Source of the DNA: Candidatus Eiseniibacteriota bacterium
Lineage (GTDB): Bacteria; Eisenbacteria; RBG-16-71-46; CAZAMP01
Assembly: GCA_965224245.1 (NCBI GenBank)
Contig: OZ245046.1
Span: 1,920,001-1,984,000, forward strand
Direction: 5' to 3'
Length of the DNA stretch: 64,000 nt
In this document: positions 1 to 64,000 of the stretch, piece by piece
Numbering within the stretch: position 1 is the stretch's first letter
Layout: each line of letters starts with the position of its first letter
Translations under genes and position numbers: made by a program
The notes under the pieces: model-generated
Databases searched by the model: none
What the model was told of the DNA's origin: nothing
What the model saw: the letters and a program-made list of their open reading frames with translations, nothing else

Positions 1-848
1 AAGTAGTCCCGCCAGCTCGCGTACTGCCCGAGCACGCCGGAGAGGAGCGTGCTCATGACCACGTGCGTGTACGTGGGCTCGGAGTTCGTCAACAGGAAGA
101 GCTTCTTGTGATGACGGCGGAACTTGTCGAGAGTCAGCGCCAGATGGTCGTCGTGCATCACGTAGTAGTCGGGGTCGGCCTGGATGACGTCCTTGATGCT
201 GCCGTCCTGATGGGAGGCGTCCACGCACCAGCGAACGTCGTCGTAGAGTGCGTCGTAGGCCACGTCACCGCCCCGGCTGTCCATCAGCGCGACGAGCTGC
301 GCGTACAGCGACACCTCGGGGAGCGAGAAGAGCGTGTCGAGGCTGATGAACCGGTCCTCGGAGAGCGGGATCTTCCGCCCCTTGTACTGCTTCTTGCGAT
401 CCTCGGGCGAGAGGCGCGTCAGACCGTGGAACACGTTCGACACGTAGTGGTGGCGGTCCATCTTGAGGATGTTGCCGCACGTCTTGTCCACCACCAGGCC
501 ACGGATGACGAAGTCGTGGTCGTACTCGAACGCGGCCACCTCGTCGGGATATCCCTTCACGTCCACGAGCTTCGTCCTGGATGCGTCGAACGCCAGGCGC
601 TCGAACTCGCGCGAGCGATAGATCGCCAGCGTGTGATCCATGTCGAAGCCGACGGCCTTCACGCTCGGCATCTTCAGGTTCCGGTTGACGTAGATCCGGA
701 GCTCGGCCGGGATGTCCTGATTGCGCAGGCGGGGTCGCGGCACGCTGGGACGCCGACCGCGATGCGGGTGACCCTCGCGGTTCTCGGCGGACGGGTCCCG
801 CCCGGCCGGCCGGCCGGACACCGAGGACCGGTCGTCGGGGCCGCTCAC
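1..848 (-). CDS. HAD-IG family 5'-nucleotidase (3' end runs off window)
   Basis: Manual translation (not in ORF track): ...RIYVNRNLKMPSVKAVGFDMDHTLAIY...RGLVVDK..GNILKMD...DTLFSLPE...KKLFLLTNS; GTG start overlaps upstream stop (GTGA). Confidence 0.9.
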   Translation of the reverse strand, partial: MSGPDDRSSVSGRPAGRDPSAENREGHPHRGRRPSVPRPRLRNQDIPAELRIYVNRNLKMPSVKAVGFDMDHTLAIYRSREFERLAFDASRTKLVDVKGYPDEVAAFEYDHDFVIRGLVVDKTCGNILKMDRHHYVSNVFHGLTRLSPEDRKKQYKGRKIPLSEDRFISLDTLFSLPEVSLYAQLVALMDSRGGDVAYDALYDDVRWCVDASHQDGSIKDVIQADPDYYVMHDDHLALTLDKFRRHHKKLFLLTNSEPTYTHVVMSTLLSGVLGQYASWRDY

Positions 849-1843
849 GCGTGTCCCCCGCCGGTGAGACCCAGAAAGCGCCGGGCATTGTCACCGGCGA
901 ACGCCGCCACGTGCGCCGGTGGGTGACCCCGCTCCAGGAGTCGCGCCACGAGGAGCGGAAACCGCGCGGCACCCTCGAAGCCGCTCGGTCCGAACGGGAT
1001 CCCGTCGAAATCGCTGCCCAGCGCGAGCGCGTCGGTTCCGGCCACGCGCCAGAGGTGCTCGAGGTGGGTGACGACGTCGTCGAGCGTCGCGTTCCGGATC
1101 GTCCGCGACAGGAACACCGGAAACACGTTCACGCCGATGATGCCGCCCCGATCGGCGATGGCGTGCGCGATCGCGTCCGAGACGTTGCGCGGATGCGGGT
1201 GCCGGGCCCGCGCGGACGAGTGGGACGCCAGGGGTGGCAGGGTGGCCGCGGAGATCACGTCGAAGGCCGTCGCGTCCGATGCGTGCGAGAGATCGATCGG
1301 GACCCCCTCGGCGTTCAATCGCGCGATCAGCTCGCGGCCGTCCTCGGTGAGTCCGCCCGGTCGCGAGTCCTCGCAGGACGTGGCCCATGCGTTGCCGACG
1401 TTCCAGGTCAGCGACACGTAGGCGGGGCGCCACCGCGCCAGCGCCTCCACCCGGTCGGGATGGCCGATCAGCACGCGGGCGTCCTCCAGCGCGGGCAGGA
1501 GCGTGAGGCCACCGGTCCCGACGGCGCGCCGGCGCTCACGGAGCCGCTCGAGCGCGTCCATCATGGTCAGTGCGCGCGCCCAGCCACGCTCGGACCCGAG
1601 GTGCGCCGGGATCCAGAACGCGTAGACCGCCGCGCCGAATCCACCGGCCACGAGATCGTCCGGCGCCGCGTGACCGACGGGATCGCCGGGCGGTCCATCC
1701 GCCAGCGCGTGCGCGATCGTGTCGCAGTGGAGATCGACGGCCGGATGGCGGGCGAGGAACTCGCGCGCCTGGACGAGACGTGCCTCGGGAATCGCGAACG
1801 CGCGTGCGGCCTCGGCGAGTGAATCGGTCGTCGTATCGGCCAT
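845..1843 (-). CDS. Membrane dipeptidase (peptidase M19)
   Basis: VDLHCD, LTWN..N, IDLSH, ASHS, RNVSD, LGSDFDG motifs; start taken at MADTTT. Confidence 0.9.
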   Translation of the reverse strand: MADTTTDSLAEAARAFAIPEARLVQAREFLARHPAVDLHCDTIAHALADGPPGDPVGHAAPDDLVAGGFGAAVYAFWIPAHLGSERGWARALTMMDALERLRERRRAVGTGGLTLLPALEDARVLIGHPDRVEALARWRPAYVSLTWNVGNAWATSCEDSRPGGLTEDGRELIARLNAEGVPIDLSHASDATAFDVISAATLPPLASHSSARARHPHPRNVSDAIAHAIADRGGIIGVNVFPVFLSRTIRNATLDDVVTHLEHLWRVAGTDALALGSDFDGIPFGPSGFEGAARFPLLVARLLERGHPPAHVAAFAGDNARRFLGLTGGGHA

Positions 1844-1965
1844 CCGGAACCTCGTGTCGCGAGCGTGCGACGTCCACGGGCACCCAGGATCGTGCCCGGA
1901 CGCATCATAGGGACGCGGACCCCGCGCCTCAACCGGCGACACCGGAGATGGCACCCTCGCCGCCG

Positions 1966-3183
1966 CTAGGCGGCGTCGACGGTGATCTCGAGGCGCGAGC
2001 CGCTGTCGACCGGCCACGGCGCCACGAAACGCCATGCCGTCACCCCCTCGAGCGCCCGCCGCGCGGTGTCGCGTGCCGTCTGACGGTCGCCCGTCCGCAG
2101 CGTCAGCACGACCTGACGTCCGGCGCACCGGGCGGCGGTGAGGAGCCCGCGGGCCGCCTCGCTCGGCGTTGCGTCCCAGACCACCACGTCGGGCTGCCAG
2201 CGACCGTAGACGCGCGCGACGTGCGAGAGATCCCCGTCCGGGGCGACCGTCTCGTGCCACACACCCAGCCCATCGGCCAGATCGTAGGCGGGGAAGTCGG
2301 TGACGATCAGACAGCGCCAGCCTCGACGGGCGTAGCCGATCGCCAGGAGCGCCGCGACGAGACTCTTGCCGGTGGCGGCCGGTCCGTAGACGACGGTCGG
2401 CGTCAGCTCCACGAGGAGATCCTCGAACCGGGCGGTCGAGATCAGATGCGTCTCCGGATCGGGGGTCGGAAAGGGATTCACGACGCGGTAGCCATCGGGT
2501 CCGTTCGAGACGTACACGCGCCGCGTGCCGAGACGGCACCATCCGCCGTCCGGCACCGACCCGTGCCCGGCCGAGAGCGTCGCGGCGAGGTCGAACGACG
2601 GGGCCTCGCCGAAGGAGAGCCGCTCTCCGGTCACCTCCTCTCCGACCAGGGCGTGCCCGGTGGCACGGAAGAGGCGCCGGCCCGGCCGCTCCAGGAGCCA
2701 GGACAAAGGTGCGCTCTCGCCGGACGCACGCCCCGCCGCGGAGGCGCTGATCTCGGCGAAGGTGCGCGACAGCTCGTCGACTTCCCGTAGCGACGCGGCC
2801 ACCTCCTCGGCGCCCGTCCCGGACTCGTCGGTCAGGCGCGCGGTCTCCAGCAACAGGTTCCAGGTCCCGCCCTCGATCTCGCGCGCAGCGTGGATGGGCT
2901 CCCGGACGAACGTGAACGTTCCCTCGTCCCACACCAGGAGCCGCATCGCGGTCTCGGTGCCGCCCCGGAGATCGGGTCCCACCGCGGCGACGACGTCCCC
3001 GTCCGAGAAGTACAGCACCCCCCGCTGGTCGTCTCGCACGAGGTGGAGCGTACCGGTCTTGCGCCCCAGGAGCAGGAACTGGCTGAGCTCGATGGGCGAG
3101 GTCGCCTCGAGCGAGCCGCTGATCGTCGCCACCGCCTCCAGGGCGTCCGAGACACGAGGCGCGCTACGCCGCATGGTCGTCAT
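1966..3183 (-). CDS. DUF4388 domain fused to degenerate P-loop ATPase-like domain
   Basis: ISGSL...ELSQFLLLGRKTGTLHL..G.LYF.DG.VV.A...W.EGTF.F at N-terminus; GPAATGKS P-loop in C-terminal half. Confidence 0.7.
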   Translation of the reverse strand: MTTMRRSAPRVSDALEAVATISGSLEATSPIELSQFLLLGRKTGTLHLVRDDQRGVLYFSDGDVVAAVGPDLRGGTETAMRLLVWDEGTFTFVREPIHAAREIEGGTWNLLLETARLTDESGTGAEEVAASLREVDELSRTFAEISASAAGRASGESAPLSWLLERPGRRLFRATGHALVGEEVTGERLSFGEAPSFDLAATLSAGHGSVPDGGWCRLGTRRVYVSNGPDGYRVVNPFPTPDPETHLISTARFEDLLVELTPTVVYGPAATGKSLVAALLAIGYARRGWRCLIVTDFPAYDLADGLGVWHETVAPDGDLSHVARVYGRWQPDVVVWDATPSEAARGLLTAARCAGRQVVLTLRTGDRQTARDTARRALEGVTAWRFVAPWPVDSGSRLEITVDAA

Positions 3184-4234
3184 CCATGAGCCTCCAGAAC
3201 ACGTCTTTGCGTTTCGCATATCGCACGGCATCGTCCGGCGTCACGATGCCGTGCTGAACGAGGTGCAGGAGATCGTCGTCGAGCAGAAGCATCCCGTCGC
3301 GCCCGCCGGTCTGCATCACCGACGCGAGCTGGTGGGTTTTGCCCTCGCGGATGAGCGCACGCACCGGCGGCGTCGCGACCAGGATCTCCAGCGCGGCCAC
3401 GCGCCCGGCGCCGTCGGCCCGGCGGAGGAGGCGCTGCGCGACGACGCCCTGGAGCGACTCCGAGAGCGTCATCCTCACCTGATCCTGGCGGGCGGGACCG
3501 AACGCATCGATGAGCCGGTCGACGCACTCCGCGGCCGACGCGGCGTGAAGCGTGCCGAACACGAGCTGCCCCGTCTCGGCCGCCGTGATCGCCAGGTCGA
3601 TCGTCTCCGAGTCGCGCATCTCGCCGACCAGGACCACGTTGGGATCCTGGTGCAATGCCGCGCGCAGACCGTCGGCGAACGAGCCGGTGTTCCGGCCCAC
3701 CTCGCGCTGGCTGATCAGCGACGCCTTGTTCTCGTGGACGTACTCGATCGGGTCTTCGAGCGTGATCACGTGGCGCCGGTGGTAGCGGTTGATGTAGTCG
3801 ATGACGGCCGCCTGCGTGGACGACTTCCCGCTCCCGGGAGGACCGGTCACGACCACGAGACCCTTGGACAGGTTCGCGAAGCGGGTCACGACCTCGGGAA
3901 GTCCGAGCTGCTCCAGCGCCAGCACCTGGGCCGGCATCATCCGGAAGGCTCCGGCGATCCCGCGCCGCTGCTCGAAGACGTTGCACCGGACCCGGAGGAC
4001 GCCCGGAATCTCGTAGCCGAAGTCGACCTCGCGCGCCTGCTCGAACCGACTCCACTGATCGGCCGTCATCATCTCACGAAGCAGCTCCTCCAGGAGGCTC
4101 GGGGCCAGCGCCTGGTACTCGATCGCCTGAATCTCACCGTCCAGCCGGAGCATCGGCCGGGCCCCGGACGTGAGGTGGAGATCGGACGCGCCCCGTTCCT
4201 TGACGAGCTTGAAGATGGCGTCGATTCGCGCCAA
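3164..4234 (-). CDS. pilT: Type IV pilus retraction ATPase PilT/PilU family
   Basis: ASDLHL, GPPGSGKSST, ITLEDPIEY, QDPNVVLVGEMRD, AAETGQLVFGTLH; likely TTG start at 4234. Confidence 0.9.
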   Translation of the reverse strand: MARIDAIFKLVKERGASDLHLTSGARPMLRLDGEIQAIEYQALAPSLLEELLREMMTADQWSRFEQAREVDFGYEIPGVLRVRCNVFEQRRGIAGAFRMMPAQVLALEQLGLPEVVTRFANLSKGLVVVTGPPGSGKSSTQAAVIDYINRYHRRHVITLEDPIEYVHENKASLISQREVGRNTGSFADGLRAALHQDPNVVLVGEMRDSETIDLAITAAETGQLVFGTLHAASAAECVDRLIDAFGPARQDQVRMTLSESLQGVVAQRLLRRADGAGRVAALEILVATPPVRALIREGKTHQLASVMQTGGRDGMLLLDDDLLHLVQHGIVTPDDAVRYAKRKDVFWRLMDDDHAA

Positions 4235-4465
4235 CGCGCTCCCCCGCGGTGGTCGGCAGGCCACGGATCGTCGGCCGGTCGGCCGGTCACCGTGTCCGGT
4301 TCCGCGCACGTGGGCGGCGGCGCGCATCTGTTCCTAGGGGTTATTACGGTCCGACCGGACGGAACCTTGAGGCCCCTCGCGCGAGCGGCGGCGGCGGGAC
4401 GAGCAGGGCGGGATCGAAGGAACGACGGTGCGGGATACGAGTGTTCCGGGTCGCAACTCGGGACA

Positions 4466-4750
4466 CTAGCGCAGGTAGTAGTTGTACTTGATCGCGAGCT
4501 CCTCTTTCGTCTTCTCGTGAAGGATGATCCATTCGGCCGTACCCGGCGTGATTTCACGCGAGTACGTCTTCAGCCGTTCGGTCGCCTCCTGATCGATGCG
4601 GTCGCCGAAGGCCAGGTCCTCGAGGATGACCTTCTCGATCTTCACGGTGAGCGCTTCGAGGCGACCGGCGTAGTCGATGTGGTTGTCATCGTAGAGCACG
4701 TCCGTGATCCGATCGGCGATCTGACGTACTCGTTCGTCCTTCAGCTTCAT
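4466..4750 (-). CDS. DUF507 family protein
   Basis: 94-aa helical protein, MKL...IADRI...DRIDQEA..L...K.ELA pattern; paralogous to the adjacent gene. Confidence 0.7.
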   Translation of the reverse strand: MKLKDERVRQIADRITDVLYDDNHIDYAGRLEALTVKIEKVILEDLAFGDRIDQEATERLKTYSREITPGTAEWIILHEKTKEELAIKYNYYLR

Positions 4751-4772
4751 GTGCGCTCCGGAGCGACCCGCC

Positions 4773-5054
4773 CTAGACGACGAAGCCGCGCTTCTTGGCG
4801 ATCTGGTCCTTGAACCGCCGGCGGATCAGCTCGACGTCCATCCCGCCGCGATCGATCTCCGAGCGGTACTGCTCGAGCATGCCCTCGACCTCGGCGTCGA
4901 TCTCATCCTCTTCCAGCAGGTCGGCGTTGATGGCTCCGGCGACCGCCGACTCCATCTCGCGCGGCGACGTGTGGATCGTGACCTCGCCGTCGTTCTCGAG
5001 CATGTCGACGATCTTCTCGGAGATCGCGTGCACCTTGTCCCACGAAAACCGCAT
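4773..5054 (-). CDS. DUF507 family protein
   Basis: MRFSWDKV...EDEIDAEV...K.QIAKKRGFVV ending typical of DUF507. Confidence 0.75.
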   Translation of the reverse strand: MRFSWDKVHAISEKIVDMLENDGEVTIHTSPREMESAVAGAINADLLEEDEIDAEVEGMLEQYRSEIDRGGMDVELIRRRFKDQIAKKRGFVV

Positions 5055-5189
5055 CCCGCCTCCTTCACGACGCAACGAGCCTAGCAGAGTGCCGACCGGG
5101 GGGTCCAGGAATCCGCCTCGAGCGGGCGATACGCGGTGATTGGACGGCCTCGGTCCCGGCGAGAGCGCCGGCCGCGCCCGGCGACGACG

Positions 5190-6848
5190 CTAGTGAAGCC
5201 GGTGGATCGCGTCTCCCCCTTCGTGCGGCGAGCGGCGCGGTGGCGCGGACGGCCGTTCGGTCGCGGTGCTGTCGGTGATCGCGGTCGCGTTGCGGCGCCG
5301 CGCACCCGCGGGCCGACGGAGCCCGTGCTTGCGAACGAGGTTGTGCAGGTGCTGGCGCGAGATGTCCAGCGAGCGGGCGCTCATCGAGATGTTCCACTCG
5401 TGGTCGGTCAGCGTCCGCGCGACCACGAGTCGCTCGAGCTCGTCCATCTGATCGCGGAACGGCCCCTCGGGCAGGGTGAGCGTTCCCGGCGTGTGGCCGC
5501 TCGCGTCCCGAAAGGCATCGGCGGGCAGCTCGGTGTCGTCCCACAGGACGACGGCGCGCTCGACCGCATCCATCAGCTCGCGCACGTGGCCGGGCCAGGT
5601 CCGAGAGGTCAGCACGCGTCGCGCGTCACGCGTCACGGATGCGCGAGGACGTCCCTGGCGCGCGGATGCATCGTGGGCGAAGGCATCCGCCAGGAGCGGG
5701 ACGTCCTCGAGCCGCTCGTCCAGTCCGGGCACGCGGATCGAGGTCGCTCGAAGCATCGACGCAAGGTCGCGTCGGAACCCGCCGGCCCGGACGCCCTCGT
5801 CGAGATCGCGATCCGTCTCGGCCAGGATGCGACACGCGCACTCGCCCGCGCGGGCCAGTGCGTCGACGAGACGATCCTGCGTCGACGGCGGAAGCGCATG
5901 CACGGCGTCCAGGTGAAGCGTGGCTCCGGCGAGCCGACCCTGCAATCGACCTCCGTCCGGCGAGAAGAGCAGCGAGTCGAGCAGCGAGGCGTCACCGGCA
6001 TCGCAACGGACACGGATCAGCCGTCCGTCGGACGTCGCTCCGGTGGCATGGAGCACGCTGACCACGAGCGTCTTGCCGGTGCCCGGCTCACCGGTGACGA
6101 GCACGCGGGCGGCGCTTCCGGCGAGCCGTCCGACCGACCGGCGAAGCGAGACCGCGGCGTGGCTGACCCCGACGATCGCGTCGGTGCCCGCCCGCACGCC
6201 GAGCAGCTGCCGGAGCTGCTGATTCTCGCCGATGGCGACAGCACGCTCGCGCTCCGCGGCGGATCGCGACGCCATCGCCCCGAACGTGCGGGCACACGCG
6301 GTGGTGAAGAACTCGAGCGCCCGGAGCGCTCCCGAGACCGGACGCGGCCGGGGGTCGCGCGCCAGCGCGACCACCGCCAGATCGGCGGCGGGGCGGGCGA
6401 CGACTCGAAAGTAGACCGCGACACCGGCGTCCAGCGGCGAGGGGATCGCCCCCACGCGGCCGGGTCCCGGCTCGAGCCACTCCACGCGTGTCGCATCGGT
6501 GGCTCCGAGCGATCGCATCGCCGTCTCGACGGCCTCGACTTCCGATCCCGTGAAGTCCCCGACCGTCGTTCGCGTGCGCGCGCCCGACGCGCCCTCGGAG
6601 ACGGCCACCGCTCGCTCCAGCTGCGTGAGCCCCAGGCACTCGCGGACCACGGCGGCCGCCAGCTCCGCCGGGCTGATCAGGCTCGACAGACGATCGAGCG
6701 CCCTGGACACGCTCTCCCAGGCGCGAGCCTCGGCCGCCGCCGCGTCGACCAGACGAGTGGTGGCATCTCCCCAGCCGGTCCCGTCGGCCGCCGGCCGTCC
6801 CCCCCGGGCGTCGGTGTCGAGTCCCGACCAGGATCGCGGATCGCTCAT
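5190..6848 (-). CDS. Fis-family sigma54-interaction-type regulator, atypical (no GAFTGA)
   Basis: VLVTGEPGTGKT, GGFRRDL, PGLDERLEDVPLL, WPGHVREL, C-terminal Fis HTH; start uncertain. Confidence 0.8.
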   Translation of the reverse strand: MSDPRSWSGLDTDARGGRPAADGTGWGDATTRLVDAAAAEARAWESVSRALDRLSSLISPAELAAAVVRECLGLTQLERAVAVSEGASGARTRTTVGDFTGSEVEAVETAMRSLGATDATRVEWLEPGPGRVGAIPSPLDAGVAVYFRVVARPAADLAVVALARDPRPRPVSGALRALEFFTTACARTFGAMASRSAAERERAVAIGENQQLRQLLGVRAGTDAIVGVSHAAVSLRRSVGRLAGSAARVLVTGEPGTGKTLVVSVLHATGATSDGRLIRVRCDAGDASLLDSLLFSPDGGRLQGRLAGATLHLDAVHALPPSTQDRLVDALARAGECACRILAETDRDLDEGVRAGGFRRDLASMLRATSIRVPGLDERLEDVPLLADAFAHDASARQGRPRASVTRDARRVLTSRTWPGHVRELMDAVERAVVLWDDTELPADAFRDASGHTPGTLTLPEGPFRDQMDELERLVVARTLTDHEWNISMSARSLDISRQHLHNLVRKHGLRRPAGARRRNATAITDSTATERPSAPPRRSPHEGGDAIHRLH

Positions 6849-7217
6849 CCATGCCTCCGCCGCTCTCGTGCCCGCGTCGTCCCCGGGCGATCCGATGCCC
6901 GAGTCTGTGGATGATCCGCGGGTCGTGCCGGCGCGCACTATAGGCGATGCGGGGTGGGGTCGCCAGGGTTGGATGGACGTCATGTCGTTGTCGTTACGAC
7001 GGGTGCAGGGCTCGGCGGCTCGGCTCGGGCGTTTCCCCCATTCCTTCGGACGATACGAGCCACGAGCGCCGATCACGGGCCGTCGGAGCGCGGCCCGGCC
7101 GGACTCGAGCCGACAATCCAGAGTGCGCCGGCGGCGCTGCACGCAACCGCGTCGTCGCGCCACCGCCAGTTCTCCGGTGGCAGGCGAGGAGCTGACCTCG
7201 ACCGAAAGGACCCAGGC

Positions 7218-7580
7218 ATGTCTCACCGGATCCTCGTCGTCGACGACGAGCCCGCCGTTCGCGACGTCCTGCGGACGATGCTCGAGAAACACGGCTATAC
7301 CGTCACCGAGGCCGGGGACGGCGCCCAGGCGGCACGCGCACTCACCGACGCGTCGTTCGATCTCGTCGTGACCGACATCGTGATGCCCGAGCGAGAAGGG
7401 CTGGAGACGATCCGATTCATCCGGCGAGACTTCCCGCACATCCGGATCATCGCGATCAGCGCTCCCTCGAACAAGGACTACCTCCGGGCGGCCGAGCGCT
7501 TCGGCGCCGAGCGAACGTTCACCAAGCCGTTCAGCCTCTCCGAGCTCGCGACCAGCGTCCGGGACCTCCTGGCGGCCTGA
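7218..7580 (+). CDS. Single-domain response regulator (CheY-like)
   Basis: RILVVDDE, DLVVTDIVMP, KPF; upstream AAGGA. Confidence 0.92.
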   Translation: MSHRILVVDDEPAVRDVLRTMLEKHGYTVTEAGDGAQAARALTDASFDLVVTDIVMPEREGLETIRFIRRDFPHIRIIAISAPSNKDYLRAAERFGAERTFTKPFSLSELATSVRDLLAA

Positions 7581-7599
7581 CGGGCCGTGCCCCCGGAGC

Positions 7600-8466
7600 T
7601 CAGAGCAGCTCGAACGGGACCGGCGTGAAGCACGCCCACAGGACCGCGCCCATCAGGATCGCGAGCACGACCCGGCCGGCGTCCAGGGGCGCCTCGTCCC
7701 GCGTGGGAGGATGCGGCGCTCGCGTGAAGATCGCGACCAGCACCGCCAGGACGAGCCAGTTGTACGCGTGCGTCCCGATCGCCAGCGCGAGCAGCCCGAG
7801 CACCACGAGACGCGACATGACGCGGTGCGCCCGCCCCAGCACGGCGTAGACGATGTGTCCGCCGTCGAGCTGACCCGCCGGAAGCAGGTTCAATGCCGTC
7901 ACGAAGAGCCCCGCCCACGCCGCGAAGGCCATCGGATGTAGCCCCGACATTCCCAGGACGAGGTGCTCCTTTCCCAGCGCCCGCGCGATCTCGTCCAGGA
8001 GCGGCGGGCTTCCCAGGACGATGTCGTCGGCGGGCACGGCACCGAAGCGGGAGCGCGCGAGCCCGTACGTCAGACACGGGACCGCGACCACGAGCCCGGC
8101 CAGAGGACCGGCGATTGCGATGTCGAACAGCGCTCGCCGGGACGGGACCCGGGCCCGCATCCGGATGATCGCGCCCAGGGTGCCGAACGGGGAGATCGGG
8201 AACGGCAAGAAGTACGGGAGCGACGTGGCGACCCCGTAGTGGCGACTCACCGCGTAGTGACCGGCCTCGTGTGCCACGAGGATCGCCATCACCGTGACGC
8301 CGTAGGCCAGGCTCTCGGCGAGCGTCCCGCGGCTGCCGAACGCATACGCGACGACGGTGCTCGCACACGTGGCCACGAACAGCCAGACCGGCCGTCGAGC
8401 GCCATTCCGGCGCTCGTGTCCCGCGATGATCGGCCTCACCGGCGCGAGGTCAGCGCGGAGCGGCAT
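7600..8466 (-). CDS. Site-2 protease (M50) family membrane metalloprotease
   Basis: HEAGH, IAGPLAG, NLLPAGQLDGGH, multiple TM segments. Confidence 0.92.
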   Translation of the reverse strand: MPLRADLAPVRPIIAGHERRNGARRPVWLFVATCASTVVAYAFGSRGTLAESLAYGVTVMAILVAHEAGHYAVSRHYGVATSLPYFLPFPISPFGTLGAIIRMRARVPSRRALFDIAIAGPLAGLVVAVPCLTYGLARSRFGAVPADDIVLGSPPLLDEIARALGKEHLVLGMSGLHPMAFAAWAGLFVTALNLLPAGQLDGGHIVYAVLGRAHRVMSRLVVLGLLALAIGTHAYNWLVLAVLVAIFTRAPHPPTRDEAPLDAGRVVLAILMGAVLWACFTPVPFELL

Positions 8467-8510
8467 GGACGTCGCGGCAGAGAGGGCGGAGAGGGGTCAT
8501 GCGGGCCCGG

Positions 8511-9668
8511 TCACCGGGGGAGTCGAACGAGACGCTCGACGCGTCGGCGATCACCGACGTCGACGACCGTGAAGTACGTGCCCGGTGGCGCGTCACGACC
8601 GTGCTCGTCGAGACCGTCCCACGACATGTGAGCCAGACCGCCCTCGACCGGTCCGTCGAACAGCGACCGGACGCGCCGGCCGGCGACGTCGACGATCGTG
8701 ACCCGCATCGGGCCCTCCGCTCCGGTATGGACGAGGACCGTGGCCCGCGGACGAAACGGATTGGGCATCACCGAGAGCGTGATCCTCTCGGGCCGTGCCG
8801 CGTCCGGGACCGAGACGGTGCCGGCGACCCACTGGCTCACCCAGACGTCGTAGCCCCCGAGCCCGCCCGGCCGGTCGGACGTGAAGTAGAGGGTGAGGCC
8901 GTCCGGGGAAAGCACCGGACTGGCATCGAGATAGCCCGGATGACCGACGCCGCCGGGGACGGGGACCGGATCGCCGAACTCCCCGCCGCCGATCGCGTAG
9001 GCGACCGCGACGTCCCCGTCGACGCACAGGAACATCGAGTCGCCACCGGCCGCGACGAACGGCATGTAAGCGTGCGCGGAGGTGTTGAACGTCAGCGCTA
9101 CCGGCGCCTGCCAGACGCCGCCGACGCGCGTGGCGGTCCAGACGTCGTGACCGCCGGCCCCTCCGGCGCGGTCGAAGGCGGAGAAGACGATGGTATCGGC
9201 TCCGGACGCGCGCCCACCCCACTCGTCGGCCCCGGAGTCGATCGGGGTCCCGAGCGGTGCGTCCGCGATCCAGGAGCCGCCCCCGTCCGGGCTGGCCGTG
9301 CGCAGGTTGAACCCGTGGGTCGTGTACATCAGGACGCCCGACGGCGACAGGTCCGGCGCGTACTCGCGGAGCGGGGTGTTGACCGAGGGCCCGAGGTTCG
9401 TCGGCTCGCTCCAGACACCGTCGGTCCAGTCGGACCGGTAGAGATCGCGATCGCCGTGGCCGCCGGGACGATCGGAGTCGAAGACGAGCACGAGACCGTC
9501 GGCGCTCAACGCGAGGCCGAGCTCGTCGCCCGGGGAGTTGATCGGCGCGCCGAGGTTCACGGCCGGACCCCAGTCGGCGGCCGCCGGCTGAACCGTCGCG
9601 ACCGCGGCGAGGAGCACCGCGAGGGTGGAACGACGAGCTAGATCGGGGTGTGAGCGGGAGATACGCAT
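8511..9668 (-). CDS. Secreted PD40/TolB-like repeat protein with C-terminal FlgD-Ig domain
   Basis: Signal peptide; repeats FDSDRPGGHGDRDLY / FTSDRPGGLGGYDVW; PNPF...VDVAGRRV...WDG.D..G...PGTYF. Confidence 0.85.
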   Translation of the reverse strand: MRISRSHPDLARRSTLAVLLAAVATVQPAAADWGPAVNLGAPINSPGDELGLALSADGLVLVFDSDRPGGHGDRDLYRSDWTDGVWSEPTNLGPSVNTPLREYAPDLSPSGVLMYTTHGFNLRTASPDGGGSWIADAPLGTPIDSGADEWGGRASGADTIVFSAFDRAGGAGGHDVWTATRVGGVWQAPVALTFNTSAHAYMPFVAAGGDSMFLCVDGDVAVAYAIGGGEFGDPVPVPGGVGHPGYLDASPVLSPDGLTLYFTSDRPGGLGGYDVWVSQWVAGTVSVPDAARPERITLSVMPNPFRPRATVLVHTGAEGPMRVTIVDVAGRRVRSLFDGPVEGGLAHMSWDGLDEHGRDAPPGTYFTVVDVGDRRRVERLVRLPR

Positions 9669-9833
9669 CCGGGGGGTTCCTCGGGTGTGGAGCGCGGCGC
9701 CGAGCCGCAGAATGTCGTGGGCCGCCGGGCTGGTCGGCACCGTCGAGTATAGCACCGCCGGGGGTCCGGCGCGGTGGACGGAGACCCCCTCCGAGGGCGG
9801 GCCGAAACGGGCAAGTGACCATCAGAGCGTTAG

Positions 9834-9862
9834 TTGACGGTTTGAGGGGCCCGTGGTAGACT
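9834..9862 (+). promoter_or_regulatory. Sigma70-type promoter of the qhp-like operon
   Basis: TTGACG (9834-9839), 17-bp spacer, TG-n-TAGACT (9857-9862). Confidence 0.65.
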
Positions 9863-9912
9863 CCGCGGGTTCCATGTCGTGGGTCGACACAATCATCGCC
9901 AGGAGCGGGCCT

Positions 9913-11370
9913 GTGGCCGTCGCCTCGGTGCGTGCGAAGGCACGTGCGCTCAGCGTCAACGACTTTCATCTCTTCACCGAGGACGCTCATTCGCACGTGC
10001 TCGTCGTGCCCACGTCCGCGCTCTTCCGGGTCGACCCCGAGGGCCGGCGCATCCTCTCCGCGCTGGCCGACCAGCGTCGAGCCCCGTTCGATCTGGACGC
10101 CTTCCTCGCCCATCCGTCGGTGGACGTGCCGTCCGCGGATGCCGACGCGCTCGTGGAGTCCCTGATCGCCATGGGCGTCCTGACGCACCCCGAGGCCCGC
10201 GGCTCCGACCCCGGCATCCTGAAGGACGACCTCCTGCGTTTCACGACGCCGCCGGTGGGCTCGGTCACGGCGCTGGTGTCGAAGGACTGCAATCTCAAGT
10301 GCGGCTACTGCTACGCCGACCAGGGCCGCTTCGGCCAGTCCGAGGGCGGCGAGATGGACTTCGAGACCGCCAAACGGTTCATGGACATCCTCATCGCCGA
10401 GTCCGGAAACCTCCCCCAGATCCGATATCAGTTCCTGGGAGGCGAGCCGCTGTTGAACGCGAAGCTGATGCGCCGGATCATCGAGTACGGCCGGTCGGAG
10501 GCCGCGCGCATCGGCAAGCGCATCAGCTTCGGCATGACCACCAACGCGACGTTCCTGACGCCGGAGATCATCGGCTACTTCGTCGAGCACGACGTGACGT
10601 GCACGATCAGCATCGACGGTCCCGAGCACGTCAACGATCTGATCCGGGTCAATCACGCCGACAAGGGGTCGTACCAGCGGATCATGCGCGCGGTGGCGCC
10701 GCTTCTGGCGGTGCAGGAGACGCGCGCGCGGGTCACGGTCACCAAGCACTGCCTCGACATGGAGATGATCGTGGATCACCTCCTCGGCGAGGGGTTCAGC
10801 GAGGTCGGCCTGACCCCGGTCAACTCGACCGATCGGCGCTACGCGCTCGACGACGCCGATCGCGAGCGGCTGCTCGACGAGTTCCGCCGGCTGACACGCC
10901 GCTACGTGCGAGAGGCCCGGGAGGGCCGCCGGTTCGGGTTCGCGAACCTCAACGAGCTCCTCAAGCAGATCCACGAGGGACGGAGCCAGACACACCCGTG
11001 CGGCGCCGGCATCAGCATGTTCGCGACCGATGCGAACGGCACGATCTACCCGTGCCACCGCTTTCCGGGCCGCGAGGAGTACGCGATGGGCCACGTCGAC
11101 AGGGGCGTGGATCGCGAGAAGCAGGCCGCCTGGCTGGCGCAGGTCCACGTCCACAACCGGTCGGCCTGCAAGAGCTGCTGGGCGCGCTACATCTGCTCGG
11201 GAGGCTGCTACTACCTCTCGGCGATCGAATACGGAGACGTGTCGCAGACGTTCACACCGATATGTGATCATCTGCGCCAGTGGTATCAGATGGGTTTGGC
11301 TGCGTACGCCGACATCGTCGAGACCTGCCCGGAGCATCTGTCCCGGATGGGTCTCGCGTTGGAAGCCTGA
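9913..11370 (+). CDS. qhpD: Radical SAM/SPASM peptide maturase, QhpD-like thioether-forming enzyme
   Basis: CNLKCGYC; FLGGEPLLN; SPASM PCGAG...IYPCHRF...CKSCWARYICSGGCY; N-terminal RRE-like region; GTG 9913 follows AGGAG (ATG 9874 is an alternative start). Confidence 0.88.
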   Translation: MAVASVRAKARALSVNDFHLFTEDAHSHVLVVPTSALFRVDPEGRRILSALADQRRAPFDLDAFLAHPSVDVPSADADALVESLIAMGVLTHPEARGSDPGILKDDLLRFTTPPVGSVTALVSKDCNLKCGYCYADQGRFGQSEGGEMDFETAKRFMDILIAESGNLPQIRYQFLGGEPLLNAKLMRRIIEYGRSEAARIGKRISFGMTTNATFLTPEIIGYFVEHDVTCTISIDGPEHVNDLIRVNHADKGSYQRIMRAVAPLLAVQETRARVTVTKHCLDMEMIVDHLLGEGFSEVGLTPVNSTDRRYALDDADRERLLDEFRRLTRRYVREAREGRRFGFANLNELLKQIHEGRSQTHPCGAGISMFATDANGTIYPCHRFPGREEYAMGHVDRGVDREKQAAWLAQVHVHNRSACKSCWARYICSGGCYYLSAIEYGDVSQTFTPICDHLRQWYQMGLAAYADIVETCPEHLSRMGLALEA

Positions 11371-11402
11371 CACCGCGAGCACGCGGGCGCGAAGGGGGAC
11401 GC

Positions 11403-11696
11403 TTGAAGCATTTCAAACCGATCAACAAGAAGAGCCGCGAGGCGGTCGCCGAGGGCGCGCCGGATGCGTTCGGCCACGCATGTGCCGCATGTTGCGCGTC
11501 GTTCGCTCCGGGATGGGAGGTCGGCCCGGCCGGCGACCTCGATCCGTGCCCGTGGCAGAACGACCTGCATCTCTGCTGGGTCACGTGCTTCTGGAACTAC
11601 CAGATTCCCGACGACTCGGCGTACTCGTCCTGGATGGACAGCTGCGGCAGCGTGGCCGTGGACTGGACGACGCTCTGCGTGGTGCCGGACGTCTAG
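11403..11696 (+). CDS. qhpC: QhpC-like (QHNDH gamma subunit-like) precursor peptide, 97 aa
   Basis: TTG start after AGGGGG; MKHFKPINKK leader; C-x-x-SFAPGWEV, DLHLC, CFW..Q..D, DW..L match the QhpC pattern as recalled. Confidence 0.88.
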   Translation: MKHFKPINKKSREAVAEGAPDAFGHACAACCASFAPGWEVGPAGDLDPCPWQNDLHLCWVTCFWNYQIPDDSAYSSWMDSCGSVAVDWTTLCVVPDV

Positions 11697-11825
11697 AGCC
11701 GCGCACCGGCAAAGGACCGCATCTGACGTGAACGACAACCGCAGGCTCGCGATCTTCGCGTTCGGCGCCGAGCGCGCTCCGGGGATGGCGACCACTTTCA
11801 TCGAGCCGACGGGAGGCATGATCGC

Positions 11826-12800
11826 ATGAAGCGAGTCATCCTGAGCGTTGCCGTAGCCGCCCTGGCCGTGACGTCGGCCGACGCGGCACGCGTGTACGTG
11901 ACGAGCAATCAGGTCAAGATCATCGACGACGTCGCCGGCGACGTCGTGGGCACGATCGATCTCGGGAAGTCCTACGTCCGGGACATGGTCTTCTCCGCGG
12001 ACGGGTCCACCGCGTACGTGGCCCACACCCGCGGCGTGGCGGTCGTGGACGTCGCGACGTCGGCCGTGACCGCCAACTGGTCGGACTGGACCGTGAGCGA
12101 CCTCGCGCTGGACGACGCCGGCGGGACGCTGAGCACGCTCGAGCACAAGGCGGGCTCGGGGTACCGCGTCGTCACGTACGACGTGTCGACCGGCGACACC
12201 GTCCGGAGCTACGCCGTCGACAACAAGGCGCTCGACCTGACCGCGCCACCGGCCGGCGGACGCGTGTTCACGACGAACCTGCACCGCGGCGTGGTCACGA
12301 GCTACGACCGGCTGACCGGAGAGGCCGGGTCCACGCTCGACGTCGCGCCCTCGGCCACGCCGGACGAGCTCGGGACGTACATCATCAAGTCGCTGATCTC
12401 CCCCGACGGCGGCACGATCTACGTCGTGCTCAACGGCGAGCGGGCCGGCATCACGACGATCTCGGCGACCACCGGCGAGACGACCGGTCAGATCCTCCTC
12501 GGGCACCCCGCGTACGTTCGCGACGCCGTCCTGTCCCCCGACGGCACGCGCATGTACATCTCGGCGCTCGACCACCTGTCGGTGGTGGATCTCGGGACGG
12601 GCACCGAGCTGGCGTGGGTCGACCTCGAGGTCACGCACCAGGGCATCGCGGTGTCGCCCGACGGCTCCCGCGTGTACCTCGTGAACCCGGTCTACGACAC
12701 CAGCGGCAGCCTGGCCGTCGTCGACGCGCGGACGTTCGAGCTGGTGAAGCGCATCTCGGTGCCCGACATCAGCCCGTATCGCGTCGCGATCGTTCCGTAA
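11826..12800 (+). CDS. Secreted YVTN-type beta-propeller, QhpB-like by position
   Basis: GGAGG SD, signal peptide ending ADA, repeated SPDG..YV blades. Confidence 0.8.
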   Translation: MKRVILSVAVAALAVTSADAARVYVTSNQVKIIDDVAGDVVGTIDLGKSYVRDMVFSADGSTAYVAHTRGVAVVDVATSAVTANWSDWTVSDLALDDAGGTLSTLEHKAGSGYRVVTYDVSTGDTVRSYAVDNKALDLTAPPAGGRVFTTNLHRGVVTSYDRLTGEAGSTLDVAPSATPDELGTYIIKSLISPDGGTIYVVLNGERAGITTISATTGETTGQILLGHPAYVRDAVLSPDGTRMYISALDHLSVVDLGTGTELAWVDLEVTHQGIAVSPDGSRVYLVNPVYDTSGSLAVVDARTFELVKRISVPDISPYRVAIVP

Positions 12801-12841
12801 CGAGGAGCGGCGCGGCGACGCGCGCGCTCGAGGCCATCGTC

Positions 12842-13852
12842 ATGGTCGTTGTCGTCAGCATCCTGGCCGCCCTCATCGCCGTCTGGCCGGCGAGGGCGGT
12901 CGATTTCTTTGCCGCGGGCGACGCGCTGTACGGCGTGGATCCCGTCGGCGCGTCCATCCTGTGTCGGTCCGAGCCGCTCCCGGCCACGGCCAGCGACGTC
13001 GAGGTCGACCCCCACGGGCGCTACGTGGCCGTGACCACCGCCGCGGGGCTCACACTCCACGACCTCGAGTGCGCGCCGATCGGCGTCCTCGAGCTGGGCG
13101 TTCTGGACTGCGTCGAGCTGTCCCCGGACGGCGAGACGATCTACGTCCTCGTGCACCCGGCCGCCCGCCGGCGCGACGTCGGCGGACAGCACCGGCTCCT
13201 GGCCATCCCCTTCGCCGAGCCGCGCGAGCCGGTGGAGGTGTGCCGGGTGGGCGCACTCAGCTACGACATGTTTCTCTCGACCGACGGGTCCACCCTCGTG
13301 ATCACGAACAACATCGGACGGGACGTGGACGTGGTCGACGTGGCCTCGGGCAGCGTACGAACCCTTACCATCGCCGCCGGGGCCGAGCCCGAGAACGAGC
13401 TGGCCGTTCTCAGGGCGGGGCTCTGGGATGGTGCACGCTTCCGCCTGGGCGAGAGCGCGCGCACGCGAAAGCTGATTCTCTGGGACATCGACGTCGCCTC
13501 GGGAACGATGACGAAGGCCGAGCAGCCCTGGCGGATGCATGCCCTCGGGCTGGAGCGGGTAGGTGACGTGCTGGTCGTGAACGGTCTGGACCGGATCGCC
13601 TGGGGCCCGTGGTCCTCGTCCGGACTCGACGAAGAGCGCGACGTGCTCCGGGACGTCACCGGCATCGCCGCGTTCTCGAGGGACGGGTCGTCTCCCGAGG
13701 CATACCTGATCGCGCCCGCCGCGGACGGCTCACACCTCATGCGGCTCCGCGGCGGCACCGTGGAGGAGGTGCTGACGCTCCCCGGCAAGGTCACCACACT
13801 GGTGAGCGCCCCGGGCGCGACGTCCCCCGCCGCGACGCCGGTCGAGCCGTGA
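12842..13852 (+). CDS. Second secreted beta-propeller protein
   Basis: Signal-like N-terminus ending PARA; DPHGRYVAV, SPDGETIYV, STDGSTLVI blades. Confidence 0.7.
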   Translation: MVVVVSILAALIAVWPARAVDFFAAGDALYGVDPVGASILCRSEPLPATASDVEVDPHGRYVAVTTAAGLTLHDLECAPIGVLELGVLDCVELSPDGETIYVLVHPAARRRDVGGQHRLLAIPFAEPREPVEVCRVGALSYDMFLSTDGSTLVITNNIGRDVDVVDVASGSVRTLTIAAGAEPENELAVLRAGLWDGARFRLGESARTRKLILWDIDVASGTMTKAEQPWRMHALGLERVGDVLVVNGLDRIAWGPWSSSGLDEERDVLRDVTGIAAFSRDGSSPEAYLIAPAADGSHLMRLRGGTVEEVLTLPGKVTTLVSAPGATSPAATPVEP

Positions 13853-15606
13853 CCCCGCCTCCTCCGACGCGAGGGGAGCTCCGCTGGCTGTTCGATCGCG
13901 TCCGGCGCTACCGCGGTCGGCTCGCGATCCTGATCGGCCTGTTCGCCGTCGGCGCGGCCCTCGGGCTCGTGTACCCCCTGGTGCTCCGGTTCCTGATCGA
14001 TCGCGTGTTCACCGACCGGGACGGCCGCCACCTCCTGCCCGCGCTGGGCGTGCTCCTGCTGCTGTCGCTGGTGCAGGTCGTGGTGACCCAGGTCAGCACC
14101 TACCGGTACACGCAGCTGGCCGGCCGCGTCGTCCTGGATCTCCGGATGCTGCTCTTCCGGCACCTCGAACGTGTTCCGCTCGAGTTCCATGCCGAGCGCC
14201 GCGCGGGTGACATCGCCTCGCGCATCGGGGGCGACATCGCCGAGGTGCAGCAGGCCGCCACCGGCTCGGTGATGGCGCTCGTGACGTCGGTCCTGACGCT
14301 CCTGGCCACCGTGGGCGTGCTCGTGTATCTCGACCCGGTGCTGTTTGCGCTGTCGCTAGCGCTCGTCCCGTTCTCGTGGCTGATCGCCCGACGGTTCGCC
14401 GATCCCGTCCAGGACGCGTCCCGAGAGATCCGCGAGGCGAGCGCCGATCTGGGCTCGACGCTCCTCGACTCGATCGTCGGCCAGCACTTCATCCGGGCGC
14501 ACGGGCTCGAGACCGGCGCCGCCCGGCGGTTCTTCGGAGACGGACGCGAGATCTTCCGCTCTGTCCTCCGCGTCACGCGGCTGAACTGCTGGTCGAGCGG
14601 CCTGAGCAGCGTGCTCTCGACGGTCACCACGCTCTTCGTGCTCGGCATCGGCGGCTGGCGCGTCATCCGGGGCGACATCACGCTGGGGACGCTCCTGGCG
14701 TTCCAGATGTACGTCACCGGACTACACGGACCGATCCGGGGGTTCGTGTCGCTGTACCTCCGTCTCCAGCGCTCGGCCGTCTCCATCCGTCGCATCCGCG
14801 AGATCCTGGAGGTCCCGAGGCTCTCGCGGGGCGGATCGCGCGACGCCGACGACATCGCCGGCCACGTCACGTTCGAGCACGTCTCGTTCGCGTACGAGCC
14901 GGGAGCCGACGTGCTCACCGACGTCTCGTTCACCGTCGCGCCCGGCGAGCGCCTGGCCGTGGTCGGGCCGTCGGGCATCGGCAAGTCCACGCTCCTGGAT
15001 CTCGCGATCGGACTGCGCGTGCCCACCGCGGGACGCGTCCTCCTGGACGGCGTGCCGGTCGACGACTACCGACCCGACGCGCTTCGACGCCGGGTCGGCG
15101 TGGTCTCGCAGGACGTCTTCATGTTTCACGCCTCGATCGGCGAGAACCTCCGCCTGGTGGACCGCACGCTGACCGACGACGCGATCTGGGACGCGCTCGC
15201 GGCGGTCGAGCTGGCCGACTGGGTGCGAACGCTGCCCGAGAGTCTCGACACGTCGGTGGGCGAGCGGGCGCTCCGGCTCTCCGGTGGCCAGCGGCAACGG
15301 CTGGCGATGGCGCGCGCGCTCCTGCGTCGCCCCCGGGTGTTGATTCTCGACGAGGCCACGAGCGCGCTCGACGAGGTGACCGACGCGCTGATCCAGCGCG
15401 CGCTGGAGCCCGCCCTGGCGTCGGCGGCCACGATCGTGGCCAGCCACCGGAGATCGGTCATCGAGGCGGCCGATCGGGCGATCCTCCTCCACCAGGGACG
15501 CATCCACGCCACCGGCTCCCCGACCGACGTCCTGGCCCGGCTGGCACCGCGCGGCGGGCCGCCCCACGCCCCGTCGGCGCCGACGCGGACCCCGCTCACG
15601 CCATGA
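13849..15606 (+). CDS. ABC exporter (fused TMD + NBD), QhpF-like by position
   Basis: TM region, GPSGIGKST, LSGGQRQR, ILDEATSALD; GTG start overlaps upstream stop. Confidence 0.9.
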   Translation: MTPPPPTRGELRWLFDRVRRYRGRLAILIGLFAVGAALGLVYPLVLRFLIDRVFTDRDGRHLLPALGVLLLLSLVQVVVTQVSTYRYTQLAGRVVLDLRMLLFRHLERVPLEFHAERRAGDIASRIGGDIAEVQQAATGSVMALVTSVLTLLATVGVLVYLDPVLFALSLALVPFSWLIARRFADPVQDASREIREASADLGSTLLDSIVGQHFIRAHGLETGAARRFFGDGREIFRSVLRVTRLNCWSSGLSSVLSTVTTLFVLGIGGWRVIRGDITLGTLLAFQMYVTGLHGPIRGFVSLYLRLQRSAVSIRRIREILEVPRLSRGGSRDADDIAGHVTFEHVSFAYEPGADVLTDVSFTVAPGERLAVVGPSGIGKSTLLDLAIGLRVPTAGRVLLDGVPVDDYRPDALRRRVGVVSQDVFMFHASIGENLRLVDRTLTDDAIWDALAAVELADWVRTLPESLDTSVGERALRLSGGQRQRLAMARALLRRPRVLILDEATSALDEVTDALIQRALEPALASAATIVASHRRSVIEAADRAILLHQGRIHATGSPTDVLARLAPRGGPPHAPSAPTRTPLTP

Positions 15607-16331
15607 TCGACCTTCGTGCCTCGCGCGGCTCTGGCATCCGCGTCGCCATCGTCGATTCCGGCGTCGTGGATCGGCACCCACACGTGGGCCCGGTCGCCGC
15701 GGGGTTCGGCGTCGACCCGACGCCCGACGGCCCGCGTCTCAGCGAGCGCTTCGACGACGTGGCCGGGCACGGTACCGCGTGTGCGGGAGTCGTGCGCTGG
15801 GGCGCCCCCGACGCCGCGATCGTAGCCGCGCGCGTGCTCGACGCACGCCTGACCGCGCGCGCCGACGCGCTGGAGCTCGCGCTCGACGCGCTCGTGGCGA
15901 GGCGGGTCGCCATCGTCAATCTCTCGCTGGGTGTCCCCGACCAGGAGGCGCGGGCGCGCCTGGCCCCCGTCACCGATCGCCTGACCGACGCCGGCGTGCT
16001 GATCGTCTCGGCGGTGCGTCCCGACGGTCGGCCGAGCTGGCCGTCCGACGACGCGCGAGCGTTCGACGTTGCCGCCGACCCCTCCCTCTCCCGCTGGCAG
16101 TATCGGGCCGGTGGACCCGGCGAGGCCACGTTCGTCGCCGCACCCACTCCTCGCCCCATTCCCGGCCGGCCGGAGACGGGCAACTACTCGGGCACGAGCT
16201 TCGCCGCGCCCCGGATCGCCGCGCTGCTCGCACGCGCGCTGGCGATCGACCCCACGTTGACGCGTGATACGCTGATCGACGTCCTGATCGCCAACGCACC
16301 GCACTTCGATCACACGAGGGCCTCGTCATGA
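15603..16331 (+). CDS. Short cytoplasmic subtilisin-like S8 protease, QhpE-like leader peptidase
   Basis: VAIVDSG, GHGTACAG, NLSLG, SGTSFAAP triad; 242 aa, no signal peptide; ATGA coupling. Confidence 0.88.
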   Translation: MIDLRASRGSGIRVAIVDSGVVDRHPHVGPVAAGFGVDPTPDGPRLSERFDDVAGHGTACAGVVRWGAPDAAIVAARVLDARLTARADALELALDALVARRVAIVNLSLGVPDQEARARLAPVTDRLTDAGVLIVSAVRPDGRPSWPSDDARAFDVAADPSLSRWQYRAGGPGEATFVAAPTPRPIPGRPETGNYSGTSFAAPRIAALLARALAIDPTLTRDTLIDVLIANAPHFDHTRASS

Positions 16332-17917
16332 CGTCGCGAGACGGCCGCGCGCGCAGGCTGCGCATCGGCTTCTTCCAGTACGAGCTCTCGCACCCGAACA
16401 ACGCCCCCCACGTGGGCATGTGCCTGCTCCTGGCCGACCTGCGTCGCGCGGGACACGAGGTCGACGCCGCCCTAGTGCACGCGCAGGCCGTCGACCTCTT
16501 GATCGATGCCATCCGCGATCGCGCGTACGACTTCGTCGCGTTCGACGCGATCTTCACCGTGCCGGTCCTCGACCGGGTGAAGGCCGCGTGCCCGGACGTC
16601 CCCATCCTGGTCGGCGGGAACAATGCGCTGGCGCTGATGCTGCTCTCGCGCGCGGACTTCGCGATCGTCGGCCCCGCGCGTTCGGCGATGCTCCGGTTCG
16701 TCGAGGGCGTCGCGTCGGAGACCCTCCCGGCCGGCGTACCGAACCTGTTCGTCCGCCTTCCGGACGGCCGCGTGGACCACTCCGGCGTTCACGCCGACTG
16801 GGCCGTGCACGGGGAGCTGGCCGACTACGCGCCCGATCTGGACTGGGGGTATCTGGGTCCGTCCCGCGCGCCCGGATCCAACACCCGCTTCGCGAGCGTC
16901 GTCCCCGAGTGGGGCTGCGCGTTCCAGAACGACTCGCTGACGGGACCGGCGTTCGATGCGCTGGAGCGGGGCGGCGTCAGCGACGTCGTGTCGTCTCTAC
17001 CCCTGACCGACGCGGCGCGGCGGGCCGTGCAGCCCTACGCCTCCAACACGCGCGGATGCTCGTTCTGCGCGTTTCGGTACCAGCCGTACACGATCGATCG
17101 GGTCACGACCACCATCTCGCGCGTGATCGATCAGATGACGTTTCTGTCCACGCGATACGGCGTGACCGAGTTCTCCATCCAGAGCGAGAACCCGTTTCGC
17201 TTCCTCGAGCCGCTGATCACGGCGCTCTCGGAATCCACGCTCAGGGTGGACAAGCTCCTGATCCGCACGTTCCCGGCCATCCTCGCCCGCAACGCGGACG
17301 TGGTCCGCCAGGCCCTCTCGCATGCGCTCGACCGGGGCATCCGAGTTCGCCTGCAGCAGCTCGGGTTCGAGAACTTCTCGCAGCCCGAGCTGGATCGGCT
17401 GGGCAAGGGCATCTCGGTGGAAGAGAACGTGGCCGCCGCCCGTCTCCTGACCGAGCTGTCGGACGCACTCGGCGACGGCGTCGAGCTGTTCGGCGGCCAC
17501 GGGTTCATCCTGTTCACGCCGTGGACGCGTCCCTCGGACATCGTGCAGAACGTCCGCACCGTGGCGAACGACGCCCCGTTTCTCGCCGACTCCTTGACGC
17601 CCGCGTCACGGCTCTGCTTCTACGATCCCTTCAACCCGATCTTTCGGCTGGCCGAGCGCGAGGGCCTGGTCGTGCGCGTCCCGCACGACTACACCCTCGA
17701 CTTCCGGTACGCCGATCCCGACACCCGCCGGATGCTGAAGCTGGCCGCGGCGCTCGAGGGACACCTGGTCCGGCACGGAGCCGAGGCCGGCTCGTGGCTG
17801 TCGACCACGGTGCTCCGCGAGACCGCATCGCTGTTCGCGGGGTCGGACACAACCCCCCGAGATCCGGAAGCGCTCTTCCGGACGGCCGAGGCCCGCGTCA
17901 GGAGCGCCATCGCCTAG
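16328..17917 (+). CDS. Cobalamin-binding-domain radical SAM protein with split CX46CX2C motif
   Basis: N-terminal G..LLA.LRRAGHEV...ILVGG...DFAIVG; WGC...GCSFC; LGFENFS..ELDRLGKG; GFILFTPWT. Confidence 0.8.
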   Translation: MTSRDGRARRLRIGFFQYELSHPNNAPHVGMCLLLADLRRAGHEVDAALVHAQAVDLLIDAIRDRAYDFVAFDAIFTVPVLDRVKAACPDVPILVGGNNALALMLLSRADFAIVGPARSAMLRFVEGVASETLPAGVPNLFVRLPDGRVDHSGVHADWAVHGELADYAPDLDWGYLGPSRAPGSNTRFASVVPEWGCAFQNDSLTGPAFDALERGGVSDVVSSLPLTDAARRAVQPYASNTRGCSFCAFRYQPYTIDRVTTTISRVIDQMTFLSTRYGVTEFSIQSENPFRFLEPLITALSESTLRVDKLLIRTFPAILARNADVVRQALSHALDRGIRVRLQQLGFENFSQPELDRLGKGISVEENVAAARLLTELSDALGDGVELFGGHGFILFTPWTRPSDIVQNVRTVANDAPFLADSLTPASRLCFYDPFNPIFRLAEREGLVVRVPHDYTLDFRYADPDTRRMLKLAAALEGHLVRHGAEAGSWLSTTVLRETASLFAGSDTTPRDPEALFRTAEARVRSAIA

Positions 17918-17993
17918 CACCCGTGTGGATCGCACACGCCTGACCGAGCACTCGCACGACGCTACCGATCATGACGACGCCGCACGTGGACCG

Positions 17994-19898
17994 CTAGCGT
18001 GATCCCCATCGGTCGGCGTCCAGACCGTTCTCGGCACGTCGGAGTCGCACGAGCTCGCCCTCCATCGCGTCGAGCGGGGGCCAGGGGCTCAGGAGATAGC
18101 CGTGCGGCCGCCCGCGCGCGAGGAACCGCTCCGCCAGACGAACGGCCGGCGCGGACCGCGGTCCCTCGGTGAGCCGCACGAGGTTGTAGGCCGCGATCGG
18201 AAACCCGGGGTCGGCGGCCATCGCCTCGCGGAAGTGCCGCTCGGCGGCGTCCCGATCGCCGCGAAACACCGCGATGGTGCCCAGCCCGCACGACACCTCT
18301 GCCCCGGGGGCCCCGACGCGTCCGGCGGCGCGAAACCCGTCGGCCGCCTCGTCGAGCTCGCCGCGCTCGAGGCGCGTGATCGCATGGAAGTGCCGGAGTC
18401 GCGCGTCCTCGGGGCGCCGGGACAGCCCGGCGGCGACGTCGGCCAGGGCCGCGTCGACGAGGCCGACCCGGAGGAGGTGACCCGCCCGCTCGAGGTAGGC
18501 CAGCGCCGTCGCTTCGCCGCGCTCGGCGTCCGAGGTGTAGGCGGTGAGCCCCGGGAACATGCGCTCGATCGGCCAGCGCTCGACCGCGCGAGAGAGCGTG
18601 CGCCGCGCGGACGTCCGCATCAGTGCGATCCGCTCCGGGGTCAGCGCGTTGCCGGGATGACGCCGCACCTCGGTGAGGGCGAGATCGAGCACGGTCACCG
18701 GGCCGCGCGCGGCCAGCTCCATCCACATGCCGTAGTCCTGGGCCCGCGTCAGGGACTCGTCGTACGGGGCATCGCCCAGCGCCCGGAGGTGCTCGGTGCG
18801 CACCATGACCGTGGGCCCCAGGAAATGCGAGCCCCCCAGGAGCAGCCGTAGCGTCTGACCGGGATCGAAGTTCACGACCGGTCGCCACTCGAGGAGATCC
18901 CCGGTGGGCCCGATCGCGTAGTGGTGCGTCGCGCCGAAGACGGCGTCCGGATGTGCGGCCATGTGCGCCGCTTGCAGCTCGAGCTTGCGCGGCAGAAAGC
19001 GATCGTCGTCGTCGAGCCAGGCCACGAGCTCGGTCTTCACGTGCCGCAGCGCCTCGTTCATCGCCCCGGCCTGTCCGCGACGCTCGATCTCGATCAGCGT
19101 GATCGCCTCGCCGAACGGGTGCGCGATCTCGCGCGTGACGGGTGCGCTCCCGTCGGACACCACGATCACGGCGGCCGCCCGTGCGGTCTGCCCGAGCGCG
19201 CTCCGGATGGACTGGGCCAGCCACGGCGAGCGTCCGAGCGTCGGGATCACGACGGTGACCGGAACCCGATCGGCGTCCACGTCGACGTGTACGACGCCAC
19301 TCGCGGTCGCCGCATCCGCACGCCCCACGTCCGCGTGGCCCGCGCCGTCGACGTCGGTGCCGGCGTCCGGCTCGTCCGCCGCGGACGCCTCCACCCGCAC
19401 GAGGTAGCGCCCCACCTCCCCGATCGGCACCGGATACGCGAGACGGGCCAGCGGCGTGTAGTCCACGAGGACCGGCGTCGGCGATGGATGTCGTCCCGGG
19501 ATCACGTGATCGATCCGGCGCTCGCCGCGCCCGACGACGAGCACGACGCCGCCGGGAACCACGTGCTCGAGCACGTCGGCGGCGCGGAGATCCCCCCACG
19601 CCCCGTCCGCATCGAGAACGATCGTGTCCCAGACGCCGTCCAGCGTGCGATCGGCGCCGTGTGTGACGTAGTCGGCCACCCCCAGCTCCGCGGCACGACG
19701 CAGCAGATGCAGGCGGAGGACGGGATCGGCCACGCCGTGCATCACGCTCGGTACGCGCTCCCAGAGCGCCTCCGGGATGCCGTCGCACGGGACGCCGAGC
19801 ACGAGCGTGTCGCCGGACGCCAGGGCCGCGATGCGCGCGGCGAGCCGGCGCTGGCGCGGGACCGCTCCCTCGTGAAAGCCGCCGGGCCCGCTCAGCAT
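17994..19898 (-). CDS. Glycosyltransferase family 2 with C-terminal TPR repeats
   Basis: VTVVIPT, VVSDGS, AWLDDDD, QDY.MW; TPR-like helices; extra N-terminal domain. Confidence 0.85.
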   Translation of the reverse strand: MLSGPGGFHEGAVPRQRRLAARIAALASGDTLVLGVPCDGIPEALWERVPSVMHGVADPVLRLHLLRRAAELGVADYVTHGADRTLDGVWDTIVLDADGAWGDLRAADVLEHVVPGGVVLVVGRGERRIDHVIPGRHPSPTPVLVDYTPLARLAYPVPIGEVGRYLVRVEASAADEPDAGTDVDGAGHADVGRADAATASGVVHVDVDADRVPVTVVIPTLGRSPWLAQSIRSALGQTARAAAVIVVSDGSAPVTREIAHPFGEAITLIEIERRGQAGAMNEALRHVKTELVAWLDDDDRFLPRKLELQAAHMAAHPDAVFGATHHYAIGPTGDLLEWRPVVNFDPGQTLRLLLGGSHFLGPTVMVRTEHLRALGDAPYDESLTRAQDYGMWMELAARGPVTVLDLALTEVRRHPGNALTPERIALMRTSARRTLSRAVERWPIERMFPGLTAYTSDAERGEATALAYLERAGHLLRVGLVDAALADVAAGLSRRPEDARLRHFHAITRLERGELDEAADGFRAAGRVGAPGAEVSCGLGTIAVFRGDRDAAERHFREAMAADPGFPIAAYNLVRLTEGPRSAPAVRLAERFLARGRPHGYLLSPWPPLDAMEGELVRLRRAENGLDADRWGSR

Positions 19899-19917
19899 CG
19901 GAGCCGCTCCGGCCGGC

Positions 19918-21507
19918 TCACGACGCGGGGCTCCAGAAACGCGCGGGTCGGATCGGTCCTCCGAAGCGCGGACTCTCCAGCAACTCGGCGTAGCGCTCGA
20001 CCATGCGCTCGCTCTCGCCCGGCACGCGGAGCCCGGGCAGATGCTCCATCGTCCGGAACAGCTCGGGCGTCACGCGATAGGCGAGGCGCTCGCGCTGGCG
20101 GAGCCGGAGCTTCAGCGTGGCCTCGACGCGTGCGTCGGCGGGAAGCGCATCGCTCTCGACACTGATCGCACCGGCGTCGATGGGCGCGTGCCAGCCCAGG
20201 GACAGCGCCTCGAAGTCACGCGGCGCCTCCATCCGGAGCCGGACGCCGTACGCCCCCGGATCGCGGAAGATCGCGGTCTCCGGAAACGCGACCACCGGGA
20301 GCACGTTCGTCATGACGCCTCGCTCGTTCAGCGCGGCGATCATCGCATCGGAGGCCGCGATCGTGTCGGGCGTCTCGCCGGGGAGTCCCACCATCAACGA
20401 CGACTGCAGGTGCGTCAGGCCGCGGGCCGCGAGCCGGTCGAATGCGGCCAGCAGCGCGTCGTCGGTGATGTCACGTCCCGCGCGGCGGCGCACGCGCTCG
20501 GCACCCGCCTCCACGCCGAGCCACACACGAAGGCGAGGGGTGCGGGCCGAGATGCGCGCCAGGGCATCCGCGGCGCGGTCGGTGATCATGCCCGGGTGAA
20601 CGTCCACGAGGACGGCGGCCGCGTCACCGTGGGCCTCGAGCGCGGCGGCCAGCGCCTCCAGCGGCCTGGGGCCGGAGAAGTGCTCGGGCAGGTACAGCGG
20701 CACCTTGCGGGCCAGCATGTCCGGTATCTGCTCGTCCAGCTGACGGGCGAGGGACTTCTGAAGCGCGGGAAACAGCCGCTCGGAGTTCAGTGAGCAAAAC
20801 GTGCACGGCTTGGGGCAGCGCCCGCGCATGAACGGCAGGCCGATGTAGCGACCTCGCCCGCGCGGCCACACGAGATCGGGGTCGAACGAGAGCGTGACCA
20901 CCTCGTCCGGCGGCGTGGGCGCCGCCGGGGTACCGTCGCCGACGAGCACACCGTCCCGATCGCGGCGCACGACCCCCGGAACCGACGAGACCCGATCGGC
21001 ATCCAGGCCGGCCAGGAGCGCCGGATACGCCGCGTCACCGTCGCCGATCACGATCGAGTCCACGGCCGGCACCGAGCGCAAAATGGGCTCGGCGAGGGCT
21101 CCGGCGTGAACGCCGCCGAGCGTGACGTGCACCGACGGATCGAGCTCCTTGATCCAGCCGGCCACCGCGAACGCACCGGCGCTGTGGTACGACCAGTGGC
21201 ACTGGATCCCGACCGCCCGCGGTGCCATCTCGTCCAGAACCCGTGCGAGAAGATGACGCCAACGATCTTCCCCCCAGCGACTTCGGGCCTCCATTCCCGA
21301 GATGGTGGCCGCCGCGTCGTGCAGCTGGACCAGCACCGGATCGTGCCCGTGACGGCGGCACGCCTCGGCGACGTACAGGAGCCCCATCGGGATGATGTCG
21401 GCCGTTCCGTGCCAGTCGCCCGGACTCTGCATCGGATACGGCGGTGGATGAATGAGGACGGGGTTCTTCACCGGTTCCATCCGAGGGAGGGCGGTCCGAT
21501 CGGCCAC
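19918..21507 (-). CDS. Cobalamin-binding radical SAM protein
   Basis: PMGLLYVA, LGGVHA, GDGD, CPKPCTFC, LGVEAG, MVGLPGET. Confidence 0.88.
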   Translation of the reverse strand: MADRTALPRMEPVKNPVLIHPPPYPMQSPGDWHGTADIIPMGLLYVAEACRRHGHDPVLVQLHDAAATISGMEARSRWGEDRWRHLLARVLDEMAPRAVGIQCHWSYHSAGAFAVAGWIKELDPSVHVTLGGVHAGALAEPILRSVPAVDSIVIGDGDAAYPALLAGLDADRVSSVPGVVRRDRDGVLVGDGTPAAPTPPDEVVTLSFDPDLVWPRGRGRYIGLPFMRGRCPKPCTFCSLNSERLFPALQKSLARQLDEQIPDMLARKVPLYLPEHFSGPRPLEALAAALEAHGDAAAVLVDVHPGMITDRAADALARISARTPRLRVWLGVEAGAERVRRRAGRDITDDALLAAFDRLAARGLTHLQSSLMVGLPGETPDTIAASDAMIAALNERGVMTNVLPVVAFPETAIFRDPGAYGVRLRMEAPRDFEALSLGWHAPIDAGAISVESDALPADARVEATLKLRLRQRERLAYRVTPELFRTMEHLPGLRVPGESERMVERYAELLESPRFGGPIRPARFWSPAS

Positions 21508-21840
21508 CGCGGGTGTGCGGGCGCCGCCGGACTATAGCACACGGCACGCGACGTACGCGGCTCCCCCGACGCCGACAAGTCGTTCTTCGTCAGTATGTTG
21601 GGCGGGACGGCGGCTCCACCGGCCCCATTGACCGGGGCCGAGCGCGGTCGGTATGCTGGGTGCGAACGGGTCGTGGAGGGGCGCAGAACGGTCACCGCCG
21701 CGGCCGGCCCCCGCCGAGCACGCTCCGGCGCCGCTCAGGGGCCGGAACCCACTTGCCGATCCGTACGTCCAACCGGCGGACAGTCACGAACCGCGGCGGG
21801 CGCCGCGAGGCCCCGCTTCTTCGACCAGGAGCACACGTCC

Positions 21841-22173
21841 ATGGAAGCCACGACACAGATCACGCTCACCGACTCGGCGGTCGGCAAGATCGCGGAGATC
21901 ATCCAGGAGGAGGGCCGCGAGGGGAAGGGACTGCGCGTCTTCGTGGAAGGCGGCGGCTGCTCGGGCTTCATGTACGGGTTCGAGTTCGACGATCCCCGCG
22001 ACGGCGACACGATCGTCCCCTGCGGCAGCTTCGACGTCGTCGTCGACCCGTTCAGCCTGGGGCATCTGAAGGGCTCGGTGATCGACTTCACCGACGGACT
22101 TCAGGGCAAGGGGTTTCAGGTCACCAATCCCAACGCCACCGGGACCTGCGGCTGCGGTCAGTCGTTCAGCTGA
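21841..22173 (+). CDS. A-type Fe-S carrier (HesB/IscA/ErpA family)
   Basis: LRVFVEGGGCSGFMY, NPNATGTCGCGQSF. Confidence 0.93.
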   Translation: MEATTQITLTDSAVGKIAEIIQEEGREGKGLRVFVEGGGCSGFMYGFEFDDPRDGDTIVPCGSFDVVVDPFSLGHLKGSVIDFTDGLQGKGFQVTNPNATGTCGCGQSFS

Positions 22174-22226
22174 CGCCCCGGCTCGCTCGCGGCGCGACTG
22201 CCGTCGGCGCCGCGATACTCGTCGCG

Positions 22227-23435
22227 TCACTCCCTCCTACGTCCCGCCCGGCCCGCCAGACCGGCCTGGATCGAGTCGATGACGTGATCGATCTGCGCGT
22301 CCGTCAGCGTCGGATAGAGCGGCAGCGACAGCTCCCGCTCGGCGACGTCCTCGGTCACCGGCAACAGCCCCTCCCCCGTTCCGCACACGCGCCGATGGTG
22401 GGCCATCAGGTGGATCGGCCGGTAGTGCACCGACGTCTGGATGCCCCGCGCGCGCAGCGCCGCCGCGAACGCGATGCGATCGACCGCCGGCGGTAGCACG
22501 ATGGGCATCAGGTGGTTCACCGACGTACCGGGCACACCCGCGAACGGGAGCCCGAGCCCCTCGATGGACGCCAGGGCGTCGCGGTAGCGCGCGACGATCT
22601 CGGCCCGCCGCGCGTTGTACCCCCGCACCTTCGCGAGCTGCACGCGGCCGATCGCGGCCCGCACCTCGTCGATGCGGTAGTTGTAGCCGAGCTCGACGAC
22701 GTCGTATCCGAACACCTTGCCGCGGTCCCGGTCGAGGACGCTGGCCGTCATCCCGTGACTGCGCACGAGGCGGACGCGCTCGGCGAGGTCGTCGCGCGTC
22801 GTGGTGACCATGCCCCCCTCACCGGTGGTCGCGTTCTTGGTGGAGTAGAAGCTGAAGCAAGCCAGGTCGCCCGCGGTTCCCACGGTGAGGCCCTCGCGGG
22901 CCGCGCCGATGGCCTGCGCCGCGTCCTCGACGAACGCGAGGCCGTGCCGATCGGCGAACGCGCGGAGCGCGACCAGGTCGGCGGGATGTCCCGAGTGATG
23001 GACGGCGACGATCGCGCGCGTTCGCGCGGTGAGCTTCCGCTCGGCGTCGGCGAGATCGAGGTTCAGGTCGTGTGCCCCCGGAATGTCCACGAAGACGGGC
23101 GTCGCCCCCACGTAGAGCACGGCGTTCGCGGTGGCCACGAACGACAGCGAGGGGACCAGCACCTCGTCACCGGGACCGACGTCCAGCGCGATCAGCGCCA
23201 GGTGGAGCGCCGCGGTGCAGTTCGACACCGCGATCGCGTGGGGCGCCCCGACGAGCGCGGCGAACTCCTCCTCGAATGCAATCGTCTCCTCGCCCATGGT
23301 CAGCCACTGCCGCTCGAGCACGCGTGTGGCCGCGGCGATCTCATCGGGGCCGACGTCGGGGATCGCCAGCGGGACGGCGAGAAACGGCGCGTCGGGGGCG
23401 CCGGCGTCGGGAGTCCGGTCGCGCTCGGCGCTCAC
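22227..23435 (-). CDS. DegT/DnrJ/EryC1/StrS sugar aminotransferase
   Basis: SNCTAALHL, EDAAQAIG, FSFYSTKN.TTGEGG, GYNYR, LSLPLYP. Confidence 0.93.
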   Translation of the reverse strand: MSAERDRTPDAGAPDAPFLAVPLAIPDVGPDEIAAATRVLERQWLTMGEETIAFEEEFAALVGAPHAIAVSNCTAALHLALIALDVGPGDEVLVPSLSFVATANAVLYVGATPVFVDIPGAHDLNLDLADAERKLTARTRAIVAVHHSGHPADLVALRAFADRHGLAFVEDAAQAIGAAREGLTVGTAGDLACFSFYSTKNATTGEGGMVTTTRDDLAERVRLVRSHGMTASVLDRDRGKVFGYDVVELGYNYRIDEVRAAIGRVQLAKVRGYNARRAEIVARYRDALASIEGLGLPFAGVPGTSVNHLMPIVLPPAVDRIAFAAALRARGIQTSVHYRPIHLMAHHRRVCGTGEGLLPVTEDVAERELSLPLYPTLTDAQIDHVIDSIQAGLAGRAGRRRE

Positions 23436-24139
23436 AGCCCGAACCGATCCCGGACGCCGTCGAAGGCCTTCTGGGCCTCCTCGTAGTCGTCGTGACGCCC
23501 GATGTCGAGCCAGAAGTCGTCCGACGGGTAGGCGGCCACCGGGAGGCCCTTCTCGAGCAGCACCTGCACCAGGTCGGGGAAGTCGAACCGCCCGGCGTCC
23601 GGCACGTATCGCACGACCTCGGGCTCCATCACGTACACGCCCATGCTGACGCGGTAATGAAGCGTCGGCTTCTCGGTGTACGCGACGACGCGGTTGCCGT
23701 CGGTGTCGAGCACGCCGAGATCCACGTGGACGGCCTTGGCGTGCGTGGCCACGGTCACCAGCGCCCCCTCCGAGCGATGAAACGCCACCAGCGTCTCGAA
23801 CGGAAGCGTGGTCAGGACGTCTCCGTTCAGCATCACGAACGTCTCGTCGAGCTCGGGCATCAGCCGGAGCGCGCCCGCGGTTCCGGTGGGGGTGGTCTCG
23901 TGGACGTACGACAGCGCGAGCCCCTCGAGCCCCGGACGCACCTCGTGGAAGTAGGCCTGGATCAGCTCCGAGAGGTACCCCACGGACAGGACGACGTTCG
24001 TGAATCCCTCGCGCGCGAGCTTGCGCAGGATGATCTCGAGGATCGGGTGGTCGCCGACGGGCACCAGCGGCTTCGGAAACACCGTCGTGTACGGCCGCAG
24101 CCGCGTGCCCTGGCCGCCCGCGAGGACGATGGCTTTCAT
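23432..24139 (-). CDS. Sugar-phosphate nucleotidyltransferase
   Basis: LAGGQGTRLRPYT..PKPL, GTAG, NGD, WLDIG. Confidence 0.92.
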   Translation of the reverse strand: MKAIVLAGGQGTRLRPYTTVFPKPLVPVGDHPILEIILRKLAREGFTNVVLSVGYLSELIQAYFHEVRPGLEGLALSYVHETTPTGTAGALRLMPELDETFVMLNGDVLTTLPFETLVAFHRSEGALVTVATHAKAVHVDLGVLDTDGNRVVAYTEKPTLHYRVSMGVYVMEPEVVRYVPDAGRFDFPDLVQVLLEKGLPVAAYPSDDFWLDIGRHDDYEEAQKAFDGVRDRFGL

Positions 24140-24152
24140 CGGGATGCTCCCG

Positions 24153-25118
24153 TCAGTTCACGTACTTGGGGTCGTCGTAGTCGGTCAACGATCCGGTCTC
24201 CAGGAGCAAGCGCACCTCGCGAACCCCGGCGGCGGCGTCGCGGGTCAGCGTGAAGCCGAAGGTCTCTCGAATGCGATCGAAGCGGACCCGGTAGCTCCGC
24301 GGATCCTCTTCCTTGGCGACGCGCTCGATCTCCGTGCCGGGTACGGCCGCGGCGGCCATCTCGGCGATCTGACGCTTCTGGAAGTTCTGCGAGCAGTCGC
24401 CGACGTTGAAGACGCGCGGACGGGCGTCGTCGCGCGGCGCGTCCACGACCGTTTGCAGCGCGCGCGCCACGTCGTACACGTGGATGTGCGGACGCCAGAA
24501 CTGCTCGCCGAAGATGACGATCTTCTTGCGAGCCACCGCCTCGCGCGTGAAGTCGTTCACGAGGAGATCGAATCGCATGCGGGCGCTCACCCCGTACACG
24601 GTGCTGAGACGCAGCACGATCGGATCGAAGGTCGGGCCCGGCATGCCCAGGAGCAGCTCCTCGGACTTGACCTTGCTCTCGGCGTAGAGCGAGACCGGAT
24701 TCAGCGTCGAGTCCTCGTCCACCTCCGCGTTCGGATCGGAGACTCCGTAGTTCGAGCACGTCGAGGCGAACACGAAGCGCCCCACGCCGCGCTCGGCGGC
24801 CTCGGTCGCCAGATCGCGCGTGGCCTCGAAGTTGGTGCGCCACGCCTCGTCGGGCCGGCGCTTGCACGCGGGATCTCCGACGATGGCGGCCAGATGGACG
24901 ACCGCGTCCACCCCGTCGAGCGCACGCGCCCGGACGCCGGCATCGGCCAGATCGCCCACGACGACGTCCACGTCGTCCAGCGTCCACAGGTCCAAGAGTG
25001 AGCTGCCCCCGTACATGAGAGCGTCGGCGATCCGGACGCGATGTCCGGTCGCGAGAAGGTGCCTGGCCGCCATCGATCCGATGAAGCCGGCCCCGCCGGT
25101 GACGAGCACTTTTTCCAT
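24153..25118 (-). CDS. NAD-dependent epimerase/dehydratase
   Basis: TGGAGFIG, HLAAIVGDP, STCSNYG, YAESK. Confidence 0.92.
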   Translation of the reverse strand: MEKVLVTGGAGFIGSMAARHLLATGHRVRIADALMYGGSSLLDLWTLDDVDVVVGDLADAGVRARALDGVDAVVHLAAIVGDPACKRRPDEAWRTNFEATRDLATEAAERGVGRFVFASTCSNYGVSDPNAEVDEDSTLNPVSLYAESKVKSEELLLGMPGPTFDPIVLRLSTVYGVSARMRFDLLVNDFTREAVARKKIVIFGEQFWRPHIHVYDVARALQTVVDAPRDDARPRVFNVGDCSQNFQKRQIAEMAAAAVPGTEIERVAKEEDPRSYRVRFDRIRETFGFTLTRDAAAGVREVRLLLETGSLTDYDDPKYVN

Positions 25119-25389
25119 TCACACCTCGCGCAGCGCGCGCATCGAACGCCTCAACCAACTGCACTGCAACATATTGCAGACCACCAAAAAAGACGTCGCC
25201 GAGCTCGCGCTCCACCCGGCGCGTGAGCCGGCGCTGTCGTCCACCGACGCCCGTGCCCCAATGAATCGGCCGCGAAGGGCGACTCGTCCAGCCCCGAGAC
25301 CCGCTCCCGTCCACGGAAGCCGATCGCGGCGCAACATGATAAACCCCGCGAGCGCCCGCGCGTGCGACGAAATCCCGCCGCGCGGGGCG

Positions 25390-26289
25390 TCATCCGAGCC
25401 CGTCCAGGATGGCCGGCGTCACCACCGTCAGATCGTGGGTTTGCCGGTCGACGACGCCGGCCAGCCGTCCCCACCCCAGCAGCGGCACGTCGTGTCGGGT
25501 GTGGCTCGTGACCCGGAGGTCCTCCAGATTGCCGTGGTCGCTCACCACCAGGATCCCGTCGCGGTCCGGATCCAGCGCGGATGCGAGCGACTCAAGCGTC
25601 GCCTCGAGGCGCCCCAGCAGCTCGGCGGCATCCCCCTCGACGCGACCGTGGCCGAGGAGGTCGGTCAGGAAGTGCTCGAAGAAGACGAGGTCGTGATGCC
25701 CGGCCAGCGCGGCCAGGTGCGCGCCTGCCTCGGCGGCGGTGACCGCCGGGACGTCGTACCCGCGCCCGGCCAGCCACTCCCGCGTCACGTCGTGGTACAG
25801 GGCCTCGCCCCGGCGAAGGTCCTCCAGCGTCCGTATCCGCGTTCCCGAGACCCACGTGGCCAGCGTGCTCGCCGACGCGCGCCGCGGCCGCCCGTGGGCC
25901 CGAACGCTCTCGAAGAACGCCGGACGGAAGGCGTTCGCGAACGTCACGCGGTGTCCGGCTTCCCGGGCCTGCCGGAGGAGCGAACGACGCGTGAGGATGC
26001 CCTGGAGCGTCTTCCCCGGGAACGCGGACTGGTGATGACCGAGCGCCGCGGCGGCGTTGACACCGGTCAGGATGGTCGTCTGACCGGTCGCGCTCTGCGG
26101 CAGACCGGCCACGCCGAGTGTGGCGTCGATCGCGCGACCCCGCCAGGGGCCCGGCAGTCCAGTGATCTCCCCGTCCCGGACGCGCGCGGCCGACAGGCCC
26201 AGGAGCGCGCCACCGAACCGCGACAGGGGGTTCTCTTCGCGGGGAGGCCCGATGCCGATCCCGTCGATGAAGAAGAGGACGAGTCCCAC
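25390..26289 (-). CDS. Alkaline-phosphatase-superfamily metalloenzyme (mutase-like)
   Basis: FIDGIG, PQSATGQT, D..GH, SDHGN, HT motifs. Confidence 0.8.
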   Translation of the reverse strand: MGLVLFFIDGIGIGPPREENPLSRFGGALLGLSAARVRDGEITGLPGPWRGRAIDATLGVAGLPQSATGQTTILTGVNAAAALGHHQSAFPGKTLQGILTRRSLLRQAREAGHRVTFANAFRPAFFESVRAHGRPRRASASTLATWVSGTRIRTLEDLRRGEALYHDVTREWLAGRGYDVPAVTAAEAGAHLAALAGHHDLVFFEHFLTDLLGHGRVEGDAAELLGRLEATLESLASALDPDRDGILVVSDHGNLEDLRVTSHTRHDVPLLGWGRLAGVVDRQTHDLTVVTPAILDGLG

Positions 26290-26295
26290 CGACCG

Positions 26296-27768
26296 TCACC
26301 GGTATCGCGACTTCAACCGGGACCAGGTCGTGCGCTCGACCGGCGTCGATCCGGCCCGGAAGTACACGTCGAACGCGCCGCACTCGCCGAGCGTGCCGTC
26401 GACGTACACGAAGTACGTCTGCCCGGTGCCCCCGGGCAGCCCGGTCAGAATCTCGGCCTTTCCGGGACCCCACGCGTCGACGGCACCGAGGCACGTGTCC
26501 CAGAACCGCGTCGACGCGTTGCAGTCGGACGCGACGAGGATCGCGGGATCCCACGGTCCCCGGGGCACGACCTGGACCGCCCAGTCGATTCCGTCGGCCA
26601 GCTCGACCGTGACCGCGTACACGACCTCGAGTCCCGTCAGCGGCGCGTCGAGGCTCACCCCGCACGGGGACCCGTCGGTTCCCGAGAACGAACCGCCGTC
26701 GCAGGACCATCCGTCCAGGGGCTCGAAGTCTCCGTTGCCGAGGCTGACGTCGATGGCCTCGACGCACGTGCGACCGGTGCCCGACGTGATCTCCCGTCGG
26801 TGGATGCGCAGATCGAACCCGCCACATCCCTGCACCTGGCCGGCCGCGATCGGCGAATCGATCGCGAGGTAGTGCGTGGCGGGGTTCCCCGTGCCGCTGA
26901 GCACGGAGATGTGACGCGTCTCCTCGGAGGCGCCGACCCCGCCCCGATCCGAGACGGCCAGGCAGGTGCCGGACGTCATGTCGCATGCCGTCGATGCGCA
27001 GAGCGCGACGTCCCACGGATCGTCGGGCACCACCTCGGCCCACCACTCGCTCGAGTCGGGAACGGAGATCTCGAACACGAGATCACGTCCGCCGAGCGAG
27101 AACCCGAGCGCGTCGCCGCACTCGCCTCCGATCACGTCGATCGCGTGCGTCGCGCCGCAGGTGGTCAGGCTCAGCTCGAAGTCGCCGTCGGCCAGATCCA
27201 CCTGGATCGGCCCGTCGCCGTCGCAGGCATCCCCGGCCGCCGGGCGCGGGTTCGGCCGGAACTCGACCGTGAACGGACCCGACCCGAACGTGGAGGAGGT
27301 ACTGGCGCTGTCGATGAACAGGTACAGGACGCGCTCCTCGGGCGAGTCGTTCCCCAGGCCGGCCAGGACCTCCGGGTCCCCGTCGAACCCGGCGTCCACG
27401 CCCGCGATGCAGGAGTCGGGCAGCGACTCGGGGACGTCGGTCCAGGCCGCGTAAACGGCGGGGTCCCAGCTCGAGTTGGGCGTCACCACGACGTCGAGCA
27501 CCCACTGCGCGGGCAGCGTGACCGCGTACACGAGGTCGCGGCCCGGGGTGGGAACGCTGGACCCGAACGCCAGCACGCACCCGGTGGCTCCGGGATCGTA
27601 GTCGTCGGTCTCCGGGGAGGTGTCCCCGGTGCAGACGACCGACACGGTGCCCTCGAACGCGATCGTGCGATCGCCACAGTCGGCCTGCGCGCGGGAGAGG
27701 GGACCCCACGCCACGATGAGCCCCAGGCCGATCCCGATCGCGCGCCCCGGCCGTTTTCCGCGTCGCAT
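26296..27768 (-). CDS. Secreted Cys-rich protein with three internal repeats and TWSRLKSRYR tail
   Basis: Signal peptide ending AQA; three DLV(Y/F)...W...V.P...WD(P/V)A repeats. Confidence 0.75.
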   Translation of the reverse strand: MRRGKRPGRAIGIGLGLIVAWGPLSRAQADCGDRTIAFEGTVSVVCTGDTSPETDDYDPGATGCVLAFGSSVPTPGRDLVYAVTLPAQWVLDVVVTPNSSWDPAVYAAWTDVPESLPDSCIAGVDAGFDGDPEVLAGLGNDSPEERVLYLFIDSASTSSTFGSGPFTVEFRPNPRPAAGDACDGDGPIQVDLADGDFELSLTTCGATHAIDVIGGECGDALGFSLGGRDLVFEISVPDSSEWWAEVVPDDPWDVALCASTACDMTSGTCLAVSDRGGVGASEETRHISVLSGTGNPATHYLAIDSPIAAGQVQGCGGFDLRIHRREITSGTGRTCVEAIDVSLGNGDFEPLDGWSCDGGSFSGTDGSPCGVSLDAPLTGLEVVYAVTVELADGIDWAVQVVPRGPWDPAILVASDCNASTRFWDTCLGAVDAWGPGKAEILTGLPGGTGQTYFVYVDGTLGECGAFDVYFRAGSTPVERTTWSRLKSRYR

Positions 27769-28009
27769 CGTTCAGTCCCCTTCCCGGCGTCCGTTGCGCC
27801 GGGCGGACGCTATCATACCTGGGTCGCGACACGCCAAACGCGGATCCGGACCGGGTTTCGGTCCTGGCAGGGATTCACCGCCGGCCGGTCTCCGGTTCCC
27901 TCGATCGGGATCCCGCGCAGATTCGTGGAACCCCGGGAGCGCCCAAACGTCTACTACAGCTGTAGTGCCACGGCCACGGACCCCACTCTCCACCGGAGGT
28001 AACGAGACC

Positions 28010-29005
28010 ATGCGGATCCATCACCTTCGCCGAGCCGCGTCCCTCGCGGCCGGCATCGTGCTAGTCGGGGCCGGCGTCGCCCTGGCGGACGGCGGCTGGC
28101 TCGGCGTCCGACTCCAGACGATCGACGACGATCTTCGCGAGGCGCTGGATCTCGCCCGTAGCGACCACGTCCTGGTCAGCGACGTCGCCGAGGACAGCCC
28201 GGCCGAGGACGCCGGACTCGAGGAGGGCGACGTGATCGTCATGATCGACGGCGAGGACGTCGAGACCGCCAGCGACGTCGTCCACCTGATCCGGGATCTC
28301 GACCCCGGCGACGAGGTGCCCATCGTGGTGATCCGTGACGGGGAACGAGAGACCCTGGCCGTCGTGCTCGACGAGCGCCCAGCGGACGAGGGCTTCTCTC
28401 GCATGGGTCGCCGCCTTCATCGCGTGCGCCCGCACGTGTACCACTTCCGTGGCGACGATGACCTCTATCTCCGGAACGTTCCGGGCCTCGAGGGACTACG
28501 TGGCCTCCGCGGGCTTCACGGTCTTCACGACATCGAAGGGCTCGCAGACCTCGAGGCGCTGGAGGTGTTCTTCGGAAAGCCGCGCCTCGGCGTGGAGACG
28601 CGCGCCCTCGACGATGCGCTCGCCGGCTACTTCGAGGTGGACGAGGGCGAAGGCGTCCTCGTGCTGTCGGTCATGGAGGACAGCCCGGCCGAGGAGGTCG
28701 GGATCCAGGTCGGCGACGTCATCATGGAGGTCGACGACGCGGCGATCGACTCGCCGGGGGACCTGCGCGACGCCGTCCTCGATCACGAGGGCGAGACGGT
28801 CTCGATTCGCATTCGCCGCCACGGCGAGGACCTGACCCTCGACGTGGAGCTCGACGAGCCCGAGCGCTGGGAGGCACGGCACCCCCTCGGCCGGGCGCGC
28901 GAGCTCTCCATCGAGCGCGAGGGCCTGCAAAGTCAGCTCGAGGAGCTGCGCGAGCAGCTCCGCGATCTGCGCGAGCAGCTGCGAGAGCTCGAGCAGGACC
29001 GGTAG
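28010..29005 (+). CDS. Secreted tandem-PDZ protein with C-terminal coiled coil
   Basis: GGAGG SD, signal peptide; GWLGV...SPAE.AGL..GDVI and LGV...SPAE..GI..GDVI; heptad tail. Confidence 0.85.
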   Translation: MRIHHLRRAASLAAGIVLVGAGVALADGGWLGVRLQTIDDDLREALDLARSDHVLVSDVAEDSPAEDAGLEEGDVIVMIDGEDVETASDVVHLIRDLDPGDEVPIVVIRDGERETLAVVLDERPADEGFSRMGRRLHRVRPHVYHFRGDDDLYLRNVPGLEGLRGLRGLHGLHDIEGLADLEALEVFFGKPRLGVETRALDDALAGYFEVDEGEGVLVLSVMEDSPAEEVGIQVGDVIMEVDDAAIDSPGDLRDAVLDHEGETVSIRIRRHGEDLTLDVELDEPERWEARHPLGRARELSIEREGLQSQLEELREQLRDLREQLRELEQDR

Positions 29006-29063
29006 CGATCGGTCACGGGGCGACCGGCCGGCCGGGGCGGCGGATCGCCCCGGTCGGCTCTGC

Positions 29064-29699
29064 TTGCTCCCCGAGCGCTGGACGCCTACTGTTCGGATCC
29101 TCGGGACCGACCGGCCGGGACCGAGCGGTCCCGTCTCACGCAGTCACTGGCGGATGTGCCCGGCTGGGGCGCGTTCGTCCCCGCGCGCCGGCCTCGCGCA
29201 CGTCCGCGCGTCGCCCGCGCCCCGTCACGCTCGAGCAGAGGTTCCGTTGGGGTTCGTACGTGGGACACTCTGGGCGGGCGCCCTCGTCGACTGGGCGTTC
29301 GCGGTCGTGGCCCTCTGGCCCGTGCGGACGGTCACCGACGCGCTGGGCATTCCGATCGGCGAGCACGTGATGTACTTCCGCTTCGCCGGTCTGCTCCTTC
29401 TGGTGCTCCCGATCTTCTACGTGCTGGGCGCGCGACGGCCGACCCTCACCCCGCCGATCGCGGCCGGCGCATGCCTCGCGCGGGGCGCGGGCGCCGTGTT
29501 CCTGCTGGCGCACCTGACGCGCGGCGAGGCCGTGATCGCGTTCTGGTTCTTCGCCGTGATCGATGCGTCATTCGCGGCGCTCCACGCCGTGTCCCTGTCG
29601 CGCGCGAGGTACTCGCTCCTCGATGCCCTGTTCGGGGACGTTCCTGCCGCCGGCACTCCGCGTCCAGGGCCACCCGGGCACGAGTCCGAGCCCGAGTGA
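29064..29699 (+). CDS. Small integral membrane protein (true start probably near 29247)
   Basis: Four hydrophobic segments in the C-terminal ~150 aa. Confidence 0.6.
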   Translation: MLPERWTPTVRILGTDRPGPSGPVSRSHWRMCPAGARSSPRAGLAHVRASPAPRHARAEVPLGFVRGTLWAGALVDWAFAVVALWPVRTVTDALGIPIGEHVMYFRFAGLLLLVLPIFYVLGARRPTLTPPIAAGACLARGAGAVFLLAHLTRGEAVIAFWFFAVIDASFAALHAVSLSRARYSLLDALFGDVPAAGTPRPGPPGHESEPE

Positions 29700-29715
29700 C
29701 GCCGGCCGCGCGAGG

Positions 29716-31158
29716 TCAGTCGAGGTAGCCGAGCGAGCGAAGACGCTCGCGGACCTCGTCGGAGATCTCGACCTGAGCGCCGACCTGCGCGTCGACGATG
29801 GCATCCCACTCCTCCAGCATCGGCGTCAGCTGCGCCACCACGTCCCGCGCCTCGTCGATGAGGTCGTTCGTCTCGTCCGGATCGCGAACCACGTCGTACA
29901 GCGAGTACCGGTCTCCGTTCGGATCGGGGATGCGCACGAGCTTGAAGTCGCCCGCCACGACGGCGCGCCACTTGCCCCTGGGCCCCTCGTAGTGAAAGTC
30001 GGGATTCTCGGGGTGGATGAGCTGGTAGTCGCTCTCCAGGAACGTGACCTCGCGGGTGCCGCCGCGTTTCTTGCGGAGCGCATCGGAGAGATCCACGCCG
30101 TCGAAGTGCGCGTCGGTCTCGACGTCCATGAGCGACAGCAGCGTCGGGGTGAAGTCCACGAGCGAGGCCAGATCGTGGAGTCTGCCGGGCTCCAGGTGTC
30201 CCGGGTAGTTCACGATCGCGGGGACGCGAACGGTGCCCTCCACGAGCGTCTCGCCGTGCGCGTAGTAGTAGTCGTGCTCGCCCATCGACTCGCCGTGGTC
30301 GGCCACGACCACGAGGATCGTGTTCTCGAGATACCCGCGGTTCCGGAGCATCTCGATCAGACGGCGCACGTGGCCGTCCATGTAGCTGATCTCGGCCAGG
30401 TAGCGGCGCTGCACGCGCCGGCGAGTGTCGGCGTCCAGCTCGTTCTCGAAGATGATCTCGCCACGTGTCACCTTCGCCGAATCGATATCGGCGTACAGGG
30501 TGAACGGCTCGGCCCAGGACGTGTCGAACTGACGGAGCGCCTGCGGCGGCGGGTCGTAGGTCCAGTGTGGATCGAGGAAGTGGAACCACAGGAAGAACGG
30601 CCCGTCCGGGGGCTCCAGCGTCTGGAGATCGGCGCGGGACACGACGTCCTCGGCGTACTCCTGCCGGCTCTGGTAGGCGTAGTCGTCGTATACCTGGAAG
30701 CCCTGCTCGAACCCGCGGCCCGACTGGAGGAAGTGATTGGTGACCACGGCCTGCGTTCGATATCCTGCGGCGGCGAGGACCTCCGCCAGCGTCGTCGCGT
30801 CCGGCGACAGCGTGTGGAAGAGCCCGAACGCGCCGTGATTGGTCGGATACTCCCCCGTGAAGAGGCTCGCCATGGCCTGAGTCGTCCGGGGAGACGGCGT
30901 GTAGCAGCGGGTCAGCACGACGCTCTCGCTGGCCAGGTCGTCCAGGTTGGGCGCGACCGGAACCGGGATCCGGGCCATGCGCCCGTACTGATCCAGAACG
31001 TCGGCCCGAATCGTGTCGAGGCTGATGATCACCAGATTCGGCGGTTCGTCTCGCCCGCAGCCGAGTGCCATGGCCAGCGCGATCGCCCCGCCGAGGAGCG
31101 CGCGGCGCGTGGCGTGACGCCGAGACGGGAACCGGCACGTCGTGGAAGGACTGACCAC
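29716..31158 (-). CDS. Sulfatase-like hydrolase, probable lipoprotein
   Basis: ALGC lipobox, NLVIISLDTIRAD, ASLFTG.YP, DPH..Y, ADHGE, LRSLGYL; start uncertain. Confidence 0.85.
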   Translation of the reverse strand: MVSPSTTCRFPSRRHATRRALLGGAIALAMALGCGRDEPPNLVIISLDTIRADVLDQYGRMARIPVPVAPNLDDLASESVVLTRCYTPSPRTTQAMASLFTGEYPTNHGAFGLFHTLSPDATTLAEVLAAAGYRTQAVVTNHFLQSGRGFEQGFQVYDDYAYQSRQEYAEDVVSRADLQTLEPPDGPFFLWFHFLDPHWTYDPPPQALRQFDTSWAEPFTLYADIDSAKVTRGEIIFENELDADTRRRVQRRYLAEISYMDGHVRRLIEMLRNRGYLENTILVVVADHGESMGEHDYYYAHGETLVEGTVRVPAIVNYPGHLEPGRLHDLASLVDFTPTLLSLMDVETDAHFDGVDLSDALRKKRGGTREVTFLESDYQLIHPENPDFHYEGPRGKWRAVVAGDFKLVRIPDPNGDRYSLYDVVRDPDETNDLIDEARDVVAQLTPMLEEWDAIVDAQVGAQVEISDEVRERLRSLGYLD

Positions 31159-31690
31159 CGATCGCTTCACCGGTGCGGGCTCGCTCGCCGATCGACCGCG
31201 GGCACCGGTGCGGGTCGTGCTGGACAACTTGCGTAGTGCGTTCAACGTCGGCTCCATCTTTCGCACGTCCGACGCCGCGCGCGTCGAACACCTTCATCTC
31301 TGCGGGATCACGCCGACCCCACCCCATCGCCAGCTGGCGCGCACGTCGCTCGGCGCGACGCGACACGTGCCGTGGTCGTCACACCCGGACGCGGCGGCCG
31401 TCGTCCGGGCGCTCGCCGCGCGCGGCCATCAGATCGTCGCGCTCGAGATCACCCCCGAGGCCGAATCGTACCTGGACGCCCCACTCCAGAGCCCGCTCGC
31501 GCTCGTTCTCGGACACGAGGTCCTGGGGATCTCCGGGGCCACGCTGGCCGAGGCCGATCGGATCGTCCGCATCCCGATGTTCGGGGTGAAGAACTCGATC
31601 AACGTCGCCACGAGCTACGGCATCGTCATCTTCGAGATTCTCCGGCGTCTCGGGTATCCCAGCCCGACGGCGGCAGGAGATTGTACTTGA
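31142..31690 (+). CDS. TrmH/SpoU family RNA methyltransferase
   Basis: [33 protein letters not shown]. Confidence 0.9.
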
Positions 31691-32390
31691 TGATGCACAC
31701 CAGCGCGCGGACGCCGTCGCGCCATCCGATCTTCTTGCCATCCGAGTAGTCGCGCCCGCTGTAGGACACCGGCGTCTCGTACACGTGGTACCTGCGGCGC
31801 GCCACCAGCGCGGTGAACTCGACCTCGAAGCCGAACCGTGCCTCGCGGAACGACACGCTCTCGATCACCTCCCGGCGAAAGACCTTGTAGCAGGTCTCCA
31901 CGTCCGACAGGTTCAGGTTCGTGCACATGTTCGAGAGCGTGGTGATGAGGAGGTTGCCCACGAAGTGCCAGAAGTGCAGGACGCGATGCGGCCCTCCCAG
32001 AAAGCGGGACCCGTACACGACGTCGGCCCGACCATCCAGAATGGGCTCCAGGAGTCGCGTGTACTCGCTCGGGTCGTACTCCAGGTCGGCGTCCTGGATC
32101 AGGATGATGTCGCCCCGCGCCTCGGCGAAGCCGGTGCGAAGCGCCGCGCCCTTGCCCTGGTTGGTCTCGTGGCAAAGGAAGCGGAAGCGCCCCGATCCCG
32201 ACAGCTCCCGGAGCTTCTCGGCGGTTCCGTCGTGTGAGGCGTCGTCCACGATCACGATCTCGCGCTGGATCCCCTCGGGGAGAGACGCGCGTTCGATGCG
32301 TCCGAGGATGCGCTCGACGGTCGCGACCTCGTTGTAGACCGGTACGACGATCGTCACCAGACCGATCCGCAACTCCCGCTCCTCGGTCAT
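31626..32390 (-). CDS. Glycosyltransferase family 2 (DPM1-like)
   Basis: [40 protein letters not shown]. Confidence 0.92.
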
Positions 32391-32602
32391 CCCAGGCACC
32401 CTCCCTCGCCCGCGCGCACGCGCCTCTGCGCGCATCATCCCGACCCGCGGCCTCGCGGGAACCCGACACGGAGCCCCGGAGTATAGTCAGCCACCGGCGA
32501 TTGTGTCAACGCAACGCCTGGCAAGCACTTACGGGCATCGATATCCGGAGCGTGCTAGACTGGAGCTCGCTCACCGACCGTGAAGACCAGGAGCATGCAC
32601 GC

Positions 32603-33523
32603 ATGATGACGAACCGCACGGGACTGGCGATCCTGTTCGCGGCCGCCGCGGCCGCGGCTGCCGCGACCGTGGCCGCCGACGGCGCGACGCCGGGAAACGC
32701 CGGCGCCGACACCGGCGTGCGCCTCGTCGCACGCACCGACAGGGCGTCGTACCAGTTCGGCGAGCCGGTCTGGCTGTACGTGACGATCGCGAACGGCGGG
32801 TCCGCCGAGGTCACGGTCGAGAACCCCCATTGCTCGCGCACCCAGACCCGGATCGACATCACGAAACCGGGAGGGCCCACGCTGCCCATGACGGGGCCGG
32901 CCAGCTGCTCCACGACCATCCTCGAGCGCATCGCGCCCGGACACGACATGATCTACGCGTTCGAGCTGCTCGAGTTCTACGGGGTCGACGGCGACGGCAC
33001 GTATCCGTTCGGCATTCTCGCACCCGGGGAGTACGTCGTTCGCTACCGGACGCACGATCACGCGACCGAGGACGTGCGGTTCACGGTCTCCGACCTCGAT
33101 CCCGCGGACACGATCGCGTTTCACGCCTACCTGCGTCTGCTCTCGGACGTGGGCGCCTCGACCCTCCGCGACTCGACCGAGCGATTCCGTGAGTTCGTGG
33201 CCACCTATCCATCGAGCCCGTTCGCGGCGGCCCTCCTTTGTCGTGCCGGCGTCGTCTCCGATCTCTTCTTCGATTCCGCGCAGGCCCGCGAGGACTTCGA
33301 GCAGCTGCTCTACCTCTACCCCGAGTCCGGCTATGCGTCGGTCGCGGTGCGCCACCTGGCGTTCGGGATGGGACGGCGCGCGGCCGCCGGTCTGGAGCTG
33401 CTGCGACGTGTCTCCGAGGAGCTGCCGGGAACGTTCGCGGCGGACATGGCCGCGCGTGTCGTCACGCGGCTCGAGGACGAGGTCGTGCGCCCCGGCAAAT
33501 CACTCGATCGACGAGACGGCTGA
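32603..33523 (+). CDS. Secreted protein, Ig-like N-domain plus TPR-like C-domain
   Basis: Signal peptide; Y..GEPV.L.VTI.N; YP.S..A helical repeats. Confidence 0.65.
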   Translation: MMTNRTGLAILFAAAAAAAAATVAADGATPGNAGADTGVRLVARTDRASYQFGEPVWLYVTIANGGSAEVTVENPHCSRTQTRIDITKPGGPTLPMTGPASCSTTILERIAPGHDMIYAFELLEFYGVDGDGTYPFGILAPGEYVVRYRTHDHATEDVRFTVSDLDPADTIAFHAYLRLLSDVGASTLRDSTERFREFVATYPSSPFAAALLCRAGVVSDLFFDSAQAREDFEQLLYLYPESGYASVAVRHLAFGMGRRAAAGLELLRRVSEELPGTFAADMAARVVTRLEDEVVRPGKSLDRRDG

Positions 33524-33550
33524 CCGGCACCGCCATCGATCAGCCGGCGC

Positions 33551-34180
33551 TCACGGGCACCCGGTCAGGAAGAGCCGCTGGAACTCCACGAAGTCATCCA
33601 GCCCCACGCCCAGGTTGCACCCGACGAGATCCCCGCACGGCGCGAAGTCGAGCAGGAACAGCCCCTCGAACAGCACGAAGTCCCCGAGGGTCACGTGACC
33701 GTCCCCGTCCTGGTCGGGGGATCCAACGTAGTCGTAGCACGCGATCGGGTGTCCGCGAGCCTCGATGAGCACCGAACGCCCCTCGACGCAACAGCCGCCC
33801 AGCCGCGGCTCCAGCACGAGCCCGCCCTCGGCGTTCGTGATGCCCGTGATGACGATCCCACCGCCATCGTCGTCGCAGCTGGTGAGCCGCTCGCTGCACG
33901 TCGGCGAGAAGATCACCGATACCTCGACCCCCGCGAGCGGGGTGCCGTCCTCCGAGCGGATCACCATCTCCAGCGGCAGCTCACCGCCGGGGCTCACGCG
34001 CACGCACTCGGGCACGCGCGAAGCGGTCGGGCTGGGGCAGTCGGGGCAGGTGTCGCCTTCGATCGCACACTCCGGCTGGGCGGTGGAGGTCGACGGCGAC
34101 GACGTGAGGAGTCCGCCGAACGTCGTGGCGAACACGACGAGCGTGAGGCGGATCGATCGGGACACGGTCGAGCGACGCAT
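33551..34180 (-). CDS. Secreted Cys-rich protein with dockerin/EF-hand-like C-terminal motifs
   Basis: Signal peptide; PDQDGDGHVTLGDF and GDLVGCNLGVGLDDF. Confidence 0.6.
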   Translation of the reverse strand: MRRSTVSRSIRLTLVVFATTFGGLLTSSPSTSTAQPECAIEGDTCPDCPSPTASRVPECVRVSPGGELPLEMVIRSEDGTPLAGVEVSVIFSPTCSERLTSCDDDGGGIVITGITNAEGGLVLEPRLGGCCVEGRSVLIEARGHPIACYDYVGSPDQDGDGHVTLGDFVLFEGLFLLDFAPCGDLVGCNLGVGLDDFVEFQRLFLTGCP

Positions 34181-34392
34181 TGGATCAGTCCTTCTGCGGG
34201 CGAAGCTCTGGATTCCGTGACCCCGGAATCATCCCACACCTGGCCGGATCGCGCCAGCTCGACGCCCGGTGCATCGTCGCGGCGGGCGACCCGATCCCGG
34301 CGGGGCCGTCCGCCGGGACGCCGTGGCCCGACGCCCGGCCGGCTCACGAGAACGCCCCCCGCCGGCAGGAACGCCGTGGGGGGCGTGAAGAG

Positions 34393-34467
34393 TGGCAGCC
34401 CTACGGGGAATCGAACCCCGGCTTCATGGCTGAGAACCATGCGTCCTAACCACTAGACCATAGGGCC
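34393..34467 (-). tRNA. tRNA-Glu(CTC)
   Basis: GGCCCTATGGTCTAGTGG...CATGG-TTCTCAG-CCATG...GGTTCGATTCC...CCA. Confidence 0.95.
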
Positions 34468-34520
34468 ACACATCGGCGTCGCGAGCGTAATCGCAAGCCA
34501 GAAGATCGGTTGTCACGACA

Positions 34521-34594
34521 TGGCTGGGGAGCAGGGACTCGAACCCCGATCTTACGGTCCAGAGCCGCATGTCCTACCATTGGACGACTCCCCA
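34521..34594 (-). tRNA. tRNA-Gln(CTG)
   Basis: TGGGGAGTCGTCCAATGG...TGCGG-CTCTGGA-CCGTA...GGTTCGAGTCC...CCA. Confidence 0.95.
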
Positions 34595-34659
34595 CCCGAA
34601 CGCGGAAGACGCTATCACAGGTTTTTCGAGGGCCTCAAGCGCAACTTGAGCCGCGTGGT

Positions 34660-35859
34660 TCACGTGCGTGGCTCCCCGTCCCGATGCGCTCGTTCCAGAC
34701 GGGCGAGCGCTCTCGCGGGACCGAGCAGCTCCCAGACGCGAGCCAGCGACGGCGCCACCTCGCGGGCCGTGATCGCCCAGCGCAGGACCCGGCGGCAGTC
34801 GTGGAGCTCGCTCCGGCGCCCGGCCACGAGGCGGTTCAGGGCCTCCTGCAGCTCGGCGGCCGTTCCCGGCGCGGCCTCGAGGACCGCGGCGGCGACACGG
34901 GACAGCTGATCCCGATCGGCCGCGGGGATGGCCGGTACCCGCCACGGCTCGGCCAGGAAGCCGAGAAAGCGCGCGACGTCTCCGAACCGTCGGATCCGAG
35001 GCCGGATCGCCGCGAAGAGCGCCGGCCAGCGGTCGGGCGTCTCCCGTACCCCGGCGACCTCGAGTTCGTGCCCCAGACGTGCCATCACGCGCTCCTCGGG
35101 CATGTCGAGGATCGCGTCCCGGTTGGCGGCCCCCAGCGCCTCGAGATCGAAGGGGAGCACCGCCGCACCGACGCCGAGGAAGCCTCGGACCCCTTCCGGC
35201 TCGAGCCCTTCGTCTCGCAGGTCGGGCACCGCGTCCCTCCCGGATCCGCGCCAGAGCGGCGCGCCATCGGGGCCGACCACGATCGGCGCCTCCAGAGGAG
35301 AGGACACCGATCCGCCCAGCCGCTCGGCCAGTGCGTGGGCGAGGCGTACCGTCTCGCGCGAGCGGCGATCGGCGACCAGGCCGGCGCCCTCCCCGCGGAT
35401 CAGGAGCGTGAGGACGTCGAGCACGTCGGGACCGATCGGACGGTCCCGGTGGTCGGGCAGGCCGTCTCGCACGCGAAGCCCGCCGTCGCCGGCGGCGCCG
35501 AACGATCCGGACGCCGGGTCGCGATCGCGGCATCGACCGTCGTAGCGGGGCTCGCGGCCCTCCACCAGCGCGGAGGCGGCCAGCTCACGCAGGCGTTCGG
35601 GCGAGCAGGTACAGCGATAGGCGTGACCCCCGGCCAGGAGCGCCGCACCGCTCTCGGCGCGGCCGGTCTTCATCGCGGCCAGCGTGGACGCCGGCCGGGC
35701 CGCCTCGTAGAGCCACGAGAGGCCGTCCGGCGTGAGGACCGGGGCCTCGACACCGGGAGTCCACCAGAGGGGCGACTCCCGACCGCCCGCGGCCCGAACG
35801 AGCGCCGCCGCGCCGTCCAGCGAGAGCGACGGCGCGGCGGTCACCAGCGCGAGGGTCAT
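34660..35859 (-). CDS. Degenerate glutamyl-tRNA synthetase-like protein
   Basis: AYRCTCS.ERL...PRYDGRCRD Zn-region and C-terminal LR.AIT...ELLG...LARL; HIGH and KMSKS absent. Confidence 0.7.
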   Translation of the reverse strand: MTLALVTAAPSLSLDGAAALVRAAGGRESPLWWTPGVEAPVLTPDGLSWLYEAARPASTLAAMKTGRAESGAALLAGGHAYRCTCSPERLRELAASALVEGREPRYDGRCRDRDPASGSFGAAGDGGLRVRDGLPDHRDRPIGPDVLDVLTLLIRGEGAGLVADRRSRETVRLAHALAERLGGSVSSPLEAPIVVGPDGAPLWRGSGRDAVPDLRDEGLEPEGVRGFLGVGAAVLPFDLEALGAANRDAILDMPEERVMARLGHELEVAGVRETPDRWPALFAAIRPRIRRFGDVARFLGFLAEPWRVPAIPAADRDQLSRVAAAVLEAAPGTAAELQEALNRLVAGRRSELHDCRRVLRWAITAREVAPSLARVWELLGPARALARLERAHRDGEPRT

Positions 35860-35865
35860 CGGGCG

Positions 35866-38800
35866 CTAGCGCGAGAGGACGAGCTTCTTGGACCGGACGT
35901 CGTCCCCCACCGAGAGTCGATAGACGTAGATGCCCGGCGAGAGCCGCCGGCCGGCCGCGTCGCGACCGTCCCAGGAGACGCCGTACGTCCCCGGTACCTG
36001 CACCTCGTTCACGAGCGCCGCGACCCGTCGCCCGGCCACGTCGAAGATCTCGAGCGACACCGGACGCCCGCCCGCGTCGCTCCCGTCGCCGACCGTGTAC
36101 TGGATGGTCGTCAGCGGGCTGAACGGGTTCGGGGCGTTCTGCATCAGCGTGGTGACGAGCGGTACGGACTTGACCCGGACCACGTGCGGCCCGCTGACCT
36201 CCGGGGCCACCCCCGTCCGGTATCCGATGATCCAGTAGCTCGCGCTCAGCCCGGCGGGCGCTTGCGTGTCCGTGAACCGGTACGTCCCGTCGGGGCTCGA
36301 CCCGCCGATCTCACCGATCAGCGAGCGCGGCGACGTTGCCGAGGCCCGCTCGATGCCGAAGTGCGAGTAGCCACCCTCGGCGTTCCAGCGAATGGAGACC
36401 TGACCCGGTGTGGTCGACGCCAGCGTCACGCTGCCGAGATCGATCGGCACGACTCCGTGTCCGCTGCCGTACACGCCCGTGTTCCGCGGATTGTGCCGGA
36501 ACTGCGGCCATGGGTTCTCGTCGAACACGAACGGTCCGGAGTCGGTCTGGAGCGAGACCACCCGGTCGAACGTGCCGATCACCACGATGTCCATCTTGCC
36601 GTTCCGATCCATGTCCCAGATCGCCGGTGCCCCGTAGACGATGCCGCCCACGTTGTACGGGAATCCGCCCACCACCGAGCCGTCGGCGTTCAGCGCGTAG
36701 ATGTCGCCGCCGCCGGTTCCGATGACGAACTCGGGCTCGGGATCCATGTCGATGTTGGCCATCGATCCGTTGAACAGGATCTGCGAGACGTCGTCGCCCT
36801 CGATGCCGAGGCTGAGCGGGTTCCAGCCGGCCAGGGGCTCTCCGGTCGCGGCCGTGTACGCGTACAGGAGACCAGTGTGCCAGCCGTGCACGACGTCGAC
36901 CTCGCCGTCGCCGTCGAAGTCTCCCAGGACCGGTGACGGAAGGAAGTCCTTGAACGGCCCCGAGTCCAGGAAGCCGTACTGCTGCGGCGGATACCCGGGC
37001 AGCGCGTCCCCGTTCTCGTCGATGCCGTGAAGCGCGTTGCCGTTGACGATGAACGTCTCGTACTCGCCGTCGCCGTCCACGTCACCGACGGCCGGAGACG
37101 ACGTGAAGGCGAGGAAGCCCGAGAACGAGGGCGTGTACGGCCAGCCCGGCGCCTCGCTGACCACGCCGCCGTCCAGCGACAGCGCGCGGACGAAGCCGGC
37201 GTTGCCGGCGCGCTCGCCGGCGATGATCTCGTCGCGACCGTCGCCGTCGAAGTCGACCAGCGAGACCGTGCCGTAGTTGTACCGGGAGCCACCGGCCGGC
37301 GACTTCCAGAGCACACCGTTGGTGATGGGATCGGCGTCGCCGTCGATCACCTCGGTGCCGTCGTGATTGAACGCGATCATCGTGCCCCGATAGGCATCGC
37401 CCGGGCCGCCGGCCCAGAAGACCACCTCGAGCTCGGGATCCTCGTCGATGTTCCCGATGACGGGGCTCGACCACAGAAGCTGCGAACTGGATCCGATCTG
37501 CCAGTCGCCGCCGCCCCAGGCCAGCGTTCCGTCGGCATGCCAGCACCACACGGTGCCCTTGTCCGCGTGCAGCATGACGATCTCGAGCTGACCGGCCGGA
37601 TCCAGGTCCATGTTGGCCACCGCGGCCTTGGCCCACCACCACGGCGCCACCGCGCCCGGACCGTCGGCGCCGGTTTCCTCGGCGAAGATTCCCAGGGTGG
37701 CCGGCCGACCGTCCCCGTCGACGAAGTCGGTGCCGTTTCCGCGCAGCACGTACGGGTAGCGCGCGCCGAAGATCAGCTCCTTGGTGGCGTCGACGCCCTC
37801 GTCCAGGTTGGCGAAGGTGACCGAGCCGCGGTTGTCGCTCCCGGAGATGTCCACCGGGAATCCGACCGTCGACGGCGGCGAGGTCGACGCGACCACCGTG
37901 TCCGCGAAGGCGCTCTCGTTGCCCGAGCTGTCGACGGCGGTGACCGTGAAGCTGAACTCGGTCAACGGGGCCAGTCCGAGCGCGGCGTGAAACGCACCGA
38001 TCACGGGCGTCTCGTTCACGCGCGTCAGCGTTCCCGCGTCCTCCCGATAGACGTTGTAGCCGAGGAGATCCTCCGCCTCCGACGGCGTCCAGACCACGCG
38101 AATGAAGCTCGGCGCCGGCTGGGCCCACACCGAGTCGGGCGGCGCGGGCGGGACGAAGTCGATCCGCTGCGTGCGCAAGCTCCCGAGCGCGTCGCGGTAC
38201 GTCAGGTCGACGAGCGGCTCGCCGGGCCCGATGACCTGATACACGAGGGGCTCGGACGTGGCGACGGCGCCCGGCGACAGATCGATCGCGCCGATCCCGT
38301 CCACGATCGACACCACGCCCGGGTCGACGGCCACGATCTCGACCTCGCCGGTCAGCGGTGTGCCGTTGCCGCGGTTGTATGCGCTCACCGTGAACGCGAC
38401 GTCGCCGCCCGCGGGCACGGCGGGGTTCAGCGCGACGTGCTCGATGCGCGGGTTCCCCACGATCAGCGTGACCTCGCGCGTCACCGTCCCCGCCCCCGAC
38501 GTGATCGAGACCGACATCGGAACCGTCACGTACGACGACTCCGCCGGCAGATCCGACGTGACGTCCACCGAGACCGCCGTCGACACCACCTCGGCGCCGA
38601 CCCCGACCGCGCCCGCGGTCGCTGACGGCGAGGTGACGGTCGCGTAGGGAGACGACGTGCTCGCCGTGATCGTGAGGCTGGACGCCGCGACCGCTCCCTC
38701 GTTTCGGATCCGGAACGCGAGCCCGAAGGACTCCCCGCGATCGGCGGCCCCCGAACCGTTGCCGGCGGCGTCGTCGACCTCGAGCCCGGCCACCACGAGA

Positions 38801-41085
38801 TGCTCGCCGGTCGCCGCGACGACCTGCGAGGCGAGCTGCGCGGGCAGGAACCCGTTCTTGGTCGCTGAGACGGTGAATTCACCCAGCGAGGACGGCGCGA
38901 AGTCGAACGTGACGTTACCCAGGGCATCGGTGACGCCGGTCAGGAACGCCTCGCCGTCCTTGTAGAGCGTCACGTCGACGTCGGGCTCGCCGGTGAACGT
39001 ACCCTGCTTGAAGATCCGCGGGGTGTAGGTGTCGCCGTCGAGCGGGAACGTCGTCGACGCGCTGACCACGAGCCCGGCGGGGACCGCCGGCCACAGCCGG
39101 AGCGTCGGATCGCCTAGCAGGATCAGGCTGTACAGCGTCCAGCGCTCGGTCCGGTCGCCGCCCGCGGCCACGGCGGCGAACTCCTCGCGCAGGCACTCCA
39201 GATGGGCGTCGCCCAGCGGCAGGTCCTGGATCAGCGCCTTGTCGAAGAAGCACTCCACGTGGGCGCGGGAGACGCGCGGGTAGTCGAGCTCGGTGGCCGC
39301 GATGCAGGCGAAGGCGCCGCCGGACCCGTTGACCCGGTTGTTCGACAGGAAGTGCTCGATGATGCAGTCGAAGTCGATGGCCCCCGAGTCACAGTTGATC
39401 GCGTAGATGAACGACGTGCGATCTCCGTTCTCGGCCGCGTCCGCATCCCCGGCGAGAAGCTTCTCGCCGGGGGCGCCGACCGCCATGTTGTCGCGAGAGC
39501 CGTGGCCGATGTGGACGACGATGTGCCGTCCCGTATCGAAGTCGTCGCGCGCGATCTGGGCACTCAGCGGCGCCGGAGTGTAGTCCGCGTCGGGCCAGCA
39601 CGTGTAGGCCTCGTAGAGCATGTTGGCGCCCGCGCGGAACCCGTCGGGCAGGCAGCACTGGTAAATCGGGTCGGCCAGGAGCGCGCCGTCGCCGATCGAG
39701 GACGTGAACTCCTCGCAGTCTCCGGACCACTCCTGCGGGAACAGCGCCTCGGCCCACATCGAGACGGTCTCGATGTAGCTGGCGTCGAAGCGAGACGGGT
39801 TGGCGCCGGAGTAGTTGAGCGTCTTCAGGACCATCGCCGTGGCTTCTTCGGCGTTCCCGGCGGGCAGGCGGCCCACGTAGATGTCCGGCTCGAGATCCGC
39901 TTCGTCGCCGGGATCACCGGCGATCGAGGGTCCCTCGCCGATGATGTGGTCGCCGTCGGCGTTCCAGTTTCCGTCGAGGCAGGCGAAGTAGTAGTCCGTC
40001 GCGAGATCCTGGCCCCGCGAGCGGGCGAAGCGGGTCGGCACGAAGCCCGTGTCCCCGCCGAGAAGGGCGTACGTCGTCCCCCAGTGGACGTAGGCGTCGC
40101 GCAGGAAGACGCGGATGCGCGCGGCCATGTCCTCGGCCTCGTAGTGCTCGGTGACCCAGTCGGTCGTCCGCACCAGCGTTCGCGTGCCCGTCTCGGTCCG
40201 GAAGTCGGCCAGATCCTGGAAGATGGACTCCCACTCGGCCGTGGTGATGATCACGAAGTCGACCGGGCTGCCGTCGAGCGACGGCGTCTCGCTGGGCCGA
40301 AACACGCCGTCGTCGCCGCGCGAGACGGACACGCCGCCCGCCGGCGGCGCCGAGCCGAGGAGCCAGTCCACGCGCGCCGCCACCTCGTCGCGCTCCTTCG
40401 CGTCCTCGTCGGCCGCGCGGCGGCGCCGCGTGGCGAGCTCCGGAGTGACCGGCACGGGCGCCGTCCGGATGCGGAGCGTGAACGTCTCGATCCACTCCAC
40501 CGTTCCGGTGGAGGGCTCGTAGCGTACGGGCTGGGTCTCGATCGCGACGATGCGATGACCACGGAAGTAGCCCACGGTCGCGCTCGACGGCGCGTGATCG
40601 GGCAGCCAGCCGTCGGCCGCGTAGTCGGCGGCGTCGGGCGGCACGACGTCGGGGAGATCGGGATCCGGCGTCGGGGCCACGCGCAGGCCGCTCCCGATCG
40701 ATCGGCTCGAGCCCGGGACGAGGTCGACCGACACGACCGTCTCGTTTGCGGGCAGCCCTACCCGGAAGACCACCGTGGGCAATGCCGGGGATCCGACCGG
40801 CTCCACCACCGACGCACCGGCGAGATCGATCTCCCAGCCGTTCGGGGTCTCGACCATGCCGAACGGGCGGTCCCGCAGGTCGACGACGCGCTCGTACTCC
40901 GCCGCGGATCCGGTCGAAGCCACCGCCGCGCCGAGCGTCGCGGCCAGAGCCAGGATCGAGCCGAGCGTCGCGTGCCGGCCGGGCGAGCGCCGGGTGCCGA
41001 GGCCCAGACGCGATGGAAGTGGGGAACGCAGATCACCGATGCGCACGGAGTCCTCCAGTCCGAGTCCGTGGGTTGGGGATGCCAC
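35866..41085 (-). CDS. Peptidase C25 (gingipain-like) with FG-GAP/VCBS repeats and FlgD-Ig domain
   Basis: Propeptide-like region, LLGGD, D.Y.ACLDG.W, VGRLP, HIGHG, INCDSG, LLGDP; GD.DGDG repeats; QNAPNPF...WDGRD..G; start uncertain. Confidence 0.88.
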   Translation of the reverse strand: MASPTHGLGLEDSVRIGDLRSPLPSRLGLGTRRSPGRHATLGSILALAATLGAAVASTGSAAEYERVVDLRDRPFGMVETPNGWEIDLAGASVVEPVGSPALPTVVFRVGLPANETVVSVDLVPGSSRSIGSGLRVAPTPDPDLPDVVPPDAADYAADGWLPDHAPSSATVGYFRGHRIVAIETQPVRYEPSTGTVEWIETFTLRIRTAPVPVTPELATRRRRAADEDAKERDEVAARVDWLLGSAPPAGGVSVSRGDDGVFRPSETPSLDGSPVDFVIITTAEWESIFQDLADFRTETGTRTLVRTTDWVTEHYEAEDMAARIRVFLRDAYVHWGTTYALLGGDTGFVPTRFARSRGQDLATDYYFACLDGNWNADGDHIIGEGPSIAGDPGDEADLEPDIYVGRLPAGNAEEATAMVLKTLNYSGANPSRFDASYIETVSMWAEALFPQEWSGDCEEFTSSIGDGALLADPIYQCCLPDGFRAGANMLYEAYTCWPDADYTPAPLSAQIARDDFDTGRHIVVHIGHGSRDNMAVGAPGEKLLAGDADAAENGDRTSFIYAINCDSGAIDFDCIIEHFLSNNRVNGSGGAFACIAATELDYPRVSRAHVECFFDKALIQDLPLGDAHLECLREEFAAVAAGGDRTERWTLYSLILLGDPTLRLWPAVPAGLVVSASTTFPLDGDTYTPRIFKQGTFTGEPDVDVTLYKDGEAFLTGVTDALGNVTFDFAPSSLGEFTVSATKNGFLPAQLASQVVAATGEHLVVAGLEVDDAAGNGSGAADRGESFGLAFRIRNEGAVAASSLTITASTSSPYATVTSPSATAGAVGVGAEVVSTAVSVDVTSDLPAESSYVTVPMSVSITSGAGTVTREVTLIVGNPRIEHVALNPAVPAGGDVAFTVSAYNRGNGTPLTGEVEIVAVDPGVVSIVDGIGAIDLSPGAVATSEPLVYQVIGPGEPLVDLTYRDALGSLRTQRIDFVPPAPPDSVWAQPAPSFIRVVWTPSEAEDLLGYNVYREDAGTLTRVNETPVIGAFHAALGLAPLTEFSFTVTAVDSSGNESAFADTVVASTSPPSTVGFPVDISGSDNRGSVTFANLDEGVDATKELIFGARYPYVLRGNGTDFVDGDGRPATLGIFAEETGADGPGAVAPWWWAKAAVANMDLDPAGQLEIVMLHADKGTVWCWHADGTLAWGGGDWQIGSSSQLLWSSPVIGNIDEDPELEVVFWAGGPGDAYRGTMIAFNHDGTEVIDGDADPITNGVLWKSPAGGSRYNYGTVSLVDFDGDGRDEIIAGERAGNAGFVRALSLDGGVVSEAPGWPYTPSFSGFLAFTSSPAVGDVDGDGEYETFIVNGNALHGIDENGDALPGYPPQQYGFLDSGPFKDFLPSPVLGDFDGDGEVDVVHGWHTGLLYAYTAATGEPLAGWNPLSLGIEGDDVSQILFNGSMANIDMDPEPEFVIGTGGGDIYALNADGSVVGGFPYNVGGIVYGAPAIWDMDRNGKMDIVVIGTFDRVVSLQTDSGPFVFDENPWPQFRHNPRNTGVYGSGHGVVPIDLGSVTLASTTPGQVSIRWNAEGGYSHFGIERASATSPRSLIGEIGGSSPDGTYRFTDTQAPAGLSASYWIIGYRTGVAPEVSGPHVVRVKSVPLVTTLMQNAPNPFSPLTTIQYTVGDGSDAGGRPVSLEIFDVAGRRVAALVNEVQVPGTYGVSWDGRDAAGRRLSPGIYVYRLSVGDDVRSKKLVLSR

Positions 41086-41473
41086 GACTCAGGTGCTTCA
41101 CCAGGGGATGCCGCCATGGGCGGCGTCCCCGTCATTCGACTGATTTCGAAGAGCCGCACCCGCGGACGTCGCGGCACACCGAGTGCGGCCCGGGGCCGCT
41201 CGATCGTCGTTCGGTGTGAGGCCGCTCACCGGCGGGTGCCGATGGGTCGAATCGTGAACCAGGAGTGTATAGGCGGCTCCGGCGCAAAAGCAACGCGCGC
41301 TCGGGGACGGGTCTGGAACCCCGGCGCGCGCCGGAAGTTCCAGCGAACTTATTCCATGGCAGCGGGTTCGTTCGTTTGACCCGGAAAAAGCGGGGTTGCT
41401 ACACTCACCGGACTTTGTTTCGGCTCGCGTGTGCCGACACGCCGTGACACCTCGGGAAGAAGGACCGGTCTCC

Positions 41474-42298
41474 ATGCGCTGGACGTGTCTCGTGCTGGCA
41501 TTGGCCCTGGTGGGCAATGCTCGAGCGTTCAACTTCGAGGGGCTCTCCGACGCGGAGATCCGGCGTCAGGCCGGAGAGGCCTTCCGGGCCGACGCCGCCG
41601 CGTTCGACACGCCCGACGACCGCGCGGCAACGCTCGACGCCGTCCTCCAGATGCTGGAGACGCGGGCGGAGATCTTCGAGGCGCTCGGCGCCGCGCGCAG
41701 CCTCGACGAGATGGGCGACATCTGGTTCGCGGACAGCCTCGACGACTCGCTCACCTACCACCTGGGCGAGATCCTGATCCCGTACGAGGACGCCAACCCG
41801 AAGCCGATCCTGAACCCCGGCACCGAGCGCTTTCGCGAGACCCTGTCCACCGTCGGCTTCGTGCGCGAGTTCGCCACCGGCTTCCTGGTCAACCTCGAGC
41901 TGACGCAGTCGCTGTACATCCTCGCCGACTTTCGCGCGAACCGCAGCGCCGCCGAGATCGAGGCCGCCGAGGACGCCTTCCTGCGCCACTTCGCCCTCTA
42001 CGCCCGGCTCTACCGGGCCCAGCACACCGAGCTGATGGACCTGCACCAGTGCAACATCACGAACCTCGAGTGGGTCGTGGGGCGCGTCCGAAGCGAGACC
42101 GGCACCGACGACTTCGTCGTCACGAACCAGCTGTTCGCTTTCCGGGACACCGGGTTCTCGTACCTCCTGACGCTGACGTCCCCCACCACCGGGGAGTCGA
42201 TCCAGGCACACTACCCGCTGCCGTGGCTCACCGAGATGGACGAGGGATGGCAGAAGATGAAGGCGGCCGAGCGCGAGAAGGCCGGCGCCGGCGGCTAG
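41474..42298 (+). CDS. Secreted hypothetical protein
   Basis: Signal peptide MRWTCLVLALALVGNARA; GC-typical codon usage. Confidence 0.7.
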   Translation: MRWTCLVLALALVGNARAFNFEGLSDAEIRRQAGEAFRADAAAFDTPDDRAATLDAVLQMLETRAEIFEALGAARSLDEMGDIWFADSLDDSLTYHLGEILIPYEDANPKPILNPGTERFRETLSTVGFVREFATGFLVNLELTQSLYILADFRANRSAAEIEAAEDAFLRHFALYARLYRAQHTELMDLHQCNITNLEWVVGRVRSETGTDDFVVTNQLFAFRDTGFSYLLTLTSPTTGESIQAHYPLPWLTEMDEGWQKMKAAEREKAGAGG

Positions 42299-42328
42299 CT
42301 CGGCGCGCACCCGGGTCGCCGTCGCGCC

Positions 42329-42742
42329 TCAACGCTCCAGGACGACCACCGCCGCCGCATGATCGCGTCCGTGCGTGAGCGACACGTGGACCGCGCGGAC
42401 CCCGCGACGCGCGGCCAGCTCCCCTGCACGACCGGACAGATCGAGAGTGGGCGCGCCGCCCTCACCTCGCCGCACGCTGAGGTCGCGCCAGAGGACCCCC
42501 GACGCGAGTCCGGTGCCCAGCGCCTTCAGGCATGCCTCCTTGGCCGCGAAGCGCGCCGCGTAGTGCGCGGGCGCGTGGACGTCGTCGGCCGCGCAGCGCT
42601 CGTCGTCGTTGAACACTCGCGACACGAAGGCCGGCCCCCGGCGCGCGAGTATGCCGCGCATGCGGTCGAGCTCGACCAGGTCGATCCCGATGCCCACGAT
42701 CCCGGCGCTCGTTTGACCCTCTCCCGAACGCCGTGCTAGCAT
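42329..42742 (-). CDS. acpS: Holo-ACP synthase
   Basis: GIGIDLV, ARFAAKEA..KALGTG, HVSLTH. Confidence 0.93.
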   Translation of the reverse strand: MLARRSGEGQTSAGIVGIGIDLVELDRMRGILARRGPAFVSRVFNDDERCAADDVHAPAHYAARFAAKEACLKALGTGLASGVLWRDLSVRRGEGGAPTLDLSGRAGELAARRGVRAVHVSLTHGRDHAAAVVVLER

Positions 42743-42797
42743 CGTTCGCACCTTTTCTCCACTGGAGATCTCCACCTTTTGACCCGGGGCTGCGCTC

Positions 42798-43994
42798 GTG
42801 GCACTGATCGAGAAGCTCGGCGCGTCGACGAAGTCGTCCCGCCTGTTGAGTCAGATTCTCGACGAGCGGTTCGTGCGCGACACCGCGCAACAGTACCACA
42901 TCGCCGTTCCGGGCTTCCGGGCGGGTCAGGCCCCGAGCGGGCTCACGGTACGCGCGATCCTCCGCGCGGCGACGCGGACGCGCAAGCTGCGCGCGCACCT
43001 CGAGGCCGAGCTGGCACGGCTGGCCGAGCGCGAACGCGGCCGGGTCGGCGAGACCGACGACGACGACGTGATCGAGACCCTCGACGCGCTGTCCGAGCTG
43101 CCGCGGGCGCGCGCCGTCGCCACCCTGCTGGCCGCACTCGACGACGTCCGCGATCCGGTGCGGAGCGCCGCGGAGGCGGTACGCGACGCCATCGAGTCCG
43201 GCGAGGTGACGCTGGCCCCTCCCCGACCTCAGCCTCGCGGGGACGCGCGTCCACGGACGCCGAGCGCCTCACAGACGCCCCCCACGACCGACGTGCGTCA
43301 GCTTCAGTCGCTCGTGGCCGATCGCGATCGACAGCTGCGCGTGCTCCGATCGGAATCGGCCAAGCTGGAGCAACGCGTGTCGCGCCTGCGCACACAGCTC
43401 GAGTCCGAGCGAGAGGCCCATCGACGCACGCGGACCGGTCGGCCGGCGGCCACGTCCGACCCGGCCGACCGCGACGACGAGCGGGTCGACGCGCGAGTCC
43501 TGCGCCGGACCCAGAAGGAGCTGCATCAGCTTCGCGGCGAGCACGTCAAGACCAAGCTCGCGCTCGACGCCGCGCTCCGCGACTACAGCCTCCTCGCATC
43601 CGGCATCCACGAGCTTCAGGATCTCGTCACGCACTTCGTGAACGGTCCCCGGCCCGAGGGCCCGGTGACACCGACCCGGCCGGCGCGGACGTCCACGCTT
43701 CCGGTCGAGAGCAAGCTGAAGCTGCCCTCCTCGGAGCACCACTGGCCGAAGGGGTTCCGCGGCTTTCTCCGGCGCCTGGCTGAGAATCCCCACGTGGAGC
43801 GGCTCCAGCCGCTGGACTTCTCGCGTGCGACCCAGACGCGCATCACGCTCGAGGTGCCGGACACCGCGCTGGTCGCGCAGTTCTCCGACGGGGATCTCGC
43901 CGCCCGCTTCCTGATCGCGACCACCGCGACCTCTCCCGCGACCCTCGCGTGGGTCCGTCGCGAGCTGGAGCACGCGGTGTTCGCGCCCGTCTGA
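42798..43994 (+). CDS. Hypothetical coiled-coil protein
   Basis: Long ORF with central heptad repeats; no family recognised. Confidence 0.65.
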   Translation: MALIEKLGASTKSSRLLSQILDERFVRDTAQQYHIAVPGFRAGQAPSGLTVRAILRAATRTRKLRAHLEAELARLAERERGRVGETDDDDVIETLDALSELPRARAVATLLAALDDVRDPVRSAAEAVRDAIESGEVTLAPPRPQPRGDARPRTPSASQTPPTTDVRQLQSLVADRDRQLRVLRSESAKLEQRVSRLRTQLESEREAHRRTRTGRPAATSDPADRDDERVDARVLRRTQKELHQLRGEHVKTKLALDAALRDYSLLASGIHELQDLVTHFVNGPRPEGPVTPTRPARTSTLPVESKLKLPSSEHHWPKGFRGFLRRLAENPHVERLQPLDFSRATQTRITLEVPDTALVAQFSDGDLAARFLIATTATSPATLAWVRRELEHAVFAPV

Positions 43995-44001
43995 GCGCGC
44001 C

Positions 44002-44997
44002 ATGGCTTCCCCGGCGGCTTCGGGCGCGCTCCCCGAGATCCGGATCGTGGACGCGCCCGATCCCGCCGAGTGGCGGTGCCTGGTCGACACCTGTCCGGAC
44101 GCCACGTTCTTTCACGACCGGGCGTGGGTGGAGCTGTACGTCCGCCATCACGGGGGGCGGATCCTCCACCTCGTCGCCCACGCCGACGGACGCCTCGTCG
44201 GCGGCATGATCGCCGTCCGGGTCAAGCGCGGCGTGTTCCACGCGATCGAGTCGCTACCGCTGGGGACCTACGGTGGACCGCTCGTCTCCCCCGACTTCCG
44301 CGACGCCGACACCCTGCGCGCCGCGCTGGTCGAGCGCTTCCTCCAGCTGGGCCGGCGCGGGACCTGCGTTCGCGTCCAGTGCGTGCTGCGCCGGGGCCCC
44401 GAGCTCCCCGGCTTCACGACCGCCCCGATCCACGTCATCCCGGTGGACCTCGGGTTCGAGCACTTCTGGCTGAAGGTCTTCCCCCGGAACCGGCGCAACG
44501 AGTGCAACCGCGCCGAGAAGCGCAACGTGGAGGTCCGGATCGGCATGTCGGACGCCGAGCTCGACGCCTTCTATCCCCTCCATCTCGACGCCCACGCGCG
44601 CTGGGCCATGCGCCCGCATCCGATCGGCTTCTTCGCCGAGCTCCGAGGGATCCCCGACGTCCGCGTGTTCACGGTGCTGCACGAGGACACCGTGCTCGGC
44701 GCGCACTTCTCGCTCCTGTCGCAGGACGAGCTCCTGATGTGGCATGGCGTGACGCGGCGAGAGGGATCCAAGACGTACTTTCCGAGCTCGATGCTGGTCA
44801 AACGCCAGGCCGAGGAGGCGGTACGTCTCGGGCTGGCTCGTCTGAATCTCGGCGGATCGGGTGGGCTCGCCGGCATCGAGAACTTCAAGAAGCTCGTGGG
44901 CGGCGAGAGCGCCGACACCTGCGTGCTCGAGCACAACGCCTGGCCGGCTCGCGTCTGGCACCGGGTCCGTCACCGGGGTATGTCGCGCGGGCTCTGA
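44002..44997 (+). CDS. GNAT family (FemAB-like) acyltransferase
   Basis: ATFFH..W, SLP..TYGG, RRN..RA.K, NLGGS.G..GI..FK. Confidence 0.8.
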   Translation: MASPAASGALPEIRIVDAPDPAEWRCLVDTCPDATFFHDRAWVELYVRHHGGRILHLVAHADGRLVGGMIAVRVKRGVFHAIESLPLGTYGGPLVSPDFRDADTLRAALVERFLQLGRRGTCVRVQCVLRRGPELPGFTTAPIHVIPVDLGFEHFWLKVFPRNRRNECNRAEKRNVEVRIGMSDAELDAFYPLHLDAHARWAMRPHPIGFFAELRGIPDVRVFTVLHEDTVLGAHFSLLSQDELLMWHGVTRREGSKTYFPSSMLVKRQAEEAVRLGLARLNLGGSGGLAGIENFKKLVGGESADTCVLEHNAWPARVWHRVRHRGMSRGL

Positions 44998-46697
44998 TCG
45001 GTGTCCGCTTCGCTGACGACCGCCGACCACGTCTCGGCCGACACCTGCTCGTAGAGATCCACCGGAAGCTCGGGGAACACCCAGCTTCCGAGGCGTGGCA
45101 GACGCCGGTCGAGCGTGCGCTTGTAGAGCTCCGGCCCGTCGATGTACCAGCTTCGGTATCGAACCACCCAGAGCCGGCCGTCGCCCACGCCGTGCGCGCG
45201 AAGGCTCTTCTCGAGCCGGTCGGGTGCTTCGAAATGCCACCGGTAGATCGTCTCGACCGGAATCGCTCCGCCGCCCACCCAGCTGTAGTAGTGCACGAAC
45301 GGCTCGATGATCGTGTACACGAGAATGTGATCGTTCGGGCGCGCCTCGCGTTCGATCAGCTCGGCCGCCGCGCGCGCGTCCGGCCGCCAGAACCGGGTCT
45401 GCGTGGCCTGGTTGACCCGCGCGAGCCCCCCCAGCCCCAGCGCGGCCACGCCCAGCGCCAGCGCGAGCCCGCGCCGCCGGAGGCCCGCGAGCCCCGCCCC
45501 GAGGATCAGCATCCAGGCCATGAACCCCACCGAGGGATAGCGCACGTTGTAGACCTTGACGTTCAGGATGGCCAAGAGCGATGCACACACGATGGGCATC
45601 GCGAGCCACGAGACGAGCAACACCGCGAGATCCCGCCGGCGAGCGATCATCCGGAGGCCGATGAGCCCGAGCGCGCCGAACACGATCCCCACCACCGCCA
45701 TCACCGGGATGTGCGGCCGGAACGTCTCGAGCGTCAGCGAGCGATGCATCTCGTTCACCGACGGTCCGATCGTCAGTCCGGCCGAGTAGGCGTAGATCGA
45801 GTGCGCCGGCGCCAGCGGGGAGAACGTGTGATCGCCCCGGAGCCGCTCGGCGTCGGTGACCTCGCCGATGCCGACGATCGTGGACGGATCCACCGTGGTT
45901 CCGAACTCCAAGAAGTAGTTCGAGAGAGCGGCGAGCACCAGGAGCTGGGCGAGGACGAACCGCCGCAGCGGATAGCGGGCCCGCCGGAACACGCCGAGCG
46001 CGAGAAGCCCCTGCGTCGGGATCAGGAAGAGCCCGCCGAAGCTGGAGAGCCCGGCGCCGAGGTTGGCCAGCACCAGCAGGAGCCAGCTCCGGCGCGACCG
46101 CGTCTCCAGCTCGTGCGAGAACGCCCACATGCCCAGGATCCCCATCGCCATCAGCAGGATGTAGCCTCGCACCTCCATCGAGTACCACACGTGAAACGGG
46201 TTCACGGCGCACAGAAACGCCGCGGCACGGGCTCCGTTCTCGCCCACCCAGCGTCGCCCCGCGGCGTAGAGGATCGGGATCGATGCCGTCCCGATCGCCG
46301 CCGACAAGAGGCGCGCCGCCGCGTCCGAGACGCCGAACACCGCGCACCAGGCCACCAGCAGCGCCTTGTGCAACGGGCCGTGGAAGTTGTGCGAGAGGAC
46401 GTACCAGACGTCGGCACCGGGCTGACAGAGGAGCTTCATGGACTCGACCTCGTCCGCCCAGAAGCTCTGCTGTGCGTGCCCGATCACGCGAAACGCGGCC
46501 GCGACGAGCGTGGCGGCCAGGATCCACCGCCATCCCCCCAGAGCGGCCGGCCCGGGGTCGAAGACGAGGCCCTGGGAGCGTGGCGCGCCGGTCTCGCCCG
46601 TCGTGTCGGCTCCGGATGCGTGAGTCACGACCGATCTCCTGGTCCGTCCCTCTTGCGCCCGCCGACGCGGGCCTCCGCGCCGGCGGTCGCGGCGCAC
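44970..46697 (-). CDS. GT-C/PMT-like (GT39/83) membrane glycosyltransferase
   Basis: SFWADE, GPLH, ARLLSA..G, NPFHVWYS.EVR.Y; many TMs; start probably ~46628. Confidence 0.82.
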   Translation of the reverse strand: MRRDRRRGGPRRRAQEGRTRRSVVTHASGADTTGETGAPRSQGLVFDPGPAALGGWRWILAATLVAAAFRVIGHAQQSFWADEVESMKLLCQPGADVWYVLSHNFHGPLHKALLVAWCAVFGVSDAAARLLSAAIGTASIPILYAAGRRWVGENGARAAAFLCAVNPFHVWYSMEVRGYILLMAMGILGMWAFSHELETRSRRSWLLLVLANLGAGLSSFGGLFLIPTQGLLALGVFRRARYPLRRFVLAQLLVLAALSNYFLEFGTTVDPSTIVGIGEVTDAERLRGDHTFSPLAPAHSIYAYSAGLTIGPSVNEMHRSLTLETFRPHIPVMAVVGIVFGALGLIGLRMIARRRDLAVLLVSWLAMPIVCASLLAILNVKVYNVRYPSVGFMAWMLILGAGLAGLRRRGLALALGVAALGLGGLARVNQATQTRFWRPDARAAAELIEREARPNDHILVYTIIEPFVHYYSWVGGGAIPVETIYRWHFEAPDRLEKSLRAHGVGDGRLWVVRYRSWYIDGPELYKRTLDRRLPRLGSWVFPELPVDLYEQVSAETWSAVVSEADTDQSPRDIPR

Positions 46698-46740
46698 AGC
46701 GTACCGCCCTCACCCGCCCCGTGTAACCGATCACCTGAAA

Positions 46741-48258
46741 TCACGATCCGGTGATCCGCCTCACGAGCCGCGCCATCGCGCGCGCCGTCGCGCGCGAAAT
46801 CGCGGCCCGCTCGTCGCGTCGAAGGAATCGCGGATTGGCGCCGACGAGCACGGCCCCGTGCAACGCGACCACGCCGAGGCGCGCCCAGAGCGGCGGCCCC
46901 GACGCGACCCAGCCGCTGCCGTGCGCGATCGACGCGATCACCGCCGTCACCGTACCGATCCACGCCACGCGTCCCCACTCGTACGGGATGGGTCGAATCC
47001 GCTGGCTGAACGCGGCCATCGTCACCGCCATGACGCCGTACGCGACGAACGTCGCGATCGCCGCCCCCTGGATTCCGATCCGGGGCACGGCGGTCAGGTT
47101 GATCCCGACGTTGACGGCCAGCGCGATGCCCAGCGTCACCGCCATGTACTCGGTCCGATCGGCCATCGAGACGCCGCTGTTCAGGACGAAGTACGCCATC
47201 GTGAAGACGTAGCCGAAGGCCACCCACGGAAGCACCGCGAGCCCGCCCTCGAAGCCCACCGGCGCGAACACCGAGAACAGCTCGTGGGCCAGCATCGACG
47301 CGGCGAGCGCGATGACCGCGGTACCGGCCACCACGTAGGTCAGGACCCGCGCGATCACCGACTCCCCCTCGGGACGCTTCACCACCGACCACATCAGCGC
47401 CGGCCACGCGAGCGTGAACGGCTGCACGACAAAGACGTGAATGAACTTCGCCAGCCGGTAGCTGACGTCGTAGACGCCCACGTCGGTCATCGAGACCAGA
47501 CGGGGCAGGATCCACCGGTCACCGGCCTCCAGGAGGAACGACCCGCACGACGCCAGCATGATCGGAAGCCCGAAGCGCACGAGGGCGCGCACGCGCTCCC
47601 GGCTCGCCATCCGTACGTGCCGCGCGATCGGAGCGGCCAGGACCGCGTAGATCGAGAGGGTCGCCACCGCGTTGCCCACGAGCACGCCCTTGACGCCCCA
47701 TCCGAGGCGAACGACCAGAAAGACGTTCAGCGCGAGGTTGATCGCGAACCTGAGAAGGCCCACGAGCACGAACACGCCCGAGCGCTCGTGAACCCGCAAG
47801 CGGGCGAGCGGAACGATGACGCCCACCTCGCCGAACACCGCCACCAGCGCCAGCAGAACGAGCGGGCCCGTGTCCGGCATGCGCGTGATCGCCTCACCCA
47901 GCGGATCGCGGAGCGCCGCCAGCGTGGCCAGCACGCCGAGCGTCACCAGCGTCAGGTAGGCGAACGCGCTCCCCAGGATGCGCCGCCTCTCCGCCTCGTC
48001 CTCGGCCGCGAAGGTGAACCGGAAGACGCCGCTGGCGATGCCCGTGTTCAGGACCGTCACCAGGAATCCCGCCGTGGTCGCGAGGACGCCGATCACCCCC
48101 AGCTCGGACTTGGTCAACAGGCGCGTGTAGACCGGAAGGAGCACGATCTGGACGAGTCGGTTGGCGAGGTTGCCCATGCCGTACGTGAACGCGTGGCGAA
48201 ACACGCGACGGAAGTGGTGGAATCCGACCTCGGTGGCGTCCGTCTCCGGCGTCGTCAC
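46741..48258 (-). CDS. Polysaccharide flippase (Wzx-like)
   Basis: LLPVYTRLL...GV, FGLP, DRW, VGVY; multi-TM protein. Confidence 0.85.
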   Translation of the reverse strand: MTTPETDATEVGFHHFRRVFRHAFTYGMGNLANRLVQIVLLPVYTRLLTKSELGVIGVLATTAGFLVTVLNTGIASGVFRFTFAAEDEAERRRILGSAFAYLTLVTLGVLATLAALRDPLGEAITRMPDTGPLVLLALVAVFGEVGVIVPLARLRVHERSGVFVLVGLLRFAINLALNVFLVVRLGWGVKGVLVGNAVATLSIYAVLAAPIARHVRMASRERVRALVRFGLPIMLASCGSFLLEAGDRWILPRLVSMTDVGVYDVSYRLAKFIHVFVVQPFTLAWPALMWSVVKRPEGESVIARVLTYVVAGTAVIALAASMLAHELFSVFAPVGFEGGLAVLPWVAFGYVFTMAYFVLNSGVSMADRTEYMAVTLGIALAVNVGINLTAVPRIGIQGAAIATFVAYGVMAVTMAAFSQRIRPIPYEWGRVAWIGTVTAVIASIAHGSGWVASGPPLWARLGVVALHGAVLVGANPRFLRRDERAAISRATARAMARLVRRITGS

Positions 48259-49577
48259 ACGTTCGCTCCGGCCCGCGCGGGCACCTTGCGTCCTCGGCGG
48301 TCGGCCCGGAGCCGGGCCACTACCGCGTGAACGCGGCGGGAGAACGCATCGCGATCGAACCCGTCGAGCACGCGCCGCCGTCCCCGTGCCCCCAGCTCAC
48401 GACGCCGCTGGTCGTCCTCGAGGAGAAGCACGAGCCGGCGGGCCAGATCGTCCGGCGACGTGGGATCGACGAGGTAGCCGGTCTCGCCGTCGGCCAGCGC
48501 GTCGGCCACGCCGCCGCTCGCCCCGCCCAGCACGGGCTTTCCCGCGGCCGCCGCCTCCAGGAGCACGATGCCGAAGCCCTCGACGTTCTGCCCGATCTGG
48601 CGGCTGGCCATCACGAAGACGTCGCACGTGGCGTAGAGCGCGGGGAGGTCGGCCGAGTCGACGTATCCCCCCAGGACGACGTGCCCGGTGAGCCCCGACG
48701 AGACGATCTGCGTCTCCAGCGCGCCTGCGCACTCGCCGGTCCCGGTGATCAGGAGCTTCGCGGATGGGACGCGCCGGATCACGTCCGCGAATGCGCGCAC
48801 GAGCACGTCGTTGCCTTTTCGCGGATCCAGACGCCCGTGCGACAGCACGACCGGGCCCGAGCCCAGACCGAAGCGCTCACGGAGCGCCGGGCTCGGCGAT
48901 GCCGAGACGAACGGTCGCGGATCGATCCCGGGCGCGGTCATGACGATGCGATCGCCCGGGACCCCGAGCCCCTCGACGAGCCGCCGCGTGTACGCACTGA
49001 CCGCCCCGACGGCGGACGCGCCCCGGAGCACGCGGCCCAGGAGCGCGCCGAGGCGCCGGGTCCTGCTCCACTCGAGAAGCTCCGCGGCGTGCGTGAACAC
49101 CCCGTACGGGATGCCGTGCCGCTCGCGCAGGAGCAGCGCTGGGATTCCCGATGCCAGGGCCGTGCCCGCGAGCGTCACCTCGGGTTGGACCGACGCGTCC
49201 AGCGCGGCGCACTGGGCCGCGGCCCGTTTGAGCATGTGACGGTTGGCCGACACGACCGCGATCGAGGCCATCGCCACGTTGCCCGGCGGCGCGGTGCTCC
49301 CGGACGCATCGACCGCGTGGACCCCTCGACGCAGGCGCGCCCACGCGTCGCGGTAGCCGATCGATCGCGCGACGTCGGGATGACGGAGGATGCGGAACGG
49401 AGCCTGCGCGTCGAACGCCTCGGCCCCCGCCACGTCGGGTGCGACGACCTCGACTCCCTCGGGCGCGAGGGCGGTGGCGACCTCGAGCATGTACGACTCG
49501 ACCCCACCGATCTGTGGCGGGAACGACGAGTTCAGGATCAAGATCGACACGGACGCCTCACCCGGACGGTCACCCAC
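48255..49577 (-). CDS. Glycosyltransferase family 4
   Basis: FPPQIGG, GRL.PRKG, EGFGIVLLEA. Confidence 0.9.
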   Translation of the reverse strand: MGDRPGEASVSILILNSSFPPQIGGVESYMLEVATALAPEGVEVVAPDVAGAEAFDAQAPFRILRHPDVARSIGYRDAWARLRRGVHAVDASGSTAPPGNVAMASIAVVSANRHMLKRAAAQCAALDASVQPEVTLAGTALASGIPALLLRERHGIPYGVFTHAAELLEWSRTRRLGALLGRVLRGASAVGAVSAYTRRLVEGLGVPGDRIVMTAPGIDPRPFVSASPSPALRERFGLGSGPVVLSHGRLDPRKGNDVLVRAFADVIRRVPSAKLLITGTGECAGALETQIVSSGLTGHVVLGGYVDSADLPALYATCDVFVMASRQIGQNVEGFGIVLLEAAAAGKPVLGGASGGVADALADGETGYLVDPTSPDDLARRLVLLLEDDQRRRELGARGRRRVLDGFDRDAFSRRVHAVVARLRADRRGRKVPARAGANV

Positions 49578-49694
49578 GAGCCTCGGTCACTCGGCGCGCG
49601 AGTATAGCAACGGGCGAGCGCGCGTGCGCGCTGCAAGAACGGCATCGCACGGCGCGGCCGCCGTCACGGCCGCGCCCCGTCGTGTTGCTCGATC

Positions 49695-50825
49695 CTACCG
49701 CGCGGCGACGACCGTTCCGGTCGGCCAGTTGATCGTCCCGACCGTCCACCGGCTGCCGTTGGTGATCGCCCGCGGCCCGAAGGCCCCGATCCGGTTGCCG
49801 TCGAAGAACATCTCGACCCAGGCGTTCGAGGGACCGTTGCCGTGATCGGAGTAGTAGTGCACGGTCACCGCGTAGTCGCCCGCGTTGGTCGGCGTCACGT
49901 AGATGTTCTCCGGTCCGTAGCCGTCGACGTCGTCGACGTCGAGGATCGGGTTGCCGACCGCGCCGGCTTCGCCCCAGTCCAGCGTGCCGCCGGGACAGTT
50001 GGCGAAGTAGCAGTCGGTCTCGGCGCTCCCGTACGCTCCCCCGGGCTCCACCAGGTGGAGGTCCACGTCGGTCTGGTCGGTGTCCCAGTGCAGCTGCACG
50101 CGGATTCCCGCCTCGGTGCAGTTGGTGCGATCCACGTCGGTGCGATAGAAGGAACGCCCCTGGTCGTTCCGGAAGAACACGACCAGGCGCTGCCCCCCGC
50201 AGAAGAGCGGAACGTCCTGCTCGTACGCCCCGCCCGCGGCGATCAGGCGTCCCTGCGAACGAACCCACGCCCCGTCGTCGATGATCGCCCAGTAGCCGTC
50301 GCTGGCGCCGGTCACGGTGCCGGTGATGCGGATCTTCGTCGTGGTCGAGTCCACCACCTGGGAGAGCGGCATCGTGGAGTCGATCACGGGCTCGCCGGCG
50401 TCGCCGTTGAAGCCCTGACCGAGGCCGTCGGGGGCCCGGAGCTGGAAGAGAGCGGTGCTCGACGCGCTTCTCCATCCGGAGCGATCGGAGACCGACACGA
50501 CGCCGCTGGAGGCGTACGCCGGGATGACCGCGGTGAGCGCCGTTTCGCTGGCCTCGAGGATGGTCGCGGTGGCCCCGCCGATTCGCAGGACGTTGGCCTC
50601 CGGGTCGGCGGAGAAGCCGAACCCGGTCACCCGCAGCGTGTCGCCGGCGAGTCCGCGAGGAGGCGTGAAGTCGTCGAGCCCGATCGGATCGAGGTCGGTG
50701 CCTCCGCCGAGGTCGGGACGCTCGGGAACGGTCGGATCGTCGCACCCGAGCCCCATGACCAGCACCACGAGCCCCGCGGCGGCGGCCGTGAAGCGCACGC
50801 GGCGCGGCACGTCGACTGAGTTCAT
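49695..50825 (-). CDS. Lipoprotein with IPT/TIG domain and YfaP/DUF2135-like C-domain
   Basis: GLGC lipobox; G.TL.VTG.GF; L.WD...DVDLHL.EP, LDVDD..GYGPENI. Confidence 0.78.
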   Translation of the reverse strand: MNSVDVPRRVRFTAAAAGLVVLVMGLGCDDPTVPERPDLGGGTDLDPIGLDDFTPPRGLAGDTLRVTGFGFSADPEANVLRIGGATATILEASETALTAVIPAYASSGVVSVSDRSGWRSASSTALFQLRAPDGLGQGFNGDAGEPVIDSTMPLSQVVDSTTTKIRITGTVTGASDGYWAIIDDGAWVRSQGRLIAAGGAYEQDVPLFCGGQRLVVFFRNDQGRSFYRTDVDRTNCTEAGIRVQLHWDTDQTDVDLHLVEPGGAYGSAETDCYFANCPGGTLDWGEAGAVGNPILDVDDVDGYGPENIYVTPTNAGDYAVTVHYYSDHGNGPSNAWVEMFFDGNRIGAFGPRAITNGSRWTVGTINWPTGTVVAAR

Positions 50826-51224
50826 CGTTTGACACTCCTTGAACACGACGGTGGGCGGCGCCGTCGGGGCGACATCCCGTGAATCTCGGATCCTCGCGTC
50901 GGGCGCGCCCGGGGATCCATGCCCGGTCTCGTTCTGCGCGGCGCGTGGCTGCCACGTGACGCGAGGGTCACCGTCCAAAAAGATCGGACGGCACGGCGTT
51001 CGAATGGCGCGAGAGCATCGGCGAGCGCGCGACGCGGCCGAAACGAGCCAGTGCCCGGAATGTCGACGGTCTCGACCCGGCCGGTTGCAACCCGCGTGCG
51101 TCGCCGGTTGCGGGCCGGGCGGCCGGACCCCATCATGTCGCCGTCCGGGAACACCACCGCCGCCGGCCCGGCGCGAGCCCTCGGCGCCGGACCGTCCTGT
51201 CGGGGAACTCGAGGAGGATCGAGG

Positions 51225-52478
51225 ATGCACGCACGCACTTGGACCGCCCTGGCTCTCGCCGTCACCGTCGGGTGTGCCGGCCACGTGGACGTCGCCCCCG
51301 TTTTCCAGGAGTTCGATCGCTACGCGAGCGACCTCGAGGCGCTCGGCCCCACCGGCGACGCCTCCCGTGAGCTCGACGCCGGACGCCAGAAGCGCGCCCA
51401 GGCCGAAGCGCTCGTGGCCGACGGGAAGGACGAGCGCGCCCGGCGCGTGGCCGAGCGCGCCGTGATCGACGCCCGCGTCGCGCTGGCCGCGCAGAGCCTC
51501 GGGGTCGCGTCCGCCCGGGCCGATGCGTGCCGGCTCGAGACCGAGCGGGCCCACGAGCGGTGGCGGGACGCCGCGTATCAGCTCGAGCAGACCGAGGGCT
51601 TCATCGGGAAGAAGGCGACCCTCACCGCCGATCCGCCCGAGATGCGTCCGCGTCCCCCGGAGCTTCCGGCGCCCATGCCAGCCGACGAGGCCCCCGTCCC
51701 GCCGACCGAGGCGCCCGCCGAGCGCTTTGACGAGTGGCACCGCACGGCGCGAGAGCTTGGCGTGCCGACCGCCGATCTGGAGCACGCGTTTCACGAGGCA
51801 GAGGCCGCGCTGAGGGCGAAGGACGTCTCGGTCGAGGAGGCCGAGCACCAAATCTACGTCGCGGCGGGCGTCGTGCGGACCCTCGAGCGCCGGGTGCGCA
51901 CCGAGGTCGCCGAGCGCGTGTGCCCGGACGAGGCCCGCCGCGCGGGGCTCCTGGCCGACGCGCGGGCCGATGCCTTGCGCGCGACCGTCGAGCTGGAGCG
52001 AGGCCTTCGGGGTGACCTCCGGCGCGAGCTCGACCGGCTCCGCGAAGAGGCCACGTCCCGCCAGGACGAGCTCTACGACGCGCTCAGCCAGATGGAAGGC
52101 GAGTTCGCCCGGATCCGGCGTGACGCGCGGGGCACGATCGTGAGCCTGGCCGACATCCTGTTCGACTTCGACGAGGCCACACTGCGACGCAACGTCGAGT
52201 TCAACCTGGTCAAGATCGCCACCATCCTGAACCAGTTCGGCGAGATGAACATCGTCGTCGAGGGACACACCGACAGCATCGGGACCGACGCGTACAACCT
52301 GGATCTCTTGAAGCGCCGCGCAAAAGCGGTCTACGACTTTCTCGTGTCCCAGGGCGTCGTCGAGTCCCGCCTGAGCTGGGACGGGTTCGGCGAGGCACGC
52401 CCCGTGGCCGGCAACGAGACCGAGGAGGGGCGGCAGAGCAACCGGCGGGTGGATCTGGTCATCCAGGACGGGTCGTGA
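51225..52478 (+). CDS. OmpA-family peptidoglycan-binding lipoprotein
   Basis: VGC lipobox, helical stalk, LFDFD, EGHTD..G...YN..L..RRA, NRRV. Confidence 0.88.
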   Translation: MHARTWTALALAVTVGCAGHVDVAPVFQEFDRYASDLEALGPTGDASRELDAGRQKRAQAEALVADGKDERARRVAERAVIDARVALAAQSLGVASARADACRLETERAHERWRDAAYQLEQTEGFIGKKATLTADPPEMRPRPPELPAPMPADEAPVPPTEAPAERFDEWHRTARELGVPTADLEHAFHEAEAALRAKDVSVEEAEHQIYVAAGVVRTLERRVRTEVAERVCPDEARRAGLLADARADALRATVELERGLRGDLRRELDRLREEATSRQDELYDALSQMEGEFARIRRDARGTIVSLADILFDFDEATLRRNVEFNLVKIATILNQFGEMNIVVEGHTDSIGTDAYNLDLLKRRAKAVYDFLVSQGVVESRLSWDGFGEARPVAGNETEEGRQSNRRVDLVIQDGS

Positions 52479-52673
52479 TGCCGGGACGGGTCCCGGGCGC
52501 GACGTGCCGGGCATCGCCACCACGCGGCGAGATCCGGGAGCACATCGTGCGCGCGTCCCCGGTGGGGCTCGTCGACGCAGAGCCGGCCGCGGGGCACGGG
52601 ATCCGGAAGGGTCATCCGTCACCCGTACCCCGCGTTCCCATCGGCACACACCGGGTGGCGCGCGCCCGGGACG

Positions 52674-55600
52674 TCACTCGACGAGGAGGAGCTTCCCTGT
52701 CGAGACGCCGTGTGCATGCTCCAGCCTGACGAGGTACATGCCGGGCGCGACGCGGGCCCCGGCATCATCTCGTCCGTCCCAGCTCCAGCGTCGCCGTCCC
52801 ACGTCGAGATGCCCATCGTGCAGCGTCGTGACCTCCCGTCCGCCGACGTCGAACACACGGACGGTGGCGGGTCCCGGCGTCGGGATCTCGACCTCCAGGG
52901 CGGTGCGTGCGCTGAACGGGTTCGGCGTCGCGACCATGGACGGCACGACGGGCGCCACCGGCGAGGTCGGCGCTGCCAGAAGGTCCTCGGGTCCCACGAA
53001 GCGCCCGAAGATCTCGACGTCCCCGTCGACCCATGGGTACTCGTGCGAATCGCCTTGCCAGGCTACGAGGAACGTGCCGGGATGCGACGGACGGGGAATC
53101 GCAGGCCGCTGGCCGGCGTACTGCGGCTGACCCAACCCACCCATCAAGCTGATGTGGGTGCTCGACCCGAGCATTGACCGCCCCGACACGTCGAGGGACT
53201 GGCCCAGGATCTCGGACCCTTCGAACAGGTCGTCTTCGTCCCACACCACGAGCGCCTCGTCCGCATACGCGGAGTAGCCGATCGCCACCCTGTACACGAT
53301 GAAGCGCGTATCCCGCACGACGATCTCCGGGCCGTCGGGTAGCCCGCTCACGGCGTCCACGAACTGCGCCCAGACCCGGTATCTGCCACCGTGCCGCGTG
53401 GTCCAGGCCACGATGTGCGCGTCGTGACCGGGAACGAAGACCGCGTCGAGGTCGAAGAGCCCGGCACCGGCGTCGCCGGTGTCGGTGATCCGCACGTTGC
53501 CGCCGATCGGCGCCGCGGTGGTGGCATCGAGCCGCTGGCCGTACACCTCGGGCCAGTCGGGGCTGAACACGTCGGAGATCCAGGTGACGAGGTAGAACCC
53601 GTTCGTGGAGTCATACGTGATCTGAGGGCGCTCACCGTCCGGATCCACGGCCTCATCGGATCCCGAGAAGCTGATCCGGGATTGCGGGCCGAGATCACCG
53701 GTCGCGGACAGTCTCCGGCCATGGATCTCGTACTTGGTCGGGGTGTCGTTCGCGCCTTGCCAGACCACGTAGAACTCCCGGTCGCCCGAGTTGTACGCGA
53801 CCGACGGGTGGGTTGCGTGGTAGTCCGGATCGTCCGCACCCATCTCACTGATCCGAATGGTGTCGGTCAGCGGATCGCCCTGCGCATCGAGAATGCGACC
53901 GAAGATCTCCGGCTTCGTCGCCACCCGCTCGTCGTTCATCCAGATCACCGCGTACACGCCGTCGTCGGGGTCGTGGGTGACCGAGGGCCTGTGCGCCCCC
54001 CAGACACCGATGCCGTCCGAGATCTGAAACGCCGGGCCGATGGGGTCCCGGGTCGTGCCATCGATCCGCTGTCCCCACAGTAGAAATCCGCCCCAGGACT
54101 CCGGCCCTCCGGCCCACACGACGAGATACTCGCGGTCGACGGCGTTGTAGGCCGAAGCGGCACGGATGGCGTTGACGTTTTGGCCGAGAGATCCCATCGT
54201 GCTGATCACGGTGGGGGTGTCATCCAGCTCTCCGGACGTGGCGTCGATGCCGAGGCCGAACACCTCGTCGTCGCCGCTGGCCTGATAGCCGACGTCCGAC
54301 TGCCCCTGCCAGACGATCTGGACACGCTCCGGGCCCGCGGCGTAGGCGGCGACCGGAACACGCTGCCGGTAGTCGGTCGAGCCGTCGGGACCCATCGTGC
54401 TCAGCCGCAGATCCCCGCCGATCTCGGCCCCGAGTCCGTCCAGCCCCTGGCCGAAGATCTCTCGGTCGTCGTTCACGAGCGTGCCCGTGTCGTCGTCGCC
54501 GGACCAGACGACCAGGTAGCGATCGACCGGCGGAGCATAGATGACCGACGGGTAGTCGAAGGCGTCGTACGACGGGTCGCCATCGGGTCCCATGTCGCTG
54601 ATGCGGGATTCGGTCCCGATCCCGGCGAGGTCCGAGTCGAGTCGAAGGGCGAAGATCTCGTACTCGTCGTCGGCGAGGGACCCCTCACCGGGATCCGCAC
54701 GGAACACGACGAGATACTCACCCGCGCTGGGGTTGTAGGTCACGTCGACCGACGTCGCGTCGGCCTGCGGGGCACCATCGACCCCGACGTGCGTGAGACG
54801 CTCGTTGACGCCCACCAGAGCCCCCGTCCCGCCCGCGATGCGCTGCCCGAACACCTCCCGCTCGCCGGGTACGAGCGGTGGCGTGTCGTCGGTCCCGATC
54901 CAGACGGCGAGGAACAGGTTGAGGTCGGGATCGTAGGTGAGGGCGGGTCGCACGGCATCGAAGGCAGGATCGAGGTCCGGGCCCTGTTGGCTGATGGCGA
55001 AGTCGACGCCGATCTCGGCCGCCGAGGTTCCGTCGAGGCGCTGTCCGAAGATCTCGAACTCGTCGTCACCGACGAAGTGACCGTCGTCACCGGACCAGAT
55101 GACGAGGTACTCGTTGTCGATCGGGTCGTGCTCGACCGCGGGCCGTATCGCCGCGAAGCGGGTGATGCCGTCGTTTCCCATGTCGCTGATCCGGAAGCTG
55201 GTCCCGATGAGCTCCCCGGTCGCCGCGAGGATGCGCTGGCCCATGATCTCGAACTCGTCGAGGGCCAGCTCGTCGCTCGACCACACCACCAGAAACTCGT
55301 CCTCGAGCACGTTGTAGACGACGTCGGGATGGTCTGCTCGCGAGCCGGTGGGCCACGTGTCGCTGATCCGGAACTGCGGGGCCACCGGATCTCCCGTCGT
55401 GGCGTCGACGAGACGACCCCAGATGTTGAACTCCTCGTCGGCGCCGGTGCCGTCGTCGTCGCCGTACCAGACGACGAGGAACCTGGCGCGCGAAGCGTCC
55501 AGCGCGATGGCCGGGTCACGTCCGTCCGAGAGATGATCGGCGCCCATGTAGCTGATGGGAAACATCTCGGCCTCGATGACCGGGTCGATGAGGATCGGCA

Positions 55601-56222
55601 GCGTCGCGCGGGCGAGCACGTCGCCCGCGATCACGATGGACGTCTCCGTGGCGGAGACGAGGAGGTCCGCGGCGATCACGTTCCCGTCACCGTCGAAGGC
55701 GGTCACGTCTCCCAGCGAGACGCCCGACCCCTGGGCTCTCCACGCCCATCCCGAGCTCGTCGTGCGAAACGACGCGTCGCTGCCGACGCGACCGCGGATC
55801 ACGAGGTCGCCGGCCGCCGGCGTGTCGTGCAGGACGAACCGCTGCTCGATGGCCGTTCCCCCGAGCACGTACTCCTCGGTCACGACACCCCGTGCGTACT
55901 CGACCCGGTCTTCGATCGGCACCGGCACGACGGGTGCCGCATCGGCCAGGATCTCGTCGCCCATGGTGCAGTCGAGGAACGACCAGCTCCAGGTCAGCGC
56001 GCTGCCCTGGGGAGAGAACGAGAGACCGGCGCTCGAGAAGACCGCGTCGTGGAACCGGGTGCTGACGTCGATCCCGTCACGGGGCGACGGCGCCTCCACC
56101 GGCACGTCGATCACGGGGTTCGGGGATGGAGGACTCGACGAGCCCGCGAGTCCGCGCAGGACGAGCAGGGCCGCGATGACCACTGCCCCGCGCACCGCGG
56201 GTCCAGATCGTGGGGGTCTCAT
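52674..56222 (-). CDS. Large secreted repeat (beta-propeller-like) protein with FlgD-Ig domain
   Basis: More than ten repeats of Y(N/D)...EYLVVW.G...EIFGQR; PNPF...WDGRD..G..VAPG.Y. Confidence 0.82.
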   Translation of the reverse strand: MRPPRSGPAVRGAVVIAALLVLRGLAGSSSPPSPNPVIDVPVEAPSPRDGIDVSTRFHDAVFSSAGLSFSPQGSALTWSWSFLDCTMGDEILADAAPVVPVPIEDRVEYARGVVTEEYVLGGTAIEQRFVLHDTPAAGDLVIRGRVGSDASFRTTSSGWAWRAQGSGVSLGDVTAFDGDGNVIAADLLVSATETSIVIAGDVLARATLPILIDPVIEAEMFPISYMGADHLSDGRDPAIALDASRARFLVVWYGDDDGTGADEEFNIWGRLVDATTGDPVAPQFRISDTWPTGSRADHPDVVYNVLEDEFLVVWSSDELALDEFEIMGQRILAATGELIGTSFRISDMGNDGITRFAAIRPAVEHDPIDNEYLVIWSGDDGHFVGDDEFEIFGQRLDGTSAAEIGVDFAISQQGPDLDPAFDAVRPALTYDPDLNLFLAVWIGTDDTPPLVPGEREVFGQRIAGGTGALVGVNERLTHVGVDGAPQADATSVDVTYNPSAGEYLVVFRADPGEGSLADDEYEIFALRLDSDLAGIGTESRISDMGPDGDPSYDAFDYPSVIYAPPVDRYLVVWSGDDDTGTLVNDDREIFGQGLDGLGAEIGGDLRLSTMGPDGSTDYRQRVPVAAYAAGPERVQIVWQGQSDVGYQASGDDEVFGLGIDATSGELDDTPTVISTMGSLGQNVNAIRAASAYNAVDREYLVVWAGGPESWGGFLLWGQRIDGTTRDPIGPAFQISDGIGVWGAHRPSVTHDPDDGVYAVIWMNDERVATKPEIFGRILDAQGDPLTDTIRISEMGADDPDYHATHPSVAYNSGDREFYVVWQGANDTPTKYEIHGRRLSATGDLGPQSRISFSGSDEAVDPDGERPQITYDSTNGFYLVTWISDVFSPDWPEVYGQRLDATTAAPIGGNVRITDTGDAGAGLFDLDAVFVPGHDAHIVAWTTRHGGRYRVWAQFVDAVSGLPDGPEIVVRDTRFIVYRVAIGYSAYADEALVVWDEDDLFEGSEILGQSLDVSGRSMLGSSTHISLMGGLGQPQYAGQRPAIPRPSHPGTFLVAWQGDSHEYPWVDGDVEIFGRFVGPEDLLAAPTSPVAPVVPSMVATPNPFSARTALEVEIPTPGPATVRVFDVGGREVTTLHDGHLDVGRRRWSWDGRDDAGARVAPGMYLVRLEHAHGVSTGKLLLVE

Positions 56223-56487
56223 GACAAGCTCCTGTCGATGAGGGACGTGACGGGATGCGGCGATGCGCCGACATCCGCTCTCACGCGAGACCCCGCAAGA
56301 TGAGGGCGAAACCCTTCACGAGAAGCGCCCGTCGGGTGCCATGCCGTCGCGCGTCCCTCACGACGTACGGGCTGGAGCGCGCCGCGGAGGGCGCGGCGGT
56401 TTCGGGGCCAGAGGCCAGACCCCGAGTGGCAGGAGGAAGAGGGAGGACGGAATCGACCGGTCGAGGGGACGCTCGAGGGGTGCAAGC

Positions 56488-56577
56488 TGGTGCCGGGACC
56501 GGGAATCGAACCCGGACGGCCCTAGTGGGGCCAGCGGATTTTAAGTCCGCTGCGTCTACCAGTTCCGCCATCCCGGC
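56488..56577 (-). tRNA. tRNA-Leu(TAA)
   Basis: GCCGGGATGGCGGAACTGGTAGACGC.GCGGA-CTTAAAA-TCCGC, long variable arm, CCA. Confidence 0.95.
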
Positions 56578-56637
56578 GCGGAGACCGCGTGAGGCTACCG
56601 CGAGGACGTACGAAACCCAAGCAGGCGTGGGGGTGGG

Positions 56638-56709
56638 TCAGCGCCCGTCCTCGGCGCCGCGTAACACGAACAGCGCCGTGAGCACCATCAAGACCAGCAT
56701 CTCTCGCAT
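56638..56709 (-). CDS. Putative 23-aa hydrophobic small peptide MREMLVLMVLTALFVLRGAEDGR
   Basis: AGGAGG 6 nt before ATG; hydrophobic core; below the ORF-track cut-off. Confidence 0.5.
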   Translation of the reverse strand: MREMLVLMVLTALFVLRGAEDGR

Positions 56710-56781
56710 GATTTTCCTCCTGGGAGGAGTATCGGCGGGTCCTGGCGGACTCCTGAGCGCCGGGTCGGGAAGCGCGTCGAC

Positions 56782-56807
56782 AAAAAAGCGCCCCCTCGAA
56801 GGGGGCG
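56782..56807 (-). terminator. Rho-independent terminator after tRNA-Cys
   Basis: CGCCCCC-TTCGA-GGGGGCG followed by C-TTTTTT on minus strand. Confidence 0.85.
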
Positions 56808-56814
56808 GGAGAAG

Positions 56815-56890
56815 TGGAGGCGGCTACCAGATTCGAACTGGTGAATGACGGTTTTGCAGACCGTTCCCTTAGCCACTTGGGTAAGCCGCC
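56815..56890 (-). tRNA. tRNA-Cys(GCA)
   Basis: GGCGGCTTACCCAAGTGG...ACGGT-CTGCAAA-ACCGT...GTTCGAATC...CCA. Confidence 0.95.
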
Positions 56891-56941
56891 CCACGAAGCT
56901 CCGACGGCCGGCGGGGCTCGCACAAGAGCGCGAGGAAGAAA

Positions 56942-57017
56942 TGGAGCGGAAGACGGGACTCGAACCCGCGACAACTACCTTGGCAAGGTAGAGCTCTACC
57001 AGCTGAGCTACTTCCGC
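56942..57017 (-). tRNA. tRNA-Gly(GCC)
   Basis: GCGGAAGTAGCTCAGCTGGTAGAGC.CTACC-TTGCCAA-GGTAG...GGTTCGAGTCC...CCA. Confidence 0.95.
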
Positions 57018-57077
57018 TTCCGAAAGGCCGTGTTCGCGGCGGCTAACTGACTACCCACCTTGAACTTCGAGCCTCCG

Positions 57078-57107
57078 ATGGTAATGAGGGGGCCGGCGCG
57101 GTGTCAA
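57078..57107 (-). promoter_or_regulatory. Sigma70 promoter for the tRNA-Gly/Cys operon
   Basis: TTGACA, 18-bp spacer, TACCAT on minus strand ~60 bp upstream of tRNA-Gly. Confidence 0.7.
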
Positions 57108-57308
57108 CCCCTTTTTCGAGCCCCGGAGCTCGCCGAGGCCCCGGGCGCCCGCCCAGCGGCTCGGGACGCCCGCCTCGCGTGCCTGGGCGTCTGCCGTTCG
57201 CGGGCGGCGGACGCCCCCGGGAAACAGCCGTGAATTGACGCCGGACCCCGGTCCGGCGACACTCGCGCCGGTCCAGCCGCGCCATCGCCCGGGAGATCGA
57301 GGGACGAC

Positions 57309-58301
57309 ATGCCCATCATCGTGCAGAAGTACGGCGGGACGTCGGTCGACGGTCCCGACCGGCTGAAGGACGTCGCGGCTCGGGTCGTGCGGACCCGGAG
57401 AGCGGGATACGACGTCATCGCCGTGGTGTCCGCGATGGGCGGCACCACCGACGACATGATCGCGCTCGCCCGCCGCCTCAACCCCTCCCCGCCTCAGCGC
57501 GAGCTCGACATGCTCGTCACCGCGGGCGAGCGAGTCACGATGGCGCTGCTGGCCATGGCCATCGACGACCTCGGCGAGCGCGTGATCTCGTTCACGGGCT
57601 CGCAGAGCGGCATCATCACGACGTCCTCGCACGGCAACGCCGCCATCGAGGAGGTTCGCCCCCATCGCCTGCGAGAGTCCCTCGACGACGGACGCATCGT
57701 GATCGTGGCCGGCTATCAGGGCGTCAGCCGCGACAAGGAGGTGACGACGCTGGGCCGCGGCGGCACCGACCTGACCGCGGTCGCGCTCGCCGAGGCGTTC
57801 GATGCCGATTGCCAGCTCTACAAGGACGTCGACGGCATCCTGACCGCCGACCCGCACGTGTGTCCCGATGCCGCGCGTCTGGACACGATTCCCTGGCCGG
57901 CGATGATCGACTACGCGGCGGCCGGCGCCGGGGTCCTCTATACCGAGGCCGCGCGGTTCGCGCGCGATCGCGGTGTTCCCCTGTGGGTCGGATGCAGCCT
58001 CCGCGAGAGCCAGGGCACCCGGATCACCGAGGAGCCGGTGAACGCGGAGCGGCTGTTCGGCGTGTCGATCGCCCCCGAGGGCTCGCGCGTCGCGGTGACC
58101 CTGATCGGCGGGCACGCCGCACTCGAGCGGGCCGTTCACGCGGTGCGACGGGACGGCGTCGGCGATGGAGAGCCGTTCGGCGAGACCGGTCGCCGCTGGA
58201 TCCTGGCCGATCGCGAGGCGGCCGAGGGTCTCGCCCGCGCGCTGCACCGGGTCGTCATCGATCCGACGCGCGCAGCTCCTCTGCCGCCGTCTCCGGCGTG
58301 A
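57309..58301 (+). CDS. lysC: Aspartate kinase (short C-terminus)
   Basis: VQKYGGTSV, VVSAMG.TTD, AGE, TTLGRGG.D.TA, DVDGI.TADP. Confidence 0.85.
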   Translation: MPIIVQKYGGTSVDGPDRLKDVAARVVRTRRAGYDVIAVVSAMGGTTDDMIALARRLNPSPPQRELDMLVTAGERVTMALLAMAIDDLGERVISFTGSQSGIITTSSHGNAAIEEVRPHRLRESLDDGRIVIVAGYQGVSRDKEVTTLGRGGTDLTAVALAEAFDADCQLYKDVDGILTADPHVCPDAARLDTIPWPAMIDYAAAGAGVLYTEAARFARDRGVPLWVGCSLRESQGTRITEEPVNAERLFGVSIAPEGSRVAVTLIGGHAALERAVHAVRRDGVGDGEPFGETGRRWILADREAAEGLARALHRVVIDPTRAAPLPPSPA

Positions 58302-59175
58302 CGGGGTTGATCGTCATCCCGCTGGCGATCTCGAACCCGGCCAGCCTCCCGAGCCTCGGCCAGGTCTCCAGGATCGGGTGCACGACACGCTCGGACTCCG
58401 GGTCGGGCGGAAAGCTCCACGTGACGTTGTGCGCCACCGGCCCCAGGAGGCGCTCGGTGCGCCGTGCCACGTCGCCGAGCACGTGCGCCAGCTCCGCGAG
58501 CCCCGGCGCGGGCGCGTGCTCGATCCGGCTCACGCGCACCTCGTAAGGGAATCGCGACACGAACGGGCAGAACGCCACCACGGACCCGGTCGCCACGACG
58601 ACGCGTTCGCCGGCGCGGATCTCCCGTCGCGTGTCCGTACAGTCCGCGCAGACACCGTCGGCTCGCCACGTCTCCCACGCGGTGGCCACGGTCCGCGCCA
58701 GGTGAGACGGTGGCTCCTCGAGCGCCACGATCTGCGTGTGCGGGTGCTCGATCGTCGCGCCGGCCGGCTCGCCGTGGTTCTTGAACGCGATCACGATCCG
58801 GCCGCGGGCGCGGTGGTGCTCGACCCGTTCGTGGAGCACGTCCAGGAACCCCTCGAGCGCACCGGCCGGCATCGTGGCCAGCCGTGCGTCGTGATCGTCG
58901 GACTCCACGATGACCTCGTGTACACCCGCGGGCTCGGCCACCGCCGGGTACTTGTTCGGGATCACCCGGATGGTCCACGCGCTCGACGGGCGACTCACGC
59001 CCGGCGGGCGCTCCAGGATCGCGGGTGGTGTCAGCCTCTCGTGACCGGGACAGAACGGGCACGGCTCGCCCGTGCGTTCGGGGGGGACCGCGCGCCAGTA
59101 GCGGGGCCGGTCGGCACGTGCCCGGGCCATCAGCACGGCCCGGTCCCGGAGCGCGTCGCGTCGGATCTGGCTCAT
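58255..59175 (-). CDS. Galactose-1-phosphate uridylyltransferase family (GalT-like)
   Basis: CPFCPGHE, RVIPNKYP, G.HEVIVE, FKNHG..AGA...HPHTQ. Confidence 0.88.
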   Translation of the reverse strand: MSQIRRDALRDRAVLMARARADRPRYWRAVPPERTGEPCPFCPGHERLTPPAILERPPGVSRPSSAWTIRVIPNKYPAVAEPAGVHEVIVESDDHDARLATMPAGALEGFLDVLHERVEHHRARGRIVIAFKNHGEPAGATIEHPHTQIVALEEPPSHLARTVATAWETWRADGVCADCTDTRREIRAGERVVVATGSVVAFCPFVSRFPYEVRVSRIEHAPAPGLAELAHVLGDVARRTERLLGPVAHNVTWSFPPDPESERVVHPILETWPRLGRLAGFEIASGMTINPVTPETAAEELRASDR

Positions 59176-59212
59176 GCTCCCCGGCGCCTTCCGCACCCGC
59201 GCCGCGTGACGC

Positions 59213-60487
59213 TCACGATCCCGCCTGGGCGGGCCGGTCGGATGCCGCGCGTGCCTCGTAGGCGGCGCGCAGCGCATCCTCGTACGCCGGCGTCATCGCG
59301 ACGCCGCGTCGCGACATCACCCGCCGTGCCGTGGCCACGAAGCGTGACCAGTCGGTCGAACAGGCCACGCCGCGAGTGCCCCACGCGAACGGGGCGATCG
59401 ACCTGGGCGTGAGCCCGGCCTCGCCGAATACGTTCGCGCCGGTGCCGACGATCGTGCCCGTCCCCAGGAGGGTGCCGATCGCCGTCTTCACGTGATCGCC
59501 GGCAAGCGTGCCCAGCTTCGTGAGACCGGTGGAGACGGCGGCGCCGTCGATCTCGAGACGGACCTCCCCGTAGCTGTTCTTGAGATCCGAGCACGTCGTC
59601 ATCGCGCCCAGGTTCACCCACTCGCCGAGAACCGAGTGTCCGATGAAGCCGTCGTGGGCCTTGTTCGAGTAGCCGTGAACGATCGACTCGGCCAGCTCTC
59701 CCCGAAGCTTGCACCGGGGCCCGACCCCGACGTACGGGCCGATCGCACCGCCGAGGAGCGTGGTGCCGGGGCCGATTGAAGCCGGACCGGCGAGCCACGC
59801 ATGTCCGGTCACGACGACGTCGTCGTCGAGCGCAATGGGTCCCTCGCGCGCGTCCAGGGTGCTCCCGGGATCGATCCGCACGCCGGCGCCGACGTGCACC
59901 GGATGTTCGCCCAGAACATTCACGCCGGGCGCGCTCTCGGGGGCGAGCGGAACGAGTGCACCGAGAAGCGCATCGGCGGGGATCAGCCGGTCGAGATGAG
60001 CGACGAGATCCGTCGCGCCCCGGATCACGATGGGGTGCCGCGATGCGCCCTCGCCGGCGCCGGCCACGGGAGCCAGCGTTCTCACGGTCTCGGCGCGATC
60101 GGCCAGCGCCTCGGCGAGCGCGAGTCCGCCGGGCAACATCTCCCCCTCCGGCAGGCGCGCCGCCACGATCTCGTCGCCGGCCAGGAGACGGAAGGGCTCG
60201 TCCTGGCTCAGGAGCGCGTGCCACAGCGCCGGCGTCAGCACGAGAGCGCCATCCAGGAAGAGCGTGTCGCCGCACGGCACCTCCCGCGGGGCGGCCGCGC
60301 GGTCTCCCCGCTCGAGGGCCACCACGTGGGCACGACCGGCGACGAGCGCCGGCTCGTCTCCGGTGATCCGAGCCACGCGCTCGGCGAGGGTGTGACGGCC
60401 CGCCCGCAAGCCCCACGTGGGACGTAGATCGGTGAAGGGAGCCAGCCGGGCGGGCGATCGCTCGAATAGACACACGCGAAGCGACAT
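59213..60487 (-). CDS. GlmU-related putative sugar nucleotidyltransferase with hexapeptide repeats
   Basis: L.PFT..RP...LR.G, NKAHDGFIGHS.LGEWVNLGA.T..SDLKN.YG. Confidence 0.85.
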   Translation of the reverse strand: MSLRVCLFERSPARLAPFTDLRPTWGLRAGRHTLAERVARITGDEPALVAGRAHVVALERGDRAAAPREVPCGDTLFLDGALVLTPALWHALLSQDEPFRLLAGDEIVAARLPEGEMLPGGLALAEALADRAETVRTLAPVAGAGEGASRHPIVIRGATDLVAHLDRLIPADALLGALVPLAPESAPGVNVLGEHPVHVGAGVRIDPGSTLDAREGPIALDDDVVVTGHAWLAGPASIGPGTTLLGGAIGPYVGVGPRCKLRGELAESIVHGYSNKAHDGFIGHSVLGEWVNLGAMTTCSDLKNSYGEVRLEIDGAAVSTGLTKLGTLAGDHVKTAIGTLLGTGTIVGTGANVFGEAGLTPRSIAPFAWGTRGVACSTDWSRFVATARRVMSRRGVAMTPAYEDALRAAYEARAASDRPAQAGS

Positions 60488-60588
60488 CGCTTTCCTCGAT
60501 GATTGGACGCCGGGGCACTTCTAGCACGGGCTCAGGGGGCGTTCAACCGACCCGTCGGTCCGGGCTCACGCCCCGCGATCGCGTCGGC

Positions 60589-61722
60589 TCACGACGTGCG
60601 CGCCATCGAACGCTCGGCGGGCCGAACACCCGCCGCATCGTGGTACAACGCCTCCAGCGCGTCCACGACGACGTCCCAGGAGTAGTTCTCCCGGATGAGG
60701 GTCCGGCAGCGCTCCTCGAAGGAGTTCACGAGCTCCTCGCGGGCGAGAAGCATCGCCATCTTGTCCCGGAGATCGGCCACGTTCTGGGACTCGAACGAGA
60801 CCGCGCAGTCCTCGACGACCTCCATGTTCTCGGGAATGTCACTGACCAGGACGCACTTCCCGAACGACAGCGCCTCCAGGAGCGCGATCGAGAGCCCCTC
60901 TAGCACGGACGGCTGCACCACGAACAGCGCGTTGGACCAGAGCTCGTCCAGGAGGTCACCGTACACGTAGTCGAGCATGACGATGCGGTCGTTTCCGCCG
61001 GCCAGGCGCTTGAGCTCGTCCACGTACCCATCGGAGAAGCTGGAGCCCCCGGCCATCACGAGCTTCACGTCGGTGTCCAGCTGGTTGAACGCCTCGATCA
61101 GGAAGTGGCAGCCCTTCTCGGGCACGAGGCGTCCCACGAACAGGACGTACTGCCCGTCTCCGAGGCCCTGTCGGCGGAGCTTGTTCGGCGGCCGGCGTTC
61201 GGGGATCAGCGTGCCGTTCGGAATGAACGTGGTGTCGATCCCGTAGCGGTCGGCGAAGTACTTCTCGAGCGTCTTCGACACGACGATCGTGCGATCCGGA
61301 AAGCGCAGGGCCGGTCGCTCGCAGAAGCGCAGGAAGCTCTTGGCGAACTTCCCCCACTTGTCGCGCTGCCAGTCCAGTCCGTGCACGGTGACCACGGTGC
61401 GCTTCCCCACCAGCCGCGGCAGCCCCGAGAACAACGACGGTCCGAGGGCGTGGTAGTGCACGATGTCGAAGTCACGGAACAGCGAGTCGATGCTCGCGAT
61501 CAGGCAGTGCGAGGCCGCGTCCAGGTGCTTGGTCTTCAGCGTCGGGTGCCGGATGAGTCGCACGCCCAGATGCGTGCCCCGCTGTCGGCTGTAGTGCATG
61601 CGCGTGTACACGCTCACGTCGTGGCCGCGACGGACGAGCCGGGACGCCAGCTCCTCGACGTGACGCTCGACGCCACCATAAGTGGCGGGCATCCCCTTCT
61701 GTCCGACCATCGCGATCTTCAT
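60589..61722 (-). CDS. Glycosyltransferase family 4
   Basis: KG.PA.YGGVE, VGRLVPEKG, EGLSIALLEA. Confidence 0.92.
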   Translation of the reverse strand: MKIAMVGQKGMPATYGGVERHVEELASRLVRRGHDVSVYTRMHYSRQRGTHLGVRLIRHPTLKTKHLDAASHCLIASIDSLFRDFDIVHYHALGPSLFSGLPRLVGKRTVVTVHGLDWQRDKWGKFAKSFLRFCERPALRFPDRTIVVSKTLEKYFADRYGIDTTFIPNGTLIPERRPPNKLRRQGLGDGQYVLFVGRLVPEKGCHFLIEAFNQLDTDVKLVMAGGSSFSDGYVDELKRLAGGNDRIVMLDYVYGDLLDELWSNALFVVQPSVLEGLSIALLEALSFGKCVLVSDIPENMEVVEDCAVSFESQNVADLRDKMAMLLAREELVNSFEERCRTLIRENYSWDVVVDALEALYHDAAGVRPAERSMARTS

Positions 61723-62945
61723 GCGGCCAGACTCCGGTAGAGATCGGTGAGCGCCGACACGTGCCCCGGCGCGGCGAACTCGTCGTCGATGCGCGCGCGC
61801 GCGGCACGTCCCATGCGTTCCAGCGCCGCCGGGTCGGAGGCCATTCGCTCCCAGACGGCCGCCAGTCCCTCGGCGTCTCCCGACTCGAACAGCGCGCCGG
61901 TGTCCCCGTCACGCACGAGCTCGGGGATGCCGCCCACGTTCGCCCCGAGCACCGGCTTGCCCAGCGCGAACGCCTCCAGGATCGAGTACGGCAGATTCTC
62001 GTACCACTCCGACGGAACGATCACGAAGGCGGCCCGCCGGATCCGCTCGTGCAGCGCTTCGCCCGACTGATAGCCGTGCACGCGCACCCGCCCGTCGAGC
62101 GTGCGGACCTCCGTGCCGATCTCGTCCGCCAGCGGGCCCTCGCCCACGATGTCCAGGCGAGCCCCCGGCCGGGCGGCGCTCAACGCGCGCATCGCCTCCA
62201 GGAGCGTGCTCACCCCCTTCTCCCGGGACAGACGGCCCACGTACAGCGCGTACTCTCCGGGCCGGGGCTCGGGCGAGTATCGATCGGTGTGGAGGAAGTA
62301 CGGAAAGTGAACCAGCCGCTCGATCGCGATCCCGAACTCGGCGCACTTGTCGCGCATGAACGCGCTGGGACACAGAAAGCGTCCCACACGGTCGTAGCTG
62401 TGTCGCCGGGCGTGCCACGCCATCTCGACGAAGCCGAGGACGCTCTTGGCCAGCGACCCGTGATGGCAGCGCGTGCGGACGGCCTCGTGATGCCGGCCGG
62501 TCCGGCAGCGTTCGCAGACCTCGCCGTTCGCGAACAGCAGATAGGACGAGCAGATGAGCTTGTAGTCGTGCAGCGTCTGCACGACCGGCACCCCGGCGTC
62601 GCCGATCGCCTCCAGGATCGACGGCGTGAGCTGGTGCGCGATGTTGTGCAGGTGCGCGACGTCGGGCTTGGTGTCGTCGATGAGCCGGCGGATGCGCTGC
62701 TTGGCCTCGTCGCTATGCACGAACCGGACCGCGTCACGCACGCGCGAGAGCGGAGAGCCGCCGCCGTGGAAGTCGACCTCGGGGACGAAGTACGGCGCGA
62801 ACGGAGACGGCTCGTTCCGCGGATGCGTCATCGCGAACGACACCACCTCGTGCCCGGCGTCCACGAGCGCGCGGCTCAGATCGAAGAAGTAGCGCTCGGA
62901 GCCGCCCTTCACCCAGAAGAACTTGTTGATCTGAAGCACCCGCAT
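61719..62945 (-). CDS. Glycosyltransferase family 4
   Basis: MRVLQINKF...GG.E, TLHDY..IC, GRLS.EKG, PSEWYEN.PYSILEA. Confidence 0.92.
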   Translation of the reverse strand: MRVLQINKFFWVKGGSERYFFDLSRALVDAGHEVVSFAMTHPRNEPSPFAPYFVPEVDFHGGGSPLSRVRDAVRFVHSDEAKQRIRRLIDDTKPDVAHLHNIAHQLTPSILEAIGDAGVPVVQTLHDYKLICSSYLLFANGEVCERCRTGRHHEAVRTRCHHGSLAKSVLGFVEMAWHARRHSYDRVGRFLCPSAFMRDKCAEFGIAIERLVHFPYFLHTDRYSPEPRPGEYALYVGRLSREKGVSTLLEAMRALSAARPGARLDIVGEGPLADEIGTEVRTLDGRVRVHGYQSGEALHERIRRAAFVIVPSEWYENLPYSILEAFALGKPVLGANVGGIPELVRDGDTGALFESGDAEGLAAVWERMASDPAALERMGRAARARIDDEFAAPGHVSALTDLYRSLAA

Positions 62946-62947
62946 CG

Positions 62948-64000
62948 CTACGTCCCCGGATCGAGCTCGTCGATCAATGCCTGTGTCTCGCCGACCACCC
63001 GCTCGACGCTGAACTCTCGCTCGATCCACCGGCGTCCCCGCTCACCGAGGTCCGCGCGCAGGGCGGGATCGGCCAGGACGGTGCCGAGAGCCGTGGCGAA
63101 CGCGTCGGGGTCCCCGGGAGGAACGAGGAGACCCGCTCCCCCCTGCTCGACGATCTCGTCCAGACTTCCCACGCGGGTCGCGATGGCCGGAACGCCCTGC
63201 GCGATGGCCTCCAGCAGCGAGTACGGCAACGTCTCCACGAGAGGCAACGACGTGAGAACGACGACGTCGAATGCCCCGACCAGCCGGGGCGCGTCGGGAC
63301 GCAGACCCAGAAAGCGCACGATGCCCGTGAGTCCGAGCCGCGCCGCCTCGGTCACCAGCTCCTCGCGACGCGGGCCGTCCCCGACCAGGAGCACCCGGAG
63401 TCGTGGGTTGTCGTCCTTCAGACGGGCCACCGCGTGAAAGAGCGTCTCGTGTGACTTCTCCGGCCGGAGCATCGCGACCATGCCCACCGCGACGTCGTCG
63501 GCGGCGAGCCCCAGCTCGGCCCGGATGGCCCGGCGCTCGGTCTTGCTCAGGGGACCGGTCGTATCGACGCCGTTGCGAATCGTCACGAGCTTGTGCGCCG
63601 GAACGCCGAGCTCGCGGAGGTAGCCGGCCTGGCCCCGCGCGGTCGCGATCACCCGGGAGAGCGACGGGATCGCCAGGCGGACCCCGACGGGCAGGCTGGA
63701 GCCACCGCCCCAGAGCCCGGTCGTGTGCATGACCATCAGCCGGACCGGCACGCCGGCCGCCCGCGCCGCGGGGGCTCCCCACGCGACGGCGTTGGTGTGG
63801 TCGAGGAAGTACACCGCGCGGGCCCCGCGATCCCGGAAGAACCGGTACAGCCGGAGGAACCCGCGTGGATCCCGCGCCCCGGGCGAGAGATCGGCCACGA
63901 CCCGGATGCCCTCGCGCTCGAGCATCTCGCCGATGACGCCGGCCTCGCGGAGACAGATCGTCTCCACGGTGGATCCGGTCCGGTGGAGACGGCGCATGAT
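62948..64000 (-). CDS. Glycosyltransferase family 4 (5' end outside window)
   Basis: IRNGVD, LRPEKSH, VGDGP, E.LP.SLLEA. Confidence 0.88.
   Translation of the reverse strand: MMRRLHRTGSTVETICLREAGVIGEMLEREGIRVVADLSPGARDPRGFLRLYRFFRDRGARAVYFLDHTNAVAWGAPAARAAGVPVRLMVMHTTGLWGGGSSLPVGVRLAIPSLSRVIATARGQAGYLRELGVPAHKLVTIRNGVDTTGPLSKTERRAIRAELGLAADDVAVGMVAMLRPEKSHETLFHAVARLKDDNPRLRVLLVGDGPRREELVTEAARLGLTGIVRFLGLRPDAPRLVGAFDVVVLTSLPLVETLPYSLLEAIAQGVPAIATRVGSLDEIVEQGGAGLLVPPGDPDAFATALGTVLADPALRADLGERGRRWIEREFSVERVVGETQALIDELDPGT

Follow-up and report, generated by a model that had tools for sequence, protein, structure and literature searches.

By the current view, the oxygen atoms of tryptophylquinone cofactors come from O2 or H2O2. 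In canonical quinohemoprotein amine dehydrogenase (QHNDH), QhpG is an O2- and FAD-dependent tryptophan hydroxylase and QhpA is the diheme subunit. The reference systems are the qhpADCBEFG(R) clusters of Paracoccus denitrificans and Pseudomonas putida, with solved structures 1jju and 1jmx (PMC7876137). A hydroxylase of a different kind, UbiU-UbiV (E. coli YhbU/YhbV), is described in PMC6747719 and PMC10990095 as an O2-independent, prephenate-dependent enzyme of ubiquinone synthesis, with TrhP and RlhA as relatives.

We analyzed a window of 64,000 nucleotides from the genome of a Candidatus Eiseniibacteriota bacterium, in which seven co-directional genes on the forward strand form an operon (9853-17917). 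In order, they encode a QhpD-like radical SAM (rSAM)/SPASM enzyme, a QhpC-like peptide, two beta-propellers, an ABC exporter, an S8 protease and a B12-domain protein. Stop/start overlaps read in the sequence couple the last four genes (GTGA at 13849, ATGA at 15603 and ATGA at 16328); the first overlap, between the propeller 2 stop and the ABC exporter, holds only if a GTG start is chosen for the exporter. Ahead of the seven genes lies a putative promoter (9834..9862, + strand; TTGACG-17-TAGACT with TG, a consensus match), which is the sole sigma-70-like match in 9400-18200, where shuffles expect 0.3 ± 0.5. The first-pass annotation had described a qhp-like operon with overlap-coupled distal genes behind one promoter; profile matches and the overlaps bear out the operon, and the promoter now corresponds to this single candidate site. 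On balance, we consider it somewhat probable from the sequence that the operon encodes a QHNDH relative without a heme subunit, in which QhpG is replaced by a UbiV/UbiU-like U32 iron-sulfur hydroxylase and the B12-domain protein is an extra.

Like qhpADCBEFG(R), the operon combines a gamma-like peptide bearing the same cross-link and quinone positions with QhpD-, QhpB-, QhpF- and QhpE-like parts, in the order D-C-B...F-E; unlike it, the operon has no diheme QhpA and adds another propeller gene and one for a B12-domain, rSAM-like protein. The peptide gene (11403..11696, + strand) begins with a TTG behind GAAGGGGGA and encodes 97 residues, comprising a leader of about 23 residues and then a Cys-rich core. 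Its product reaches the cut-off of the QHNDH gamma-subunit profile, a match on which the earlier annotation had been staked beforehand (NF037958, 50.4 bits versus 50), and that of PF08992 (36.9 versus 25). Alignment to the solved gamma subunits 1jju_C and 1jmx_G shows conservation of C30, E39, C49, D54, C58, C62, W64 and D70, and these eight positions are invariant in 20 homologues. C30/E39, C49/D54 and C62/D70 align to Cys7/Glu16, Cys27/Asp33 and Cys41/Asp49 of 1jju_C, which we take to be its three Cys-Asp/Glu thioethers, and C58/W64 aligns to Cys37/Trp43, which we take to be its cysteine tryptophylquinone (CTQ) pair. By this alignment, the three predicted thioether pairs and the predicted CTQ pair are all retained. 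Relative to the reference peptides, the subfamily is distinguished by four additional cysteines (C27, C31, C81 and C92) and by an LCVVPD tail. In every relative with enough contig, a propeller gene follows the peptide gene, and Acidobacteriota clusters contain up to three such peptide-propeller pairs each.

The maturase gene (9853, or likely start ATG 9874, to 11370, + strand; PF04055, TIGR03906 and the SPASM model TIGR04085) encodes the motif CNLKCGYC, and its product scores 387 bits with TIGR03906 (cut-off 453) over model positions 2-460 of 467; the PapB model gives 301 bits, below its cut-off of 340. Propeller 1 (11826..12800, + strand), a QhpB-like YVTN seven-bladed protein with a signal peptide, matches TIGR03907 at E 2.6e-10 (40 bits, below the cut-off of 223), and its family profile matches 1jju_B at E 4e-14, with weak matches to the AADH and MADH heavy chains. 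Propeller 2 (12842..13852, + strand) has no family match when searched alone; profile-profile comparison marks it as a paralogue of propeller 1 (hhalign against the propeller 1 family, 99.6%, E 1e-24, 289 columns), and it is found only in the window, in locus L003 and in Acidobacteriota loci L111, L114 and L121. The QhpF-like ABC exporter (13849..15606, + strand; PF00664, PF00005) comprises a permease and an ATPase with no peptidase domain and is of generic type by profile. The QhpE-like leader protease (15603..16331, + strand) is a short subtilisin with D/H/S motifs in its translation and scores 128.9 bits with NF049966 (cut-off 165). The best matches of the QhpD-, QhpE- and QhpB-like proteins are qhp models, all below the NCBIfam equivalog cut-offs, unlike the proteins of canonical qhp clusters.

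Across the whole genome, which is 97% complete, no protein exceeds the cut-off of the QhpA HMM (best 23 bits versus 274) or of the QhpG HMM (best 78.6 versus 240). QhpA is likewise without a match over its cut-off in five of five other genomes carrying the subfamily, the relatives' QhpG-like protein has no homologue in this genome, and CxxCH is absent from all 297 window ORFs of at least 70 aa. The absence of QhpA, QhpG and c-type cytochromes noted on first reading thus extends, for the two Qhp proteins, to the genome. No electron acceptor was identified near the operon; lacking a diheme subunit of its own, the enzyme would pass electrons to a separate carrier, as methylamine dehydrogenase does. 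The same two-part, heme-free design, a seven-bladed propeller with a small quinone subunit and a separate carrier, would be shared with the TTQ enzymes (methylamine and aromatic amine dehydrogenases). By contrast with these, the small subunit here is homologous to QhpC and not to a TTQ light chain, its predicted cross-links are rSAM-made thioethers rather than disulfides, and no MauG-type maturation gene is seen in the operon. Two heme-copper oxidase genes in the genome speak against a strictly anaerobic life and so weigh against our main reading.

In 14 of 21 subfamily (sister) loci, two genes between the propeller and ABC genes encode a UbiU-like U32 Fe-S protein and a UbiV-like partner, here called X. 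The U32 half matches PF01136 (1e-31 to 1e-42) together with UbiU/TrhP models and has seven invariant cysteines, including CX6CX12C. X has no Pfam family of its own and is weakly linked to U32 (hhalign 68% over 74 columns; a Pfam match in 1 of 9 members; an Atlas lead of 0.78); in 14 sequences it conserves one far-upstream Cys followed by C-(about 18)-C-x3-C, an arrangement of the UbiV ligand type as given in PMC6747719. The pair resembles UbiU-UbiV in its PF01136 match, its CX6CX12C-type half, the putative UbiV-type cysteine pattern of the partner, its two-protein architecture and, presumably, in alternating with a flavin monooxygenase that performs the same reaction. It differs in the lack of a Pfam family for X and in its presumed substrate, a Trp in a cross-linked protein rather than a prenylphenol or RNA. 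No UbiT-like gene was noticed beside the X-U32 pairs in the loci examined, which were read without a dedicated UbiT search. We found no paper on a link between U32 proteins and qhp clusters.

The genome under study contains exactly one U32 homologue, in which the two halves are fused in a 705-aa ORF (G000:C1:37295-39412; PF01136, 112.6 bits on L091:7295-9412) located 1.89 Mb from the operon, among neighbors common to no other X-U32 locus. In a quick-search tree of 75 rows with long branches flagged, the fusion clusters with pairs from L003 and three Acidobacteriota, all of them qhp-linked, at an SH-aLRT of 89, below 95, in a clade of 20 rows, 15 of them flagged as qhp-linked. Within the phylum, the peptide occurs in 6 of 151 genomes, two with the U32 pair and four with a QhpG-like flavoprotein (153-231 bits), never with both; X is present in 2 of these 6 genomes versus 0 of the 145 others. 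Further, among 54 peptide-anchored loci of at least 15 kb, 33 have only a QhpG-type protein (a count that takes in a 374-aa Novosphingobium protein with just 49.5 bits to NF049967), 17 have only U32, none has both and 4 have neither. These data suggest that the quinone cofactor is made in an oxygen-free reaction by a U32 Fe-S protein whose gene lies away from the operon; of the possibilities raised in the first-pass annotation, we favor formation of the Trp quinone independently of O2.

In the pathway we propose, whose chemistry, complexes and substrates we infer from directly observed gene content, homology, residue conservation and distribution, the QhpD-like enzyme would cross-link the 97-aa precursor in the cytoplasm through Cys-to-Asp/Glu thioethers. 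The fused U32 protein would then act in place of QhpG, dihydroxylating Trp64 and so starting CTQ formation with Cys58. The S8 protease would remove the leader, the ABC transporter would export the peptide, and in the periplasm the peptide would dock into propeller 1, with propeller 2 as a possible third subunit.

It is also conceivable, if improbable, that this is a true CTQ enzyme whose Trp is oxidized by another enzyme or autocatalytically after export, with the U32 fusion hydroxylating, for example, RNA or a quinone lipid. The distance of the fusion from the operon and its unrelated neighbors fit this explanation, as do the characterized U32 proteins, which act on ubiquinone precursors or RNA according to PMC10990095. 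Moreover, QhpC is found in none of five X-U32-bearing Bacillota, Lentisphaerota and Omnitrophota genomes and is missing from two of five genomes in which the X-U32 pair lies apart from any qhp cluster; pairs in QhpC-free genomes indicate that the pair has at least one other substrate. In favor of action on the peptide, the other three of the latter five genomes do encode QhpC at another site. The either/or pattern with QhpG-like proteins across the phylum, the placement of the fusion among qhp-linked pairs and the restriction of X to 2 of 151 phylum genomes, both of them peptide carriers, argue the same way.

The first-pass annotation had also offered a QhpC scaffold repurposed as an exported RiPP or surface module. 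The product would then be either an exported peptide with its cross-links or a peptide-propeller module with a structural role at the surface, in both cases lacking a quinone and any redox function. A full RiPP logic is indeed present (leader peptide, rSAM/SPASM enzyme, protease and ABC exporter), the heme subunit, an in-operon hydroxylase and a nearby electron acceptor are all absent, and the extra cysteines and new tail distinguish the subfamily. We nonetheless judge this unlikely, because a propeller gene constantly follows the peptide gene and neither the CTQ-aligned residues nor the three Cys/acid pairs vary within the subfamily; the constant propeller argues for a protein subunit over a free, ranthipeptide-type product. 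Every peptide-bearing genome of the phylum also encodes X-U32 or a QhpG-like protein, which would be unexpected if Trp hydroxylation were not needed.

The last gene of the operon (16328..17917, + strand) encodes a protein with a B12-binding domain (PF02310, 33.4 bits versus a cut-off of 32.1). Of its earlier designation as a B12-type rSAM enzyme, this part stands; the protein lacks both a Pfam Radical_SAM (PF04055) match and CxxxCxxC, with conserved cysteines in a non-canonical Cx46CxxC array (C197-x46-C244-x2-C247). Its N-terminal B12-binding domain and the rSAM-like core behind it recall class B radical SAM RiPP C-methyltransferases (TIGR03975) and BchE, an anaerobic oxidative cyclase. BchE is the best NCBIfam match of the window protein (E 2.6e-6); family-wide, TIGR03975 gives weak matches in 4 of 6 members and BchE in 2 of 6. 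The family is rare (12 loci in a species-level genome collection), and all 6 homologues at no less than 38% identity adjoin qhp-like clusters. All 6 genomes of the phylum that have the peptide also have this gene, which adjoins 3 Acidobacteriota clusters as well, and its presence goes together with an additional Cys (CxxCC) in the peptide. Its co-occurrence with either the QhpG-like flavoprotein or the U32 pair points to an accessory step rather than a substitute hydroxylase. The first-pass annotation held for the operon and the missing QhpA and QhpG, and its O2-independent route is the reading we favor; it was not borne out where it implied that the B12-domain gene replaces QhpG, for which the U32 fusion is the better candidate.

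That the B12-domain protein itself oxidizes the CTQ Trp in a BchE-like, O2-independent reaction with water as oxygen source, leaving the U32 fusion to another pathway, is highly improbable: its translational coupling to the S8 gene, its BchE match and its neighborhoods, all qhp-like at 38% identity or above, speak for it, but it is never the sole candidate hydroxylase (it accompanies a QhpG-like protein in 4 and X-U32 in 2 phylum genomes, and X-U32 in the 3 Acidobacteriota clusters), most heme-free clusters (marine group, Gemmatimonadota) keep Trp64 with no B12 gene, and its family leans toward C-methyltransferases and lacks the canonical motif. The protein is more probably an additional, clade-specific tailoring enzyme, which may be a C-methyltransferase or may act at the extra Cys27. 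Its convergent neighbor, a GT2 + TPR glycosyltransferase gene (17994..19898, - strand) followed by canonical B12-rSAM, DegT and NTP-transferase genes, is probably part of a separate glycan cluster; it lies by the B12 gene in each of the five phylum genomes where the DNA next to that gene was read, and is not beside it in Acidobacteriota.

More broadly, and with somewhat less than even confidence, we propose a widespread, unstudied family of heme-free CTQ quinoproteins, built of a gamma-like peptide and one or two propellers, in which a U32 hydroxylase would modify a side chain of a protein to build the quinone free of O2 and, in Eisenbacteria and Acidobacteriota, a non-canonical B12-rSAM modification would be tied to the extra cysteine. 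A U32 pair that takes turns with QhpG in dozens of clusters is a concrete candidate for an oxygen-free route that can be tested; if it holds, a protein would for the first time count among the substrates of the U32 family, itself poorly understood, and QhpG would gain an O2-free counterpart, as UbiUV is to UbiIHF. The heme-free branch would mean that the QHNDH catalytic module can function, or be re-used, without its cytochrome subunit, and it prompts one to ask which compound is oxidized in uncultured phyla from soil and the sea, and to what the electrons pass. Among cultured bacteria, Sedimenticola strains have an X-U32 pair within the qhp cluster; one of these strains (L157, S. hydrogenitrophicus) combines a full QhpA/QhpC/QhpG cluster with X-U32, making a genetic test possible.

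The window operon comprises seven genes in one direction (9853-17917, +), and here the ORF listing and profile scans agree with what the first-pass annotation had claimed. It encodes a QhpD-like rSAM/SPASM enzyme (TIGR03906, 387 bits against a cut-off of 453, model positions 2-460 of 467), a 97-aa QhpC-like peptide, a YVTN-type propeller with weak similarity to QhpB, a second propeller, an ABC exporter that lacks a peptidase domain, a short subtilisin (S8) whose best model is QhpE (128.9 bits against a cut-off of 165) and, last, a protein with a B12-binding domain. The peptide gene begins with TTG at 11403, with the ribosome-binding site GAAGGGGGA ahead of it. The second propeller matches no family by itself, and its earlier identification as a beta-propeller is borne out by hhalign, which makes it a paralogue of the first (99.6%, E 1e-24, 289 columns). 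The overlapping stop/start codons said to couple the last four genes are present (GTGA at 13849, ATGA at 15603 and ATGA at 16328), and the one promoter proposed ahead of the operon corresponds to a single sigma-70-like consensus match, a promoter candidate, at 9834-9862 (0.3 expected from shuffles). As had been reported, the window shows no sign of a c-type cytochrome gene: CxxCH is absent from all 297 ORFs of at least 70 aa.

The only convincing PDB matches of the peptide in phmmer searches are QHNDH gamma subunits (1jmx_G, 1.9e-7; 1jju_C, 1.3e-6). It also matches the gamma-subunit profiles (NF037958, 50.4 against 50; PF08992, 36.9 against 25), so the failure to match that had been raised as a possible objection did not occur. 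Window residues C30, E39, C49, D54, C58, C62, W64 and D70 align to Cys7, Glu16, Cys27, Asp33, Cys37, Cys41, Trp43 and Asp49, which pair in QHNDH as three thioethers plus CTQ. Among 20 homologues, these eight positions are invariant except for C49, which is nearly so. The gamma subunit contains one Cys-Glu and two Cys-Asp links (PMC13692751), and Trp43 is the CTQ precursor (PMC7876137). Window-type peptides also have in common a CC doublet (C31), a C81 six residues ahead of the invariant D87, and the C-terminus LC(V/T)(V/I)PD with C92 and D96; to judge from sequence, these residues may form further thioether pairs. A profile search against 1.84 billion representatives returned only 86 matches (E ≤0.001) for the whole QhpC superfamily, and our own regular expressions found the subfamily signature in eight of them. 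In P0189 (557 aa) and P0191 (518 aa), an N-terminal region that resembles QhpC and retains the leader and some of the Cys pattern is joined to a C-terminal domain that is large and unrelated.

The lack of QhpA and QhpG noted in the window extends to the whole genome, an assembly of 6.94 Mb in 27 contigs (97.4% complete), which has one QhpC gene and, in HMM searches, neither QhpA (best 23 bits) nor QhpG (best 78.6 bits against 240) over cut-off. The 23-bit match, at C1:2655053, was rejected as a true QhpA: it is confined to the heme-binding stretch in a cytochrome that is unrelated, and the QhpA model likewise matches a Thermus control genome below cut-off; the 78.6-bit match was rejected as QhpG because all 14 control genomes give sub-cut-off matches at the default E-value. 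QhpA over cut-off is also missing from all five other subfamily-carrying genomes searched, so the heme-free state is a family trait and not an assembly gap. A protein of 308-374 aa encoded in Acidobacteriota clusters matches QhpA domain IV only (PF09100, 29.5 bits against 25); this is a QhpA remnant kept by some lineages, with a weaker case in Gemmatimonadota and none of the domain IV type found in the window.

A pattern scan with the peptide alignment yielded 80 loci, 59 of them canonical and 21 belonging to the window peptide's subfamily (L003-L023, 42-75% identity), the latter from Eisenbacteria, Gemmatimonadota, Myxococcota and other marine MAGs. The gene order D-C-propeller-...-ABC-S8 recurs among these relatives, and 14 of the 21 subfamily loci have two extra genes between propeller and ABC genes (three of the remaining seven loci end at contig ends). 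The second extra gene encodes a U32 protein (PF01136, 1e-31 to 1e-42, and also the NCBIfam UbiU and TrhP models) with seven invariant Cys, CX6CX12C...CX2C...CX5C. The first, X, encodes a protein of ~320 aa with no Pfam family and with a conserved far-upstream Cys followed by C-(~18)-C-x3-C. X resembles U32 only weakly (hhalign 68%, E 4.9e-5, 74 columns; a Pfam match in one of nine members), and an Atlas homologue gives no more than a 0.78 lead to PF01136. The two Cys patterns resemble the ligand sets given for UbiU (CX6CX16CX38C) and UbiV (CXnCX12CX3C) in PMC6747719; when the X, U32 and B12 profiles were run against PDB sequences, nothing useful came back. UbiU-UbiV are O2-independent hydroxylases with prephenate as oxygen donor, and this chemistry has been proposed for the whole U32 family (PMC10990095).

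A reverse scan anchored on X gave 79 loci, 77 of them new (L092-L168), and in 21 of the 77 a QhpD-like gene adjoins the X-U32 pair. Some of these 21 are full canonical clusters with QhpA at 336-626 and QhpC at 117-163 bits, from Sedimenticola, a Bacillales MAG and a Syntrophobacteraceae MAG (L122); four more Desulfobacterota loci have this layout. At L122 (5080-5637), L133, L145 and L152, canonical Desulfobacterota clusters with X-U32 also encode an NrfH-like multiheme cytochrome of 185-192 aa, a possible membrane electron outlet. QhpC lies elsewhere in three of five genomes whose pair is away from any qhp cluster, and in none of five X-U32-bearing Bacillota, Lentisphaerota and Omnitrophota genomes, so the pair has other roles too. 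Such QhpC-free UbiV-like/UbiU-like pairs include L094, L104, L106, L115, L148 and similar loci; in Omnitrophota and Lentisphaerota the order is reversed, U32 ahead of X.

The window operon contains no X-U32 pair. Its genome has exactly one U32 homologue, an in-frame fusion of X to U32 within a single 705-aa ORF (C1:37295-39412). This ORF lies 1.89 Mb away from the operon, among neighbours with no match in the other loci. A quick maximum-likelihood tree built from 75 U32 sequences places the fusion in a group (SH-aLRT 89) with the X-U32 pairs from L003 and from three clusters of Acidobacteriota, every one of which is qhp-linked; the group lies within a 20-row clade (support 91) in which 15 rows were flagged as qhp-linked. 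Four rows of the clade lack this flag. One of them, L022, is nonetheless qhp-linked; another, L140, shares its MAG with the pair-less cluster L021 and so represents a second split case. Because long branches were flagged, this placement is supportive and not decisive.

Of 151 evenly sampled genomes from the phylum, six carry the peptide and two carry X, namely the window's own genome and that of L003, both peptide carriers. The other four peptide carriers have a QhpG-like flavoprotein homologous to that of subfamily locus L004 (NF049967, 231, 224, 193 and 153 bits), and none was found in the two X-carrying genomes. The phylum genome G149 shares the operon layout of the window and has its QhpG-like gene on another contig, so a hydroxylase outside the operon is normal in this phylum. 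We also scored by tblastn the 54 peptide-anchored loci of at least 15 kb, dropping 26 shorter ones. With QhpA present (43 loci), 32 had QhpG-type only, nine U32 only, none both and two neither; with QhpA absent (11 loci), the counts were one, eight, none and two; the totals were thus 33, 17, none and four, with a QhpG-type query set that included a Novosphingobium 374-aa protein matching NF049967 weakly (49.5 bits). The cultured Sedimenticola hydrogenitrophicus (L157), which also has qhpA and qhpC, carries QhpG (535 bits) and X-U32 together, the arrangement to expect of a facultative organism.

The last operon gene (16328-17917) had been called a B12-type rSAM: the B12-binding domain stands, whereas the protein has no Pfam Radical_SAM match and no CxxxCxxC. 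Six family members share C197-x46-C244-x2-C247, and weak model matches are to RiPP rSAM C-methyltransferase (four of six) and BchE (two of six). Homologues occur at only 12 loci in the species-level genome collection. All six at 38% identity or more adjoin qhp-like clusters, which, counting the window, places the gene beside such clusters in four Eisenbacteria and three Acidobacteriota genomes; the six at 29-30% (Omnitrophota, a Planctomycetales MAG) are not beside qhp clusters. It follows S8 in the window, L003 and G149, lies upstream past a glycosyltransferase gene in L004 and L170, and is divergent upstream in Acidobacteriota. The implied replacement of QhpG by this protein is not supported: the gene is present in all six peptide carriers of the phylum, with either hydroxylase type, which makes it a genuine clade accessory. 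Peptides from B12-containing clusters all have an extra Cys, A-C-x-x-C-C, compared with (F/V)-x-x-C-C in B12-less clusters, and the second propeller is mostly present where the B12 gene is; since B12 clusters form one clade, the extra-Cys correlation may reflect a single evolutionary event.

The most economical explanation, drawn from sequence comparison, is a heme-free CTQ quinoprotein of gamma-like peptide and propeller(s). QhpD-, QhpE- and QhpF-like proteins would mature it, the fused X-U32 protein would hydroxylate Trp, and the B12 protein might add an extra B12-dependent tailoring step. Two heme-copper oxidase genes in the genome indicate that the organism is not a strict anaerobe. The QhpG paper, in its excerpted text, describes an O2-dependent route only (PMC7876137), and no such O2-free route appears in the excerpts of literature on CTQ, anaerobic conditions and radical SAM. 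Our literature search found nothing joining U32 with tryptophylquinone or QHNDH; the U32 subfamily tables in the supplement of PMC6747719 might list qhp-linked members. New here are the heme-free branch, a putative hydroxylase gene split from the operon and fused, the either/or relation between X-U32 and QhpG-like genes in a single phylum, and a B12 accessory tied to an extra Cys.

Divergent from the operon lie genes for a PD40-repeat protein with a FlgD-Ig/T9SS-type C-terminal domain (8511-9755, -) and an M50 peptidase (7600-8466, -); L003 and G149 show the same synteny for both, and conservation within the phylum thus extends to the entire neighbourhood. Convergent with it is a glycan-type set (17994-24139, -) of GT2+TPR, canonical B12-rSAM (19918-21507, with CxxxCxxC), DegT aminotransferase and NTP transferase genes, and a HesB/IscA-like Fe-S assembly gene lies at 21595-22173 (+). 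Five genomes of the phylum keep the GT2+TPR gene beside the B12 gene. In three Omnitrophota loci (L174, L177 and L180, 29-30% identity) the B12-like gene adjoins a canonical B12-rSAM gene, with an ABC-F ATPase gene too in L174 and L180, a pairing that echoes the window's non-canonical and canonical B12 proteins. The genome of L004 has a second QhpD-like/propeller/ABC/S8 cluster (L183, G087:C1:3511001-3531000, at 5351-10376), 860 kb from the QhpC gene, in which tblastn detected no peptide gene. In the Acidobacteriota locus L172, three peptide-propeller pairs (5596-7003, 14747-16109 and 19850-21215) surround one maturation gene set, and one machinery may there serve several gamma/beta modules.

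Follow-up and report, generated by a model that had tools for sequence, protein, structure and literature searches.

A 97-residue ORF in the window, i.e., the whole 64,000-nucleotide stretch of DNA that was analysed, was identified as a real QhpC-family precursor. It belongs to the gamma-subunit family and stands outside the quinohemoprotein enzyme class. We consider it rather probable that the ORF represents an undescribed branch of QhpC, i.e., the precursor of a gamma-like crosslinked peptide working without the di-haem subunit QhpA and without the flavoprotein QhpG. A more detailed reading is put forward tentatively. The product might be a haem-less two-subunit quinoprotein, in which a pair of U32 proteins would oxygenate the cofactor tryptophan without O2, and the 74-residue subunit would be held by as many as six thioether rings made by the radical SAM enzyme, one of them a C-terminal ring of PapB type (Cys-X3-Asp). 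The earlier note on this DNA, made from the letters alone, had proposed a QhpC-like precursor next to a radical SAM enzyme in a QhpA-less cluster, and the profile searches agreed with this description and showed the enzyme to be QhpD-like. The features of the cluster are listed in Table 1.

Table 1. Location of the peptide gene, its parts and its neighbours in the window.
Feature	Position	Strand	Basis or remark
QhpC-like precursor ORF, 97 aa, TTG start	11403-11696	+	translation, TTG read as M
Shine-Dalgarno-like run AAGGGGGA	11392-11399	+	3 nt before TTG; read from sequence
Leader of precursor, residues 1 to ~23	11403..11471	+	MKH.KP.N.K motif; putative cleavage site
Core of QhpC-like peptide, ~residues 24-97 and stop, 8 Cys	11472..11696	+	PF08992, NF037958, PDB-chain alignment, conservation
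QhpD-like radical SAM/SPASM maturase	9853..11370	+	longest-ORF limits; true start probably ~30 codons downstream
prop1, secreted 7-bladed beta-propeller, candidate QhpB-like partner	11826..12800	+	Sec-like N-terminus MKRVILSVAVAALAVTSADA; AF2
prop2, propeller-like, exported or membrane-anchored, 336 aa, lineage-specific	12842..13852	+	ESM Atlas lead
ABC exporter, fused permease and ATPase, without C39 peptidase domain, QhpF-like role	13609..15606	+	longest-ORF limits; true start near 13870
QhpE-like subtilisin-family leader protease	15606..16331	+	NF049966, Pfam Peptidase_S8
B12-binding-domain protein with radical-SAM-like region	16328..17917	+	start overlaps QhpE-like stop by 4 nt

Peptide gene and family membership

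The 97-residue sequence written out in the earlier note was the exact translation of the plus-strand ORF. The listed ORF, with GTG at 11280 and 138 aa, is too long at its 5' end, as that note had also proposed, and the TTG at 11403 was favoured by third-position GC, the Shine-Dalgarno-like run, the profile match and the homologues. Third-position GC was 0.88 from 11403 onward versus 0.49 in the extension (11280-11402). Position 1 of the NCBIfam QH_gamma model was paired with residue 1 of the peptide. The MKH.KP.N.K motif opens the homologues too, matching the TTG start, and the leader residues M1, N8 and K10 were nearly invariant among 53 sequences. Residue 26 of the peptide was paired with the third residue of mature 1jmx_G and 1jju_C. 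The leader of canonical QhpC is described in PMC7876137 as having 28 residues, being bound by QhpD and being removed by QhpE. The spacer between the end of the QhpD-like gene and the TTG was 32 nt.

Family membership was recognized by profile and chain searches. The Pfam family PF08992 was matched with 36.9 bits (cut-off 25, E = 3.7e-09), and NF037958 (NCBIfam QH_gamma) was matched with 52.4 bits (cut-off 50, E = 3.9e-14) when the start was read as M. The margin on NF037958 is narrow, i.e., the score was 49.1, under the cut-off of 50, in the six-frame genome search that read TTG as L. By phmmer against all PDB chains, the top two matches were QHNDH gamma subunits, 1jmx_G (E 1.8e-07) and 1jju_C (E 1.3e-06). 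The dN/dS ratio was 0.06-0.24 in all five ungapped pairs of homologous peptide genes. As judged from these sequence comparisons, the peptide is under purifying selection and the family match is not due to chance.

The crosslinks of canonical QhpC are the thioethers C7-E16, C27-D33 and C41-D49 and the CTQ C37-W43, according to PMC8172795. When the peptide was aligned by phmmer with these two chains, C30 and E39 took the places of C7 and E16, C49 and D54 those of C27 and D33, C58 and W64 those of C37 and W43, and C62 and D70 those of C41 and D49. All canonical crosslink positions were retained, as had been claimed, and D54 stands one residue nearer its Cys, which makes the C49-D54 ring one residue shorter. 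C58, W64 and D54 were invariant in an alignment of 22 sequences. The counterpart of D54, i.e., Asp33, is what we take to be the catalytic base of QHNDH.

The other claimed differences from canonical QhpC were compared in the same alignment. C27, C31, C81 and C92 were opposite no Cys in either chain and are extra. W51 and W59 are extra as well and WW is changed to FW, but FW is not a special trait, since FW or YW occurs in canonical-like QhpC. The AF2 model of the peptide, made with a 53-row alignment, reached pLDDT 50.2 and pTM 0.28 and was too poor to be used in a fold search or to tell which Cys are close to each other.

Conservation and chemistry of the extra cysteines

Homologues were collected by several searches. 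All 21 candidates from the search of 5.8 billion proteins were hits, i.e., a tight group of 20 (E <= 7.2e-25) and one canonical-like sequence (E 1.1e-8). In the one-genome-per-species scan, 35 pattern matches were reduced to 23 confirmed loci, and the profile search of 1.84 billion representatives returned 85 hits, mostly canonical-like. The column table comprised 95 distinct cores from 129 sequences, and sequences that had no PGWE-like motif or fewer than 62 residues around it were left out. The subfamily was found in 20 protein clusters and 23 loci, in MAGs titled Eisenbacteria, Myxococcota/"Deltaproteobacteria" and Gemmatimonadota.

Conservation of the extra cysteines held for three of the four. 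C31 was found in 22 of 23 loci, C81 and C92 in all 23, and each of them in 19 of 20 clusters. The exceptions among the clusters were P0009, which has Ser at 31, and P0014, which diverges in frame past about residue 66. C27 (16 of 20 clusters) was lineage-specific, i.e., present in 4 of 23 loci, and thus belongs to the branch of the window itself and to the odd lineage L025/P0026. D47, D96, C58 and W64 were present in all 23 loci and D70 in 22. As far as the aligned homologues can tell, C31, C81 and C92 together with D47 and D96 are near-invariant, subfamily-defining residues.

The extra cysteines were accompanied by acidic residues at constant distances. In every aligned row with C92 (49/49), C81 is present as well and an Asp stands four residues after C92. 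This Asp, D96, is the final residue in most homologues. C81 occurs without C92, and always with D87, in 18 canonical-like sequences, so C81 needs no C92. C31 co-occurs with D47, and the lineages without C31 carry C42-x3-E46 (P0045, P0057) or C43-x3-D47 (L025, P0026). In L025/P0026, C80 and C90 were gained beside C81 and C92, and D70 was lost.

For the chemistry of these residues, two disulfides tying the N- and C-termini, additional thioethers and a metal site had been offered. The pair of disulfides was ruled out as a general solution, because most homologues, i.e., those at 19 of 23 loci, have three extra Cys, and all-disulfide pairing of an odd count is not possible. The C-terminal C92-V-V-P-D96 is a Cys-X3-Asp, which is the motif of PapB (PMC8172795), and PapB is reported in PMC12373016 to link Cys to C-terminal residues too. 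The spacing of C81-x5-D87 is that of the canonical C27-D33. The 301 bits of the maturase on the PapB model and the constant acidic companions of the extra Cys go along with thioethers, too. On balance, it seems somewhat more probable than not that C81 and C92, at least, form thioethers. At least one disulfide among the extra Cys is possible, as the lesser expectation, and a metal site would be very surprising.

Disulfides are usual outside the cytoplasm. It could be that the enzyme is the same and that the extra Cys become disulfides after export, i.e., a C81-C92 tail clamp and, in the branch of the window, C27-C31 or a bond of C27 or C31 to the tail, stiffening a subunit which is no longer buried under QhpA. 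The peptide is exported, the four extra Cys of the window peptide are an even count, and the gain of C80 and C90 as a pair beside C81 and C92 is typical of disulfides. The loss of QhpA would also expose the subunit, in view of the structure described in PMC7876137. However, the odd number of extra Cys at most loci and the partnerless C81 of the canonical-like sequences do not suit disulfides, and disulfides need neither the constant Asp at +4 of C92 nor the D47 that goes with C31. This explanation is considered rather unlikely as a whole, and the thioether reading is preferred for C81 and C92.

Neighbouring genes and missing subunits

The maturase gene precedes the peptide gene. Its product scored 387.1 bits on TIGR03906 quino_hemo_SAM (cut-off 453), with residues 37-498 on positions 2-460 of the profile, and 301.2 bits on NF047865 rSAM_PapB (cut-off 340). 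Pfam Radical_SAM and the SPASM domain TIGR04085 were also matched. At 20 of the 23 loci, a QhpD-like homologue lies immediately 5' of the peptide gene. All such neighbour counts were made by tblastn of the window proteins against the 23 loci, several of which end at contig ends. The QhpE-like protease scored 128.9 bits on NF049966 QH_SP (cut-off 165), covering positions 1-216 of the 219 of the profile, and its homologues were found in 11 of 23 loci. The QhpD-like and QhpE-like proteins are full-length best hits yet lie under the cut-offs, and by these scores they are classed as relatives, not equivalogs. The ABC exporter was recognized by Pfam ABC_membrane (137.9 bits) and ABC_tran (114.2 bits), with homologues in 16 of 23 loci.

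The gene 3' of the peptide gene encodes prop1, and a homologue of prop1 takes this place at all 23 loci. The AF2 model of prop1 showed 7 blades with pLDDT 94.3. In the Foldseek search of the PDB, a generic YVTN propeller was at rank 1, 1jju_B at rank 2 (E 4.5e-17, TMq 0.75) and 1jmx_B at rank 5. Among the profiles, prop1 had its best hit on TIGR03907 QH_beta, with 40 bits versus a cut-off of 223. Because the top match is a generic YVTN propeller, the likeness of prop1 to QhpB is consistent but unspecific. The predicted complex of propeller and peptide core, made without controls, scored 0.02 versus a mark of 0.32, and no reading was drawn from it.

The second propeller-like protein, prop2, matched no Pfam family. 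Its ESM Atlas look-alikes were clusters of YncE-type or QhpB-named propellers (0.93), which serve as a lead only. A clear homologue was found in L003 alone among the 23 loci, and the search of 5.8 billion proteins returned the self-match alone. Between prop2 and prop1, the similarity was at the level of repeats (E 0.017). A gene of L007 that occupies the corresponding place was considered as a prop2 homologue and rejected, i.e., BLASTP gave E 0.29 with no similarity, and this gene is the U32 partner described below. Also in L007, three plus-strand ORFs upstream belonged to no family, at least one of which looks like a wrong-frame read, and the minus-strand genes were unrelated housekeeping genes.

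The last gene of the row encodes a B12-binding-domain protein. Pfam B12-binding (33.4 bits) was the sole family recognized, with weak NCBIfam hits on the radical-SAM part. The protein has CxxC and no CxxxCxxC. It adjoins the cluster in L003 and L004 only, and whether it is part of the system is uncertain.

The same set of radical SAM enzyme, leader protease and ABC exporter is standard for modified-peptide natural products. A secreted ranthipeptide-type product on a recruited QhpC scaffold was considered, which would be exported by the ABC protein, with the propeller as an immunity, receptor or chaperone protein. The 301 bits of the radical SAM enzyme on the PapB model, the lack of a redox partner gene nearby and the patchy distribution, i.e., presence of the peptide in 4 of 61 genomes of the class of the window, go along with such a product. 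However, the invariance of C58, W64 and D54 in the 22 aligned sequences and the signal-peptide propeller at all 23 loci speak against it. Moreover, all 25 nearest relatives of genome G003 carry the peptide, as for a housekeeping-type trait, and the core of 74 residues is large for such products. This explanation is regarded as improbable, and the preferred reading remains a gamma-like subunit.

The haem subunit QhpA (TIGR03908) was searched for in the genome of the window, which is 97% complete, and the best score was 23 bits versus a cut-off of 274. It was above the cut-off in none of five other subfamily genomes and was thus absent from all six genomes searched. None of the 22 ORFs lying at 2-28 kb of the window contained a CXXCH haem motif. 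Because the haem subunit, the defining quinohemoprotein feature, is missing, the system is not QHNDH.

As described in PMC7876137, QhpG inserts two oxygen atoms taken from O2 into Trp43, and a subunit without quinone results when QhpG is lost. In the genome of the window, FAD_binding_3 had eight matches, all outside the window, and Trp_halogenase had none, so no QhpG-type flavoprotein is clustered here. At L007, no flavin monooxygenase was found among the 18 ORFs scanned. The absence of QhpG is judged by these two Pfam flavoprotein families, which a very divergent form might escape.

Iron-sulfur centres are unusual in ABC-exported proteins. An electron relay of metal or an iron-sulfur centre at the extra Cys, replacing the missing haems, would suit four extra Cys in a cofactor-bearing subunit without its haem subunit, but it is held to be highly improbable, since C27 is absent in 19 of 23 loci without a conserved compensating His or Cys and no known cluster-binding motif is present.

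U32 pair, proposed mechanism and comparison with known systems

Between the propeller and the ABC gene, related loci hold a U32 gene and a partner gene, both conserved. The U32 gene product is a clear member of Peptidase_U32 (109 bits) and also gave scores on the models of TrhP (83 bits) and UbiU (59 bits), and the partner showed a faint U32 match (16 bits). By tblastn, 14 of the 23 loci contained the U32 gene and 16 contained the partner. A U32 pair within the window was also looked for by tblastn and gave no hit there. The genome of the window encodes a fused 705-aa U32 homologue at C1:37295-39409, 1.88 Mb from the window, among unrelated-looking genes. The fused protein has 39-42% identity to the L003 pair and scored 112.6 bits on PF01136 (cut-off 22.4).

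The U32 gene and the peptide gene tend to occur together, in counts that come from related, non-independent genomes. Among 61 relatives of G003, the peptide was found in 25 and U32 (E <= 1e-30) in 23, all within those 25, and U32 at this threshold was found in none of the 36 relatives without the peptide. The two genes lie at most 7 kb apart on one contig in 21 of these genomes. In one relative of G003, the peptide gene is present twice, and each copy is accompanied by a U32 gene of its own. In the 61 genomes of the class of the window, strong U32 matches were limited to the genome of the window and G006, both peptide carriers, and two genomes without the peptide gave weak matches (56-58 bits). 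The link recurs across records titled Eisenbacteria-like, Gemmatimonadota, Myxococcota or 'Deltaproteobacteria'. In the L004 genome, no U32 of the subfamily type was found with the query used, and neither an ABC gene nor a QhpE-like gene was found beside the peptide.

The U32 proteins are tied in PMC10990095 to O2-independent, prephenate-dependent hydroxylation of aromatic rings, and the same source calls most subfamilies uncharacterised and states that direct hydroxylation activity is yet to be demonstrated. Because U32 proteins are associated with O2-independent hydroxylation and QhpG oxygenates tryptophan, the U32 pair is the obvious candidate for replacing QhpG. The association was observed in the genomes, and replacement of QhpG would most plausibly be its function. 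The genome of the window carries two haem-copper oxidase genes, which indicates that the organism is not a strict anaerobe, so O2-independence would not be dictated by lifestyle.

A working order can be proposed from the gene content and the canonical system. The conserved leader would dock on the adjacent QhpD-like radical SAM/SPASM enzyme, as in the canonical system. This enzyme would then make the thioethers C30-E39, C49-D54 and C62-D70 at the retained positions. It would probably add the thioethers C92-D96 and C81-D87, and C31-D47 is possible, whereas in a variant of this step at least one of the extra Cys may form a disulfide after export. The QhpE-like protease is expected to cut the leader, and the ABC transporter to export the knot. 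Outside the cytoplasm, the knot would join the 7-bladed propeller, and C58 and W64 would give a cofactor of the cysteine-tryptophylquinone type. The tryptophan would most plausibly be oxygenated by the U32 pair, in the form of the fused 705-aa copy in the genome of the window. The predicted product is a haem-less two-subunit quinoprotein.

QHNDH is the textbook case in which a real protein subunit is crosslinked by a radical SAM enzyme, and its CTQ biogenesis uses an O2-dependent flavoprotein. A branch which keeps the cofactor residues and lacks QhpA and QhpG raises the questions of how the quinone is formed without O2-dependent chemistry and where the electrons go. The association with U32 gives a concrete candidate for the former and offers the U32 family a possible protein substrate, which, if true, would be the first of its kind. 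The extra Cys/Asp pairs, if they are thioethers, would widen the ring repertoire of QhpD-type enzymes. In the literature searched, no paper joined U32 and tryptophylquinone. No QhpA-less branch of QhpC was described there either, and an earlier mention elsewhere is possible.

The closest known system is QhpC of Pseudomonas putida (1JMX chain G) and Paracoccus denitrificans (1JJU chain C). The leader motif and the PGWE block are common to both systems, and four Cys, three acidic acceptors and the cofactor Trp stand at aligned positions in the window peptide. The neighbours are of the same kinds as in the qhp operon, with a QhpD-like maturase, a 7-bladed propeller, a transporter of the ABC type and a leader protease resembling QhpE next to the peptide gene. 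However, the pairwise match is weak, and one ring (C49-D54) is shorter by one residue. The subfamily adds three to four conserved Cys, D47, D96, W51 and an LCVVPD end. Unlike QHNDH, it has no QhpA haem subunit and no QhpG, with the U32 pair instead.

The freyrasin system, PapA/PapB, resembles the maturation step. PapB is a QhpD homologue of the radical SAM/SPASM type, which forms thioethers from Cys-S to the C-beta of Asp at Cys-X3-Asp, as described in PMC8172795. PapA has six Cys-X3-Asp repeats, whereas the window peptide has one, with a 74-residue core and the fold signature of QhpC. As judged by score, the window maturase also fits the QhpD model better than that of PapB.

For the U32 proteins, the closest likeness is UbiU-UbiV, which also works as a pair. 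The cluster-linked U32 proteins scored 109-113 bits on Pfam Peptidase_U32. They are a separate subfamily, since their scores lie far under the cut-offs of UbiU and TrhP. The known substrates of UbiU/UbiV, TrhP and RlhA are a quinone precursor and RNA bases, and a protein-bound tryptophan would be new among them. Unlike the UbiU/UbiV pair, the two halves are fused in the genome of the window and unlinked to the cluster.

The way in which electrons would leave the enzyme can be compared with MADH (TTQ) and LodA/GoxA (CTQ). According to PMC11951088, these quinone enzymes contain no haem subunit of their own, and their electrons go to O2 or an external acceptor. This serves as the working model for a complex without QhpA. 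They are matured by MauG or by the flavoproteins LodB/GoxB, not by a radical SAM enzyme and U32, and no sequence relationship to them is claimed. The window system most likely works like the gamma-beta core of QHNDH, with the electrons leaving independently of haem, as they do in MADH or LodA/GoxA.

Cysteine positions and gene calling of the peptide

A fifth Cys was found at the C81 column (numbering of the window's QhpC-like peptide) in a large group of canonical-like QhpC sequences, i.e., P0028, P0031, P0037, and 15 others, which carry the motif ...KCA.A.KDW.... In this group, the fifth Cys is followed by an Asp at +6 and has no possible disulfide partner. The cofactor Cys was missing in one sequence of the group, P0034.

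A divergent 10-Cys lineage of the peptide, represented by locus L025 and protein P0026, shows the gain of C43, C80, and C90 and the loss of C31. Because Gly replaces the canonical acceptor D70 in this lineage, one canonical ring cannot be formed.

In a collection of 5.8 billion proteins, no 100% match to the window's peptide (11403-11696) was found, the best match being 87%, whereas prop2 of the same cluster retrieved the protein of the window itself, with 100% identity. The peptide gene may have been left uncalled in the source assembly. Two copies of the peptide gene were placed in one genome, G088, a relative of G003, and each copy has its own U32 gene approximately 2 kb downstream.

Features around the qhp-like operon and in related loci
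Feature	Location	Strand	Remark
M50 site-2-protease-family protein	window 7600-8466	-	upstream of operon
PD40/TolB-like repeat protein	window 8511-9755	-	upstream of operon; FlgD-Ig / T9SS-tail-like C-terminus
B12-binding-domain protein	window 16328-17917	+	start overlaps QhpE-like stop by 4 nt
GT2/TPR gene	window 17994-19898	-	convergent to B12-binding gene 16328-17917
Second B12-binding radical SAM protein, canonical	window 19918-21507	-	Pfam B12-binding and Radical_SAM; CxxxCxxC present
Divergent peptide lineage, 10 Cys	L025 4418-4714; protein P0026		
Peptide gene copies of G088	C162:8254-8532; C33:57008-57286
Cys-rich secreted protein, 235-249 aa	L021 1524-2273; L022 11402-12109		between propeller and ABC genes
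Fusion of U32 partner and U32 protein, 705 aa	G000:C1:37295-39409 (= L030 9296-11413)		outside window

Genes flanking the operon

The B12-binding protein next to the QhpE-like protease contains CxxC only, without CxxxCxxC, and no Radical_SAM domain was found in it by Pfam. Its pairing with the GT2/TPR gene recurs in two related loci, L003 and L004, on either side of the cluster. The gene of the second B12-binding protein adjoins polysaccharide-type genes. On the other flank, the PD40/TolB-like and M50-family genes keep their upstream position in L003 also.

The U32 pair and its place in the cluster

In two loci, the place of the U32 pair is occupied by the Cys-rich secreted protein, for which no Pfam family was found. 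The fused protein was the sole U32 match in the window's genome, and its gene is flanked by unrelated-looking genes, i.e., an MFS-type transporter and secreted proteins. In other genomes, the U32 protein and its partner are encoded by two separate genes within the qhp-like clusters.
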